This document shows positions 1 to 64,000 of a stretch of 64,000 nt of DNA, one piece after another; the first letter of the stretch is position 1; the number at the start of each line of letters is the position of its first letter. Location: NCBI GenBank assembly GCA_044892525.1, contig CM097885.1:8496001-8560000 (forward strand), read 5' to 3'. The notes under the pieces are model-generated. The model worked only from the letters and a program-made list of their open reading frames with translations, was not told the origin of the DNA and searched no databases. The position numbers were made by a program, and so were the translations under genes. The stretch is from Schmidtea polychroa. Taxonomy: Eukaryota.

Positions 1-509
1 ATTATTAGAAAGCGCTACTTAAATACCGTTTTACCATATATTTCAGCAGTTTCTCTGTTTATAGAAAAAATTATAAAATAGATTTATTATTTTAACTTTT
101 AAATTAAGCAATAATGATAATAAACTACAAAGTTATTTTTATGTGCTAATTGACATTTTACAAAAGTTTCAAGATTGTATTAATTTCAGTTAAATTTCAA
201 ATTGTTAATTTTTATTTGTTTATAGTAAAAAAGGATTGCTGCCATTGGCGAAATATTCTATTAGTGAGTCTTTATATATGTTATAATGATAAAATTTTTA
301 ATATTTTGTTTTTATGGGGTCTAGTGAAAAGTTGAAAAGGTATGTATGAAAGTGGGTTAAAATTAAAAAATGTAGAAATATCTTTGTAAATACATATATA
401 ATGCTTTTTTGAATTTTTAATAGGTTATTTTTGTCTTTGAAGTTCTTCCAAATCTGAGTCCTTTGCAAGATTGATAGTCTTGATTTTATTTATTACAATG
501 ACACCAAAG

Positions 510-680
510 CGCAATAAGTAAGGGTCTAAATGACATTAAGTAAGGACAAATGACAATAAATAAGGGCTTAGTGGTATTAAATAAAAGGCTTATTGACAAT
601 AAATAAGACAGGCTAAAGGACAGTAAATAAGAGAATAGATGGAATATAGTAAGGGTCTAAATGACATTAAATGAGGACAT
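510..680. repeat. Diverged ~21-bp minisatellite (AATAAGTAAGGG...TGAC)
   Basis: Recurrent TAAGGG(T/C)CTAAATGACATTAA-like units. Confidence 0.55.
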
Positions 681-2320
681 ATTGATTGTGATTATGTGTA
701 GTTAATGTTTATTTAATTTTTGTAATAATTAAGTTATTTAGTATTAGATTTTCACACTTTTTATTTAATAAGTATTTTTACAATTTCTGATGGATTTAAT
801 CATAATAAAGGTAAGATTTATTAATATTATTATTAATATTATTATCATATTAATAACTAAATATTTTGAAGATTTTCGAAATGTGTTTTTAATTCTTCAA
901 ATTTTACGTATTGATTTTAGCACAAATTCTATCATAAAACATAAATTAACTAAAAAACGTACATTATTTTTTCTATGGAAAATTAAAAAATTATTCGAAA
1001 ACATCAGTAATTTCTTAATATTTAAAATGAGATTCTTATTAGCAAACTGCATTTTTGTATCATTTTTATATTTTTAAGTTAAAGACAATTCTTTTATTAT
1101 TGAAATATTAACAAGTATTTAATAGTTAATTAAACATACATGGCAATGATTTAATTATAAGATAACGCCAATCAAACATTCTTTTCACGATATATTTCGA
1201 CAGTTTTCCTGTCATCGCCAGCTGGGATATAATAACTATATAATTAAGGATTTTAAAAAAATTTATTAATTTTATAAATTAAATAAAAAAATTTTATTAA
1301 TTTATATAACCATAATAATGAATTTATAAGAATTCAAAATTGAATCAACTACGCTAAAATCATATAATTCCTTATTTAAATCTATTAATAATCTGAGATT
1401 CATTCAAAAACTTGTCTAAATAACTGCTGTCACCAGTTTACAACCAGATAAGCAAAAATCAAAAACGTAGAAATTATAATTTTTTATAAAAATGGGAACG
1501 CCAAATGAATTCCAAACTGATTTCTTGATCTTATTTTACACTAGAACAGTTTGCAGAAATAGAACTACTTGCACTAGTGTCCTTGAAAATCGCTTTGTGG
1601 ACTATATGACTCCATTTCCTGACGGTGTCTATAAGCACTTTGAAAATTACTCTTTTGAACTTCCAATTTCATTTGAATGCGATATTCGACTTTTGTCAAA
1701 GAATATTTATCAAAACTGTTAACAACATACGAATGTATTTAATCCCGATCTTAACCTCTGACAGATTGAAAATTTAATCGGAAGTTGATGTGTTGCGTTA
1801 TATTTACGGCTAGCCTCTTTCGTACACTAAGATACCCCTTATCCATTTTTTATTGGATATGGATCGATACATTTGCACATTTAATATCGATCTAATTGTT
1901 TTTAGACATTAATGAATCTAACTTTATTGCCTAAATTCTTATCCAATTCGTCCCAGAATGTCGATCGTTGTGGCACCTGTAAAATAAAACAATTACCATA
2001 CTCAACACGGTTATTTCGCACTTATGAAACCCATGCCATCTAATTGATCAATGTTAATCATAATAAATCAGTCAAAAATATGATAAAAAAAACAAGTTAA
2101 ACTTTAAAATTTTTAATCGAAACCACAATCATAAAATGTATAATTTACAATTTTATATCTCATTCAATCATCAACTGTTATAACCTCCATTTTAGAATTA
2201 TTCATTGAAACTATTACAAAATACGAAGGTAAACTACCACAGTCCCGTATTTCACTCCACACCATTATTTATGTTTTATATCCAAAAGTATATTAGGTGA
2301 ATATTATTATAAAACTTAAA

Positions 2321-2508
2321 TATTACAAAATTATTATTAAATCGAGGTGCAGAAAGAATTTATCCCTAAATTGTTCAAAACTAGAAATTGTGTAAAAAAT
2401 ACTCTTATCCTCTGGTTCTGCAATTTCCATCTTTGAATTTACTACAATTTTAATTTTATTCCAAAAGCTTTCGATATACTCTGCATGTACTCCTGTGGCG
2501 AAATCAGC
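2321..2508 (-). mobile_element. Possible Merlin/IS1595-like transposase C-terminal remnant
   Basis: Minus strand reads DFATGVHAEYIESFWNKIK, resembling the Merlin motif DPxTGVHTQxIESxWxxLK. Short match only. Confidence 0.4.
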
Positions 2509-3399
2509 GGTTTTAATTTCTTTTAATTAGAATAAATTTAAAGCAAATCATTGTAAAAAATGTATTTGTAAACCTTTAATATCTTTAATTGTTGAATGGA
2601 ATTACATTTTTTTTTTTTAATAAATTCCTAATTGTAAAATCTTTTTTGTCGTATTGGCATATAGACCTAAAAAATATAAAAAATAAAATATTGTAGATTA
2701 AAACTTTGACTGTAATTCCAAAAGCCCAACATAAAGAAATTAAGGGAAAATAGTGTAAATGGCAAGAAATGCTTTCACTTTGGAAGGTTAATAGGAATAT
2801 CCAAATATTCAGCTTGGTATGTTATTTACAAATATTTGAAATAAAGGAAGACAAATATAGAAATTTTAAAATATTGTGCATATTCGTCGATATTTCTTAA
2901 TTGAAATATTTAAAGATTAATATGTATAAAAAATGAATTTAATTTAATTAAATGAATTTAATGAATTAAATCCAAAAGAAAATATCTATTTTCTGAAAAA
3001 TAATGCTGAAATAAATTAATATAAATGAGATTGTAGATAAAAAATAACATTAAAGAGTTCTCTAAAAATATTTACCTTAGTTATATGTGTTATCTCACTA
3101 GTATTATTTCACTAATTTGAAGCAAATACTTGACAACGTAATATAAGGAAAACATAATTTGTGTTACATATTGGTCAAAATAATAAATTAATTAATACAA
3201 GTTTTGAATCACTATAGATGTAGGAGATGTACACAGTAATCCATACAACTTTCCATTGAGATTTTGTAATTGGCATATCGCTATATAATTATGCAGAAAG
3301 GTGCTACTGCATTTTCCAAATATCATTTTTGCTTTTTCTACAAACAAAGAATATTTCCTACTTTCGAAATTCTTTTAAAAATCTTTTAATTTTATTAAG

Positions 3400-3653
3400 T
3401 CCATGGAGTCTGTGGTATATTAGGAAGAGATGTCGACGCAGTCAGTTGTTTGTTCGAGCAAATTACAAATTCCCAATTTCACAGGCAATTAGATCCAACC
3501 GTTGTTCCTATCGATTTTAACCGAAAAGTATTTCAATCAACTACGAAATTAAAAATTGGCTACTTCACTTTTGATGAAAGTTATCGATGTGTCCCAGCAA
3601 TAGAACGAGCAGTATCAGAAGCAAAAGAACGATTAGAGAAGAATGGGCATCAA
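3400..3653 (+). CDS. FAAH: Fatty acid amide hydrolase-like amidase, internal exon (gene is 5'-partial; visible CDS join 3400..3653,3703..3897,6653..7000,10092..10193)
   Basis: Translates GILGRDVDAVSCLFEQ...RQLDPTVVPIDFNRKVF...LKIGYF...PAIERAVSEAKERLEKNGH, matching the FAAH segment after the amidase signature (GPMARDV...RLDPTVPP...LRVGYY...RRAVLETKQSLEAAGH). Flanked by AG and GT splice sites. Confidence 0.88.
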
Positions 3654-3702
3654 GTGAGACCGAATTGGCAGGAATATTCTATTTTAAAATCTTATTTTGA
3701 AG

Positions 3703-3897
3703 ATAATTCGTTGGAAACCACCAATAACTGGGGAAAAATGGCTGGGATTATTTTTGAGGGCTCTTAGTTGTGATCGAATAAAGGAAATTAGGTCTATATG
3801 CCAATACGACAAAAAAGATTTTACAATTAGGAATTTATTAAAATTGTTTGAGATAAATTATTTTCAATACTTAATCAAGCTTTTCCAAGCAACATTG
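3703..3897 (+). CDS. FAAH: FAAH-like, next exon (after 49-nt intron 3654..3702)
   Basis: GTGAGA...TTTTGAAG intron. The 195-nt exon stays in frame (IIRWKPP...LFQATL) and ends at a GTGAGT donor. Confidence 0.8.
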
Positions 3898-4249
3898 GTG
3901 AGTACTTTTGTTATATTATATATTGATAATAATATTAATGATAGTTATAAATAATAATAATAAAAAAATTTAAATTTAAAATTTAAAAACAATTTAAAAT
4001 TTTTTTAATTATCCTAGCAATTTTGACATTTCATTGTATTTTTAAAATTCGATCTGTCTATTTAACACGTTGATTTATATTCTGAAGGAGGGGAGTAAAC
4101 GATACGGTAAATAATTTATTAAAAAGTTTAAAATTATATAATGACAGTTTAGAGTGCTTTTTAAATATTTCCAATTTTTCATAAAAATTTATAGGTATAA
4201 ATATGAGCAGTGTGCCTCGGAGATATTTTGCTTTGACTACTGTCGATAA

Positions 4250-5825
4250 TTTTTTTTGTTTAAATAAAGTAATTTTTTTTAATTATTTCATTTAATTAAG
4301 TGATTAATATTTTATTTGTTTTAATGGAGTGGTTTTTTTAATTATTTGTTTATATAAAGTGATTCTTAATTTATTTGTTTAAATGAAGTGAATTTGTAAT
4401 TTAGTTTAAATGAAATGATTTTTAATGTGAATTTTTTAATTATTGGTATTAATGGTGTTTTTTTATTTAAGTTTAAATCAACTGCGTTTTAATTATTTGT
4501 TTTAATGTAGTGATTTTTAATTTAGTTTAAATAAAATGAATTTTTGGTTTTAATGGAGTGGTTTTTGAATTTATTTAGTTTTAATTAGGTGCTTTTTATT
4601 ATTGATTTTTTGTTGGGTTATTGGGTCGTTGGTGAAATTTAAATTTAATTAATTATTTTACTGACTCCAGGAGTGCCTTTCGTTGACCCATAAATAAAAC
4701 TTAACACTGGAAACTTTATTGAATGTCACAAATATTTTCACAATGATACAATTGACTCAACAAGTTAACTACCGATTATACAGTGCTTATTACAACACTA
4801 TGGTGAAGAATAGCACATGTGTATAACCTTGATCTGACAGATCTGTCACAACTGAGGAGTATAACAATTGGTCATTTAACTGGTAGTTTTCTGGTTTAAC
4901 TTGGATTTACTCGCCTAACATTATTCTGTTATCAACTGAATAAGGTCCTGCTGCTTATCCTTTTATTTCTGTTTTCTCTTTAAGTTTCTCTGCCTCAATT
5001 CTCTTTAAATTCTCCAAATAAATGTCGTATTATCTCAATTATTTTGTCCTTTGTCTCAATATTATATCTCAAATCTTTGGCGTAACTCTGTTCTACAATA
5101 TTCCGACTCAAATGTTTCTTCGCATATATTCTGTTTTAACTGTGCTGTCGTAAATATTCTTATTCAATTATTCTCTGCTTCTGCTGTGCCTCCTCCTTTT
5201 ATATCTCGTCACTTTGTGGCACTTCACTTTATCTATAATTTTCCATTTTTTCCCAACATAATTCCCCGACTTTTCCCTGCAATAGATTTATCTTTGACAG
5301 CTATCAAGATATTCTCTAATTTTTCTTTTTTGCCGCTCCTACCTGTTTTCATTTCGTTCCCTTTATCTCTAACAAGCTGTCGAGATTAGTACATTATTGT
5401 TGTTTCTGTTTTTCCCGATTTTGAAATTCATTTTCCTTTTGTACTAATTAATTAGTAATGAACTTTATTTTAATTCCTTGTTTGCTTTCTTTTGTTCGTC
5501 TTTCTCATTTCTTGTTTCTATTTACTTTCGTTTTCTTTTCGAGTTCCCATTGATCGTCGTTGGTAAAATTTAAATTTATTGAATTATTTCTCTGACTACA
5601 GGCGTGCCTTTCGTTGACCCATGACAATTTTTCCCCGAGTAGTTAAGTTTATTTATAAATTTGTTATTTAGGTATTCTCAATAGTTTTAATGGAGTGGTC
5701 TTTTAATTTATTTAGTTTAAATGAAGGAATTTTAATTTTTTTTGATTTAGGATTGATTTTTAAAATTATTTGTTTAAATGAAGTGCTTTTATATTTGTTT
5801 AAATGAAGTTAATTTTTATTGTTTT
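4250..5825. repeat. Diverged ~30-bp T-rich minisatellite interrupted by the solo LTR at 4611
   Basis: TTAATTATTTGTTTAAATGAAGTGATTTT-like units occur both at 4250-4610 and at 5685-5825. Confidence 0.55.
4611..5683 (-). mobile_element. Solo LTR (Gypsy-type), same family as 12999..14131, in a FAAH intron
   Basis: Starts TGTTGGGTTA and ends ATTCTCAATA. Shares blocks with 12999..14131 (for example TTTGTACTAATTAATTAGTA and AAATTTGTTATTTAG). Carries an internal ~65-bp direct repeat (4626-4690 and 5558-5622). Confidence 0.75.
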
Positions 5826-6652
5826 ATAGATTTTTTTGTTTGTTGTAATTAAAAGTTTTAAATAAAAAATCCATTGTGTTATCAATTATCGTTTGTGAGC
5901 AATTTTACAAATATTTCAAAAAATTTGATTCAATTCTTTTAATCTACATCTATGTCGCTGATTCAACTAATTAAATTTGAGGTATTTATTATGAATTAGA
6001 CTTCATTTTATTATGGTTTTACTCTATTCACCTTTTCTTTTGAGTCCTTGCTCAATGGTTTTTCAGATTTGTACCAAACAAATGCTTTGTTATGATGTTG
6101 CAAATCAGTTGATAGACACCATCAAATCAATACCAGTGTAATTTTTGCCCGAACATATGTGAAAGAGAAGGAACACCAGAGGGAAAAATAAGTAATTTAT
6201 CGTATCGTGTCGTTCTGCCAAAACAGTTTACATTCCCGTGCATGCTTGGGTTTTTTGAGTCATATAAATCTTTCTATCGGTTGCCAGGAACAAGGGAATT
6301 GCATTAATTAGCAACCTCTTGTAGTACCCATTTTGTGTTTGATTGCTAATAGCATGCGCTAATAGAGATAAATTTTTGTAATTTACATAATTTCGATATT
6401 ATATAGATAAAATGAATAACTGAATGAATGCCATTTGGAATTTATTGAATAATAATAATTGAAATATTTTACTCATTTCAGGTGAGGAATGAAAACATTT
6501 TGGGATCATAAAAATTAAGACTATTTTTTATTTCAATTTCAACGATATTGATTAATATCGTTTATAGATAAAATGTATATTATTGATTAAATAAGGTGCA
6601 TGTTTGGCAAACAAGTTAAACCCAATCATTGATTGCACTTATATTATTTAAG

Positions 6653-7000
6653 GATGGGAATAATGAGTCAATAATATGGTTGAAAGCTACTAGAGGAATC
6701 TCTTCTGGTGCCAAATTTATGGAAGCCTTATCTGAAATTAAACGCATTCGAGAAATGATACTCGAAGATTGGGAAAAATGTGGCATTGATATGGTTATAT
6801 GTCCGACTTCTGGGTTTGCTGCTATCCCGCTTAGACCAACCGGCAGTCTTACTGGAATGCTTTCATATGAAAATCTTTGGAATTTAGTAGACTTTCCTTC
6901 TGGAACGGTTCCGGTTTCCAAAGTTACACAAGACGATGTTACCAATTTATTCAAAAATTATCCCAAACAGTTGTCACCATGGCATTTCAACACGTTTACA
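6653..7000 (+). CDS. FAAH: FAAH-like, penultimate exon
   Basis: TTTAAG acceptor, phase 0. Encodes WEKCGIDMVICP...SYENLWNLVDFPSGTVPVSKVT, the conserved amidase C-terminal motif. GT donor at 7001. Confidence 0.9.
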
Positions 7001-7859
7001 GTATTTATTTTTTATTTTAATTAATAATTTTTATTTTATTATCTTTTTTAATATTTTTATAATTTTCTTATTCTTATTTTTTAGTATTCTTACTTTATTA
7101 TTATTTTAATTTAAAATAGTTTTATTAATTTAATCATATTATTTTTGTCCCTTTTTATTAATAATTTTATTTTTCATATATATTATTTCATTATTGTCAT
7201 TATTAAGTTTTTCTAATTATTTTTGTAATTTTATATTTTTTTATTTATTTTATTTTATAATTGTTATTTTCATTTTTTTATTGTTATTTTTATTTTTTTA
7301 TTATCATTTTTATTTTTTAATTATTTTATTTTATTATTGTCATATTTAAGTTTTTCTAATTATTTTTGTAATTTTTTATTTTTTAATTATTTTATTTTAT
7401 TGTCATTTTTATTTTTTAATTATTTTATTTTATTATTGTCATTTTTAAGTTTTTCTAATAATTTTATTATAGAATTGTTATTTTTATTATTTATTATATA
7501 TATTATTGCCATTTTAGTTCTTATTCATTGTTAAAATTTTTATAATATTTTCTTATTATTTTTTTCAATATTCCTATTTTAATTTTAAATAGTGTTGTGA
7601 TTTTTATCATTTTAATTTAAGTATTTTAAATAATGTTTTTTGAGAAGCAAAAACATTTGGTAAAGGAGTGGCTTGGCAATCTTGATTTCAACACGCGCAG
7701 ATTTATTTACTAAAAATCTACACAGATTACACATTCTTCTTTGGGAAAGTCATGTTCCTTTTCAACAAAAATCGCTTTTATAGTAGATAGAAAAAGAAAT
7801 GTTCTGACATGGAAAAAAACTAAAAATACCTTGAAAACTTCAAAACACGTTTTTTGCAA

Positions 7860-8230
7860 AATGGATACTAGTTAATTCTCATACAAATTTGAAATGGAGT
7901 TGAGATGTGCATTCGAACAGCAACACCAAGATACATTGTCGAACCACTTCATAAGGTTTCATAAATTACTATAGTGTCCACTTGAGTCCAGAACATATAC
8001 ACAAGGAATGACATGAAAGAAAGAACTGCTTGAATTGAAGCATTAAATGTCTCAAATATAATGTTAGTCATGGATCCTCTCTCAGCTTTGGAATATTGAA
8101 AAGAACTTCTTGATTAGAAGCGATAGATTTAACATGAACACAGATATCCTTAGAGCTACTATCATTGTGAACACTTATGAATTCACCATTTTTCACCATT
8201 TCTTAATGAAAACAAAAGTTTTAAAAAAAT
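7860..8230 (+). mobile_element. Possible decayed hAT transposase C-terminal region
   Basis: Broken frames include DRFNMNTDILRATIIVN, reminiscent of the end of the hAT dimerisation domain. Many stops. Confidence 0.3.
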
Positions 8231-8914
8231 CCGCGAAAAATCATTTTAAAACAAGAATTCTTTTATAACAAAGAAATAAATCAATTAATAATACAAAATA
8301 ACCCAACAGAAAAATTGCAAGCAATACTCAATGCTCACACAAACGCAATCCATAATTGAACTCAGGATTGACCAGATTACAAAAGAAAAATAACTTTAAA
8401 ATGAATATAGCTCCAATATTCACAATACAAAAAAAAGAACATGTCAACATATCAGTAATATACCTACACTTTCCTTTCTTAAACAATAAGACATGTAATT
8501 TAATCAGATCTTACATTCATATTTGCCCAACTTTCACCATCGCTACACCTTTAAAATCACAACTTCGGAAATCTCAAAAATCTCCAACATCAGAACTGGT
8601 TCATTGAGATTGTCTATGCCACTCCTCCACCAAAGGTTTTTACTTTTCAAAAAACATTGTATATTAAATCACTTGCACAAAATGCGACGCAATGTAGATA
8701 TAGAAAACACAGAACATTCCGAGGACTTAACGAACACATCAAAAACATACCGAGTAATTATTTCGAAAACTGGAAAAAAATACTCAAATCAGCATCAATC
8801 ATACACAAAACAAAATACAAAATATTACAAGATGCGTTCAAAAATACATTACGAAGAATAGCCGCAGAAACTCTTGTTATCAAAAAACATCAACATTTAT
8901 TTAAAATTTGTTAA
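8230..8914 (+). mobile_element. Penelope-like element remnant (GIY-YIG endonuclease region)
   Basis: Reading across frameshifts gives IVY*ITCTKCDAM...HRTFRGLNEHIKN...SASIIH...ILQD...RIAAETLVIKKH, the layout of a PLE GIY-YIG domain (VYxIxCxxC, RxxEH, ExxxI). Confidence 0.7.
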
Positions 8915-9321
8915 AATTGAAATTTAAAAATATCTTGAAAATTTAATATTGCGGATCAATTGTGGCTCATTCCAAATATTTATAACCATAACGAGATCAT
9001 TAGGTCAAAGGCCGAAACCCCATAATTTCTGAATACATTAATAACCCGTTTAGCGTTACCCAGTAAAATGTTTTTCAAATCTTTTCTTTCAAAACATTTT
9101 TCTTTAAAAATTGAATGAAAATTTTTGTTGAAAAGTATTTGAAAAAGCAATATTTCAACAATATTCAATATTCAACGCTGCACTATTCGTAGGTGAACGT
9201 ATGTGTGTATGTAGTGAGGGTAACAAGAGGGAAAAGAAATTTTCCAATGAACTGATGAGTGTGTTATTGCATATATTACACACATTGCATCATTCGCCAG
9301 CTGTGTTTGTATGGAAATTTA

Positions 9322-9556
9322 CCCTACACTGCATGACTTTTTATTTGTACACTTTCACTTAAACTGTAAGACGTTTTAAAAATTGATTTGGTAATACAAA
9401 ACTATTGAGAATTACATTACGGTTTTTTTGTATTATATTGCAAATATAGCCAATACAATGTAATATGAGAGAACATTTACCGAGAACAAAAGCGATACAG
9501 TTTTTATTCTAATAAGATAATTGTGTATCACCAGTGATACAATATGCAGTGTAGGG
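9322..9556. mobile_element. piggyBac-like MITE
   Basis: 13-bp TIR CCCTACACTGCAT / ATGCAGTGTAGGG. Flanks are TTTA (left) and TTAA (right). Confidence 0.75.
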
Positions 9557-9583
9557 TTAACAGATAGCATGTATTGCTTAAAT

Positions 9584-9989
9584 CAGTGGTTCTTAACCTG
9601 GGGTCCATGGACGGGTTCCAAGTGGTCCGCGGCACCATTTACAAAAAATCGTAAACAAATTTTTTATGTTATCTTGATATTGTAACTAATATAATAAGTA
9701 ACATTTCTTTACTGTTTTTTAGCATCAAAATTCTAACATTTGAATTTTTATGTTAAAAAATTTAGGTCTCAATAGGCACTTTTTTTGTAAACATTTACAC
9801 GTTGCTATGATATTATTCTGTTTTTGCATTGATTCAAAGTTTTAATTGTTGCTATAATAAAGTTAAATTTAGATGAAGTTTTTTTCTTTTAACTTGCGGG
9901 TGTTATTTAATTCTGTCAATTTCAGGGGTCCGTCGGTACCAATTATATATTTATGGGGTCCATAAGTTTGAAAAGGTTAAGAACCACTG
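9584..9989. mobile_element. hAT (Buster/Charlie-type) MITE
   Basis: 16-bp TIR CAGTGGTTCTTAACCT and perfect 8-bp TSD GCTTAAAT. Confidence 0.95.
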
Positions 9990-10091
9990 GCTTAAATTAT
10001 TCTTTTATTTTATCAATTATTTTTTTTGTTTTGTCTTTTCTCTATTATTATCGTTCTATTCTTCAATTTTTTTTATCGATAACGATTGCAG

Positions 10092-10193
10092 GCTCAGAAG
10101 GATTCCCTGAATATGCCAGTTAGTGTGCAATGCGTGTCTAAACCTTGGCACGAGGAGGTTTGTTTGAGAGTGATGAAGGAATTGGAAAAATAG
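10092..10193 (+). CDS. FAAH: FAAH-like, last exon
   Basis: TTGCAG acceptor. Encodes AQKDSLNMPVSVQCVSKPWHEEVCLRVMKELEK*, matching the FAAH C-terminus (GLPVAVQCVALPWQEELCLRFMREVE). AATAAA lies about 95 nt downstream. Confidence 0.9.
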   Translation, partial: AQKDSLNMPVSVQCVSKPWHEEVCLRVMKELEK

Positions 10194-12998
10194 ATAATAT
10201 TTACCTTTAACCTATTGATTTGTTATCGATATATCGTGTATTGTATTTTACTAAAATATTTCGTCTTTCGTATTTTTAATTATTTAAATAAATCAATATT
10301 TCGTGTCATTCAATATTAAAATCTAATTAACTAAATTTCAACCAATAAAATCACTTGTAAATATAAAATTTTAGTTAACTTTTGAAATTAAACTTACATA
10401 ACGATAGAAATGCACACTTGGTAAGGCTGTGCTAGTTATTGATTCTTTGAAATGGTAAGGTGTTTAGATGCGGTTTCTTTGGTTAACAATTAAAAAAATT
10501 AATTTTTAATATGAGTTTAATGTTACAATTATCCAAAATTTAAAAATGTTCAAAAATCAATTTATCAAATTGAATGTTGCAAATTCATGAAATGTGAGAA
10601 TTAGTTGGACTTTAACTAGGATTTCGCTTTCTGTTGGTCTTTTATCAAGATAAGGTGGGACGCAGGGTTGTGTGTAAAATTGGCCAAGCGTGGAAATTTA
10701 TTGAAAAACAATTTTTCCCCGTTAGGAAATGGGTATTATCGTGTGGCAAATGATGAGACGAACATAAATATTAACTCCAATATTAACATGAAGTCAAATA
10801 TGGCCGATGGATGCAGTCAATATTATAGTAGGTCGATATTGGCCGCTGTCTAATACTACTGCCTTTTTGGGGCAACAAATTGTGGCTTCTGGGTTAAGTG
10901 TGAAGAACGTAGAATATGAGCCCTATTAAGAATAAAAATAATAAACTAATATTCCTTTAATTTTATAAATAACACCTCTCCAATAGTACTTCTTTATATT
11001 TTCTTGTGCAAATACTTCTGTCATTCAATTAGCAGCATATATGTACTAAATAGATTCATTTTATTAAACTACTAAAATAATTTAAAATCTTTACACTGAA
11101 GTGCAATTGCTATTTGATATATTTCCACGTTTGTAGTGCTTTTACCTCTTCAGTATATTTTCCTTCATTTAGTAATTCTGGCTCCATTTCCTTTTTCAAT
11201 GAATACTTCTGCTTTTCTTCAGAAACTAAATAATTATTTATAATAATGTCATTCTGGAACTGTTATTTAAAAAAATATTAGTAAACATCTATTCTACAAT
11301 ATTGGACAATCAAATTTTTTATAATTTGGAATGTAACAACCAAAAAATGTTTTTGAAATTGTTCTATACAGGCATCGCCTTTTTATGGTCAAATTGTGGG
11401 CATCTCGAATTTCTGTATCACTTCATTAATTAAATTTAAATGATTCTAAGAAATTTCTTCCATATCAATCTCTGTTGTTCCCTCCGCAGCCCAGATTCCA
11501 TATGAATTTCGGATGAAGAGATTGCATCTTTCCCATCGAAATCGACATTATGTTGATGTAAAAGAAACTATAAAAAAATTAACAATTATTAAAATTTAAT
11601 AAACTAAGGCTATCTTATAGTCGAAAATTTTTTCATTTGTATTAAATATATTCACAGCAAAAGGCTTTAATTATCATTTAATTGTTTAAAAAATAATAAT
11701 AAAAAATATTATTATTATTTTGATTATTATACATTTAATTAATTTGCAATTATATTTATTTTTAAGTTAAAAATTTTTAACTTAATCTAACTTGAGATAA
11801 TTGTAAAAATTAGCAAAATGAAAACAAATAAAAAAATTCATTGTAAAATTTAAACATTTTTGTTTAGAATTGAAATGAAAGTAAACACAATCAGGTTAAT
11901 ATAACCATTTCGACATTAAAGAGAGACAAACAAATACTAAACATTTATTGGCTACAGTAAATAAATGAAATTCATGTTTTCCAAGTCAGGGCCTATAAAT
12001 TGTTTCAATTTATGCATTCAACTAATTAGCATCGTTCTGTTGGTTTCGGATGCTAATTATTACTTAATTAATACTTCAAAATCAAATTAATCCGAGTGGC
12101 TGAACAGAGCGGTGAAAATATACAATGCTTTCCAAATGTGTGATAATTGTACGGGGGTGCCCTAATTGGGGTTCGCTTAAGAAATTTTGGAGGTTAGCTT
12201 ACCTCAGCATATAGTGACAGCGCAATATTTAGAATTTTGTGAATTTCTCAATTAATTTGGAATATGTTTCAATGGTATTATGATTGGACATTTGGAATAT
12301 CAAGAACTCTTTCTGTAATTCTATAATTCGTAGTATACATCATTAGTTAGATCTTACAATAAATTTATCTTTAATATAAATATATTATAAGAACTTTTTA
12401 GAATTTTCACCTTTGATTTCTTTTCAGTTGACAACTTGACATTGAATTTGTTAAAAAATTGACTATGAATATCTCTACTGATTCATAAACGATTTTTTTA
12501 ATAAATATAAATATATACTAAATTAATAATATAATATATTAAAAAGTATTGGTTGACATTGCAAATACACCAATACCTCGCTTTGCGTTTTTTCGAAGTT
12601 GCGTCATTACTGAATTAGTACTAATTTTCACTGTGCGTCATTAGATTTTCGAATTTGCGTTGTTTTGGGTTTGAGTCTTTAATATTTTTTTCGAAATTTT
12701 TTGAAATTTTATTTTTTTGGAATAAAAAAAAATTATATAATTAAGAATGAAAAATAGACTTAACCAATCAAAAATATTATATAATCAAATAAATTAATGA
12801 AAAATAAATACGGTAAAACGACATTCTTGGTCGATTCTGATTGCCTGGTTCAGAACTCAAAACATTATATAAGCCATAATTTTGGCAATCTTTTTCATCT
12901 CAATTTTTTCAATCACTTTAGGTAAAATCGCAATTTTTTTAATTAATTTAAGTCAATACTTATTCAAATTCTGTCAACTATTTCATTCTAGTTAATTT

Positions 12999-14131
12999 TG
13001 TTGGGTTACTGGGTTAGTGATAAAACTAAAATTCTTACTCTGACTTCAAGCGTGTCTTTAACCGATTCACAAATAACATGACAACAGAAATCTTTATTGA
13101 TAACCATAAATAATTTAAACTTTACACTGACAATCAATTCAACACTCCGCTCGGTGACTATACAATGCTTATTGCAACACTTAGTGAGGAATAGCACTCG
13201 TGTACAACACCGGATTGGAAAAAAAATCAAATTTTATTATAATTACAAATAGGCCACTCGGGCAAAAGGGGAGATAGCTGCTCGACCCTGGAGCTTTCTA
13301 AAGCTGTTTCTTTGAGTATCTATGAACACTGAGCCAAGGCTCGAGCGTTAAACGTCTGTTGGATTAGTTTATAAACTGGGACTTTGAGTTGGTTGTTTTC
13401 TTTGACCTTCTTCGACAACTTTATTCAAATATTCAATTAACTTTTTTTCGTTAATTTCTCAATTAATTCTTTTCTGAAAATCCTCTCCAACAATTATTCT
13501 CCAACAAATCGTTTTCCAATAAATACTCGTCTCAACGACTTCAATAAAATTTCTCCCACAATTTCTCCGTTAATTTTCTACGTTAGTTTATCTCCTTTTC
13601 CAGTAGACTCTTGACCCGTTTTCCGTTTCGTTCTCCAATAAATTTCGTCTAATATTTTGTCTCTATTTCTGTCTCTCTTTTGTGTCCACTAATTTCTCTT
13701 CATATAGCTTGTTTTATTTGTGGAACTAGAGATAATCAAATGTTTTACACTTTTCTTTCTCTTGCATTTTCCGACTGTTCCCATTTTATCACTGACAGAT
13801 GTCGAGATATTTTTCCATTTTCCTTTTTTAAGACGCCTTCTCCCGGTAATTCGGCTATCTTTGACAAGCTGTTAAGATACGGCTTTTCCCCATATTTTGT
13901 TTTTTTGGAATTTGAAATTCCTTTTCTCCTTTGTACTAATTAATTAGTACTGACCTTGGTTTTTTTTTCTTGTCCAATTTCTTTTATTTCATTCCTCTTT
14001 TTCATTTATCATTTCTTTTTACTTCCGCTTTCTTTTCTGAATTCCCATAGATCGTCCCGTTTGTCATGACGATTTTCCCCAAGTAATTTTATTTATTTAT
14101 TTCTAAATTTGTTATTTAGATATCCTCAACA
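12999..14131 (-). mobile_element. Solo LTR (Gypsy-type)
   Basis: TGTTG...CAACA termini, 4-bp TSD ATTT on both sides, homology to 4611..5683. Confidence 0.88.
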
Positions 14132-15089
14132 ATTTGAACCATCGATTCGGACGAATATAGTAAATTTGTGTTGCTTGTATATTAATATCTTATGTTATTA
14201 TTTGTAAATATTGTAATTGGGAACTAAGCTTGTACTGTATATGTAATTATCATTAAAGTTTGACTTTCCATTGCTCATTTATCCTTTTACTATATAGTAA
14301 ACATTTTAACTTTTAAGTAAAGTAGAGGTAATCTCATTTTATGCAATTTATTGGTTGTTTCTAATTCATTTTATGAATTTTATGACTCGGTACGCCGGCC
14401 AAGGCCAAAGGAGGCTCACTGTTTTCTTTCCCTATAGGCTAGATATCCTGATCAAGCTAGATCAGTATGATTTCAATCGATAGTTCAAAGGGACTACCTG
14501 AGATCAAGTAACTGATCACTTTTTATGTCGAAGCATTTACTGTAGGGTTAGACTTATGTATGAACAATCGATTGAGAGATGTCATATGATGTAGAAGTGC
14601 TAAATTAAACTCTGCAGTGGTTGAGGGGAAGCCGTGCATAACATTGACACAGTATTTTCGATAGAATGTAAGATGGGATCAAGGAAAGGCAAAGAAAATG
14701 CCGAACGTTGGCAGAACTAGAAAACTGCAAATCAATTAAAAACACACTAACCACAGTCATAATCATTTTGTTGAGCGAATCACAGCACAAGAACCTCGAA
14801 TCAGTAGATTCAGGATCGTTTTCGTCACAATAAAGAATTGATAGCTAGTTAGCACAGTAAGAGAGAAACGACCCAGTAGTTAAAATCCATTTCATAGTAC
14901 GGCACACTTCGATAATTGAGTTCCACGAACTGTAATAAAATACAGAATTGATGACTCTGAAGAGGAAAAAATCCCATCACATCAACGACGTTCACTGATA
15001 GAGTCGCTGACAACAATCAATAATAAATGATAGATCAGCTACACCGATCTCGTAAGACCACACTAGAATTGTAAAAACTATCAAAGTAA

Positions 15090-15440
15090 AAATCGGCAGA
15101 AATACTAATTGAAACTGCTTCAGACCATTTGGATTTGCGATCTATCATTGTGAAGATGTAGTTCTTTTCCTGTGGTGATGGAAGAGAACATACAATGTGG
15201 AGAATTTCATAACGATTGCCCGGTCAAATATACTTCGTATGAAGAAGTTCGTAAATACGAATACCAGGATGATGAATGTGTTATCTCTCAGTTCCGGTTT
15301 TTCACCAAAATATGTAAGGCACTCTCAGTAGGATTAGACGTTCGAATGAAGGTCGAATTCTCATTTTCAAGGTTTTTTACGAGGATATTGTCGTATAGAT
15401 GCGACAGGATTTGCTGTAAGTGTGAAATGATTTGATTCAT
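15090..15440 (-). mobile_element. Decayed Gypsy integrase fragment
   Basis: Minus-strand pieces HHPGIRIYELLHTKYI*PG (zinc-finger region) and HIVCSLPSPQEKNYIFTMIDRKSKWSEAV (start of the catalytic core). Confidence 0.65.
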
Positions 15441-15470
15441 TTTCGGAAAATATCAGTATATCAACAAAAC

Positions 15471-15864
<394 letters not shown>

Positions 15865-16132
15865 CACAAATAGATAAATAAAACAAATTGCTGACCAATG
15901 GCAAGACAATAAATGAAAAGAAAGGAAGAAGAAAATGGTCAATAATGCAAAGATACAAATATCAAAATCAAGCAAAATAAATAAATAAATAATTGAAATT
16001 TTATTATATTAAAACAATAATGAACATTCATAAATTGTACACTGGGATTATCAAATAATACTTTTGTAAAAATTATATTGATATCTGGCTTCACAAAAAT
16101 AATTCATCTTAATTTTTACAGGATTCAGTAAT

Positions 16133-16266
16133 TTATGCTTTATTGGATTTGTTCCTTTGGTTTGCTGACAGTTTGATTTCTTTTGATATTTCCTCTTCCT
16201 CTTCCTCATCATATTGATGCTCAGGCTCACCGGGACGTAGCAAGCGGCCTACAAATTGATACTTTT
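16133..16266 (-). CDS. PGRMC: Membrane-associated progesterone receptor component (PGRMC/MAPR), exon 2
   Basis: TTTCAG acceptor, phase matches exon 1. Encodes (E)KYQFVGRLLRPGEPEHQYDEEEEEE...KA*, matching the PGRMC1 C-terminal pattern [22 protein letters not shown]. Confidence 0.92.
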
Positions 16267-16618
16267 CTGAAATTGATAAAATCAACACAACTCTGACAAA
16301 TGATGAGCAGAGAATAAATAATATTCAATTAATATTTGTGTAATTAATTAATTAAATAATTTATCCAAACATTAGTCACTCAATGATTAGAAGAAGGAAT
16401 ATCTAGTAAAGAACAATTGTAGTCCTACTCCGTTTCAGGACAAAAATATTGTTTCAGTTATTATTAAATTAATATTAAATAATAATAGGAGAAGTTGAAG
16501 ATAATTGATAAAATAATAGTGATAAATCATCCTTATAAATGATAAAATGATAAATGAATGAAATAAACATAGTAATGGATTTACAGGCAAACATCAACCT
16601 GATAGCCAAATGATAGAG

Positions 16619-16914
16619 CAGCACGACCCAAATTCCTAAAATATTTCTCCAAACGACCCAAAAAAAATTTTGAATTGAATATTTTAATCAATAGTCTTAA
16701 GAATAAACAAATTTAATTTTTAAACTTTCTTCTGAATGATCATTAAAAAAGCTATTTTTGGTTAATAGTCAGAAGAATTTTCTTATAAAGCAAATTTTAA
16801 GCTAAAGTTCGCTTGAAATGTAAAAATTTTTTCAAAGAATATTAAATTTGCCTCAATTTGTCAAAATGCTCCGCGACCCAAAAGTGGGTCGCGACCCACG
16901 TTTAAGAACCGTTG
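16619..16914. mobile_element. hAT MITE with eroded left TIR
   Basis: 8-bp TSD TGATAGAG. Right end TTAAGAACCGTTG, with GCGACCCA subterminal motifs. Confidence 0.8.
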
Positions 16915-17026
16915 TGATAGAGGGAAGCGGATAAATTACAATAAATAGTCAATCAGCTGAGAATATTTCATTTATTTTCATTATAATTAAAAATTGTAAT
17001 AATGAAATACATTTTTGATCTTACGT

Positions 17027-17407
17027 CAGTGGTTCTCAACCCGTGTTCCGCGATTACGCTTCCAGTGTTCCGCGATTACGCTTCCAGTGTTCCGCGATTA
17101 CGCTTCCAGTGTTCCGCGAGAAAATGACATTTTTTCTTTAAATTTGCCTTTAAGATACATATCATCAAAAACCTCAATTAAGTATTTTATAAGCTGATTC
17201 AATAAGAAAGCCGTTACACAGATATATAAACATACAAATATAAAAGTGTTTTTATTGCTTGTTATTGTTGCGGTGGTATTTTCTTTGCTTATAAGAAAGC
17301 ATTGTTTACGTTTACGACAGATTTATAGCAATTTGTGATTGGTTACTCATTGCGGGCAAGTATTTTTTGACAGTATTCCGCGCTTTTATATTAATTGAGA
17401 ACCACTG
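17027..17407. mobile_element. hAT MITE with an internal 22-bp tandem repeat (three copies)
   Basis: TIR CAGTGGTTCTCAA, perfect TSD TCTTACGT, and TGTTCCGCGATTACGCTTCCAG repeated three times. Confidence 0.95.
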
Positions 17408-20400
17408 TCTTACGTTATAATGAAAAATGAAGAGAAAAGGGATCAAGAGTGAGAGAAAATGAAGTGAGAATCGAGGTCTAGTTGAATAACTTATGGGATG
17501 GAATTACTATATCATTTATTGAATTAACAAATTCATCAGCAAGGTCCCATTGTAATAATTTGGTTCAATTCATTCAAAATCCACTACATAATAATAATAA
17601 TAATAACAATAACGTAATTTAATATAAACTGTAACAACTGCTTGATGACCTAATCATAAAAATTCAATAAAATGATGGACAATGTCGTAACGAGGTATTC
17701 TAACGTTGCCACGGAATGGAATGTCAATCAAAGTGCAAATCGTCAAATTATAGTTTACTGTAACTTAGAAATGATATGAATAATTTTCCCTTATTCTGAC
17801 AATATTATTGATGATTTTCCATCATAAAAAAATATTAAGTGCTTCGAAGAAAATAGTTAAATTTATATTTTGTAGGAACAGGTTGCGATTACGGTTTCTT
17901 GGGCAAGTTTATAATTTATAATTAATATGTAAGGAACTTTTGTTTCAAAATCACTTAAAGGCTGTACCGAAAAGTCGTGAATATTAAAAAAAGAACATCG
18001 ATATCTTTACTGATTCATAGTCAATATGTCAACTATAGAAAGTCAAGTCAATAATTATGTATGATTAGGAAACCTATTAGATAGGTAAAATACTAGGATA
18101 AATTTATTTTCCATTAATTTACCTTAATCAATAAGTTTGTGTATTATTTCAATTTATTGATCTATAATCATTAAAATGAAGGAAAAGGGGAAATTGAAAT
18201 AGGCGATCACTTGTTACAAGGATAAAAGAAATTTACTGATAAAATAAATGACCATTTCTTCCTAGTTGAAAAATATATTGAATTGATTGAAAATATTCTC
18301 TTAAACAGATATCTGGTTAACTTTTTTCAACCAAAATATGAACATTAGAAGTGAGTTGAACTTTAGTCATTGTTATCATATCTAGGTATGGCAAATACAC
18401 ATAGCACTCTATGTACATTCATAGACTTTGAAAATCTATGACATCAGATAGAGCTTTCGTAGAAAAATCACATGAGGCCGCAGACATAGAAATGATTAAG
18501 AATATCTCGAATGTACAGTAATTATTAAAATGAAAATTTGATATGTCGTATGTAGGTATATAGTATAAATATGACATTTATCTGTCAAAACAAATGCATT
18601 CAGCGTGTTTATATCAAGGTTCAATGACCTTGTCAAAATCGAATTGGAATAAATTGAAAGATATAAATAATTTTAAGGTAATTAGTAATCTCAGGCTATT
18701 TAGTATCTTTGATTTCCAAAATATCTTGAAACCCAGATGATAAAGAGAGCTGAAAGTAAAACACAGCAATTGCATATAAATCAAAAGGGTGCAAAAATAT
18801 GCTTTGAAACCTGGAACTTACATAGGTTAATAAATTTCTTCTAATTTCAAAGATTTTTTATAACATTCAATGCAAACATTTTTATTATACAATTTTAATC
18901 AAATCAACATATCCGATTTTATTCAAGAAAATTTTAATATAATAATTAGGACTGGCATTATTAATAAATACTATGCAAATTATTCAATATTCATAGATTC
19001 TTGGTACCAGCATATTGTAAATGATAAACATTAAATGAATAATAATTTTCGATAATCTTTCCAACAGAATATCTTTCTCTTTTTGCATTTATAGATCAAC
19101 AAATATTAAACCGCTATTATTATGAAAAAAATTGTTGAAAATATAAATCAAATGAAGAAAAGATTCATCGAATAATGTGGAATTGTTAGAGGACTGTCCT
19201 AAATGGTCTTAGCATGCTAATTAAGTTCCCGTATTTTGGTATTTGATATCTACTTTTATACAAAAAGTATATGCGGAGTAAATAAGAACCTGGCATATAA
19301 CAATTCAATGAAAACAAAGATTTTAAATTTTACAATATAATTATATAATAAATAAAAAATTGTAAATACTAGCATAATATTAAAAAATAATAAGATTTGG
19401 AAGTTATTTTCTATTAGTTTTTTATGAAATTATAACTAATCAATAAAAAAATATTGATATCTATTTTTAATTAATTGTATTGGTCAATTAAAAAAAAATT
19501 AATATTTGATCAATAGTGAATTATATTATATATTTTACAGATATCGAAATTATCCGTATATAATGCTCTTTTTTATAATTTTTTTAAATAATAATCATGG
19601 TGGATATTATACAAGGAAATATTTTTTTCCTGTTTAGAAAATTTTCTGAGAAACCAGTATGGATAAAGGGAAGTAAAGAATAAATTGTTACAAAAATGTT
19701 AGTTAATTTTTAGTGACGGGTATTATAATCTTATATTATATATTTGGATAATTTCGGAAATAGTGAAGAAGTCCTCAGGATTGGCAATGTTGTCAGGAAG
19801 GGTTATACGATGAAAGTAAAGACTTACACACCAAATAACACCACAATCGACCATATTTTCAATCAAATGAATAAAGGTTAATACGAAGTTTAAATTTGCC
19901 AGGATGACAAAGTTCTGATTGAATAATAATTGTTTATATGGTTGATAATTTCAACATCCGTTATTTTCTCCATCAGGCCAATTTCAGCATATAAATATTT
20001 GGAAAAGACTAATTCAAATTCGTGTTAAATAACAAAATATTCTTTAAACTGGAAAAATGGAGATAAAAATAAAGATTGTACTAATTTTAATATTCTTTCA
20101 ATGATTTTTTAAAAATATCTAGTGATTCTAGTGGTAACAGAAGAACTTTGGCATAATTGTATGCTTTATGAATTTAAGAAAAGGATCACAGTACACAGCA
20201 ATAAGAGAGACAAATAACATAAATGGAGTGAATACCTGAAAATGAGGAAATATTTTACATTGTTTTCAAGGATTTTAAATGAAAAAAATAATCAGATGAT
20301 ACTTTGAGAAGTGACATTCCATCAGGTGTAGATAATGGCATAACAAATAAAGAGAAGCAGAAAAATACTTTTCACAAGAAAATTAAATGTAAACAAATAC

Positions 20401-20829
20401 ACTACATGCATTAACTCTACATCAAAATGCAATTGATAATGGCTAAAGTTACATTAAATAAAATCCAATTAATTGCGCTTTGTGTTAATTTTAATATTAA
20501 TAATTATATGTTTAATATTTAATTGAAAATTAAATTTAAAGTTAATTATTTTCAAATACTCAGACATTGATAAAAAAAAGATTAATCGAAGTCACGGAAG
20601 GAGAAAATTACTGCGATTACAAAAATATTTCCGCGAAATTAGTTGTAATTAAAATTATTTAATAATAGGTCACAATGTATATAAATGAAAATTTAATAAA
20701 TTTTACCGTTATCGAAAATCAATCATAAATGCAATAAAATTCATAATAAATACAAAATTTTAATTTTAATACAATTATTATTAAGATTAAAAGGTCTAAA
20801 ATTTTTCTTAAAAACTTTAAAAAAATATA

Positions 20830-21810
20830 AATTTAATGGAATATATAGCAGTTAACTTACCCATAATATTTGTCTATCCAATATTTTTAATATGATGAAT
20901 GAATTTGTGTTTCATTTAAAGTTTTTCAAAGTGTAGATCATATTAGGAGCAAAAAACGTAAGTTGCTTTTAAGGGACCTTTTTAAGACGATTCCTATATT
21001 TAGTTTCCAATGCTCCCATAAACGAAAAGCCCCTTTCACATCAGTAAGACGATATGAAAGGGATTAATATTTTCAAGGCTTTTATGACTAAATTTCTATA
21101 TTCACTTCGAGTTATTTATATATCTTACAGTGTATGCTATAGTTGTAATATTTTATCAGATGATAGTTTAATAAGTTCATTGCGCTTTTTAAGTGGTAAC
21201 TTCACATCAGAAACAAAATATTTTTGCTATCTATTATTATTATATATATCATTAAAAACTTGAGAAAAATATTAATTTAATGGAATATATAACCACTAAC
21301 TTGTCCATAATATTTTCTTCTGATGCACATAATTGGTGAGAAGAGATTTATTTTTAAAATTAAAAATACAAGAGAAATATTATTTTTTCCAATTTTTTTT
21401 ATGTTGGTTATTAATGATACAATATATCACTATCCTTTTTTAGTCGCCCTTTGAGTTTAGCGGAAATATGTTGTACCTATACCAATTTTTACGGACACCC
21501 GTCAAATAGTCATTTAATGCCAATAAATCTAGTGTTAAACTGCAGTCCGAAATCCAATATTTTAATATGATGAATGAATTTGTGTTTCATTTAAAGTTTT
21601 TCAAATTGTAGCTTCATATTAAGATCAAAAAACGTAAGTTGCTTTTAAGAGCCTTTTTAAGACGATTCCTATATTTAGTTTCCCATAAACGAAAAGCCCC
21701 TTTCACATCAGTATGACGCCATGAAAGGGATTAATATTTTCAAGGCTTTTGTGACTAAATTCCTACATTAACTTCGAGTTATTTGTATATCTTATAGTGT
21801 AAACTGTAGT
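20830..21810 (-). mobile_element. Duplicated hAT (Buster/ZBED5-like) transposase C-terminal remnant
   Basis: Two similar copies (~20875-21135 and ~21553-21805). The first reads EYRNLVIKALKILIPFISSY*CERGFSFMGALETKYRNRL, the hAT dimerisation motif. Confidence 0.8.
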
Positions 21811-22891
21811 TGGAGATATCGAAATTTAGGTAGAAGATGAAGACTTATCACGACAAATATATAACGAACTTGTAAGCAGTTGGGTTATCGACAGCAGGTC
21901 AACTTATGTATATAGGAAATTAGTAGTTTAATAACAATAATTTCACGTCAAATATCCAATACAATAGGCGAAGGAACAAGTTATGTTTCGGGAAATATAT
22001 AGAACAAGGCGTCAATTCAAAACGCCGAGAAAATTCGTGTCACTCCTGGAAATATTGAAATCGGTTTGATCAATAATGGATTTATTGATGTTTTAAAGGA
22101 AATTAATTTTTGGCTATTGATATAAGAAAATACTTTTATTAAAAATCCATTAAAAGTACTCAACAAGATATTGATTGACAGAAAGAGCTACATTTCGTTT
22201 TGTACACCCAAATATTGCATCCGATCTTGTTATTCTCTTTCCAGACAGTTTATTACTAAATATCGGAACTGAGGCTATTATTGTCATTGATTTCTGTAAG
22301 GGTTATTGGAATCTCATAGTAACACAAATTTAGTCGGAAATATATGGAAACGAGATAATGAACGAAATAAAGTGGAAATAGCACGTATCAATCGCATTTT
22401 AATTTGTAAATTCCCAATAATTCATGCCAAGAGCAATTTGGCACTCTTTTGAAAATGTTAGGCTTCACATGAAATTAATAACTTGTATTGATTAATGTGT
22501 TCAATATAAATTTTAGTAAAAATCAGGCAAAAGTAAATTTAAAGCAAGTTCACATCTAATATTATTCTTATATTTGATTAATTTCACTGCAAATAATCTT
22601 TCACTATTCAGTTATATATTCTCTCATTTATAATAAGAACTTGTTTATTGATGAATAATAAAAGTAAAAGTTGCTGTCAGAAATAACAATAAATTCATTT
22701 ATTTATAATATTTCAATTCAAACATCCATTAAAAGAATATTATTTTCATCAAATATTACAATTTTCAAAAAATTTATTAAAAAATATTTAGTCAGTTGTA
22801 AATAAAAATTATTAAAATTCATTAAAAAAAGATTAAAATCAACTTTCAGAACTAATTTAAAAAATCTTAATAAAATTAAAAAATAACTCAC

Positions 22892-23333
22892 CTTTAAACT
22901 GTAATTCCCATTCTTTGAGTCTTCCCATTTCATCGGAATTAAGATCTGTGAGGTCATCATATTCATCTTTAAACACGTTTGGATCATTACAAAATCTTGA
23001 TAAAGCTCTTGAGGCATCTCTACCGGCAAAGTTAGAATAAGGTCCACCTTCTCCGTAGAGGTTTTGACCGGCTTTCGTCACATCAAAAATATTTCCATTT
23101 ACAGCAATTAATCGATAAGGACTGTTTAGTCCGTTGTATTGAGATAAATCGGTAACAGTGAAATCTCTCATTTTTAATTTTGGTAAAACGTCTCCATTAT
23201 AAGTGACAGATTTTCGAAAGAATAAATAATAAATTAAAACTAGACATGCAAGGAATAAAATGATATTGACTGAATTTGAGAAAACATCACTAATCATGGA
23301 AGTTAATGCTAACCAATATTTCATTAACGTCAT
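22892..23333 (-). CDS. PGRMC: PGRMC/MAPR exon 1 (full CDS complement join 22892..23333,16133..16266; 191 aa; 6.6-kb intron)
   Basis: N-terminal TM followed by a cytochrome-b5-like domain RDFTVTDLSQYNG...LIAVNGNIFDVT...YGEGGPYSNFAGRDASRAL...YDDLTDL...LKEWELQF. GTGAGT donor at 22891. Confidence 0.95.
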
Positions 23334-23561
23334 TTCACAACTGTATTATTAAAACAATTATAATAGAATTTCAAACTAAGGTAAATTTGTTTAAGTTTTA
23401 AATAACAATTTTTAAAAAATGGAAATAAACGTCGTTAAAGTGAATCCTATACAAACTTTAAGAATAGCTCCTTAAAAAATATGATAATATTAATTATAAA
23501 TAATATACTTAAAAATTAAAATCTATTGAAAAATTACTTAGGTTCTAAGCAAACAGATAAT

Positions 23562-24025
23562 TAGGGTTGCCAGATTTTCACCAAGACAAAACGGGACGTC
23601 CGGCAACCCTAGTAACTATATAAAAAATTAAAATAATAAACCAAGTATAAATATAAAAATCAATAAACTCACATATTTTTAAATAATTTAATAGCTTTAA
23701 ATATTGTAAATAAAAAAGTAACTTTCCCACGACAGCCACAGATTAAATTAAACAAAAACAAAACTTAACCATCTCTCATTCATAACAAAAACAAACTACC
23801 CAACAAGAAAAGTTTCATATTAAAACCCATCGAACAAGAAAGCTAATTCGAAAAATAGAAAAAGTGTGGTAAATAAACGAAACTTTGGAGGAAGTTGTCC
23901 TCCAAAATTTTTAATTTTGTTTGCAATATTGCAATGCAAAAAAAACCGGAACAATTGAGCGTCACGAAGACCTCTTTCGGGACACCAGGACAATGATCTC
24001 AAAACCGGGACGTCTGGCAACCCTA
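23562..24025. mobile_element. hAT-type MITE (TAGGGTTGCCAGA termini) upstream of PGRMC
   Basis: 13-bp TIR TAGGGTTGCCAGA / TCTGGCAACCCTA, with an extra right-end copy at ~23600. No clean TSD. Confidence 0.7.
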
Positions 24026-24631
24026 ATATAATACATGACATTTTAGAAAATTTTATTAGAAATTTATTTAGAAATCTATTTACAGTGGAACCAGATTTTA
24101 CATGTCCAGAATTCACGCCCTCCTTTTGCGTGTTATTTTTGTAGTCTTGAGTGATTTTAGTATATTTAAAATTCAGTTTTACATTTTTCTTTCCCTCAAT
24201 TTAGGTCAAAAATTTATTTAAATTTCGACAAAAATGAAACTGTTGACAACAATTAAAGTAAACGAATATGACTGTACATATGTATGAACAAAAGCTTGAC
24301 AGAAAGTTGCCTTCTGGCAAAGAACTCTGTACTAACCCCACAAGTTCAGTTTATACAAAAGTTGACACCATTTTTCTAATACCCACAATTTACATTTTCC
24401 GTAAGTTTAGATTTTTTGTTGGTTTATTGGCTTACATGGACTATTTTAATTTTTGTTATTATCATGGATACTATTAATAATTTTATTCACTATATCAAAC
24501 ATAATTTACTAATTCTCACTTGATACCTTTAAAAGGATGGACAATTTATCATTATCAGAATTCGAATGTAAAGATAGTTTTGAATTTGTTTGATGCATTG
24601 CACAATATGATAGACAAAGCGTGGATGAAAT

Positions 24632-25612
24632 TGTTGAGGTTTTAAAAGTAAATTATTAAATTATATAAATTTGAATAGTTCCGAATAAAAGGAAAACCGA
24701 AATTGAATGGCGCTAAAGCAGATAAGTAATGGCAAAGAAAGATATGATAAAAGCAAAACTATAAAAGGGTACAATCAGACACGAAATGGAAAAATGGGAA
24801 AACCTGAGGAAATGGAATAAAGTGAAATGTTATCAAAATTGAAGCTTGAAAACGGGAAAAGGGTAGATTAGGGGATGGCGAAAAAGACAGTCAGCAAGGA
24901 ATTGTTAGAAAATGTTTAGAAAGGGTCGTAAAACATGCAAATATGAAAAACACAAAATATTAATTAATTAATTAATTGGCTAATGGGAAATCCGAGCTAA
25001 TGTGAAGTCCGAGCCAATGTAGAACCCAAGCGATGGAGAAAACCTGAGCGCGGCAATCTGAGAGAATAAACAAACGGGGAATTTAGAGGGCAATTATCCA
25101 AACAGTCGGATAAACGAGGGTAAACAAAAGAAGGGGAATTACTAAGAGGGTCAACAGAAATAACAGAAATTAGAGAATGATAACTAAGGAAGTCAAAACC
25201 AATTAGGTCAAAAATAGGGCAATTACAAAGATTAAGGGAGTATATAAAGAAACTCCAAATTCACATAATCGGCAGTAGCCTTATGTAGGGAAGAAGAAAC
25301 TGACAATAGGAAGAAAAAAAAGTGATTATAAGAGGAACTGAAGAGTTAGAAAAGGAGCGTTAAAGGAGTTCGAATCAGAAAGTGGAATATCAAATAAAAG
25401 GGTGAAAGTTATTTTTAAATCGCACAAGGTCGAGACTTTCTAGAGCGAAGTTCGATCGGAAATCGTGAGAAAAGTTATGGTTAACTAAAAGTTATAATTA
25501 TTTATTGAGAATTGTAAATTTGCTATAAAAAAATATTTGTATTTATTAATTTTTGGAACACGTGGAGTCAGAGTAACTAACGGCCGACTTTTTAGTATCA
25601 TAAAATCCAACA
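24632..25612 (+). mobile_element. Solo LTR (Gypsy-type)
   Basis: TGTTG...CAACA termini, 4-bp TSD AAAT, TATA box at ~25241 and AATAAA at ~25394. Confidence 0.85.
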
Positions 25613-25689
25613 AAATTATAGTTTCATTTGATGTTTGTAATCTGTTTACTAATGTACATTTGGTTGAAAAAATTGAATTATGTTGCTTG

Positions 25690-26411
25690 TGTTGAGGTCT
25701 CACTTTTTAAAACCCCAACTTGCTGGTTCTTATATAATTATTGAATAGAAAACAAAGTGTTTGAACAAAATTTATTAAAATATAAAATTAACCTTTTAAT
25801 TACAAGAGTTTATCCATTGATCTTTCTCAAAAATATTCAATGATGCGTGTTATGTATAGTTATAATGTATGTCGTGCGTGTTATGTTTGATTGTAACCAA
25901 AATATGGTAGACGTTCTGTTCTGTCTTATTTTTAAATCTCGCAGAGATTGACTCTTTAATATTCAGGATAACCTAAGAAAATTTGAGCGAATAGACTGAA
26001 TTTTGCTGTGGTATATATACTATTTTAATACTGTTAAAATAAAATATTTTAATTTCCGGCATATACGCACGGAATATTATATTCATTTTTAATTATTATA
26101 ATTATTATTTCCTGCTATTCTTATAGCAGATGTCATTATCTATATTAATTTTCAAATATATTAATTTCCGGCTTGTACGCACGGAATAATGTTAATTATA
26201 TATTTTTTAATTTTATAATAATATTTTCGTGCACTAGTTATATTAATATCAAAATTTCTAATAGTACTTAATTATAATGTTATATTAATTATTTTAATTT
26301 AACTTAAATAATATTAATTATTTTTTATACCCACTAATTTTACCCTTTTGTAAAATAAATATTAATTGTATACAAGATATAATAAATAAACCAATAAATA
26401 ACTGTACAACA
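25690..26411 (-). repeat. Putative 3' LTR of the large Gypsy element (inner boundary uncertain)
   Basis: Ends in CAACA on the minus strand. Has a minus-strand TATA (~26015), AATAAA (~25773) and duplicated TTCCGGC..TACGCACGGAATA motifs (~26053, ~26165). A minus-strand TGTTG start lies at 26411. Confidence 0.5.
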
Positions 26412-26612
26412 AAAATAAAAATATCAATACAGAGTACAATAATTAAAATAGGAATTGTCAATAAATTGTCATAATAAAAATATATACATTGTCACAGGGG
26501 ACAATGATTGTCAGTTATGTATATCCATTTGATTGTTTTTGGATTGCATTGAATTGGACTGTTGGTGAATTTGGGGAATTGGATTGATAGTGTTGAAGCA
26601 TTGGAGCTTTGC

Positions 26613-28592
26613 CTATTTCCGTTCCTCAGCGAACACATTAACTCTATATTTGTTTGGCCCTGTTCTGTAATACTTATCTAGGGTAAATGTAGTGATGGGC
26701 CTACCCTCATCATCTAACATTCCTCCCTGGGCCGTTAAGATAATGTCCGCATTATCTCTTATACTACGTACCAGCTCGATTTTACTGTCTTTTATCAGCA
26801 TCCTCGTTTTGTTAAAACCTTTTGCCAATGCGAGATTTATTGTGTCGCCATCATTTATAAGCCTTCCAAAATGTCGGGTTAATTCCTTCTGCGTAATTTG
26901 CTCCTTCTTCTTTGGTATAATAAAATTGGGTTCCTCCTCGATTGCGATATCCGGTTCTGGTCCTAATTCGTCTATGTCCATATTTTCCTCTTCTTGCTCG
27001 TCGATTGAGAAATATTCCTCATCTGAGTCGAGGTCGCATTCCATTAGTTTTCCTGAATGGAATTTTGGTTCCTGTAATTCCAGTTTGACTGTTTTTTCAG
27101 GTTTTTGTATTCTCTCCTCTTCGACGAATATCACATCGTCATCACTTTCCATTAACTCATCTTCGAAGGTTCTGCGTGTCACATTCTTATTAAATTTCAA
27201 TTCGATTTGAGATGGTTCTATATAAATGTCTTCATCATCATCCGACATATCCTCCATACTACTTTCTTTAATGGGATATAATTGATCTTTTATTTGTTGT
27301 TCACTGAAGGCTTCTGAATCCCATTTAACACCTTCTTCCCATTGATTTTCTACGATTGCGTATATCACTTTGACGATCATTGTGGTTTACCATGCTGGGA
27401 ATGGTTCTGGTTCACGTAACATTCTATTTATACGTTTATCCTTGTCCCACTTTCTATGATGTCTGATTACCTGGTATGCCAGGTTGGACAATTTTATCTT
27501 GTGTGGCGCAACGTTTTTGACGTACGAGCACATAAATATATCTTCTGACATTTCTCTAACTCCCATAACATTGTACAGATCTAATATGAGAGCTCTGAGT
27601 TTCCCGATGATGTCGAATCCTACGACTATTTTTCCGCAAAGTAACTGTTGGATTTCTACCAGTGCTTCGTATTCGTCTTTATTTCCGATGATATTTTCCT
27701 TGTTGGCCTTCGTCTTCTCTGGATAGTAATGTAGTACTTTCGTTCTAGGTGTAATTTTCTCATCAAATATTGTTACACCTTTAAGATTCCGTAAGCTGAC
27801 CTCCACTGGCCTTAAGTTACTGTTGATGTCACACACTAGTTTCGCATCTACAAACATCACCAGATGATGTCTTTCTGCAGTGGACAGTTCCTTGTGAGTA
27901 AATGACATTTTTCTCCTGACGAAATCTCCATGCATATAGATGTTCGATTTGATGAGTTCCAACTGCTGAAATGGGTTTGGAATGGTGGGTACATATAATA
28001 TTTCGATTGCTATAACACAGGGTAGGCTGTTCATTTGGACTATCAGTTCGTTGTAGTCGTTTGGGACACTCCGATCATTTTTTATAGTTTTTATTGTTAC
28101 GGTGCAATTGCTCGTGGTGATTATTGGTATTCTTTGTTGGCATATTGCTACCTCTGTTTTTGTGATATGAAATAGGATTCGATGGGGCACTTCTTTTCTT
28201 GTTCTTGCAGCCTCCTCTGCTTTGGGGAATCTGTCATATGCTCCAATTAATTCTCGTAGTTTGACTCTTCTTGCCTCGTTAAATTTGACAAGATGCAATT
28301 CCCTTTCTTCTATCTCGATTTTCATATCATTGGGAATGCATACCTGATTTGGGAAACTGCGTATTGTAATAGGACTCCCATCAGTGCATATTTTATTTTG
28401 CAAGTTTTTATAAAAGCTGCCATAATGTTTCTGGAGCATGCAATGGTATTGGACATTTGATTTGGGTTTGAATTGTTTGCTCTGGGAATTGGATTGGTTG
28501 GATTGCATTTCACGCTTCGTTCTAAAACTAAAATATAAATTGACATGTTCAATGCGCATTTGAGGTCTGTCCTCATACGCTATCTTATACAT
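26613..28592 (-). pseudogene. Retroelement accessory ORF: DEDDh (REX4/ISG20-like) exonuclease fold plus acidic tail; one in-frame stop at 27387-27389
   Basis: The two ORFs are in frame (FPAW*TTMIVKVIY). VMFVDAKLVC...VEVSLRNLKGVTIFDEKITP...IQQLLCGKIVVGFDI..KLRAL parallels REX4 VALDCEMVG...RVSIVN..G.VLYD.YVKP...LLKGRILVGHAL.NDLKAL. Confidence 0.65.
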
Positions 28593-28593
28593 A

Positions 28594-29122
28594 TGTTACG
28601 GTGAAAGTAGATATTGTGGCAAATGTACACATTTTCCGGTAAATGTGCACATTAGCCTCCTCATTTGGGTAATGTGCATTCAACTAACATTTACAATTTC
28701 AAATAAGGGAAATGTACATTGAATTTTCGGTTCTTGTTTGATATATCAATAAAGACCATATACTCCGAGTTTATCCGACAATATATTCTGTCCCCCTATG
28801 GGTATTGCTGGCAAGGGTACATGTTGCGACATGTTGAATGTGACCAGTACCCTTGCTAGCAATACCCATAGGGGGACAGAATATATTGTCGGATAAACTC
28901 GGAGTATATGGTCTTTATTGATATATCAAAATACTCTTATTTATAAATTAACTAAAACATTGGATATTTATATATTTAATTTTAATTTAATTTTAAGTGG
29001 GGGGAAATATCAAACAAGAACATACATATACATTATATTCAGTTCACTTATACCTAACGTTTTGGGAAATGTACACATTTTACGGTAAAAGTGTACATTT
29101 CCCAAGATTGTACATTTACCGA

Positions 29123-29126
<4 letters not shown>
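28594..29126. mobile_element. Non-autonomous TGT...ACA element (Ginger-like termini) containing a long hairpin
   Basis: Imperfect TIR TGTTACGGTGAAAGT versus TGTTTCGGTAAATGT, subterminal AAATGTACACATTTT motifs at both ends, flanks CATA and TATA. Confidence 0.55.
28737..28930. repeat. Inverted repeat: 84-bp arms, one mismatch, 26-nt spacer
   Basis: 28737..28820 is the reverse complement of 28847..28930. Confidence 0.97.

Positions 29127-29206
<80 letters not shown>
29127..29206. repeat. (TA)n microsatellite
   Basis: About 40 TA units. Confidence 0.98.
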
Positions 29207-29210
<4 letters not shown>

Positions 29211-29262
29211 TAAATATGTGATTTTAATTTTTATAAATATCATTGACCATATTTGTAACTCA

Positions 29263-30090
29263 TTATACTGTTTTGGACATTGTATATTCCCCTGGTATAT
29301 ATTTATCCAAATGAAAATGCCCTGGTACACTTCTGACCAGTCGGTGCCGATACCGCTGTCTTTTCCATTTGTACTTTTTATAAACTTGCACACTAGTAAC
29401 AATTGCCAAAATTGCGAATGCTAACACACTTGTGGCTATTACGTAAAAAGGCCATTGTGGCTTACTTGCTTTCTTTTGAAAAACTTGTAATTCATTCCAG
29501 TTATTTATAATTATCGGTTTTCCTGTAGGTAATTTTATCAGTTTCCTATCTGACTGTCTTGGATTTTTCATTATCTATTTGTCTAACAGCTTTAAGTGTC
29601 GTTTTTCTATATATATTCGTTATCGTTTGTGATAATGGTTGTGTGGATATTGAATCTATAGTCATAGTTGTTATGCTGGTTGTTGATATATTTTTCCCTA
29701 TTAGTATTTTTACTCTAGGTCTGTTTATTGTGGTAGTTTTTATTCTCTTGCACCTTATCTGTGATGTGTCAATTAAGGTATTCCATTGTGCACAGAGTGT
29801 GTAATTAGTGTTAGGTTTTAGACATATGAATTCAACACTATCTCCTCTTTCAAATTCATCAGTTGATCTATTCTCAATTTTTCTCATAAGTTTAGGTATA
29901 TTGTCCCTAGTTTCTAGATATAAGTCTCTTATTGGTGATCTATTTAGGTTATATACTTTAATCTTATACGGTGAAATGTTGATTAGAATATCTTCAGCCA
30001 TGTGTTCTACTGAGTGTATGTTTTCATTGTTTATTTCTGTTGATCTACACAACCCTATAATTATTAGAAATGTCGTTGCCATCATTAGTG
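29263..30090 (-). pseudogene. Post-integrase type I membrane module: signal peptide, FN3-like domain, Thr-rich stalk, TM, basic tail (one frameshift at ~29560)
   Basis: MMATTFLIIIGLCRS, then LKPNTNYTLCAQW (FN3 LxPxTxYxV motif), TTSITTMTIDSISTQ, and WPFYVIATSVLAFAILAIVTSVQVY followed by KKYKWKRQR. Confidence 0.6.
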
Positions 30091-31223
30091 CTTTTTGTGA
30101 TCGTAATCCATATTTGTGAGGTGGTTTTTCTACTAACTCTGTTTCTGCTAATTTGTATCTATTAACATGTACTATTATAGGATCTTCATTTTTATGTTTT
30201 TGTAGATGCAGGTTTTCATGTACTACTTTTACTACTTCGTATGGTCCTTTAAATGGTCTTGCTAATTTAGTTGTTTTGCCTTTACCTACTTGTGGAGACA
30301 TAAGTCTTACCTTATTTCCCACTTTAAAATTATGAGGTTTGCTATTTTTATCGTAATCTGCCTTATATTGTTCTTGTCTAAATTTAACCTTTAAATTTGC
30401 AACTTTATATACCTCTTGTCCTCTCTCTTGCATTAATGTTACATAATCTGGCGCATCTAAATATTGTGATACTCGAGGCTCAAAAATTGTATCAATCGGT
30501 GTCGCAGGCTCTCTTAAGAACATTAGAAAATATGGTGAATATCCCGTTGTCTCATTGGGTGTGATATTATGAATGTATGTGCATTGATTAACGTATTCAT
30601 CCCAATCATTTTGATTTTTTCGCACAAACACTTAGCAATGTCCTATTGAATCTTTCTACTAACCCATCAGTTTGAGGGTGGTATGCTGTTGTGTTTATTT
30701 TATGCATGTTAAATATATTAGCTACTCTTTTTATAATTTCACTCATGAAATTTTTCCCTTTATCTGTTAATAGTTTTCTCGGTGTACCGATTTTAAAGAT
30801 TATTTTTTCTACAAGTAATTTAGCTACTCTTTCTGCTGTTTCATCTTTAGTAGGAAATGCCTCTGCCCATTTTGTAAAGTAATCGCTAAAAACTAGTATG
30901 TGTTTATTCCCATTAATTGTTGTGGGTAATTTACACAAAAAATCCATTGGTGATGTTGTAGCTGGGATTGGATGTAAAGGTGCTTTAGTTTTTGTTCCTG
31001 TATTTTTTCTAGTTGCGCATATTGTGCATGCATTACACCATCTCTTAACATCCTTTTTCAAATCGTCCCAGTAATATTTTTGCATCAATCTGCTTGCTGT
31101 TTTCCTACTTGATAAATGACCTCCTAGAGCACCATCGTGATATTGTAATAGAAGAATTTGCCTTAATCTCTGTGGTACTGCTATTAATTGTTTACCGCTA
31201 AAATCTTCAATAACAACTAACAT
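30091..31223 (-). pseudogene. Gypsy integrase (HHCC zinc finger, DDE core, GPY/F); frameshift at ~30620
   Basis: YHDGALGGH...CNACTIC, then MDFL...SDYFTKWAEAFP...TDKGKNF...YHPQTDGLVERFNRTL, then TTGYSPYFLMF and RPFKGPYEV. Confidence 0.95.
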
Positions 31224-31325
31224 TTTACAGATTTTATACTTTTGGTTAGTTCCTTTTTTATTTCTTCTCTAATCTTGAAGAGTTCTGGGTCTTTCATTTG
31301 TTACTCATATATTTCTATTGGTTTT

Positions 31326-33746
31326 TCAGTTACTAATGCAAAAAACTTCTAGTGCTCCTAACTCTGGAATTCGTGATAATGCATCTGCATTCCTGTTTAT
31401 TCTACCTGGTTTGTATACAATCTTTATGTGCATGTCTTGTATTTTCATTGCCCACTTTAACAGTCTACGGGATGTATCTTTATGTTTCCATAACACTTCT
31501 AATGGCTTATGGTCTGTTCGAATTACTACTTCAGTTCCATATATGTATGGTTTAAATTGTTTTAATGCAAAAACTATAGCATAACATTCCTTCTCAATTG
31601 TTGAGTACCTAATTTGTGCTCCTTTTAATGTTTTGCTTGCATAAGCTATTATATAATCTTTACCCTTTTCCTCTTCTTGTCCTAAGACTGCCCCTACGGA
31701 CTTCCCGCTGGCGTCTGTCATGACAATAAACTGTTTTTTAAAATCTGGGTACCTTAGTATCGGTGCTGTTATTAATTTTTCTTTTAGTTGGTCAAAAGCT
31801 TTTTGATGTTCATCTTTCCATTTCTTTTGTGGCTTGTTAATTTTATTATTAATATCCTGCACTATTAACACTCCTTTACTTTCTCCCTTTGTTTTAACTC
31901 CTTTAGTTAATTCGATTAGTGGTGCTGCTATTTTTGCATAATCTTGTATAAATTTACGATAATATCCTGTAAGACCTTGTTGTAATGTTTTTGGAACTGG
32001 AAATTTTTTAACTACTTCAATTTTATCGGGATTAGGTATTATACCATCTACTGTAACTATATGTCCTAAAAATAATGCTGAAGGTTCTGCCCATTTACAT
32101 TTAGTGGGTTTTTTTTTAATTCTCGCTTTTCTCAGTCTTTGTAATACATTTGCTATGTCTTTTAAGTGTTCCTCAAATGTTTTTGACGATATTAATATGT
32201 CATCCATATACACTGCGCAATGTTGTACATCTACTAATACTGTATTTATTAAACGTTGAAATGTTGCTGGCGCATTAGTTAACCCAAAAGGTAATCTTGT
32301 ATATTCATGTAAACCGTCCTCAATCACAAAAGCAGTTTTTTCCGCATCCCCTTCTTCCATTTGAATTTGCATGTAGCCTTTATTTGCATCTATTACTGTG
32401 AAATACTTAGTATCCCTAAGTTTATCATATTGTTCTTGTGCTCTCGGGAATGGGTAAGAATCTTTTACTGTTACGTCATTTAATTTACGATAATCAATGC
32501 ACATTCGAATTTCCCCATCTTTCTTTCTAACTGGTACAATAGGTGATGCCCATTGTGAAAAACTTTGTTTTATTACGCCTGCCTCTTTTAATTCTCTAAT
32601 TTGTCGCTTTATCTCTTTCCTCAGTTTATATGGTACACTATAGGATCTCTGTTTTATTGGTCTAGCATTCCCAGTATCAATTACATGTTTGATAATATCA
32701 GTATCTCCTAAATCAAATTCGTGTTTTGCAAAAACATCACTATATTCGTCAAGTAATATTTGTAGTTGTAGTTGTTGTGTTTCGTTTAGATAATTATTAT
32801 TTATTTTAATTTTATCATAAAATTTAATATTATTCGCTCTACTCTGTTCGACCATTCCTTCACTGACATCACTCGTCATCGACATCTCACATACTTCAAA
32901 TGTTTGCTCTAATTCACCTTTGAACAACTTTCCCAATTTTGTACCTTTATGAATTTTTACTTTATTCCTTTCGTAATTCGCGATTCTTATTGGAATTATC
33001 CCATTATTTGGAACTACACACTCGTCTGTTAACATTACATTATGATTTCGTGATATTGCCGTTTCAGGCTCGAAAATGAAAGTGTCCTCACTTTTAACAT
33101 TAACTTTTACTGGAATTATATGATCACTTTGATATTCTAATTCGAATGTCTCTAATGCAATTACCTCAGTAAATCTTGCGTCTTGATATATTGCTTTCCG
33201 TTTAACTGTACTATCCGTTAAATCGATTACACAGTTTCTTAACCTTCTTAGTATGTCCATCCCAAGGACGCACACGCATTTACATTCTGCTACTACCTTG
33301 AAGACATGTTCAACCACTTGATCTGAAAAGTGGACTGTTAATTCGATATCGCCTTTCAATGGTATGTAATGTGATGATAATGAAATTACTCTATCTCTTG
33401 TACTCACGATATTTTTCTTTTGATTTTCTGTTAACTGATCTTCACGAATCATAGAAGCTGCTGCTCCTGTGTCACATAATGCCTTTATTATCGTATTATT
33501 TATCACTATTTTTAGCTTAGGCCTTGCTTCATTTAACCTTTTTAATAAATCGTCAAGTTCTAACCCGTAACATCCATAAGTTTTCCTTGGAACACAATGA
33601 CAATTACCATTTTCACCTGGGATTCTAATTTCAATATTATTTCTCAATTCTGTCAATTGTTCTCTTTGATTATCATATAACCCAATATGTGGTTGCTCAA
33701 TATTTTCAGATCTGTTTGTGTCGTCCTCTTTCTCATTGGTGATCAT
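31326..33746 (-). CDS. pol: Gypsy Pol: aspartic protease, reverse transcriptase, RNase H
   Basis: LCDTGAAAS; WASPIVPVRKKDGEIRMCIDYRKLN; RLPFGLTNAPATFQR; YMDDILI; TDASG; YSTIEKECYA; TDHKPL; NADALSR. Confidence 0.97.
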   Translation of the reverse strand: MITNEKEDDTNRSENIEQPHIGLYDNQREQLTELRNNIEIRIPGENGNCHCVPRKTYGCYGLELDDLLKRLNEARPKLKIVINNTIIKALCDTGAAASMIREDQLTENQKKNIVSTRDRVISLSSHYIPLKGDIELTVHFSDQVVEHVFKVVAECKCVCVLGMDILRRLRNCVIDLTDSTVKRKAIYQDARFTEVIALETFELEYQSDHIIPVKVNVKSEDTFIFEPETAISRNHNVMLTDECVVPNNGIIPIRIANYERNKVKIHKGTKLGKLFKGELEQTFEVCEMSMTSDVSEGMVEQSRANNIKFYDKIKINNNYLNETQQLQLQILLDEYSDVFAKHEFDLGDTDIIKHVIDTGNARPIKQRSYSVPYKLRKEIKRQIRELKEAGVIKQSFSQWASPIVPVRKKDGEIRMCIDYRKLNDVTVKDSYPFPRAQEQYDKLRDTKYFTVIDANKGYMQIQMEEGDAEKTAFVIEDGLHEYTRLPFGLTNAPATFQRLINTVLVDVQHCAVYMDDILISSKTFEEHLKDIANVLQRLRKARIKKKPTKCKWAEPSALFLGHIVTVDGIIPNPDKIEVVKKFPVPKTLQQGLTGYYRKFIQDYAKIAAPLIELTKGVKTKGESKGVLIVQDINNKINKPQKKWKDEHQKAFDQLKEKLITAPILRYPDFKKQFIVMTDASGKSVGAVLGQEEEKGKDYIIAYASKTLKGAQIRYSTIEKECYAIVFALKQFKPYIYGTEVVIRTDHKPLEVLWKHKDTSRRLLKWAMKIQDMHIKIVYKPGRINRNADALSRIPELGALEVFCISN

Positions 33747-33755
33747 TATTTCACC

Positions 33756-35670
33756 CTATTCCCTTCGACTTTTCATCCGTTTGATTTCTTTATCGTGCTT
33801 CGCAGTGATCAAATATTTGGCTATGAATGGACATAAACATGCTATCATTTTATATGAATTACCAAAAACTTGTCTTAGTTGTCTTAACGAAACTAATGAT
33901 GAGCAAATCATTTTCAATAGTGCTACTGTATAATATATACCCAATATAGTGGAAAACGTATTTCCGAGAATCGCAAAATATCCCCATATGCTGTATAATG
34001 CTCTATACACAACTTTCTTGAAGTGCTCTTTTGATAATAATACATCAAAGTTGTAATTCCCTCCATAACTATTCTCGATGATTTTATTTACCATAATAGA
34101 AAGAACCTTTTCTTTTACATGAGGAAACAACATATGTTTTCTGGCGCTCTCTATCGCCTCTCTCGTATACATCCCATTGTTATCCATTTCGTTAACTTCC
34201 TGAAATTCTAACTTTTTCTCCAGTTCAGTTAATTCTAGTTTTTGTGGTTTAGTCGCTTCTTTTCTATCTGACATTGTAATCCACATATCATCATTTATTT
34301 TGTATAACGGATCTAATAGATTAGTACATTTATCAATTTTTGTCGGAACATAGTCTTTATCTGTTAATATCCTTGTTATTGGTTGGAGGTATACAGTTTC
34401 CCCTTTATACACTACTGGTAACTCGTTTGTGCACTTATTATTCGTTGCTAAAGATACGCTAACCGGTTTACACTGAAATGTTTGTATCACTTCACCGACA
34501 AATCTTGCAAATGTCCCTTTCTCTGCAAATAAAATTGGTGCCATTAAATCTGGGTTTGTGACTGCAACCGCCATCTTTGTTCTAAATATTTCTCTATTAA
34601 GTTTACAGTCGTTTGCAATAGTTGCTTGGTATACTTTGTCTAATTGTACTAACTGATGATGATAAAAATAGTGGATTTTATTATTAAAATATGACGCTAG
34701 CTTGACATCGAATTTGTCTATTTTCGATTTTGCCTCTTTAATTTCACTTCCGCTGATATAAATTCCTTCATAATTTGTTTGTATGACTGCTTTTCCACAT
34801 TTAATACTTTCACCTTTTCCCACAAATCTCATCGCTTCTGTTTCAGAATCTGACATGTATAATATACATTGTATATTGTTGGTGTATCTCTCTCTTGAAT
34901 TATCGTTGCTCGTCGTTTTTGGTCTTTGATGTTCTTGGATTCTACATCCGTGAACTGTGTACCTCGAATTGTTCTGAATTTCAGTGTCTTTAGTTTAGTT
35001 AAATGGCATTCATATTGGTTTACTTTGTATATGATCATTGACTTGCCTGTATCACAGCTTGTCTCATCTAATGTACAGAACTTATGTGTCATCACTTTCT
35101 TTGATGAACTATCAAACGACGCCTTGAATTTCCTTAATTCAATATAATATTGTCTTCTCACTACAATATTGTCTGCCACATGCCCCCATATTTTATACGT
35201 TCCTCCTTCACAATATCCTCCCGTTGATGACCATCTAACGACATTTACTAATTGCCTTACTCGTGCTCCTACCTGAGCATTTAACTCAAATCCATCCGGC
35301 GTTTTTATCTTTTTTGTTTTAAATGCATTTTCACATTCGATTGGTGCTATTATTATCGCTTCTGGTGCCCATGTTGGAGTTAATATTGTTCTTCCTATTT
35401 TATTACACACAAAACTTTCCTCTGAATATTTAACGATACATTCTCCTGCTTCAGTGTGAATGAAGTCAGACTCTTGATATATGTGAAAAATCTTTGGATC
35501 TGCCACAATTAATTTTGTTGGATTAGCCTCTGGGCAATTTTCTACATCTAGTAATCAATATTTCTGTCCCCACTTGGGATTCTGACAGTCGTACGCTATG
35601 ATCGCATTATTTCCTTTTATCAGATCTAACAATAACGTTATTACTATAATTACTATTGACATTGTCGACT
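33756..35670 (-). pseudogene. env: Chuvirus/gB-type (class III) envelope glycoprotein lying upstream of pol; in-frame stop at 35555 and frameshift at ~34850
   Basis: Signal peptide IVIIVITLLLDLIKGNNA, then IIAYDC..., Y*LLDVENCP, GYCEGGTY, GEVIQTFQCKPVSV...CTNELPV.Y.G..VYLQPITRIL, and the TM region WGYFAILGNTFSTILGIYYTVALLK...QVFGNS. This is the motif order of chuvirus-like glycoproteins. Confidence 0.85.
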
Positions 35671-35789
35671 TTCTTTCTTTTTGACTTGGTTTCTTAGTTG
35701 TTTTATTTACTAGATTTTTTACTGTCTCCTCCGTGTCATCTATTTCTACATTAATATTATCTTCTACGCTTTCCTTAGCACTTTCGATT

Positions 35790-36437
35790 AGGCTCTCATC
35801 ATACAGTATTTTCCATCCTCCCTTTAATTTCATCCATAGCATAGCATCTATCTTTAGTTTATTATATATCATTTTAGCAATATTTTCTGTTTGATTCTTT
35901 GGATTCATTCGCAAAAGTTTCTTGTATCTTGCTATTAAATATGCCATTGACGTAATCACTTTATCCCGATTGACTCCTGTTGTCAGGCCCGGCGTGAGGC
36001 GGGTACGATGCGTGATTTTCACGCAGGCGCCACGGCGGAAAAATACAAAGGCGGCAAAATTGTACAGAAATTTGTTATTTTCATAACAATTTCCATTCTA
36101 TTGTTTAATAACTAGTCCAATTTGAACAATATTATTCCATCTGTGAAAAATATTTATGCATTTATCGTTTTTTTTACTCTTATTATGGAATGCGAAGGCG
36201 GTAATATGCAATTTTCACACATCATCTGAAACTCTAGCGCCGGTGTTGCCTGTTATGAATAATATGTTTAACACTGTCCCTTCATTTGCTTCCTCTGCAC
36301 TCAATTCTCTAGTCTCTTTCTCCATTAATTAAATCTTTTTAACTATATTTTCTATTAACGCTGATGGTTTTGCTTCCGGAAATCGTCTCATGTTCATTGC
36401 TTTAATTAACTCTGTTATCATATTTATATCTTTATCA
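35790..36437 (-). pseudogene. Bcl-2-like domain in the retroelement polyprotein, split by a MITE
   Basis: After removing 35984..36248 and one TSD: VLNILFITGVNRDKVITSMAY...ENIAKMIYNKLKIDAMLWMKLKGGWKIL, aligning without gaps to the Bcl-2 BH1-BH2 span. Confidence 0.65.
35984..36248. mobile_element. hAT MITE inserted into the Gypsy ORF
   Basis: Imperfect TIR CAGGCCCGGCG / CGCCGGTGTTG, 8-bp TSD CCTGTTGT / CCTGTTAT. The reading frame is restored on removal. Confidence 0.85.
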
Positions 36438-37200
36438 TCATCCTGACTTTTTTGGAACTTCCTGTCTCATATTATTTGCAATATTTCTTAAACGTTCTGC
36501 TGTCTTTCTGTCATCTGACTTTTCAGCTATTTCAGATTTTCGAGGCCTCCCTCTACCTCGTCTCATCGTCTCTGCATCCTGCATATTTGCTAGTTTCGCT
36601 ATTTTTTCTATTGTCTCATGTAAATTGTCATATTTAGTATCGATAGGTTTAAAGATTTCATCGCTAACTGTTGGTGACTTCATTGCCCCTCCTGAAGAAG
36701 CATCCCATACTCTAAATAATTTATCATAGTCATTTTCGTCGTTTATACTCAATTCTACAGATGGAATTGATGTATCAATTTCATTACTTTCTTGCCTTTC
36801 TATTACGGCAGAAATCATATTGTTCTCAATGACGTTTACCCCATAGTCGATTATATATTCGTTATTCATCATTTTTACACCGTTAAAATACAGTTTCACT
36901 TTATCATTATCTCCCAATTTCTCGGGCCAATTAGCTCTGGCCATCTGTTTCACTTTATTCACTTTTGTGCAAACATGTACCCCTGTACTACGCATAAGTG
37001 TTCTCAAAAGGTCCTTTGCCTCAATAGTTATATTCAATGACTCATGTAATTTCTGATTTTTTCTCACAAATTCACCATAACATTTTATCATTTCTTTCAA
37101 TTTTATTTCTAATTCAAATACTCTTGTCTTTTTACCATTAATGGTATCAAATTTCTCAAAAATTCTAAGTCAATTCCTTCGACTTGAACTTTATTCATTA
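36438..37200 (-). pseudogene. N-terminal part of the retroelement polyprotein, function unknown; contains an AT-hook-like RRGRGRPRK
   Basis: 220-aa ORF colinear with the rest and joined to the Bcl-2-like part by a frameshift in an A run at ~36450. No gag capsid or CCHC motif recognised. Confidence 0.55.
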
Positions 37201-37299
37201 TACGCAATGTCTCATTATAATTAAAGTTATGATAGGTGTTTAATAATAATAACAATATCAATAATGATAAACGGCAAATGTACCTTGATATCTTTATAA

Positions 37300-39125
37300 A
37301 ATTATAGCTTGGGGGTCATGTAGGAATTTTAAGAGTTATCATTTTAAAATCACATAAAAATCTGAATTAGTGAAATTATTGATAAATATATAATTTTAGG
37401 GGGGGGGGGTCACATATACACACACATATATATACATACATATATATACATATATAAGTAGTCTATATTAGTGTAATTATTGATAAATATATAATTTGAG
37501 GGGAGTAATTTGGGAAATTTAAGAATTATAATTTTAAAATCAATATATATATTTAAGTAGTCTGTATTAGTGTAATTATTGATAAATATATAATTTGAGG
37601 GGGGTCATTTAGGAAATTTACAATTTATATTTTTAAATATAATATAAGTTGAATATATATTAAGTTAACCTAATCTACCATACTTAGATAATGATTAATG
37701 ACTATGATTTTGAGGGGGGTCATTCATAAAAATTTACAATTTACATTTTTTAAATAAAATATAAGTTAAATATATATTAAGATAAGCTAATTTAGTATAT
37801 TTAGGAGGTGTTGATGACTATATGGTTTATGGGGGGGGGTCTTTGATGAAAATTTTCAATTATAATTTACCGGTAATCTAATTTAAGTATATATATATAA
37901 AATAATCTAAATTAATGGTTTTAGGTAGCGGTTAATGGTTATATGAATTGAGAGGGTTATTTATGAAAAAATTTCTAAATTTCTATTGTAAAGGTAATGT
38001 AAGTTAAATATACATGTAAAATAGTCTAAATTACTACATTTAGATAATAATTAATGGTTATGTGCTGTGAGGGGTTATTTAATTTGATAACTGTAAATAT
38101 ATAAGTTAATTAATTACTATATGTATTGTTCTCGATTAATGTATAGTTTGAGGGGATTACTTATGAAAAAATGTAAGTTATTCTTTTCCGAATTTCAAAT
38201 ATACATATATAAGTTAGATTATGAATCTGAACATTTCTTTCGACGATTACGTAACTTTGGGGGTCGTTTATGAAATATTTACAACTTATTATGAGGTTAT
38301 AGATTATATTTTTTATCGCTAACGTAGTTTATATTTTATAATTTATGGCCAAATTAAGATTATAATTTATACTCTTACAGCTAATACAAGTTTATAATTT
38401 ATATTTTTATGAAATTAAATTTATTGTTTATATTTTTACAACTAATATAATTTTATAATTTATACTTTTAAGTTTATAATTTATATTTTTATGAAATTAA
38501 GATTATAATTTGTACTTTTATAATTAACTTAGAGTTATAATTTATAATTCTATAATCAATATAAGTTTATAATTTATATTTTTATGAAATTAAGATTATA
38601 ATTTGTACTTTTATAATTAACTTAGAGTTATAATTTATAATTCTATAATCAATATAAGTTCATGATTTATATTTTGAAGAAATTGAGATTATAATTTATA
38701 CTTTTATCAACTTTTAATAAACTTAGAGTTATAATTTATAATTTATAGTCAATATAAATTTGTAATTTATATTTTTAGGAAATTAAATTTATAATTTATA
38801 CTTTTATAACTAATTATAATTTATATTTTTATGAAATTAAGATTATCATTTATACTTTTATAATTAACTTAGAGTTATAATTTATAATTTTACAGTCAAT
38901 ATAAATTTGTAATTTATATTTTTAAAAACTTAAATTTATAATTTATACTTTTATAACTAATTATAATTTATATTTTTATGAAATTAGGATTACAATTTCT
39001 GCTTTTATAATTAACTTAGAGTCATAATTTATAATTCTATAATCAATATAAGTTCATAAATTATATTTTGAAGAAATTAAATCTATAAATATAATTCTAT
39101 AAATATAATAATTTTATGAAATTGA
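37300..39125. repeat. AT-rich tandem arrays (diverged units with G runs, then a ~27-bp TTATAATTTATA minisatellite)
   Basis: TTTGAGGGGG motifs recur over 37300-38270. TTATAATTTATA(T/C)TTTTAT units run over 38330-39125. Confidence 0.8.
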
Positions 39126-39457
39126 GATTATCATTTATTTTTATGGGTTTACAATTTTTATTTTTCATAGTTAGTTTAGAGTCTATTCAATTTAAAATCC
39201 AAGTCTTGCCGATACGCATGTCGAACACCTTTATGAATACTACCACTGTTAATTCAATCATTTTAAAAAATCTTTACTTTACACTATTACTAGAAAATTT
39301 ATTTAATACATTTATAAATCTAGATGCGACAAACTTATAGGTAGAGTTGGTTCTTGATGATATTTAACCGTCTACATTAATTGTGATTTGAGTATGGAGC
39401 TTTACTCCGTTTATCATACATAGGGTAATGTATTAGTGTTGATTTTTAGTGTGTACG

Positions 39458-39492
<35 letters not shown>

Positions 39493-41872
39493 GCATGGGA
39501 AAAGTCGATTTAAAGAAAGTTGCTTGCTTTCGTGGCCGCACTGTGCTCACTACGACAAGCCCTAATATGTGTGTGATTCGGTAATGTACTACCATACTAT
39601 AGTAACGATAACGAGTTCTAAGAACTCCGCCGTACCAGAGGTAATTTATCGATGAACCCTGTGGCCTATATCTATGAGTCAGTATGACCTCCGACGACCC
39701 TGCAATATAAATTGCAAATATGTGCATGTGGTGATCTGCGATCGTAAATGATAAAGTTGAAGGTGCAGGATTGGCTGGGATCTCGCTTCGAAATCGATGA
39801 TAATCGACGATCTCACTCAAACCTACACCTCTATAGTTAAATAGAAAGCATGAAAACAAGGTTTAATAATAATAATGTAAAATTCACAGTGAAATCGTCC
39901 TTACTTACAATCTCAGAAAATCAAAATCAAAAATTTGGCATAAGAGTAAGCATTAGCATTTGCTTTGAAAAGTGACGGAATGTGTTAGTTTATATAGCCT
40001 CTATTTGACGTGTAAGTATACATGCGGGCATTGATGCAGTAAAATAAACTTGGATGATCTTAATTCTCGAACATTCAATTTTTAATTTTTATCGATTTTG
40101 ATGGCGATTTTTCAGTAAGAATCTTTGTTTTTATTTTTGAAATTTTATTTTTGAATTATTTTTCATTAAATTTGCCTCCATGGTGGATTTTAGCATTTCC
40201 AGAACATTCCATGCAAAATTTAATCTATTTCTTATTTTTAAATTGTTTTTTATCATTTTTTTCTAAAATTTTTATATTTTAAACTAAAATATTTATTTTT
40301 TATAAATTTTATTTGGTCGTTTGGCGGTCATGATGGATTTCGCCAGTTTTTAGATTGTTCTGGACTTTTATTCAAAATTTTGATATAATTTTCTTTACGT
40401 AAGATTTTATGGAGATTTTCTTTAATTTTCTTATTTAATTTTTACTAATCGCATTTATTCGAATTTGCTTTTGTTGTTTTATGTCTTTCTGTTAGGTTTG
40501 AGTAGGTTTTTGTGTAGTACTTCTTGTTCGTGTTTTATTCTATTTTTAATTCAGATGTTTTATTTTTAGGTATATTATCTCTCTATTATCATTGTTTACT
40601 TGGTGTTTTATATATTTTTATTTATGTAAACTTAATGGTGGGTATGCGTGTTGTGTACTGACACATTTCGTCCCATTCATAACTTTGGGTTTAGAAATCA
40701 GTTTTAGCCCAACACTTCTTTCCCGTAAAGTAGCATTTATCATTAATATCATTTATTGCATTATTATTAACTCATTTAATTTTTTTCTCATCATTACTAG
40801 ATACTTCCCACGCAGACGTCAAGTCTATCTTATGTGCTGGCTCAAAAAGAACAATATTGGTTTTATCAGGGGCAGCTGTTTCTCCAGTTTCTGTCGGTTC
40901 TCCTGTAATGTAGATCTTTGTCTAGATCTTTGTCTGTTTCCAATAATTTATAAATTTATAGCTTGCTAGGAAATCCACTCAAAGAATTGGGTGAGTTAGA
41001 TCTGCTACAACGAAGTTCGTTCGAAAGTTCAGTTCTATGTTTGCAATTTTGAAATGTAATGTTTTTGAACCATTAGTTTTAATGCTGTAGTCCTTAGTTG
41101 AAATAAATTTCAAAAGGACATCTCAGGAATCAAAATTGAATGTATTTGCTGGAGTGACACGCATCATATTTAAATCAAATTTAAAAATTCTTAAAATTTA
41201 TAAATCGGTAAATTTTATTGTTAAATATTGTTTATTATAAAAGTCTTGTCATAGTTATTTTATATAGGAACCAGTTAAGTCTGACTCTCAGTTATCGAAA
41301 CTTCAACATTTGCTGTTTGTAAACATAATTCTATATCGATCACAAAGCTTTATAAGAGTTTTTTTATGCCACTTTATGTCTATTTTCAATTTCATTTTAA
41401 ATGTCATTAATTCAATGTCTAAAAAATTTATTGTAAAAGACAGAAACTTTGATTATTCGAATATTTCTACATACATTTATATGCTTTAACGAATTTTTAT
41501 AATCTCATATTGAAAATGACGATTTCGATAAATAATATTTTTTTACCGATTAATTTTCTCTTCATGCAATTTTTATGTGCTTTTCTAGTTCAAAATATAA
41601 TTTAGTAAATTATTCTTGGATTTCTATTGTTTAAATATTCATAATATATTATATATAAAATTATATTTAAATGCAAATAACAATTTTTGTATATGATAAT
41701 TTATAATCATAGCTAAACGAGATTCTTCTAAAAGACAGGAAAAAATGACAATTGAAGAAAAGAGAAAGTGAAATGATACTAGATAATTTGATTGAATAAC
41801 GGACAAATGCTCATAAAACTAAATTATAAAATGTGATGATACGCATGATGTGTTTATTGGATTGCTATATAG

Positions 41873-41976
41873 ACTGCTATAAGATATCTGACTGCGTGTT
41901 CATGTCCGATGATACTAGTGATTCCAGCACTGATCCTTGGTTTTGTGATGCATGCTTATCAAATGTTTCGAATCCG
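41873..41976 (+). CDS. Isolated exon resembling the PHD finger of PHF14
   Basis: AG/GT flanked. Encodes CYKISDCVFMSDDTSDSSTDPWFCDACLSNVSNP, similar to PHF14 CYG...SENSTEPWFCDACKCGVSP. No neighbouring exons recognised. Confidence 0.6.
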
Positions 41977-43051
41977 GTGAGAATTATTATTATTATTATT
42001 ATCTGTTATTTCTATCTTTATAAGCTTTATAAATTTCTAATAATGATCGATTTTCCTTTTTAATAGTCCTATCTTCTTGTGGTTCTGGCTAAGGGTAGCA
42101 TTTTTGTCCGCCCAGGATAAACACGGCTTTAAACTTGATGTGGAGGGGTTTGGTCTAGACATGTTGCTGAAAAAGAAAAATAAGGGTTTATACACAAATA
42201 ACTTCTCTACTAAAAATAGCAATCAATTGAACAGACGCTGTTCCTTTAGCCATCTTGTATACTAATGTTGTGAGTTATTCAGACAAATGTTCAATGCGAG
42301 AGAAAGCTGACCTGGGGAAAAAGGATGAGCCTTTCAATCATAAGTTTGATTAGCATCAGAATTTTATTCTCATTAGTAAAAATCGAAATCAGGCATTACT
42401 AAACATTTATTATCAATAGGTCTTTAAAATTCCTCATGCGTATTTATTGACATGATTGTTACTTAAGCATCATCATCCATCAGTAGTTAAAAATGTATTA
42501 ATTATCATTTACAAAATCAGTGCCACTCATGCTTAGAAACTCATTATTCATTAATAATAATTACAAGTCACCCTCGGCCATTATCACAAATCGTTATCTA
42601 GCATTACACGGAAATCATTACAAGCAATATTTCGGGAAATCATCATTGATTACAAATCGTGATCCATTACAATCTCAAGCATCTTTATCAATCGTTATCC
42701 ATTATAATTTAGATGAAAATTGTTACCAATTACTATTTAAAGAAACCCGTTAACAATTATCATTTAACATTTCCTATTAATCAATTTACCCTCATCAACA
42801 ATCCTCAGAATCATGTCAATCGTCACCTAAAATCATTGGCACTGCTTAATTGAAACGCCGTTGATCGAAAGAAATCATCATCAAGGTTTACATAAAAAGC
42901 GCTGCAGATTATTAACCAAAATCATTTTAATTGCAATTTGAAATCCCTCCAATCATTGTTTAGACAAATGTTATTACAGCGTTTCTCAGATAAACAACTA
43001 TATTAACAAATACAAAAACTACATACAGCATTTGATTTAAGCTATTTAATT

Positions 43052-43630
43052 AAAATGCTTCCCGCCGAATCGCCTTTAAAGCAAACATCCTAACATCACC
43101 ATAAATACCTAAACAATCATTCACCGTTACAGAAGGAACTGCGCCTAGAATTGCGTTTCCAAGTTCACCGGCGGTATTTGAATCCATGGATTTAACACAG
43201 CGCTTCCATTTGCTAAAAACTCCTCCAATGGGATTCAGTTGCGGACTTTATGGCGGAAGAAATAAAATATTGCGTCCATATTCCGCTATAACATTTCAAC
43301 GCCAAAAACCCCGTGGAAAGCCACATTATCCATAACTATCGCATAATTTTCCGTGTTCAACTCTTTCATTTTTCGAAACATCTGTCAAGAATTCAATAAA
43401 ATTATCTCCATTATAAGCTGGATTTTGTGTCTTATGAAAAACTATTCCGCCCTTAGATATCCCGGCACAAACCGAATGGTTTCTAGGCCTTATTGCTCTT
43501 ACCGCTTTCCTGGCTGGTGGAATCTAGATATCAGTTCTAACCCAACGCATGGTTTGTTCTGGAACTCACACTGGTTATCAAAACATTTCTTTTACGTCCC
43601 TTGAATTGCTGTACTGAGTGATTTTTCTCC
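43052..43630 (-). mobile_element. IS630/Tc1-mariner transposase remnant
   Basis: NHSVCAGISKGG...YNGDNFIEFL...IVMDNVAFH...ILFLPP*SPQLNPIGGVFSKWKR. Confidence 0.85.
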
Positions 43631-45575
43631 AGTTTTACTCTCTATAATGAATTCTGAAATTGGTTGCTGCTCCTATCGAAAGTTTTAGCATTAAGCAAGC
43701 GTAACTAATTCAATTCCATTTATATTAATTTTGGTCCAATCAGGATCCAGATGCGGTGTAATTTACTGTTTTATTCTTTTAATTCAATTTTCTAAGGTTT
43801 TTAATGATTTTATTTTACGATTTATTTGTTACTTTAATTGTTCTTATTTTTTTCTCTCTGTTTTGTCGGATCCTGTCGGTTCTATTGTTTGTAATTTCGT
43901 GTTTTTGTCCATTTGATTTTTATAACAATTGCTTTTTACTAGTTATTATTTTCTTTGTTTTTATTTTATTATTTTATTTTCGGTTTACTTGTTATTTTCC
44001 TTATTGTTTTACTGAACTAATTTTCCTACGTTATTATTACGCGTCAGTTGATTGCATAAGTTGATCCTCTCTATTTGGCTTTTCTCGCCCTTTAGCCCAA
44101 CATGAAGATCAAACATGCTGACCATGGTTACCATATTGTTATATTGACCACACACGCACACACAGACACACACACGGGGTAACTGTTGCAGGACTACCCT
44201 ATACCAACCATTTGACTGCTACTAAAATACACCCAATACCAAAATACAGTACCGCTACCAATGACCGCTGCTACTGCTAGTATGATTTCTATGTATTATA
44301 AATGGAACATTTCCTTTGTTTTATAATTTTCATATCGTTTACATACCTTATATTAAAAATGGCCAATAGATGAAATCTTTCTATTTGTTGGGCGCTTAGC
44401 GGTGTGTCGCGAGGGTTATCGTTAGGTGTGATGATGGTTGTTCCACAGGGGACTCCTTCCTGGACGCCCATTATGATTTGTCAGCATTCTCCCTCATGTG
44501 CACCCATGATAACGAGTCATGTTGGTACTGTACACATGGGCTGGAATTCATGAGCAGGTGAGCCTCTGTGTTAGCACTACTCTTCATGATAATCACCATT
44601 CGGGTTCCTGAATGCCGTTAGAAGGACTTACATCTTTCTTATCTAATCTCTTTCGTATCTAATACACGCCTGGTCTAAGTGAGGTCGTCTCCAAGCATCC
44701 TTTACTTCCTTGCGACCGTCTAACAAAAGTAACCTATGGCTACGAATCACGTGACCAAACACAACAAAAGACAAACATCTGACACAAAATTATATTAGAA
44801 GTAATATCGATCAAATATTCAACAATCAAGAACACCAGTTAATCGATTCACGCAATCACTGAAAATCACTACAATCACAGTCGGGAACGAACAGCTAAAA
44901 GAGTCTCAAGCGGATAATTGCCGGTTTTCTAAGATTTTTAATTCGTCGATAGCATTTCGCCCTCGTCCAACATGGCGGCGATGTCCGAATCCAGGTGTGG
45001 ATCGTGAACGGGTGCAGAAGCGGCAGATGGAATCATTCTATATCGATTAGAAGTTGATACGACTTGATTAGGCTGTGGTTGATTTCTTCTGGCCTCGGCG
45101 ACACCAAATAAAGTCGCCTCCAATGCTGCAATCTCGTCTCGACGTTTCTTTGAATGTTCTGCACGAGTTAAGCGTTTTCTTTTTCGGGGAGTTGATCGAG
45201 CTGGAACGATGTTCGAATTTGCTGGAACTGCAAGTGGTACGGTGACATTAATTCGAGTAGGTTGCATGAAGATTATATCAGGTCTTGCGACAGAAGATAC
45301 CTCTGGGCCATGATTGTTACATAGCGATGTGGAATGAGTGACTATCTCGTCTGTCCGATGATGAATTAGGAACACATTCAGCTTATCGATAAGCGGGAAC
45401 GACTTTTTAACTCTGCTCCGAATAAACTCGATGAAGGTTTTCGGCTTTCCTCGAGTAAACTGTCGCGAGTAAACCTACGAACCAATGAAAATTCTTGACA
45501 AGTTATTCGAGAATCCCGCCGTTTACCAGCGCTTAGAAGAATTGCTGGCCAGAAATAAATGAGTTTCAGGAAACA

Positions 45576-46176
45576 ATGAATAAGCATTGGAAGAATATTG
45601 CATCGATTGTCAAGAATTATGATTCAGGAACCTATGATTATATATACCAATCATTATACCAAAAGGATCCATACTTTGACAAAAAAATGATTGAAAATGC
45701 ATTACTCGTTATTTCAAAACTTTCCGAAATTTCTAAAAAAAAGGTAACTAATAATCAAAATTACAATATTGTTATTTACCTTCAGTTTGAATGATGACAT
45801 TTGCGAAGTTACATTTGATAAAAATTTGACAAATACACTTGGATTAGAGAAGCAGCAATATCGGGAAAAATCGGCAGGTATACGTAAACCGAGAATACTT
45901 GAACATCATCAACAAATGTTCATATATACTAATATTATTGAGCCTATAATAGTTGGTGATTCCAGTGTTCCTCTATTGAAATCGGTATGGATTGGAAAAT
46001 ACGAACATGATGAAGTTGTCAATATAAATATAGATAATCCTATGTATTTACCAATTTCAAGCTCATGTATAAACAATATAGAAATAAATATTCGTGACGA
46101 TAGTGGAAAACTTATAAACTTCCCAAAAGACTCAAAAACTCATTTGACACTACATTTTCGTAAAGTAGATGGCTAA
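45576..46176 (+). pseudogene. Polinton minor capsid protein (penton), 5'-truncated and frameshifted
   Basis: YTNIIEPIIVGDSSVPLLK...YLPI...IEINIRDDSG...LTLHFRK is the Maverick penton C-terminal signature. Confidence 0.85.
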
Positions 46177-46531
46177 TTCCGATATTATTAGTATGTATAG
46201 TGATAGCCAATCTGGCGGTGAATTACCATATTTTATTGGTAAACAGTACGGGTCAGGTTGGTTAAAAACAATAGGGAGATTTGCACTTCCTATTCTTAAA
46301 CGTATTGGTAGTTTTGGCATGAAAACTGCTAAAGATGTGATTATGAATGAACAGAAAATATTACCATCCCTAAAAACAAATGCTTTAGCTGAGTTAGGGA
46401 AGGTTCTACCTGGAGTTGCTGGTATGTTTCAAAAAGATACACCTCCAGCCCCAGCTCCAAAACGTAAAGGACATGGAATATCGCGTATAAACAAACGAAT
46501 GAAAGGACATGGAACTATATTTGCAAAATGA
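46169..46531 (+). CDS. Polinton small core/cement protein (PW/pX-like)
   Basis: QSGGELPYFIGKQYGSGWLKTIGRFALPILK pattern and a basic C-terminus. Overlaps both flanking capsid genes (ATGA overlap with the major capsid gene). Confidence 0.75.
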   Translation: MANSDIISMYSDSQSGGELPYFIGKQYGSGWLKTIGRFALPILKRIGSFGMKTAKDVIMNEQKILPSLKTNALAELGKVLPGVAGMFQKDTPPAPAPKRKGHGISRINKRMKGHGTIFAK

Positions 46532-47751
46532 TTTGTGGTAAATCCGAATTATGTATATTTGATAGACCATCGCTCCAGGCTGTAATAGAATTTGGTGCCT
46601 TTGAGGAAGTTTTTCCTATGAATTCAATTACTGATAGTAGAAATGATATCGAGTTTTATATTAATGGTTCGCAAACTGAATATTTAGATTTGAACGATAC
46701 TTTATTGACTGTTCAGATCAAGGTTGTAGATAAAGATAGAAAGATTTTGGATGCCAATGCGGATGTATTACCAAACAATTTCATGTTTCATACTCTGTTT
46801 AAAGATGCAGTCTTGGGATTTAATAATATCAAGATTGAGGGCGGAAATAATACATTCATTCACAAGGCTTTGATAGAAACTATTTTAAATTACAATTCAG
46901 ATACTAAAAATACCTGTCTTACACCTATGGGTTATGCAGCAGCAGATGATGAAAGAAAAAAGTGGGTTAAAGGTTCAAAAGTATTCACTATGTGCTCATC
47001 ATTACAACTTGATTTTATGGATCAACCGAAATATTTACTACCGGGAGTTAATGTACATATTAGATTGAAAAGGTCCGATTCTGCATTGTCTCTTACTAGT
47101 GCAACTGGTGCACCAATATGTCAATTAGTTGATGCAAAATTATTGGTGAGAAGAGTTCGAGTAGACCCGTCAGTATTAGCTAATCATCAATTGGGTCTTA
47201 ATTCAAAACATGCAATTTATCCATTAAAAACAAAGGAAATTGTACAATTTGCTATTGCTAAAGGTGCTTCATCATTCTATAAAGAACAAATATTTGGTGA
47301 CAGAAGAATGCCTAATTTTATTCTGGTAACATTTCAAAGTGAAACGCAATATAATGGATCGTATACTGCTTCCAGCTCAATTTTCAAAACCTTTGGTGTT
47401 ACTTCATTGACTTTGTCGAAAAATACTGATTATAGAGAAACATATACTCAAGATTTCGAGAATGACAATTAGTGTGCGACATATATGCAGAGTATTGTTA
47501 GAAATCTTGGTTATTTAGATAAAAACTTAAATTGTGGAATAACTCTTGAGGAATTTAAAAGCAAATATCCATTTTTCACATTTGTTTTAGCTCCCGATTT
47601 TGATTTAAATCAGAGTCAATTACCGCAAAATGGAAATTTACGACTGGATATAAAGTTTGCAAAGGCCATTACTGAACCAGTACATGTTATAATATATGGA
47701 GTATTTGAAAATGAAGTTCAAATTACTGCAAATAGAACCGTGTTAGTATAA
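46528..47751 (+). pseudogene. Polinton major capsid protein (double jelly-roll, hexon); one in-frame TAG at 47470
   Basis: KSELCIFD...IEFYING...YLDLNDT...QPKYLLPGVNVHIRLKRS...GNLRLDIKFA. The ORF at 47485 continues in the same frame. Confidence 0.9.
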
Positions 47752-47829
47752 ATGTATACAGAAATATAGAAAGTTGTCATGGAGTAAGTTTTTCAATACT
47801 GTTTAATTTATTAAAGTAGTTCTGTTCAG

Positions 47830-48162
47830 GTCAATAGAATTGGAAAACAGATATTGGGAAATAAATTTGTAGGAGTTTTTCCTCTTGATAAAATCCCATA
47901 TTTAGATGTGAATCAAGCCATAATCGTCAATACTCAATCGTCTCATCTTGGTGGAGAACATTGGATTGCTATATATATGAAACCTAGTAATATATTCGTG
48001 TTCGATCCAATGGGTTTCTATTACCCTGCTTTGTTGGTATCAAAACTACAAACAATGGGGAAACCTATTGTATATAATAAAACAATGTTTCAAAATCCCT
48101 TGACACAAACATGCGGTCAACATTGTTTAGCTTGGTTGTTGTATAAAAAATTTGATGTTTAA
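47830..48162 (+). CDS. Adenain-family cysteine protease
   Basis: FVGVFPLD...IVNT...GEHWIA...FDPMG...FQNPLTQTCGQHC, with the catalytic H, D, Q and C intact. Confidence 0.92.
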   Translation, partial: VNRIGKQILGNKFVGVFPLDKIPYLDVNQAIIVNTQSSHLGGEHWIAIYMKPSNIFVFDPMGFYYPALLVSKLQTMGKPIVYNKTMFQNPLTQTCGQHCLAWLLYKKFDV

Positions 48163-48188
48163 TAAATGTATTTTGTATCCTTTGTTGT

Positions 48189-48195
48189 TGTTATT

Positions 48196-48255
<60 letters not shown>

Positions 48256-48297
48256 TTATTATTATTATTATTATTATTTTTATAATTATTATTATTA

Positions 48298-48337
<40 letters not shown>

Positions 48338-48352
48338 TTATTATTATTATTA

Positions 48353-48386
<34 letters not shown>

Positions 48387-48425
48387 ATTATTATTTTTAT
48401 TATTATTATTATTAATATTATTATT
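48189..48425. repeat. (ATT)n microsatellite
   Basis: Long TTA/ATT run. Confidence 0.95.
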
Positions 48426-48505
48426 TTTAATAAAGACTATACAATCATTGTGCATGCACAAAGTCATGACTAACAAAGATATGCAATCCCATTTGATACC
48501 ATTTG

Positions 48506-48589
48506 ATTGGCTGATAGAGGAAAAAGTATTCAGGAATGTGTCTTAATTCTGATTGGTTGAGACATGGAAATATTCCTGTTCTATATAAA
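48506..48589 (+). promoter_or_regulatory. Pol II promoter of the spliced pPolB gene: two inverted CCAAT boxes and a TATA box
   Basis: ATTGG at 48506 and 48552, both in TGATTGGyTGA context. TATATAAA at 48582. ATG at 48648. Confidence 0.6.
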
Positions 48590-48647
48590 CATTGACAAAT
48601 CTAAAATTTGTCATAATTATTCGTAAATTTACAAATTTTAAATTAAA

Positions 48648-49181
48648 ATGGACGCTGATTTACACAATATTTTGAATGCCATGTTGATGGGTGAAAATGG
48701 TAAATTATTTAGTTATTATTATTATTATTATTATTTATTATTTTAGAGAATTTATGGTACCAAGTGACCGAAGATGATTCAATTTTGAATGTTGATAGGA
48801 TTTTCGGTAAATTTAAATATTTTAATTTTTATGAAATTATTATTTTATTTAGAACCTATTATAATTAGCGACGATGATGATGTCGTGTTTATTGGGCAAA
48901 ATGATGCCCCGGATAATGATGCCTTATTTGTTAGGCAAAACAATGTTTTCAATAATCAAAGTAAATTTATTTTATTTTAGTATATTATTTTTTAAAAATC
49001 ATTTTAGTGTTTAATGTTGACATGGACGCCCTAATTAATAATGATGAGGAAAACAATATGGAAAATGCCCTCACTTCTATTGAGGAGAATAATGCTCACA
49101 TTTCTATTGATGAAAATAATGCCCTCACTTCTATTGAGGAGGTAGCTGATGAGGAATCTGATTCCGACCAGGAATCACAAT
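48648..49181 (+). CDS. 5' exons of Polinton pPolB (48648..48699, 48747..48806, 48853..48960, 49008..49181), spliced to 50288
   Basis: Three 46-47 nt GTAAAT...TAG introns plus a GTAAGC...ACAG intron (49182..50287). All are phase 1 and together give an open frame running into the ORF at 50347. Confidence 0.8.
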
Positions 49182-49571
49182 GTAAGCATTTATTTATTTT
49201 TATATTTCTTTAACAAAATTTTTAAAATTTTCTTAATATTTTTGTTTAAACATTTGCATAAATCTTATTCGTAAAATTATTATGTTTTTGAATTATTATT
49301 ATTGTAATTATGACGAAATTATGAAGAAAATACTATGATGGAAATTATAAAGAAATTACTATGATGAAAATTATGAAAATACTATGATGAAACTATTATG
49401 ACGAAAATGAAGAAAATTATGAAAATGTTATATTGAAATTATTATAACGAAAAATAGAGGAAATTATGAAATTATTATTTTGAAATTATGCAAACGTTTA
49501 AAAAAAAGTGATTAAGAAACTATAGTTTTAAAATATTCCTTGTAGTTTGCAATAAGCAACTACATTAGTTA

Positions 49572-49572
49572 A

Positions 49573-49642
<70 letters not shown>

Positions 49643-50011
49643 TATAATGATAATATATTATTTTAATGATAATAATATATCTTGTAGTCTGCAGTGAGCA
49701 TGCAGCTGCATCAAACTAATTATTTATTATGTAATAAATACCCTTTATTAAATGTAGTCTGCATGCAGCTGCATCAAACTAATTATTTATTAGGTAATAA
49801 ATACAATCTTTAAATGTAGTCTGCAGTGAGCATGCAGCTACATCAATAATAATAATAATAATAATAATAATACTAATATTTTTATTCCATACATATACTC
49901 TCTTTATAATAATAATATAATTTTAATATTTTAATATGTTTAGTTAGCATGCAACTAAAGACTCTTATTATATAAACATGTAGGTTACAGTGAGCATGTA
50001 ACTACAGAAAC

Positions 50012-50085
<74 letters not shown>
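49572..50085. repeat. (AAT)n tracts interleaved with short palindromic motifs inside pPolB intron 4
   Basis: AAT runs at ~49572-49640, ~49845-49871 and ~50011-50085. Confidence 0.9.
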
Positions 50086-50087
<2 letters not shown>

Positions 50088-50287
50088 TCCCTATTATAGT
50101 TTACAAGACTTTATTAATATTTTACAATTATTAATATTTACTTCATTTTTATAATGTATTTAAATGAAACATATATCAATAATTGTAAAATCCTTATAAG
50201 AACTAAATGTTAAATGCGTAAAAGAAATATAAATGATATATAAATACAATTTCATGATTAATATTAATTGATAAATATAATTAACAG

Positions 50288-53200
50288 GCAAATTTTATCC
50301 ACATTACTGCCAGGCATCAACTGGTCACTCAAAATTATGTCACAAAGTGATGAAAAAATATTATGGTTGTAAATTTTATGGCATCAAGTACTATATATGC
50401 CCAATATGCGAGACTTCCCATAGTATTAAATATTTAGAGTTTTACAGTATACATAAATCCCATTTAAATCAGTTCTCTTTAAATAAAAAGGATTTATTTA
50501 ACAAACTGCGAAATACCTCAAAACCTGTAAATAATACAAAACCTAATAAACCTGTAATTAATATTACAAAACCTGTAATTAAAACTAATGTAAATAATAC
50601 AAAACCTGTAAATAATATTACAAAACCTGTAAATAATATTACAAAACCTGTAAATAAAACTACTACAAAACATATAAAACCTGTAAATAATATTACAAAA
50701 CCTATAATTAATAATGTTATTAATGTAAATAATAATTTAAAAAGACCTGCTGTTAGTATTGGGTCTGATGCTCCCTCTAAAATTAATAAATTAGATCAAA
50801 TAACTGACAATGATGTGGTTAATAATATTCAAGTAGGCGGTTCAGTCGATATTGACGATGAACCTGAAATCGAAATTGATTTTAAGGGGGTTCGAAAGAA
50901 TATACGATTTAATGTAGAGAAGGATAACATCATTCAAATAACCATAACCGATAAAATCGTTAATAAGTTAAATCATGAAATAAACAGAATGGGGTCGGTG
51001 AAAATACAATTCTCCGTATTGATTCAATTTGAAAAAGATGGTGAAATTAAAGATAATTTCTTCTCGAATAGGGCAGAGGCTTTTTCAGTTAGTTTTCTAA
51101 GTGAGGGGGTTCACAAATTAAATAATAAAATAGAAAAATTCACATATTTGGGTAGTGGATGGCGGGTTGTTAAAATCAAAGAAATAGATTTTATATTAAC
51201 AAAATTTACACATATGAATAGGCTAGCTGGACATAGTTATATCCATTAGTAAATGCATTAGTAAACGTTAAAAACACTGATGATATGTGCTTTATATATA
51301 GTATTTTAGCACTTTTAAAACGTAATGTAGTACATATAAATAGAAATAGAGTTAGTTCCTATCAAAATTATCTTGACGAGTTAAATTTTGACCCCATTTC
51401 CGACTGTCCAATGAAATTATGTGATATTCCTAAATTCGAGATGAAAAATAAGGATTTAAATTTAGCAATAAATGTTTTAACTTATAGAACGACCTCAGCT
51501 AAGCCTTTTGAAAATATAGTTGACGATAATTATATTCCACATCATCCCAAATTGGATATAATTCACCGATCTAAGGTTATAGGTGGTGAACCCCTATACT
51601 TACTTTTATTGGAAGACGGTGATAATTTTCATTACACCGCAGTTTTTAACTTACAAAGATTAATGAATTGTCACTCTAGCAGTGAATGCGGCGTTAGAAT
51701 TAAAGTGAACTGGTGCCCCCATTGTCTCAATGGTTTTCGACATGAAAAAGCATATGATATTCATGTTGCACTTTGCAGTAAGAACCAGATATGTACTACT
51801 TTATATACCCTACCTAAAGATAAAAATTTAATTTTTCAAAATTATGCGAAAACCATAACCCCACCATTCGTGATATATGCAGACTTTGAATCAATTTTAC
51901 CGGGGGATATAATACACCATCAAAAGCATTTGCCAATAACAGCAGGTTTATTATTAATAAATAATTATAATAACTCCAAATTTTATTATGAGTTTGTTGG
52001 GGATGATTGCATCTTATCTTTCTTGCGTAAGGTGGAGGAAATTGCTATGACAATTGTCCTGCCATATTACGAAATTAATGGGAAAAAGCCCATGCAAACC
52101 TTGTCTTTCGCTGAAGAGCGGGCCTTTCGTGATTCCAGAACCTGCTACCTTTGTAAAAAATTTATTAGAAATAGAGTTAGGGATCATTATCACTTTTCAG
52201 GTAAGTATCTTGGTGCTGCCTGTAGGAAATGTAATGTTTCGCGACGAATTCAGAAACATTTACCTGTGGTTTTTCACAATTTGAGGGGGTATGATCTTCA
52301 TCATATTTTGAAGTATAGTTTGAATAATTTTCCTTCTTGGGAATTAAATATTATTCCGACCACTACCGAGAAATTCATCTCCCTCATAGTGTATATTAAC
52401 AAACTGTCTGTTCGTTTTATTGACAGCATGCAGTTTGTTAATTCTTCTTTAGCAAAAGCGGTTAAGACTCTTTCCGATCTGCCTTTAACTTCTTCTGTTT
52501 TCGATGGCGCAATTGTTCGAGCCAAAGGTATCTTTCCTTATGACTTTGCCACATCTCTTGAGGTTCTGGAATCAACTCTTGAATTGCCTCATATCTGGGA
52601 TTCTGTGTCTAATGATGAATATGCATTAGCCCAAGTTATTTGGACTCAGCAAAACTGCAATAACATGTTAGATTACATGTTAACTTACCTTAAATTAGAC
52701 GTGTTTCTCCTCGCAGACTATTTTCAACAATTCCGTGAAAAGGCCATTGCATATAATGGTCTTGAGCCTCTTAATTTCTATGGCATTCCCGGTATGTCAT
52801 GGGCCTCTGCGCTTATGACATTAACGGAACCCATTGAACTTTTGCAGGACATGGAAATGTTTAATTTCTATGAAGGAGGGATACGGGTTGGGTTAACATT
52901 TGTTAACAAACATTATGTTGCAAGTTCTGAAGACACAGAACTCTTGTATATTGATATTAATAACTTGTATGGTTGGGCCTTAAGCCAAAATCTGCCTTAT
53001 GCTGACTTAGTTTGGGTGTATGATGATCTTGATTCTGTCTTGAATGAATGTATGAATGCTGATATCGATAACCTTCCATATGGTTATACAATGGAGGTAG
53101 ATATCGATATACCTGATTGTTTGCATGACTTTCTGAATGATTTTCCGATTGCTCCGGAAAAGATGTGCCCGCCAAATTCTAAAGTTGAGAAGCTGATGCT

Positions 53201-54409
53201 CACGCATTGGCCGAAGAAGAACCATGTTCTTCAATGGCGACTTCTCAAGTTGTATATAGAATTGGGGGCTATTATTAAAAATGTCCATAGAGCAATCAAA
53301 TTTAAGCATGCACCCATTTTTAAATCTTATATAGACAAAAACACTAATTTGAGAGCCAATTCTACGTGTGAGCTGCACAGAGATCTATACAAATTATTTA
53401 ATAATAGTCTGTATGGGAAATCCGTAGAAAACCTTAAAAAACGGATGAATTTGAGGCTATGCAATTCAGCTGAAAAGATGATTGTATATGCTTCAAAGCC
53501 GACTTTCAAGAATTCTATCAAAATTGATGATGACTTGATTGCTGCACATCTCAATAAGGATTCTATATGTTTAGACAGGCCTAGTTACATTGGCCAAACG
53601 GTGCTAGACCTGTCTAAACTGAGGATGTACCAGTTACAGTATATAGAATTGGCTAAATATAGAAATGAATTTAAATGTGAGATAAATATCGTTGCCGGCG
53701 ATACTGACTCCTTTTTCTTGAGGTTAGGCACTGTAAGCTTGACACTCTTTTGCCGGCAATGATTCGTGACAATCTTTTAGATACTTCCAACTATGACCCT
53801 GCACATCCCTTATACTCTAGAAACCTTGATTCGGTGATAGGTAAATTTAAAGATGAAAGTAAAGGTCTAGGGTATAAGGAATGGGTTTTCTTAAGACCCA
53901 AGTGCTATAGTTTGTTAGGGGCTAAAGATCATTTAAAAGCAAAAGGAGTCAGGTTAATAGGTACAGAAATTAGGCACGATTCATATTTAGAATGCTACAA
54001 TAACAACGTAGTATTTTCTGTGCCACAAAGTAGGATAGGGACGCGGAACCACCAATTGTACACATTTAAAAACAATAAAATCGCGTTGTCAAACAACGAC
54101 GACAAGCGGTTTTGGATGGGGAAAAATTCCAGTCTCGCATTTGGTCATTATTTAGCACTAGATGATATAAATGATGATCAAATATTTGAAGAAGTTGGGG
54201 CACTATTCGGAGGATTAAGTCCAGATTTTGTTTCTGGTGATGAGGAAGTGGGTCCACTTTTCAATGGTTTAAGTCCAGATTTCGATTCTGGTGATGATCC
54301 TAATGATGAAATTGATATTGACGATGTACAATTGAGTGACGAAATCGATATTGATGATGTACAATTGAGTGACGAAATTGATATTGATGATGTACAATTG
54401 AGTGATTAA
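50288..54409 (+). pseudogene. polB: Protein-primed family B DNA polymerase (terminal-protein region, endonuclease-VII-like zinc domain, exonuclease, polymerase); frameshifts at ~51245 and ~53730
   Basis: GSGW, NVKNTDDMCF, YADFES, CYLC...VRDH.H..G.YLGAACRKCN, FHNLRGYD, YIDINNLYG, KLFNNSLYGK, GDTDS, GKFKDE, LRPKCYS, KAKGV, DDKR. Confidence 0.95.
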
Positions 54410-55006
54410 GCGATTTTAATATCTTTTTCCTGTGATAAATTAATATAACTTTGTAAAAACATTGATTTGTGTTGATTTTTATTAATGAAAAGTTTTCGTA
54501 TTTCTTTCTATGGATAAAAATCATTATATTGTGTAATATTATTAAACATTCCTTAAGTGTTTAAACATAGAAAGTATATTAAAAATTGTTTTATTATTGA
54601 AAACTAGTAATGTTGTCACTATGGATTAGGACTTTGTTTTGAGCCATTAAAAGAATTTAAATTTTTATAAAGTTTTATTATTTTTATTTAATTTGATAAT
54701 ACTGTTCATATTTACTTTAGTTTGCAGTGAGCATGTAACTAAATATCTTTGAAAAAAAAAATAATAATAATAATATGAACAGTACCCATGTGACTTGTTG
54801 AGTGTGAGTAGTACCCTTGTGTGCAGTACCCATAGGGGGACAGAATATCTTGTCGGATAGATTATATATGATAATAACAACTTCCACGCGTGCGTTAATA
54901 TTTTAAAAGAAAATATTGAAAATTAAAAAAATAATAATAATATGTAATCAACGATTTAAACAAAATTATATTATTACGTATTCAATAATTAAAACAAAAT
55001 TATTAG

Positions 55007-55390
55007 TTCTAAAAATATTAGGCACCATTCTAAAAATATTAGGCATCGTTCTAAAATTATGACGTAATCATTCTAAAAATATGTGGCATCGTTCTAAAAT
55101 TATGACGTAATCATTCTAAAAATATGTGGCACCATTCTAAAAATAAGAGGCACCATTCTAAAAATATTAGGCATCGTTCTAAAATTATGACGTAATCATT
55201 CTAAAAATACGTGGCACCATTCTAAAAATAAGAGGCACCATTCTAAAAATATTAGGCATCGTTCTAAAATTATGACGTAATCATTCTAAAAATATTAGGC
55301 ATCGTTCTAAAAATATTAGGCATCGTTCTAAAAATATGAGGCATCGATTACGTAATAGTTCTAAAAATATGTCATCGTTCTAAAAATTTT
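55007..55390. repeat. Polinton subterminal tandem array, 18 units of mostly 21-22 bp beginning TTCTAAAA
   Basis: Unit variants TTCTAAAAATATTAGGCA(CCA/TCG), TTCTAAAATTATGACGTAATCA and TTCTAAAAATAAGAGGCACCA. Confidence 0.95.
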
Positions 55391-55899
55391 TTCCCCGGGT
55401 GGAGGGGGGGTATGTGATCTGGATGGCCCCAATCATACTACTCCAGTTATATATAATATAAAGGAAATTGGGGACACTTTTTTCCACAATATTAGAAATC
55501 AGTTTATTATTATGGGGAAAATTGACGTATTATCACTCCCGAAATTTTTTAAAGAGGCTTTCTCTGATATAAATGCAAAATATGAACAACTAATAGCAAT
55601 TATTAGTAGAGGTAAAACAAAATTAGGAAATAGTATTTTTATATGAAGCGGGTCCCCAACGTCGTTCCAAATGAAAGTAATAGGATACCAAAACTAATTA
55701 TTGATTATATTAATACCATTATTAAAACCTTTTCATAGATATTCATACTCAGCTAAAGGGGATAGATAGGAAAACCAACTATTATATTATTAAAGATTTT
55801 TTCTATATTTTAGGATTAAAATTTAATAAACTCTGTCAATTCTTATTTTCTAAAAATGACGGTAAAATATTTAATGAAGCACCGCAGCCATTCCCTTTT

Positions 55900-58267
55900 G
55901 TCCATAATAGATCTGCCCAATAAAAAAAGAAAGTCACCTTCAGCGATGATAATACCTATAACTCTGGCTACTTCAACTCTGCTAATAGATTCGCTAAGCT
56001 TATCGACCTAAATAATAGTAAGAAAGATTCTAAACCTAACAAGCAACTTCCACAAAAAACTAAGGGATTGCCAACAACCCCCAAAACACCTTCTGCAACT
56101 TCATCAACCAGTTCAAACAACAAGAATAGAAACACGTCTAAAAAACCACATTTTTCTAAACCAATTCCAAACAACACTCCACCTGAATCCATTAGACCAA
56201 GTTCTGAATTGCTCAAAAAAGTAATAAGACCGACTGAAGTTATTAAAAATTTAGAAAGACATTTAATTTTACGGAGAAACATTGTGAATCTATCCTCCCC
56301 CAACAGCATATAAATGAATCTGAAGTTAAATCAACTCCAAAATGCGACAATAACCACGTACCTTCACCTTCTCCTAAAACAACCTATAACTGTGACCTTG
56401 ATAACCATTCGAACTCTGACCTCTTTGCGGATACCTCCTTAGAAGTTAAACATACTAATACTGACACTGATAATATCATCTTGCACAACAGCTCCTCTGA
56501 TAGGTCATCCAATGAATCCATCATCCTCCGTAAATCTGCAAAACCCTCTCCTCTAGATAACACATCTAGAAATGATAATAACTCCTTCTCTGTAAACGTT
56601 GAAAACTCTAAGTCATTATTCCCCCTATCTGCCTCAATTATTCAAAAAGACGATATAACCAATACCCCAAAAAAATCCCCTACCCAGTCCAGCAGTAAAC
56701 AATCTGTCTACGCTATTACTTCTACCCCAATTACCTCAGCTATCTGTGAACAAGATTCCTTTCTAAAATCATTAAAAGTAAAAGGAACTACAATCCAACT
56801 TAACCATCCACAAAATCTTAATATAGCAAAGACAACTAAGGTAAGAACATCTAAAAATTTTAAAACTCACGATAAGAATAATAACGCCCTTTATTTTTTT
56901 GATGGTAGGGGAAAAATGAACTGTAGAGCTGGATTCCATAATCCTGTCTCTTGTGGATCTATAGGCGTATACTCAAGAGAACTTTTGATAGCACATGCTA
57001 AGGATGTCCATGGAATTGATTTTAATTATGATTCGGACATTGACTGCTATCAATGTTGACCGAAGCAAGGAGGGGATAGATCCACTATGAACGTTATAAA
57101 TTTTAAAAACTTATATAAACACATCAAGGATTTTGAGCACCATTGTGAAATTAACAAAGCCTATCTAAAAGATGTCACCGTTGAAATAACCCCCAAACAT
57201 GAAATTGCATGCCACATCCTTAGTAAGAACATAAAAAATAAGTGCTTCACCACCTTCAACTATGAAATACCAATAGAGAGTATATCAGCGCATATGAAAA
57301 AATTGCACAAAAATCTAATCTTTAACGTGGATAAGGATATCTATTGCTACTGCGGGGAATGGTTGCCACTTCATCAAATTAAAAACCATATTAATGATTT
57401 TCATTTAAATAACCTTATTGAACTTAATAATGAAGTAAGTGAGGGAAATAGCAATATGAATAGGGATTTTTTAAAAATATTTTAGCAACTAATGAAAATA
57501 TCCTCACACCAAATAATAATGAAATGATAGGTAGAGAAATTCCGGATACCACTCTTTTTTCAAATAACTTGGAAAAAGAATCAACATGATGGCCCCAGCA
57601 CACAATCAAGGCTTTCATCTTCTCGTTCGCAGTAAAAAACTCCACCATCTTTGTCGACCCATATATAGGTAACTCGCTAATCCAACACAACTTCCGTACT
57701 TTCTTTGCATCTTTTCCTTTCAGAGACTTCGCAGAATGGAACGAGATTGTCATGCCAATGTATAATGGTAAAAACAACTGGTTTCTGTTCTTCCTTGACA
57801 AACGCCGCAAACTCGCTCTTATAATCGACCCTACAGTTGAAGATTCGTACTCATCTTACAACACTCTTGGTAATAACATCCTCACCACTATCCTTGACTT
57901 ACAAAAAATCGTCATGCCGATTGAAATTAAACTACAGCAAATCCAATATCCTAGATGCAATAGTCCAGATGAATCAGCCTTCTTTGTGTGCCACATGACT
58001 GAATGTCTAATATTAAATAGAAAACTAACTTCCCCCAATATTTCAAATATGACTGAGAGGATTAAAATAATTTTGAGGAAATTAATTAATACTAGACTGC
58101 CTACTGATGATGTGCGAAAATATCGGACATTTATCAGTAGTCTTATAATCGATCTTAATATAGACGCAACCGACTGTGATAATGTACTAGGAGAAATAGA
58201 AAAAATAAACTCTAATATTAATGAGAAAAAAATATTTAATAAAAAAGCCAGCAGATATAGTCCATAA
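55900..58267 (+). mobile_element. Decayed 5' half of a NeSL-like non-LTR retrotransposon (Cys/His fingers plus Ulp1-like protease domain); RT absent
   Basis: Ser/Pro-rich linker, C..C...H...H motifs (for example CYCGEWLPLHQIKNHINDFH), and IVMPMYNGKNNWFLFFLD...IIDP...NSPDESAFFVC resembling a C48/Ulp1 domain. Confidence 0.6.
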
Positions 58268-58269
58268 AA

Positions 58270-58709
58270 AACAAAAAAATAATAATGAATTAGTCATGTG
58301 TAAAATTATGTGTAATAATTTGATGTGGTGAATTTTGTAATAAAATCTGACGAAAATTATCATTACAATAGGCAGGCCAGTTTCTTGGGTCATTGTAATA
58401 TACAAAATTAATCCAGGCACTGGTACTGGATTTAATTTCATGTGAACTTTCGGTTTGCATCAAAATATCAAACTATGAAACACCTTCTTCTCTTTTATCT
58501 TCTTTTTATGAAATACCTTCATCCGCGTGATCTGACACATTTTGTTGTACATCTGATTGTCCTACACATCTATCCATGTCGCTGTTGGCTGAAACATCAA
58601 GACTTGATTTGAAACACTTTAACAGTCGACCACTTTCATTCGCACGCTCTTTAGCTCTGAGAGTTTTGCGCTTACGAATATGAAATCCGGATGACTTTTT
58701 TGATGACAT
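58270..58709 (-). mobile_element. hAT (ZMYM1-like) transposase N-terminal remnant
   Basis: MSSKKSSGFHIRKRK...LLKCFK start and a downstream NDPRNWP motif, typical of these transposases. Confidence 0.6.
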
Positions 58710-60853
58710 TTTAAAAGTACTAATGTACCAATATAAATAATATTTAATTATTTTAATACAACAAATTAATATTTGCTATTAAACTTACCAGCAAAGAAGT
58801 GTTTAATGCTTTGTCGAATGAAGGATAACAAAATAAAATTTACTGCACGTAACTTCACAGAATCAATTATTTTTCTAATAATGAACAAAATTACACTTAT
58901 CAGTAAACCTGGAATTATCAGTAAACTATAACTGTTGTGTGTTTACTGCGACTGTTTGTATTTCGCTGTGTGCGATATATAATTGTGATACACAAACAAT
59001 AACGGTTCTCGGCAGAATTAAAAATCAAAATTGCACATGTCTCAGAACGCCGCGTCATGCGCTGGAACGATCTCTAAATCAACATTAAAATTAGTTTACC
59101 ATCTGCAAAGTTCGAAATTAAAATATTTATATATTAAATAAAATAATTATCTAATTATATTACCCTGTGCCTATAGCTTATGTAATATAATCAAAGCCAT
59201 TATTTTTTAATAATTGCGATTACACATTTTATCACCCCTCTCTGGATAGCGCCCTAGGGACCGCCTAGTTTGCCTTAATAGTAGCGCCGGCTCTGCTCGA
59301 CCAACTCCTGTGCCCGTGTGGATCCACCGACGCAACTCGATAACCTTCTGTGTCTGCTCTGGGATCGTGATCTTGCGATCGCGAATTTTTTCCTTGCTCC
59401 TCCCCTCGAGCCTTCTGCGCTTCCTAACCAAAACCTCGCTGTGTAACGCGTCACGTCCTGGCGAAATTTACCCATTGAACCCATGCTGCACTTAATTCTT
59501 GTTTAAATGAACTTGAAACTCCAGCGATATTGATTTTATTGCCTGAGCACCAGCAGCAGATCTGACTATATCCGAATAACTAGAGAAGTTATTCTAATCG
59601 CATATTTATTTTTAATCAGGAGAAATATCAAATTTATCATTGTTATAAACTTTAATTTATTTCTTAGCCAATTAAAAAAGCAAGATAAATATAACTAAAT
59701 AAAACTTATCCAAATGTCATGAATGTGTTGGCGTTTCTGAGGGGATAAAAGGGCAGTAAGCAAGCTGAGAGGTGAGGTATAATCACCCTTCGCAAACGCA
59801 CATGATTGGCAGATCTTCTAATCAATGTAACCATGACAGCTGCCATGTTGGTGCTGTACATTGTTATTGAGATCAAGGAGGCATGTGAGCTGCTGTCTTA
59901 CACCTACTCGCCCCATCATGCTCTCTGCGGGTCCATTACTGCCGCTCCCCGTCTTGATCAATGATAACAGTGCTGTATGAATTGCAGCTTTGTTATAATT
60001 AATATAGAAACGCGTGATTGATTATCAAATATGTTCTATTTTCTATAACAGCTGTTTTATTTGTTTGAATATTCAAATATTTAAATATTGAACATGATTT
60101 AAATGAAAATTCCCGCTTGGTCAAGTTGCTGCCCAGCCAAAACAAAATCCGAAGTTTCAAGGCCAAATACATCAAATGAAAAGCAGAAATTTTATCAGGA
60201 CATGTTTATGAACATGTTTATGTTTATGGAAAAGGTTAATTGAAAAACACTTAACTACAAGTGATCTAGATCTTGTGTTTGGAATACAGTTTACTATAGA
60301 TATGAATTGATTGGAATTTAAAGTCAATGCATGTGAAACCGAAATCACCAAGCGGGAATTTTCAGGATTATATTACCTGTAATAAGCCAGCAAAAAACTC
60401 AATTAATACTACTTATATATTCAGTAAAATATTCATCCAGTAATATATTCATCCAGTAAAATCACACTTCTCCGAACCATTAATCACTTTAATTAAACTA
60501 CCTCTAATTGTATTTAAGCCCCAAAAACAACAAACAGCCAGTAATATTAATCATACTTCGAATAATGTTATCCAACCAGCTATTGCCCAATCTATAACTT
60601 TACCATCTTTTAAACCTTTAAGCCTGTGTTTTTAATAATACTTATAAGAAGGTGGTACCTGAACAGTCACCTATTTTTACGAAATCTACCCAACCCACAA
60701 CTAAATCCATAATAATACCTATATTAAAAAATTTATTAAAATCTTTCAAAATTAATAATCAATATAGCAAAGCTAATATTAATAATAATAGACCAACGAA
60801 ACTTATATCTTCTAATTATAAATTTAGAAACTGCATAATAAATTCATCTAGTC

Positions 60854-62102
60854 CATCGTTTCCAAAGTTTTTTCACCGCGGGACCCTTTTAGATTTCAAA
60901 TTTTTGACGGAACCCTATTTACAAAAATCTTAGAATTTTAACATTGGGAATAATAATATGAGGTAAATTGGTTGAGACTGAAGCAGACGAGACTGATTAA
61001 GATGGGACTGATTTGACCAGGATTGAAACGGCGGGACTGAAATGTCCCGCTCCGGATAAAAAACATAGCAAGCTTTCGCCGTAATTCAAAAACTCGGAAT
61101 AAAACTTTGCCTCGCGACAACCACCTTACTTCTGCATGTCAAAGAAGAGCGGTGTGTTGATTTCCCATGTCTTCACAAATAATTTTGAAGAGCCTCGACT
61201 GCAGTGGCGCCTTAATAAAATAACAATTCATTCAAAACAGTTTTCAAGTCAATAGAAATTTTCTTACATACAAGAGCGTGCGTATGAAGGACACAATGAC
61301 TGCTGCTACAATTTGGTACAATATTTTTAATTTTCGGTATAACGCCCGCAGTTTTTCCAACCATTGATTTTGCACCATCACTACAAACATCAATACACTT
61401 AAGCCAATTATTATCATGTGTTTTCATAAAATTTTGAATCCTGTTTAAAGTTGTTTCTAAAAAATTGCATAAAAGTAAATCTTCTTCTATTGACTTGCCA
61501 AAATTATAATGTACAAAAACAAGCAAAACGACGAACCCTTTTTTCGTTTTTTTATACACAAGATTGACTCATTTGTTGGTATTTTTAATAGAGAATGATC
61601 ACTTTTTGTAAAAGGGTTAGGCTTCGGTTCTTCAGAAATATCTTCAGCAGTATTGTTGTCAGCAGTAGGTGTTTTTATTTTTTAAAGTCTCTTGTTTTAA
61701 ACAATGTTCCATCATCACAAAAATTTGGGTTAACTATTCACAAAATTTATCGATGATAAAAAATTACTCATACGAATACTTTCAAAAAATGAAAAAATAA
61801 CTTACCTTTTTATTATTAAATTTTTTTAAAACAAATTTTAAATTCGTATTTTTAATGCGTATTTTAAAACAATATAATTACAAAAACTGTAGTTTCCCTT
61901 TGAAAAAGATTTGAAAAAGAATTTTAAATTGGATCGAATAAAATCGAGAATTATTTATTCATCTTTATTGATAAATGTTTTCTTTTATAAATTATGTATT
62001 TATTTACAAAATGTTCGTGGAACCCCCGCTATCAGTCACCGAACCCCTGCTATCAGTCCACGGAACCCTGGGGTTCCGTGGAACACACTTTGTGAAACGC
62101 TG
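60854..62102 (-). mobile_element. Internally deleted hAT (Buster/ZBED5-SCAND3-like) transposon
   Basis: Perfect 8-bp TSD ATCTAGTC, imperfect TIRs CATCGTTTCCAAAGT / CAGCGTTTCACAAAGT. Transposase pieces IEEDLLLC...CSDGAKSMVG...HCVLHTHAL and WLSRGKVLFRVFELR. Confidence 0.93.
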
Positions 62103-62677
62103 ATCTAGTCTATTGTCTACTACTGAAATACCTGAGGATCCTTTACTCAATGATGTTGTAGCTCAACAATTCATACCTTCTAGAAATTATACCTATCCTG
62201 AATCGAACTCCACCTCCATCTCATCTGATCATAATGATCGCACTACCTTACCTTCTGTTGTGTACTTATTATTAGTGGTTATTTATTAGTTCTTTATAAT
62301 TATTTTGTGACTTGATGTATGGGATCATAAATGTCGCGATTCAATTATTATTAATTATTTATTAGTTCTTTATAACTATTTTCTGACTTGATGTAGAAGA
62401 CAAATCTGTAATGCCCGACAGCGTCTCCAGTAAAAATATGTGGTGGGACAGTCTGGATGCCTGTTCTTTGACTTTCACCGACTAATCACATTTCCAAAAT
62501 AGCTGTCCATGACTACCAAAGTCGGAAATAAATGATCAATATGCATTTATGGTAAGTAGACATCTCATTAACTGTTCTGATTAACTTCAAGTTCTTAAAC
62601 TGCAGAAACAATAACCGGACTTTATTGTAAAATCGGAGATAAATGTCAATGGAGACTTTATGATGAGGATCTTACAA

Positions 62678-62950
62678 TTTCTGGTAGCTCTGATAGCTCT
62701 GATGGTAGCCCTGATTGCTCTGATATTTCTGGTAGCTCTGGTAGTTAGGATACTTCTGATTGCTCTGATAGTTCTGATAGCTCTGATGGTAGCCCTGATT
62801 TCTCTGATAGCTCTGATAGCTCTGATAGTTCTGATAGTTCTAATTGCTCTGATATTTCTGGTAGCTCTGGTAGTTCTAATGGGTCTGATATTTCTAATTG
62901 TTCTGATAGTTCTGATAATTATGATAGTTCTGGTTGTTCTGATTGCTATG
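62678..62950 (+). repeat. 9-bp TCTGATAG(C/T) minisatellite (Ser-Asp-Ser in one frame)
   Basis: About 30 diverged units. The SDS frame contains a stop. Confidence 0.85.
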
Positions 62951-64000
62951 AAAGTGAAGTTATAAATGCTGATTCAGTAAATTTAACTAGATCTCAAATT
63001 AAAAATATTTTACATTGACTTTCCTGAAATTAAATATAATTTGATTAATTTAATTCATTATTTAAAATTAAATCAGAATTTTGAAAAGAAATTACTTTTA
63101 CTGGAGGTTAAATTATTATTGATAGCAAATCTGAGAAAGAAGAACCAGTTCAAAAAACGCTTCAGATATTATGTTAACTTTGGGATTATTTGATCTTTAT
63201 GAAATGAGTCAGGATGATAAGGAAATAGATCGGCTCTTATTCCTTCCAGCTTTGCCAAATAACACAGTTGAAATAATTTCTCATCTATACTATTTAAACC
63301 TGAAAAGTGCTGTAAAATATTCTACTAATATTACTTACAAAATTATGTTGTCAACTATTTCCGCAATGTTTTACTTTTTCATTCAATCATTGACCTGGGA
63401 ACTTGCAATTCTTTGAAAATCGATGATTTTGAAATTTGGTGTTCTGAACTAGTTGGTAAAATTCCTACAACTTCATATTTTATAATCAGTGGTCAGGAAA
63501 AACTGATGCTGACTGTCGGAATTGATAAATTAAAAACAAAATTTCTCAGGATAGAATAAGTAGAATAAATAATTTTGTACAATTAATTACTAAATCATTT
63601 CCAACCAAAGAAAACAAATTAAGTATTCTTTAATCAATTCAACGAATTCTGCTATGAAGAGGCCGACACTTACACAGTTAAAGCTAAGCGATTATTATAT
63701 TTTATCATTAGAGATAATAAGTAATTAGTAAGCTAACGTGTTAATAAATTCTGCCAATAGGATTTCTTATTGTTTTGAAGCTTAAAGGAAAGGAACAGTT
63801 TGGAAGATCATCCTATCTATTGTATTTAGATGTCTGCAGTAGTTATTAAGATTTGACGATCTGGCAATTAAGTATCATTCTCGGCTTCTACTAGGGCCTT
63901 GCCTATTCTATAACTCCATGATACACCTTATTCATGATTGCTGATGTGTTGATTATTAATATCTACGACTTTTGATGAAAACATATAAAATTATAACCAA

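Follow-up and report, generated by a model that had tools for sequence, protein, structure and literature searches.

A probable Ty3/gypsy endogenous retrovirus of Schmidtea polychroa with gag, env and pol in one reading frame

The window, that is, the whole stretch of 64,000 nucleotides of the Schmidtea polychroa genome analyzed here, carries on its minus strand a single retroelement copy at positions 37225–26551. The element is most probably (probability of about 0.85) a Ty3/gypsy endogenous retrovirus of approximately 13.56 kb, which belongs to a published planarian gag-env-pol lineage and has one giant ORF1. The order within ORF1 is Gag with CCHC, a linker, a Bcl-2-like domain, a hydrophobic signal or anchor, Env with a transmembrane (TM) helix and a short tail, and PR-RT-RNaseH-IN. 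The integrase is followed by a second signal-like stretch, an ectodomain consistent with an Ig/FN3-like fold, a T/S-rich stalk, the last TM helix and a basic tail. A separate ORF2 is located after ORF1 in another frame and runs into the 3′ LTR. The placement in Ty3/gypsy is based on the domain order, that is, RVP, RVT_1, RT_RNaseH, Integrase_H2C2 and rve in both the window and an open copy, which is the order of this group, and on the published placement of related S. mediterranea (Smed) elements in the available part of PMC13524379.

Extent of the window copy and its relatives in the genome

The limits of the copy (26551–37225) were set by blastn of nine other genomic copies, tblastn of open-copy proteins and the LTR positions in full copies. 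The first-pass annotation had placed the element at 37200–29263. This interval lies inside the element, but its ends were wrong, as the real span reaches from 37225 to approximately 26551 and includes a second ORF (28595–26613). Minus-strand stop-to-stop ORFs tile the region from 37169 to 29263 and carry on to 26613, and their description as ORFs joined by single stops or frameshifts proved true on comparison with an open copy. This comparison located seven in-frame stops in ORF1 (36331, 36217, 35557, 33758, 31328, 31307 and 31271) and about five frame changes (near 37125, 36450, 34865, 30625 and 29573). The copy is cut at both ends: the 5′ LTR and the capsid/CCHC (zinc-knuckle) part of gag are missing, and of the 3′ LTR approximately 170 bp are left. 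What remains is a dead fossil, truncated on both sides, of a young high-copy element.

A 2.5-kb env-pol segment was found in all 40 scored genomic matches with an identity of 94–100% (489 first-look candidates), and therefore the shared env-pol arrangement is not due to chance. Full-length copies at other sites of the genome measure about 13.56 kb and are bounded by LTRs of approximately 1075–1081 bp, the pairs of which are 98.1–99.9% identical (six copies). All four full copies examined have LTRs with TG..CA ends, a PBS-like motif (TGG...) 2 nt past the 5′ LTR and, ahead of the 3′ LTR, a purine tract. The 4-bp target duplication is clear in three of them, and the fourth sits in a TA repeat.

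One open frame of 3051–3090 aa, containing gag, the Bcl-2-like domain, Env, Pol and the membrane domain, is present in 11 of the 150 scored matches. These copies, recovered from both the Bcl-2-like and the post-integrase queries, have env placed in frame between gag and pol, open on both sides. Two of the nine fetched full copies are fully open and three more carry a single break. In none of the copies examined are env and pol separated. The search for one uninterrupted ORF among genomic copies, which had been suggested as a check, thus had a favorable outcome. The earlier idea of an ancestor with a single polyprotein holds at the level of the ORF, but it omitted gag, which is in the same frame and was overlooked because the window copy is 5′-truncated.

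Env, pol and the junction between them

A hydrophobic segment at 35612–35668 (Kyte-Doolittle 19-residue window, 1.96) precedes Env and may act as an internal signal or anchor. The Env ectodomain at 33987–35611 is of the class III type (Monjiviricetes/chuvirus/gB-like) and is interrupted in the window by the stop at 35557 and the frame change near 34865. Its match to PF24664 (Monjiviricetes_fusion) is divided in the window into two parts (33756–34994, E 4.2e-70; 34829–35554, E 2e-8), and it covers profile positions 4–636 of 653 in an open copy (E 5.4e-90), in line with the expectation that the glycoprotein would match a fusion-protein family. The class III assignment derives from AlphaFold work on Smed_errantivirus_3, the Env of which is 84% identical (PMC13524379, available part). 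The TM region of Env follows at 33885–33986 (hydropathy 1.79).

The glycoprotein ORF of the window ends, as was first noticed, in an in-frame TAG (33756–33758), and pol restarts in the same frame, with an ATG nine bases past the stop. A single in-frame TAG with pol continuing behind it is what would be seen if the stop were programmed for read-through in the style of gammaretroviral gag-pol, with a low Pol:Env ratio and env and pol regulated separately. This is very improbable, since the junction codon is a sense codon in 11 out of 11 other distinct copies and the ORF1 of the window has six further in-frame stops as well as about five frame changes. The TAG is private to this copy and one of its many private lesions.

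Such a gene order is not typical of Ty3/gypsy, and no LTRs delimit the window copy. This leaves some room for Env and the Bcl-2-like region having come to lie next to pol by a nested insertion, by recombination in a single event or through a chimeric assembly. Such an origin is extremely unlikely. The junction is contiguous in 40 of the 40 scored copies, contrary to an origin of env and pol as separate or non-contiguous insertions, and the LTRs at the two ends of full copies are nearly identical and flanked by target-site duplications. Moreover, 11 scored copies have one uninterrupted frame over the entire span, and subfamilies that have diverged to 44–57% protein identity keep both the Bcl-2-like and the post-integrase parts, with dN/dS of 0.13–0.28 between them.

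The first part of pol (31326–33755) contains the protease at approximately 33530–33240, the reverse transcriptase at 32531–32055 and the RNase H at 31820–31434, with Pfam matches in the window to RVP (E 1.5e-6), RVT_1 (E 4.9e-33) and RT_RNaseH (E 1.5e-36). The integrase (30140–31268) consists of a zinc-binding domain, the rve core and a C-terminal part; Integrase_H2C2 (E 3.7e-19) and rve (E 4.3e-9) were matched at 30606–31268. The stops at 31328, 31307 and 31271 are located just upstream, and a frame change lies near 30625. The respective matches of the open copy are RVT_1 (9e-36), RNase H (1e-37) and Integrase_H2C2 (9e-18). In the interval between protease and reverse transcriptase there was no dUTPase match, the sole match being a foamy-virus PR-RT linker.

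The Bcl-2-like domain, the post-integrase segment and ORF2

In the N-terminal part of an open copy Pfam recognized one zf-CCHC knuckle (E 2.5e-4) and no Retrotrans_gag domain. It is followed by the polyprotein linker (residues 477–738 approximately of the open copies; 36450–37225 in the window), in which the Pfam matches are below cut-off. These include a weak SUMO/ubiquitin-like match at 36902–36837 (PF11976 Rad60-SLD, E 0.046–0.049, 14 bits versus a cut-off of 23.8) and an AT-hook-like RGRGRPRK at 36563–36534 (AT_hook, E 1.1). For the better-preserved copies, a linker composed of coiled-coil, SUMO-like and AT-hook parts is proposed from sequence.

The N-terminal half of the Bcl-2-like domain is broken in the window by an extra stretch of approximately 266 bp (35983–36249), which appears as a gap in the alignment to all nine copies and is thus found only here; stops are located at 36331 and 36217. 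The C-terminal half (35780–35986) is retained with a BH1-like motif at 35977–35951 and a BH2-like W..GGW motif at 35836–35813, which correspond to the GVN..(K)V and PWI..GGW motifs of the domain alignment. The W..GGW is unchanged in all six subfamily sequences, and both motifs are invariant down to 44% identity. The Bcl-2 family consists of helical bundles with BH1 and BH2 motifs and a membrane anchor at the C-terminus; here a hydrophobic segment lies about 50 residues past the domain.

The tests for Bcl-2 kinship were individually below threshold, and all named the Bcl-2 family only. Pfam gave E 0.007 for the window copy (35555–36097), and PF00452 on an open copy reached E 5e-5 and 24.2 bits, under the gathering score of 31.4. 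A profile of six sequences searched against the PDB returned Bcl-xL/Bcl-2 in 60 of the 60 matches listed (best E 0.006). A structural model of the domain (pLDDT 59.5) gave Bcl-2 family members in 50 of 50 rows listed by Foldseek (E 0.007 or worse), and in VIA-align the best 26 of 48,161 chains all belonged to this family with Z of 8.7–5.4, where 8.7 is middling for helical proteins and Z <13 is common for helical bundles according to the tool. The earlier call of a Bcl-2 domain is hence backed by the fold searches (Foldseek, VIA-align), each of them sub-threshold.

These modest statistics, and a phmmer search with a single sequence against 1.84 billion representative proteins that found no Bcl-2 protein and one low-complexity match, could also mean that the region is a helical linker with a chance resemblance and no role in cell death. 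This is rather improbable, considering that four differently built tests put only the Bcl-2 family on top and that the alignment spans BH1 through BH2 with the invariant W..GGW. In addition, a BCL2-like motif occupies the same site upstream of env in Burro-2, -3 and -4, according to the part of PMC6431247 available. A Bcl-2-like domain is the preferred reading.

In both the Bcl-2-like and the post-integrase parts, dN/dS within subfamilies is 0.5–1.5. The lower ratios between subfamilies given above show that both parts are under purifying selection.

The post-integrase segment (29263–30139) continues in the pol frame and was delimited by hydropathy, sequons, alignment, an AF2 model and Foldseek. 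It includes a signal-like stretch (30091–30047), a predicted beta-sandwich of FN3/Ig-like type (approximately 29989–29744), a hypervariable T/S-rich stalk, a transmembrane helix (29454–29380) and a near-invariant basic tail. Four hydrophobic segments of the element are found at the expected places by the Kyte-Doolittle window, the third falling under the threshold of 1.6, and a cluster of five N-X-S/T sequons lies between the last two. An FN3 domain is a beta-sandwich of seven strands; the AF2 model (pLDDT 50) has eight strands at residues 43–134, and Foldseek returned many weak FN3/Ig rows (E 0.007–0.02, TM to query 0.14–0.22), which are non-significant. The membrane protein with an FN3 domain that the first-pass annotation described agrees with this low-confidence beta-sandwich; the FN3 identity itself is tentative, and Pfam gave no FN3 match in the segment even at E ≤ 10. 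The ectodomain is consistent with an Ig/FN3-like fold in the model.

ORF2 occupies 26613–28595 in the window, with an in-frame stop at 27389. In other copies it encodes 699–786 aa and enters the 3′ LTR by approximately 105 nt. A putative ISG20-like exonuclease-fold region (approximately 27800–27570) precedes an acidic C-terminal part. The similarity was detected by phmmer against the PDB (ISG20 1wlj, E 5.3e-4 over 77 residues; ISG20L2, E 0.01) and by a protein-atlas lead to RNase_T (score 0.88), whereas ORF2 had no Pfam match for a DEDDh exonuclease (ISG20/REXO, RNase_T). In the alignment an F stands under the histidine of the ISG20 ‘GH’, and a K is found at the position that we take to be the catalytic Asp94. 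The domain may be non-catalytic, judging from these residues.

Relation to known elements and possible expression

The planarian Burro elements (Arkhipova and Yushenova 2019; PMC6431247, here and below in its available part) carry an in-frame env between a BCL2-like motif and PR. Their ORF1 of 4,873 aa comprises an N-terminal Gag with CCHC knuckle(s), a SUMO-like (PF11976) and a BCL2-like motif, env and PR-RT-RH-IN, together with AIR1, Smc, MATH_TRAF_C, BIR and ankyrin motifs and, in the interval from PR to RT, a dUTPase-like domain. The Burro env matches mononegavirus fusion glycoproteins, accessory ORFs are present, and the elements exceed 30 kb with an internal region of up to 25 kb. The core layout of Gag-CCHC, BCL2-like, in-frame env and PR-RT-RNaseH-IN is common to Burro and the present element. 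The present element, compared with Burro by description, has 13.56 kb, an ORF1 of 3051–3090 aa and one CCHC knuckle, and none of the extra motifs (AIR1, Smc, MATH_TRAF_C, BIR, ankyrin) was found by Pfam at E ≤ 0.05 in an open copy. Because of this size and the absence of MATH, BIR, ankyrin, Smc and dUTPase matches, it would not be a member of the Burro family, although the core layout is common to both.

Smed_errantivirus_1–6, six GAG-ENV-POL Ty3/gypsy elements of S. mediterranea with an ENV of the HSV/gB type (Chary and Hayashi, eLife 2026; PMC13524379, in the part available), agree with the present element in gene order, Env type and host group. In an Env fragment of Smed_errantivirus_3, 205 of 245 aligned residues are the same as in the present family and 40 differ (approximately 84%, counted by eye). 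Owing to this identity, the present family appears to be a sister of Smed_errantivirus_3 rather than the same entry. That work treats GAG, ENV and POL as three ORFs, whereas the present element has one frame. Its main text, as available, has no mention of a polyprotein, of anything fused or in-frame, of a single ORF, a frameshift or Bcl-2, and no tRNA primer is listed for the Smed elements.

Comparable captures are reported outside planarians. The nematode non-canonical ERVs of Sacco et al. 2022 (J Gen Virol 103:1739, as cited in PMC13524379) are metaviruses which, like the present element, have env ahead of pol, their env being a glycoprotein captured from an RNA virus. Atlas virus, a belpaovirus from the hookworm Ancylostoma ceylanicum (Merchant et al. 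2022; PMC9094657, available part), is likewise an LTR element with an RNA-virus fusogen in one polyprotein, a stop-free product of 2828 aa with Gag, Pol and the captured glycoprotein; it differs in being BEL/Pao with the order Gag-Pol-Env, in its phlebovirus-like Env of class II (Gn-Gc) and in having no Bcl-2-like domain. Anakin and further BEL/Pao elements of mosquitoes with a Chuviridae-type glycoprotein (Dezordi et al. 2020, as mentioned in PMC13524379) are likewise LTR retroelements that captured a gB-like glycoprotein of the chuvirus type, but they belong to another retroelement superfamily and another host. The architecture is unusual, as had been supposed, but not novel, since it is already in print for Burro (PMC6431247) and the Smed errantiviruses (PMC13524379), in the available parts of both.

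Concerning expression, a scheme to which we give about even odds can be drawn from hydropathy, from which both membrane topology and cleavage are deduced. The genomic RNA would be translated into one polytopic polyprotein of the ER membrane, with Gag, the Bcl-2-like domain and Pol on the cytosolic side and the two ectodomains on the lumenal side. Signal peptidase would cut after both signal-like segments and the protease of the element at the junctions in the cytosol. Death of the producing cell would be delayed by the Bcl-2-like domain, and spread from cell to cell would be mediated by Env, perhaps together with the FN3-like protein.

Judged by retroviral stoichiometry, a retrovirus-like particle with Gag, Env and Pol in equimolar amounts would be odd. 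ORF2, in another frame after ORF1, needs some separate route of expression, and an ATG lies 9 nt past the junction codon. These points suit a reading in which the single ORF exists, yet the proteins come mainly from subgenomic RNAs, spliced or initiated internally, so that Env, the FN3-like protein and ORF2 are made separately and the polyprotein is a minor product. We regard this as unlikely, though of some weight; a frame that is conserved as continuous over all domain junctions in 11 scored copies is hard to explain if it is never translated through. No splice joint appeared in the contigs, whose type is uncertain, and this tells neither for nor against the reading.

Returning to the polyprotein scheme, the lineage as a whole could tentatively be seen, at clearly less than even odds, as one of polytopic-polyprotein retroviruses. 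In these, a conserved type-I membrane protein would follow the integrase and the hydrophobic anchor behind the Bcl-2-like domain would double as the Env signal, two features that did not turn up in the two planarian papers, in their available parts. One translation event would yield two different surface proteins on the lumenal side, the class III fusogen and a distinct protein for attachment, with Gag, the Bcl-2-like domain and Pol on the cytosolic side; ORF2 would add a captured ISG20-like exonuclease fold as accessory factor.

The one-frame gag-env-pol architecture is already known in planarian elements (Burro 2019, Smed errantiviruses 2023/2026, as far as the available parts of these sources go), and the window itself adds just a decayed copy. 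What is added here is a census of at least 11 scored open-frame copies with LTRs up to 99.9% identical, the private nature of the junction TAG, independent fold support for the Bcl-2-like domain and purifying selection (dN/dS 0.13–0.28) on this domain and on the segment after the integrase. Two leads for which the literature search found no published description are the FN3-like membrane protein after the integrase and the ISG20-like domain of ORF2. The layout is relevant to the acquisition of envelopes by retroviruses and to the way in which planarian somatic stem cells deal with infectious-like elements.

The window copy and its family

The genome carrying the window amounts to 781 Mb and includes four very large contigs, and the window itself is AT-rich (GC 0.21-0.40). 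Minus-strand stop-to-stop ORFs tile the copy of the Ty3/gypsy element found here from 37169 down to 26613. In the direction of translation, Pfam detects a weak Bcl-2 match (35555-36097, minus strand, E 0.007), the Monjiviricetes_fusion glycoprotein PF24664 in two stretches (34829-35554, minus, E 2e-8; 33756-34994, minus, E 4.2e-70), RVP, RVT_1 and RNase H (31326-33755, minus) and an integrase (30606-31268, minus). The glycoprotein frame is closed by a TAG at 33758-33756, and an ATG in the same frame is located nine bases further on. The first-pass annotation had described this ORF layout, the TAG and the same-frame restart, and the ORF tiling and the Pfam matches show the description to be correct as written.

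Nine further genomic copies, taken with their flanks, were aligned to the window, and homology extends from 37221 to ~26551. Relative to these copies, the window copy has an excess of ~266 bases at 35983-36249, and it is divergent over 28439-29201. It sets in at polyprotein residue ~477 and therefore lacks the part of gag with the capsid and the zinc knuckle. In-frame stops are found at 36331, 36217, 35557, 33758, 31328, 31307 and 31271, and the frame changes near 37125, 36450, 34865, 30625 and 29573. The search for an LTR pair within the window gave none, as only ~170 bp of the 3′ LTR remain; this is due to the truncation of this copy and not to a family without LTRs. Over the shared segment its identity to the nine other copies is 94.6-95.5%, as compared with 95.5-99.9% between those nine. 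In short, the window holds a truncated, dead fossil from a large young family. Tandem repeats of 99 bp and ~93 bp lie directly upstream of its truncated 5′ end.

With a 2.5-kb env-pol probe, the genome yielded 489 candidates at first look; all 40 that were scored showed 94-100% identity, with the whole probe covered in 38 of them. Direct repeats of ~1075-1081 bp, with a within-copy identity of 98.1-99.9%, were found in six fetched copies. In four of four copies the LTRs have TG..CA ends, a purine tract is located ahead of the 3′ LTR and a TGG-initiated PBS-like motif begins 2 nt past the 5′ LTR. Target duplications of 4 bp are clear in three of these four, the remaining copy being placed in a TA repeat. 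The complete element is ~13.56 kb long. Both the youth of the family and its copy number are established by these comparisons.

In a genome-wide pattern search, the complement of the PBS-like motif, with at most one mismatch, occurred at 2,109 sites, as opposed to 0 for the reversed control. Among the 100 sites listed, those that could be compared with known copies precede the Bcl-2-like matches by ~2.4 kb, which is the position of the PBS. No tRNA primer is given for the S. mediterranea (Smed) elements in the published table (PMC13524379).

Copies are placed at regular spacing on contig C1 near 71.09-71.20 Mb and 6.36-6.44 Mb, with a distance of ~53.9 kb appearing three times on this contig. 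On contig C2, near 60.02-60.03 Mb, head-to-tail copies lie 12.56 kb apart and their shared 3.6 kb are 99.97% identical. These regular spacings and the head-to-tail pair suggest that segmental or tandem duplication adds to the copy number alongside retrotransposition.

The window also carries other features. On the minus strand, the open frame at 22857-23345 encodes a cytochrome b5-like haem-binding domain (PF00173, E 3.9e-7); it probably belongs to the host, as an exon situated right behind the point where the element is cut off at its 3′ side. A second mobile element, different in kind, occupies 46468-58267 of the plus strand, with ORFs for a protein-primed DNA polymerase B (51237-53762, plus, PF03175, E 4e-25) and a Ulp1-type cysteine protease (57590-58267, plus, PF02902, E 1.3e-4), a pairing typical of Maverick/Polinton elements. 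Four more plus-strand ORFs in the same region (46468-47472, 50281-51249, 53708-54409 and 56247-57059) have no Pfam match. Short-period satellite arrays are found at 7033-7536, 15466-15900, 37444-37641, 38299-39123 and 48190-48430; those at 15.5 and 48.2 kb are alike in sequence and also resemble arrays flanking several other copies of the element.

One frame from Gag to the post-integrase segment

The genome-wide protein search with the Bcl-2-like region as query recovered stop-free frames of 3051-3090 aa in 11 of 150 scored matches, and the same frames were recovered with the post-integrase segment, that is, the membrane-protein part of ORF1 behind the integrase. Among the nine full copies fetched, two are open throughout and three more have a single interruption, with frame continuity across stretch ends derived arithmetically. 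The codon at the env-pol junction is a stop in the window copy and a sense codon in all 11 other distinct copies. For this reason, and given the many other lesions of the window copy, the TAG was rejected as a read-through signal; it is one private lesion among many. The family design is a single ORF1 of ~3,050 codons.

The domain order was established on an open copy. ORF1 has its first Met at residue 25. A single CCHC knuckle (PF00098, E 2.5e-4) is present in the N-terminal region and aligns to the HIV nucleocapsid; no capsid family was found by Pfam in the gag region, and its matches in the PDB are solely nucleocapsid zinc knuckles with E 0.05 or worse. In the linker that follows, PF11976 gives a weak match of SUMO type (E 0.046) and RGRGRPRK resembles an AT-hook; the protein atlas gave nothing usable for the linker at residues 385-745. 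The region of the pre-Env linker and the Bcl-2-like domain had no match among database proteins of 895-2851 aa.

The Bcl-2-like domain is followed by a hydrophobic segment (residues 908-926) and then by Env. Env matches PF24664 with E 5.4e-90, and positions 4-636 of the 653 in the profile are aligned; the glycoprotein region thus has the fusion-protein match that the first-pass annotation asked for. In the protein length range searched, Env gave two unnamed PF24664 proteins, of 51% and 37% identity. The transmembrane region of Env lies near residue 1477 and precedes a tail of ~70 residues, behind which PR, RT, RNase H and IN are arranged in this order. Behind IN come a short hydrophobic stretch resembling a signal, a beta domain of ~90 residues, a stalk rich in T/S, a transmembrane helix (the last one, strong, with a score of 2.19) and finally a basic tail. 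The last two hydrophobic segments enclose a cluster of five N-X-S/T sequons. No such sequon is present in the Env ectodomain of 550 residues (window 35611-33987, minus strand, and open copies), with 3.7 expected from 5000 shuffles (P ~0.018).

The single polyprotein proposed from the window alone thus stands at the level of the ORF, given the open frames, while for its membrane threading and cleavage we infer the following. One polytopic polyprotein would be inserted co-translationally, with the two ectodomains placed in the lumen and with Gag, Pol and the Bcl-2-like domain left in the cytosol, and it would be cut by signal peptidase and by the element's own protease. The Bcl-2-like domain may be anti-apoptotic, and Env would serve entry and cell-to-cell spread. 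Under the main rival explanation, Env, the FN3-like protein of the post-integrase segment and ORF2 would each be made from subgenomic RNAs; the first two are encoded within the uninterrupted ORF1, and ORF2 is a separate downstream frame. Contigs of unrecorded type from four sequencing runs span most of the region, and the three of these runs guessed to be RNA gave no informative joints, a result that is neutral as to expression and splicing.

The two accessory domains of ORF1

For the Bcl-2-like domain, an alignment was made of six natural sequences whose subfamilies share 44-100% identity, and the BH1-like GVN...VIT and BH2-like PWI..KGGW blocks are invariant in all six. The profile of these six listed 60 matches in the PDB, all of them Bcl-xL or Bcl-2 (best E 0.0057), with the alignment spanning BH1 to BH2. 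The six-sequence alignment also gave an AlphaFold2 model that consists of helices throughout (mean pLDDT 59.5, pTM 0.55), and all 50 rows listed by Foldseek belong to the Bcl-2 family (E 0.007-0.05, probability 0.97-1.00, TM to query 0.36-0.48). In VIA-align, which is independent of Foldseek, the first 26 of 48,161 representative chains are of the Bcl-2 family over 104-134 aligned residues, with Z from 8.7 to 5.4, values below ~13 being common for helical proteins according to the tool's own warning. Its top set includes Bcl-2 of Hydra, Trichoplax, Trichuris and schistosomes and several viral homologues.

No Bcl-2 protein came up when the Bcl-2-like region was run as a single sequence in an exhaustive phmmer search of 1.84 billion representatives. 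The lone match of this search, a 2678-aa protein without a Pfam domain aligned in seven short stretches, was judged low-complexity and set aside.

Each of these statistics is sub-threshold alone, and it is the agreement of four differently built tests, together with the BH-like motifs, that makes a Bcl-2 fold probable. The dN/dS of the domain is 0.13-0.23 between subfamilies and ~1 within them; during the divergence of the lineages it was kept by selection.

For the post-integrase segment, five natural sequences of 55-100% identity were aligned. Conservation extends to the signal-like stretch, beta domain, juxtamembrane region, transmembrane helix and tail (YKKYKWKRQRYRHRLV...), and variation is found in the T/S-rich stalk. 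There are copies with 99% identity to others in the Bcl-2-like part and just 78% in this segment, the differences being mostly in the stalk. Between subfamilies its dN/dS is 0.18-0.28, and selection on the accessory domains is established. No match was found for this region among database proteins of 782-2491 aa.

The AlphaFold2 model of the segment is poor (pLDDT 50). Eight strands are predicted at residues 43-134, in a block with pLDDT mostly 60-79, falling to 42 at residues 81-90. Foldseek returned many FN3 domains (Dscam, neogenin, NCAM2, CDO and IFNAR2) plus other Ig-like sandwiches, all with E 0.007-0.02. As regards the "FN3" membrane protein of the first-pass annotation, with a poor model and mixed Ig-like rows at such E values, the name FN3-like is plausible, not established.

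Published relatives and ORF2

The gag-Bcl-2-env-pol architecture, which the first-pass annotation held to be unusual, is already published for planarian elements (PMC6431247 and PMC13524379). The ORF1 of S. mediterranea Burro comprises 4,873 aa; Gag with its CCHC knuckles makes up the N-terminal part, a SUMO-like motif (PF11976) and a BCL2-like motif are also described, and env is placed in frame between the latter and PR. Accessory ORFs are present as well (Arkhipova & Yushenova 2019, PMC6431247). Compared with Burro as described there, the present family is smaller and has no detectable MATH, BIR, ankyrin, Smc or dUTPase-like parts.

The order GAG-ENV-POL with an ENV of HSV/gB type is reported in errantiviruses of Platyhelminthes, Nematoda and Bryozoa (Chary & Hayashi, PMC13524379), where Smed_errantivirus_1-6 have 45, 215, 3, 8, 1 and 1 intact copies, respectively. 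The Env fragment printed for Smed_errantivirus_3 agrees with the present family at 205 of 245 residues, counted by eye. We file the family as a compact relative sharing the core layout of Burro, and as a sister of Smed_errantivirus_3. A stop-free polyprotein has a precedent in Atlas virus, a belpaovirus, which differs in its order Gag-Pol-Env (PMC9094657).

In the main text of PMC13524379 the terms polyprotein, fused, frameshift, in-frame, single ORF and Bcl-2 are not mentioned. In that of PMC6431247, figure contents aside, "fibronectin" is absent, and "transmembrane" and "exonuclease" are confined to the section on the rotifer Terminon. In the literature searched, this 2019 review was the sole relevant paper for Burro with Bcl-2, and nothing relevant was found on LTR retroelements with a Bcl-2 homologue in hosts other than planarians. 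The following leads did not turn up in these searches: the membrane protein behind the integrase, a possible second use of the Bcl-2 anchor as Env signal, and the ISG20-like ORF2.

ORF2, the second frame behind ORF1, encodes 699-786 aa and extends ~105 nt into the 3′ LTR; in the window copy it lies at 28595-26613 of the minus strand, with a stop at 27389. It has a long acidic tail and no Pfam match. With phmmer against the PDB, ISG20 (1wlj, E 5.3e-4) and ISG20L2 (E 0.01) were matched over 77 residues, and the RNase_T clusters of the protein atlas (0.86-0.88) are no more than a lead. The positions which we take to be catalytic in ISG20 are not conserved in the ORF2 alignment, and hence the ISG20-like domain may be non-catalytic. 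ISG20 is an antiviral exonuclease stimulated by interferon, and a relative of it on a retroelement would merit a closer look.

Follow-up and report, generated by a model that had tools for sequence, protein, structure and literature searches.

Schmidtea planarians harbor giant Gypsy LTR elements known as Burro or GYPSM1 (PMC6431247, after Jurka 2007 and Grohme et al. 2018). In these elements, section 7 of that source (on the authority of Grohme et al. 2018) places a BCL2-like motif downstream of a Ubi2/SUMO-like domain and upstream of an in-frame mononegavirus-type env, and it proposes that this motif meddles with host apoptosis. BURRO1 and BURRO4 are described as repressed by piRNAs (PMC8532177), and the IAP of Burro1 has been reported to shield stem cells from caspase-mediated death (Dev Cell 2026 study, as relayed in PMC13465017). 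Outside retroelements, viral members of the Bcl-2 family are summarized as mostly pro-survival and membrane-bound proteins in which BH motifs may be absent (PMC7022251), and adintoviruses are listed among the carriers of Bcl2 genes (PMC8502044). Our literature search found Bcl-2 cargo in LTR retroelements only for the planarian Burro elements and turned up no experiment on what their Bcl-2-like domain does, although the figures and supplements of Grohme et al. 2018 and of the Dev Cell 2026 study may name the family described below or test its domain.

The present family shares with Burro, as published, a single polyprotein comprising a gag with a CCHC knuckle, Ubi2/SUMO-like and BCL2-like segments, an env in frame and the order protease, reverse transcriptase, RNase H and integrase (PR-RT-RH-IN), together with a downstream accessory ORF. 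By contrast with the published Burro, it is ~13.5 kb long with 1.1-kb LTRs (vs. >30 kb), its polyprotein has 3,050 amino acids (vs. 4,873), and it has a single knuckle and an ISG20-like ORF2, with MATH, BIR and ankyrin matches absent from the pieces scanned; of the ISG20-like ORF2 the Burro section (section 7) of PMC6431247 makes no mention. Burro1-like copies of the same genome match the family at ~30% over Bcl-2 plus env and at 39-47% over pol. On the basis of size, the family is filed as Burro-related rather than Burro proper.

Like the multi-BH proteins Bcl-xL, Bcl-2 and Mcl-1 (PF00452), the Bcl-2-like domain of the family has gapless BH1-BH2 spacing, a BH2 W..GGW, a predicted helical fold and a hydrophobic segment downstream; unlike them, it has NRDK at BH1, no BH3 Gly-Asp and a shortened helix 3 region, lies within a polyprotein, and would borrow its anchor from env. 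The Bcl-2 homologs that DNA viruses carry, adintovirus/Maverick Bcl2 among them (PMC8502044, PMC7022251), are likewise divergent and travel as cargo with a mobile, virus-like genome; those are described as free-standing genes, whereas the domain here forms one part of an LTR polyprotein. It would share with the Burro1 B-IAP an anti-death type of cargo in the same planarian element lineage, this role being a prediction for the domain, whereas the B-IAP is reported as a RING-BIR caspase inhibitor with a separate ORF and a tested function. The novelty implied by an earlier note on this DNA, which had reported a Bcl-2 cargo in an LTR retroelement, is not supported, because a BCL2-like motif at the same position of Burro is already in print (PMC6431247). 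What was observed does exist, but most of it had been described before; what is new here is a compact family without MATH or BIR, evidence on selection, relatives without the domain, a weak link to Mavericks in trees, and an anchor hypothesis.

The copy in the analysed window

The window is a stretch of 64,000 nucleotides from Schmidtea polychroa (GenBank assembly GCA_044892525.1, contig CM097885.1, positions 8,496,001 to 8,560,000 of the forward strand). Its features of interest are as follows, in window coordinates.

26533..37221, minus strand: remnant of a Gypsy (Ty3) LTR retroelement related to Burro, sharing ~93% identity with a full-length natural copy
36834..36920, minus strand: ubiquitin/SUMO-like segment (weak; PF11976 E=0.049), upstream of the Bcl-2-like domain
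36257..36436, minus strand: Bcl-2-like domain, N-terminal half (predicted helices 1-4), interrupted by a stop codon at 36329-36331
36249..36256, no strand: target-site duplication, copy 2, 8 bp
35984..36248, no strand: MITE, putatively of hAT type, 265 bp, multi-copy, just before BH1, with an 8-bp duplication
35976..35983, no strand: target-site duplication, copy 1, matching copy 2 at 7/8 positions
35795..35983, minus strand: Bcl-2-like domain, C-terminal half, with BH1-like NRDK, helices 5-6 and BH2-like W..GGW (PF00452 E=0.0069)
35603..35662, minus strand: hydrophobic signal-like segment ~45 residues after BH2, opening the env region (by hydropathy of the natural copy)
33756..35602, minus strand: env-like fusion glycoprotein of Monjiviricetes/chuvirus type, broken (PF24664 E=4e-70 and 2e-08)
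29546..33755, minus strand: pol with protease, reverse transcriptase, RNase H and integrase (Gypsy order) and a C-terminal membrane-flanked tail
26613..28439, minus strand: ORF2 with an ISG20-like exonuclease segment; in the natural copy this ORF extends into the 3′ LTR

The element lacks gag and the 5′ LTR and retains only the start of the 3′ LTR, and its ORF1 bears seven frameshifting indels and four premature stops in addition to the MITE insertion. It is a dead retroelement copy, unable to make a Bcl-2-like protein. Removal of the MITE had been thought sufficient to restore a domain of ~130 amino acids; this is not so, since the stop codon and a frameshift near 36448, just upstream of the N-terminal half, are also present, and the window holds no open domain of that length. 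Nor is the domain hidden, as had been claimed, because its C-terminal half alone matches Pfam Bcl-2 and uninterrupted copies are plentiful elsewhere. Reconstruction of the window domain is unneeded, because natural sister copies are uninterrupted.

The MITE itself was correctly recognized at 35984..36248: the 265-bp insertion is flanked by the 8-bp duplication with one mismatch (35976-35983 and 36249-36256), belongs to a multi-copy repeat, and is absent from this site in all 55 sibling copies in which it was sought. The 40 MITE copies scored among 299 candidates in the genome are all 94-100% identical, and a duplication of 8 bp, matching at 7-8 of 8 positions, borders 10 of 12 fetched copies. 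Along with this duplication, short terminal repeats, a high copy number and no coding capacity were found, as in hAT MITEs; the assignment to the hAT type is a probable one, made from the 8-bp duplication and the short, imperfect, CAG-ended terminal repeats. A second insertion with inverted ends, at 28595-29127 between ORF1 and ORF2, contains an internal near-perfect hairpin of 84 bp (28737-28930) and is likely another MITE. AT-rich tandem arrays with units of ~93-100 bp (37311-39165) stand directly where the 5′ part of the element is missing.

The uninterrupted family

The genome (781 Mb) was queried with the C-terminal half of the domain, and 150 of the 276 candidates were scored; 11 of these matches sit in open frames of more than 3,000 amino acids, with no stop within the match. 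The two full-length copies measured are 13,586 and 13,510 bp long, and both have TG..CA ends, 4-bp duplications and a primer binding site starting with TGG. Their LTRs, of ~1.1 kb, are 97.9% and 100% identical, and the family is therefore young. LTRs, PBS and PPT accompany the Gypsy order PR-RT-RH-IN. The single ORF of ~3,050 amino acids encodes, in order, gag, CCHC knuckle, ubiquitin-like segment, Bcl-2-like domain (aa 743-864 in the natural copy), hydrophobic segment (hydropathy peak at aa 906-932), env, transmembrane helix, PR, RT, RH, IN and a membrane-flanked tail, such that env lies in frame between gag and pol and is preceded by the SUMO-like and Bcl-2-like domains. Copies fall into two subfamilies, A and B, that differ at ~23% of domain residues, and 37 of 40 A copies and 11 of 15 B copies have the domain in an open frame and free of gaps.

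Pfam scans of polyprotein pieces and ORF2 gave no MATH, BIR or ankyrin match, while the same scan found MATH in a Burro1-like copy that served as positive control. ORF2 overlaps the 3′ LTR, and its ISG20-like segment (window 26613-28439, minus strand; L023:1498-2397) matches ISG20 in the PDB at E=1.8e-4 and RNase_T/ISG20 clusters of the Atlas at 0.93-0.94; the exonuclease may be inactive, as its first acidic motif looks degenerate (D-A-K). The tail beyond integrase (L023:3-797; window 29546-30050, minus strand) combines a signal-like segment with a stretch that weakly resembles fibronectin III (E=0.06) and a transmembrane helix, and is possibly a second surface protein. Contigs of four sequencing runs cover the region; these are of guessed or unknown type, which is uninformative on transcription.

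Probable homology of the domain with Bcl-2

The natural domain matches Pfam PF00452 at E=2.4e-6 in subfamily A and 2.1e-6 in subfamily B (28.5-28.7 bits). Three family copies exceed the Pfam Bcl-2 cut-off of 31.4 bits, at 32.2-33.3 bits, and most lie just below it. With a profile built from 10 element copies only, the best 60 of 152 matches were Bcl-xL or Bcl-2 (best E=0.002), and Bcl-xL was aligned from BH1 to BH2 over 70 positions without gaps. An AlphaFold model derived from the elements only is of low confidence (pLDDT 57), and Bcl-2-family chains take ranks 1-18 among 48,161 in comparison with it (best match Z 7.3, rmsd 4.9, 109 aligned). Addition of host Bcl-2 proteins to the alignment gave pLDDT 69, Z 9.2, rmsd 3.1 and 114 aligned, a result that is partly circular. 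Z values of 7-9 lie in the range for which the fold-comparison tool carries a warning on helical bundles. Foldseek with the element-only model gave Bcl-2-family proteins in all matches listed (best E=0.023). The top viral match in the Foldseek searches was an adintovirus Bcl2 at E=0.37, which is a lead only. An HMM of 11 host and Maverick Bcl-2-like proteins scored the domain at 28.3 bits, a value reached by none of 300 shuffles (maximum 10.0).

Searched as a single sequence, the domain gave no match among 31 candidates, nothing at E<=0.001 among 1.84 billion representatives and no usable match in the Atlas. The sole PDB match of a single sequence, ribosomal S8 (E 0.07-0.1), was rejected as chance.

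In the profile and fold comparisons, which had been proposed as a check, Bcl-2 proteins ranked first, but no Foldseek row against PDB and BFVD reached E<=0.001. The helical Bcl-2 fold was found as a prediction, in low-confidence models. Since profile, fold and HMM searches converge on Bcl-2, the Bcl-2-like domain of the earlier note stands, and all tests combined, none strong singly, make homology with Bcl-2 very probable as judged from profiles and models.

BH motifs and the hydrophobic segment

In the natural copy, GVN at aa 805, NIA at aa 836 and the BH2 Trp at aa 852 leave 28 and 13 residues between them; the spacing claimed to equal that of human Bcl-2 thus holds in an uninterrupted copy, and the alignment with Bcl-xL needs no gaps. 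The departure of BH1 from NWGR to NRDK, also noticed earlier, is fixed in 54 of 55 copies (39 of 40 in subfamily A and 15 of 15 in subfamily B), and canonical NWGR is accordingly missing from the domain, as it is from several other Bcl-2-like genes of the genome. The position of the BH1 Gly, the loss of which disables Bcl-2 and Bcl-xL, is occupied by Asp. The BH2 motif W-x4-GGW lies at the correct distance from BH1 in all 40 A copies and in 12 of 15 B copies. A BH3 motif with Gly-Asp in helix 2 marks pro-apoptotic proteins of the Bax/Bak/Bok type; Gly-Asp was sought in helix 2 in two alignments (A1, A2), and none was found. The helix 2-4 region is short, with a shortened helix 3 region. A complex prediction of the domain with the BH3-like peptide of a Bcl-2-like gene (L029) scored 0.02 against a mark of 0.34, with the alignment unused, and is uninformative either way.

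The hydrophobic segment ~45 amino acids after BH2 precedes env and occurs also in three relatives without Bcl-2 (P0002-P0004); it is therefore the signal of env and not a captured tail.

Selection on the domain

Between subfamilies, dN/dS of the Bcl-2-like domain is 0.11 (Nei-Gojobori; 39 of 40 A copies against 12 of 12 B copies), where the 468 A-B pairs amount to one lineage comparison, are not independent, and come from copies chosen by similarity to the C-terminal half. The corresponding values are 0.17 and 0.30 for the upstream and downstream flanking linkers, 0.14 for the ubiquitin-like segment and 0.03-0.05 for env; within subfamilies, the domain gives 0.08 in A and 0.45 in B. Conservation among sibling copies and dN/dS, both put forward earlier as checks, therefore came out in favor of the domain, which is kept, NRDK included. 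Purifying selection on the domain is real, as far as these comparisons between copies go, yet it names no function.

Possible functions of the domain

The window holds a dead, MITE-split copy of a domain conserved in a young 13.5-kb gag-env-pol family. For this domain we favor, at a probability of about one half, the reading that it is tethered to a membrane and modulates the host cell toward survival. A feasible model may be that the domain faces the cytosol within the polyprotein, just before the signal segment of env, and that after cleavage this segment would stay behind as the C-terminal anchor of the domain, in the way that a tail anchor holds cellular Bcl-2 proteins. The anchored domain would then damp cell death during expression of the element, like the reported IAP cargo of Burro1, probably via an altered groove or a non-groove surface. 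Several observations weigh against this reading: most copies score just below the Pfam cut-off and the models are weak; the change of the BH1 Gly to Asp and the further loss of the motif in Burro1 fit a closed groove; the dN/dS of 0.11 is only modestly below that of the upstream linker and above that of env; and the hydrophobic segment also occurs in relatives without Bcl-2.

A Bcl-2 fold with a closed groove could instead act as a non-apoptotic modulator of signaling or innate immunity, as do the poxvirus proteins A46, A52, B14 and K7, which provide the precedent in the review literature (PMC7022251). The fixation of NRDK, the lack of a BH3 Gly-Asp, the short helix 2-4 region and the further decay of BH1 in Burro1 are all compatible with such a protein, as is the company of ubiquitin-like and ISG20-like modules in the same element. 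However, canonical Bcl-2 outranks A52 in fold comparison (Z 9.2 vs. 5.2, for the model made with host Bcl-2 proteins in its alignment), all 40 A copies retain BH2 well, and NF-kB activity is stated by that review to be not found outside poxviruses; we therefore regard a closed-groove modulator as rather unlikely. It is also conceivable that the domain was repurposed as a structural, matrix-like or membrane-binding particle component joining Gag to the signal anchor of Env. Lying after Gag and before the env signal segment of a single polyprotein, it would be made one-to-one with Gag and Env, which would suit this role, and so would purifying selection; yet all three related gag-env-pol polyproteins do without the domain, which makes it dispensable for the architecture, and the BH1-BH2 spacing is kept exactly, so that a structural role seems improbable.

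Scores below the Pfam cut-off, weak models, non-canonical motifs and the silence of single-sequence searches (1.84 billion representatives at E<=0.001, and the Atlas) are what would be expected of a decayed relic kept as a folded spacer, or of a helical bundle resembling Bcl-2 by chance. Such a relic or resemblance is very improbable against the convergence of several searches on Bcl-2, the failure of all 300 shuffles to reach the HMM score, the dN/dS of 0.11 and the persistence of the domain in Burro1. Young, compact and present in many copies, and with no IAP seen in it, the family has the Bcl-2-like domain as the one apparent regulator of cell death among its cargo. It thus lends itself well to the question of whether the apoptosis of planarian stem cells is manipulated by retroelements. 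The copy in the window is, for its part, a dead insertion of an ordinary kind.

Origin of the domain

A homologous domain, eroded to a greater degree, occupies the corresponding place in Burro1-like copies (~23% identity), and gain of the domain therefore predates their split from the present family. In Burro1 the BH1 motif has been lost further, and the domain scores 15.1 bits with the HMM, which none of 300 shuffles reached. No Bcl-2 signal was found in three related gag-env-pol polyproteins from other sources (P0002, P0003 and P0004), of which P0002 and P0003 also contain the ubiquitin-like segment. The proposed capture of the domain as cargo is supported by these three relatives, to judge from which the domain would be an add-on, or was lost in all three. 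P0002-P0004 are Gypsy polyproteins, two of them with extra protease-like domains, and their layout suggests that an in-frame env is not confined to this genome; P0002 and P0004 have membrane-ended tails as well.

Two multi-copy families of Bcl-2-like genes, one intronless and one apparently spliced, reside inside Maverick/Polinton-like elements of the genome (L109-L110, G000:C1:247532001-247552000; L111-L112, G000:C1:34766001-34786000), and these Mavericks carry integrase, packaging ATPase and long polymerase- and capsid-like ORFs. The window contains a Maverick/Polinton-like element of its own (46468-58267, plus strand), with a protein-primed DNA polymerase B (E=4e-25) and a Ulp1-type protease, in which no Bcl-2-like match was found at E<=0.1. 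In a comparison of 20 sequences, Maverick-borne Bcl-2 was among the nearest BLAST neighbors of the domain (27-32% identity, E ~5e-6 to 9e-6). Trees of 13-15 rows, drawn without non-planarian Bcl-2 and with L047 and L058 as first exon only and L041 as one exon, group the LTR domains with the Maverick-borne genes and L040 on long branches (bootstrap 58-80%; 77/79, 58/73 and 80/72, none starred). The phylogeny with host Bcl-2 genes that had been proposed as a check thus yielded a weak grouping with the Maverick genes and L040, but the AU test rejected none of five alternatives that place the domains with host genes (p-AU 0.13-0.23). Domain A scored 20.6 bits with an HMM of seven host-type proteins against 13.9 with one of four Maverick-type proteins. 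Shared descent with Maverick Bcl-2 is therefore weakly supported by the trees, and the HMM scores lean to the host type.

It is tempting to speculate that the Burro lineage took its Bcl-2 from the fast-evolving lineage carried by Maverick/adintovirus elements of this genome, possibly by transfer from a DNA virus to a retroelement, that the gene was placed ahead of the env signal peptide, which now doubles as the tail anchor, and that an enveloped retroelement blocks apoptosis with a working Bcl-2 of viral type; this chain as a whole is improbable. Among the genome's other Bcl-2-like genes, matches to Schmidtea mediterranea Bok-1 (91%) and Bcl2-3 (78%) were found, and seven near-identical copies with canonical NWGR (L029-L035) are clustered on one contig (G000:C4:89.9-90.8 Mb). 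BIR-domain matches are also numerous: at least 150 were scored, mostly in near-identical ORFs of 392 amino acids, and the three BIR ORFs fetched with their flanks all lie downstream of Burro1-like polyproteins.
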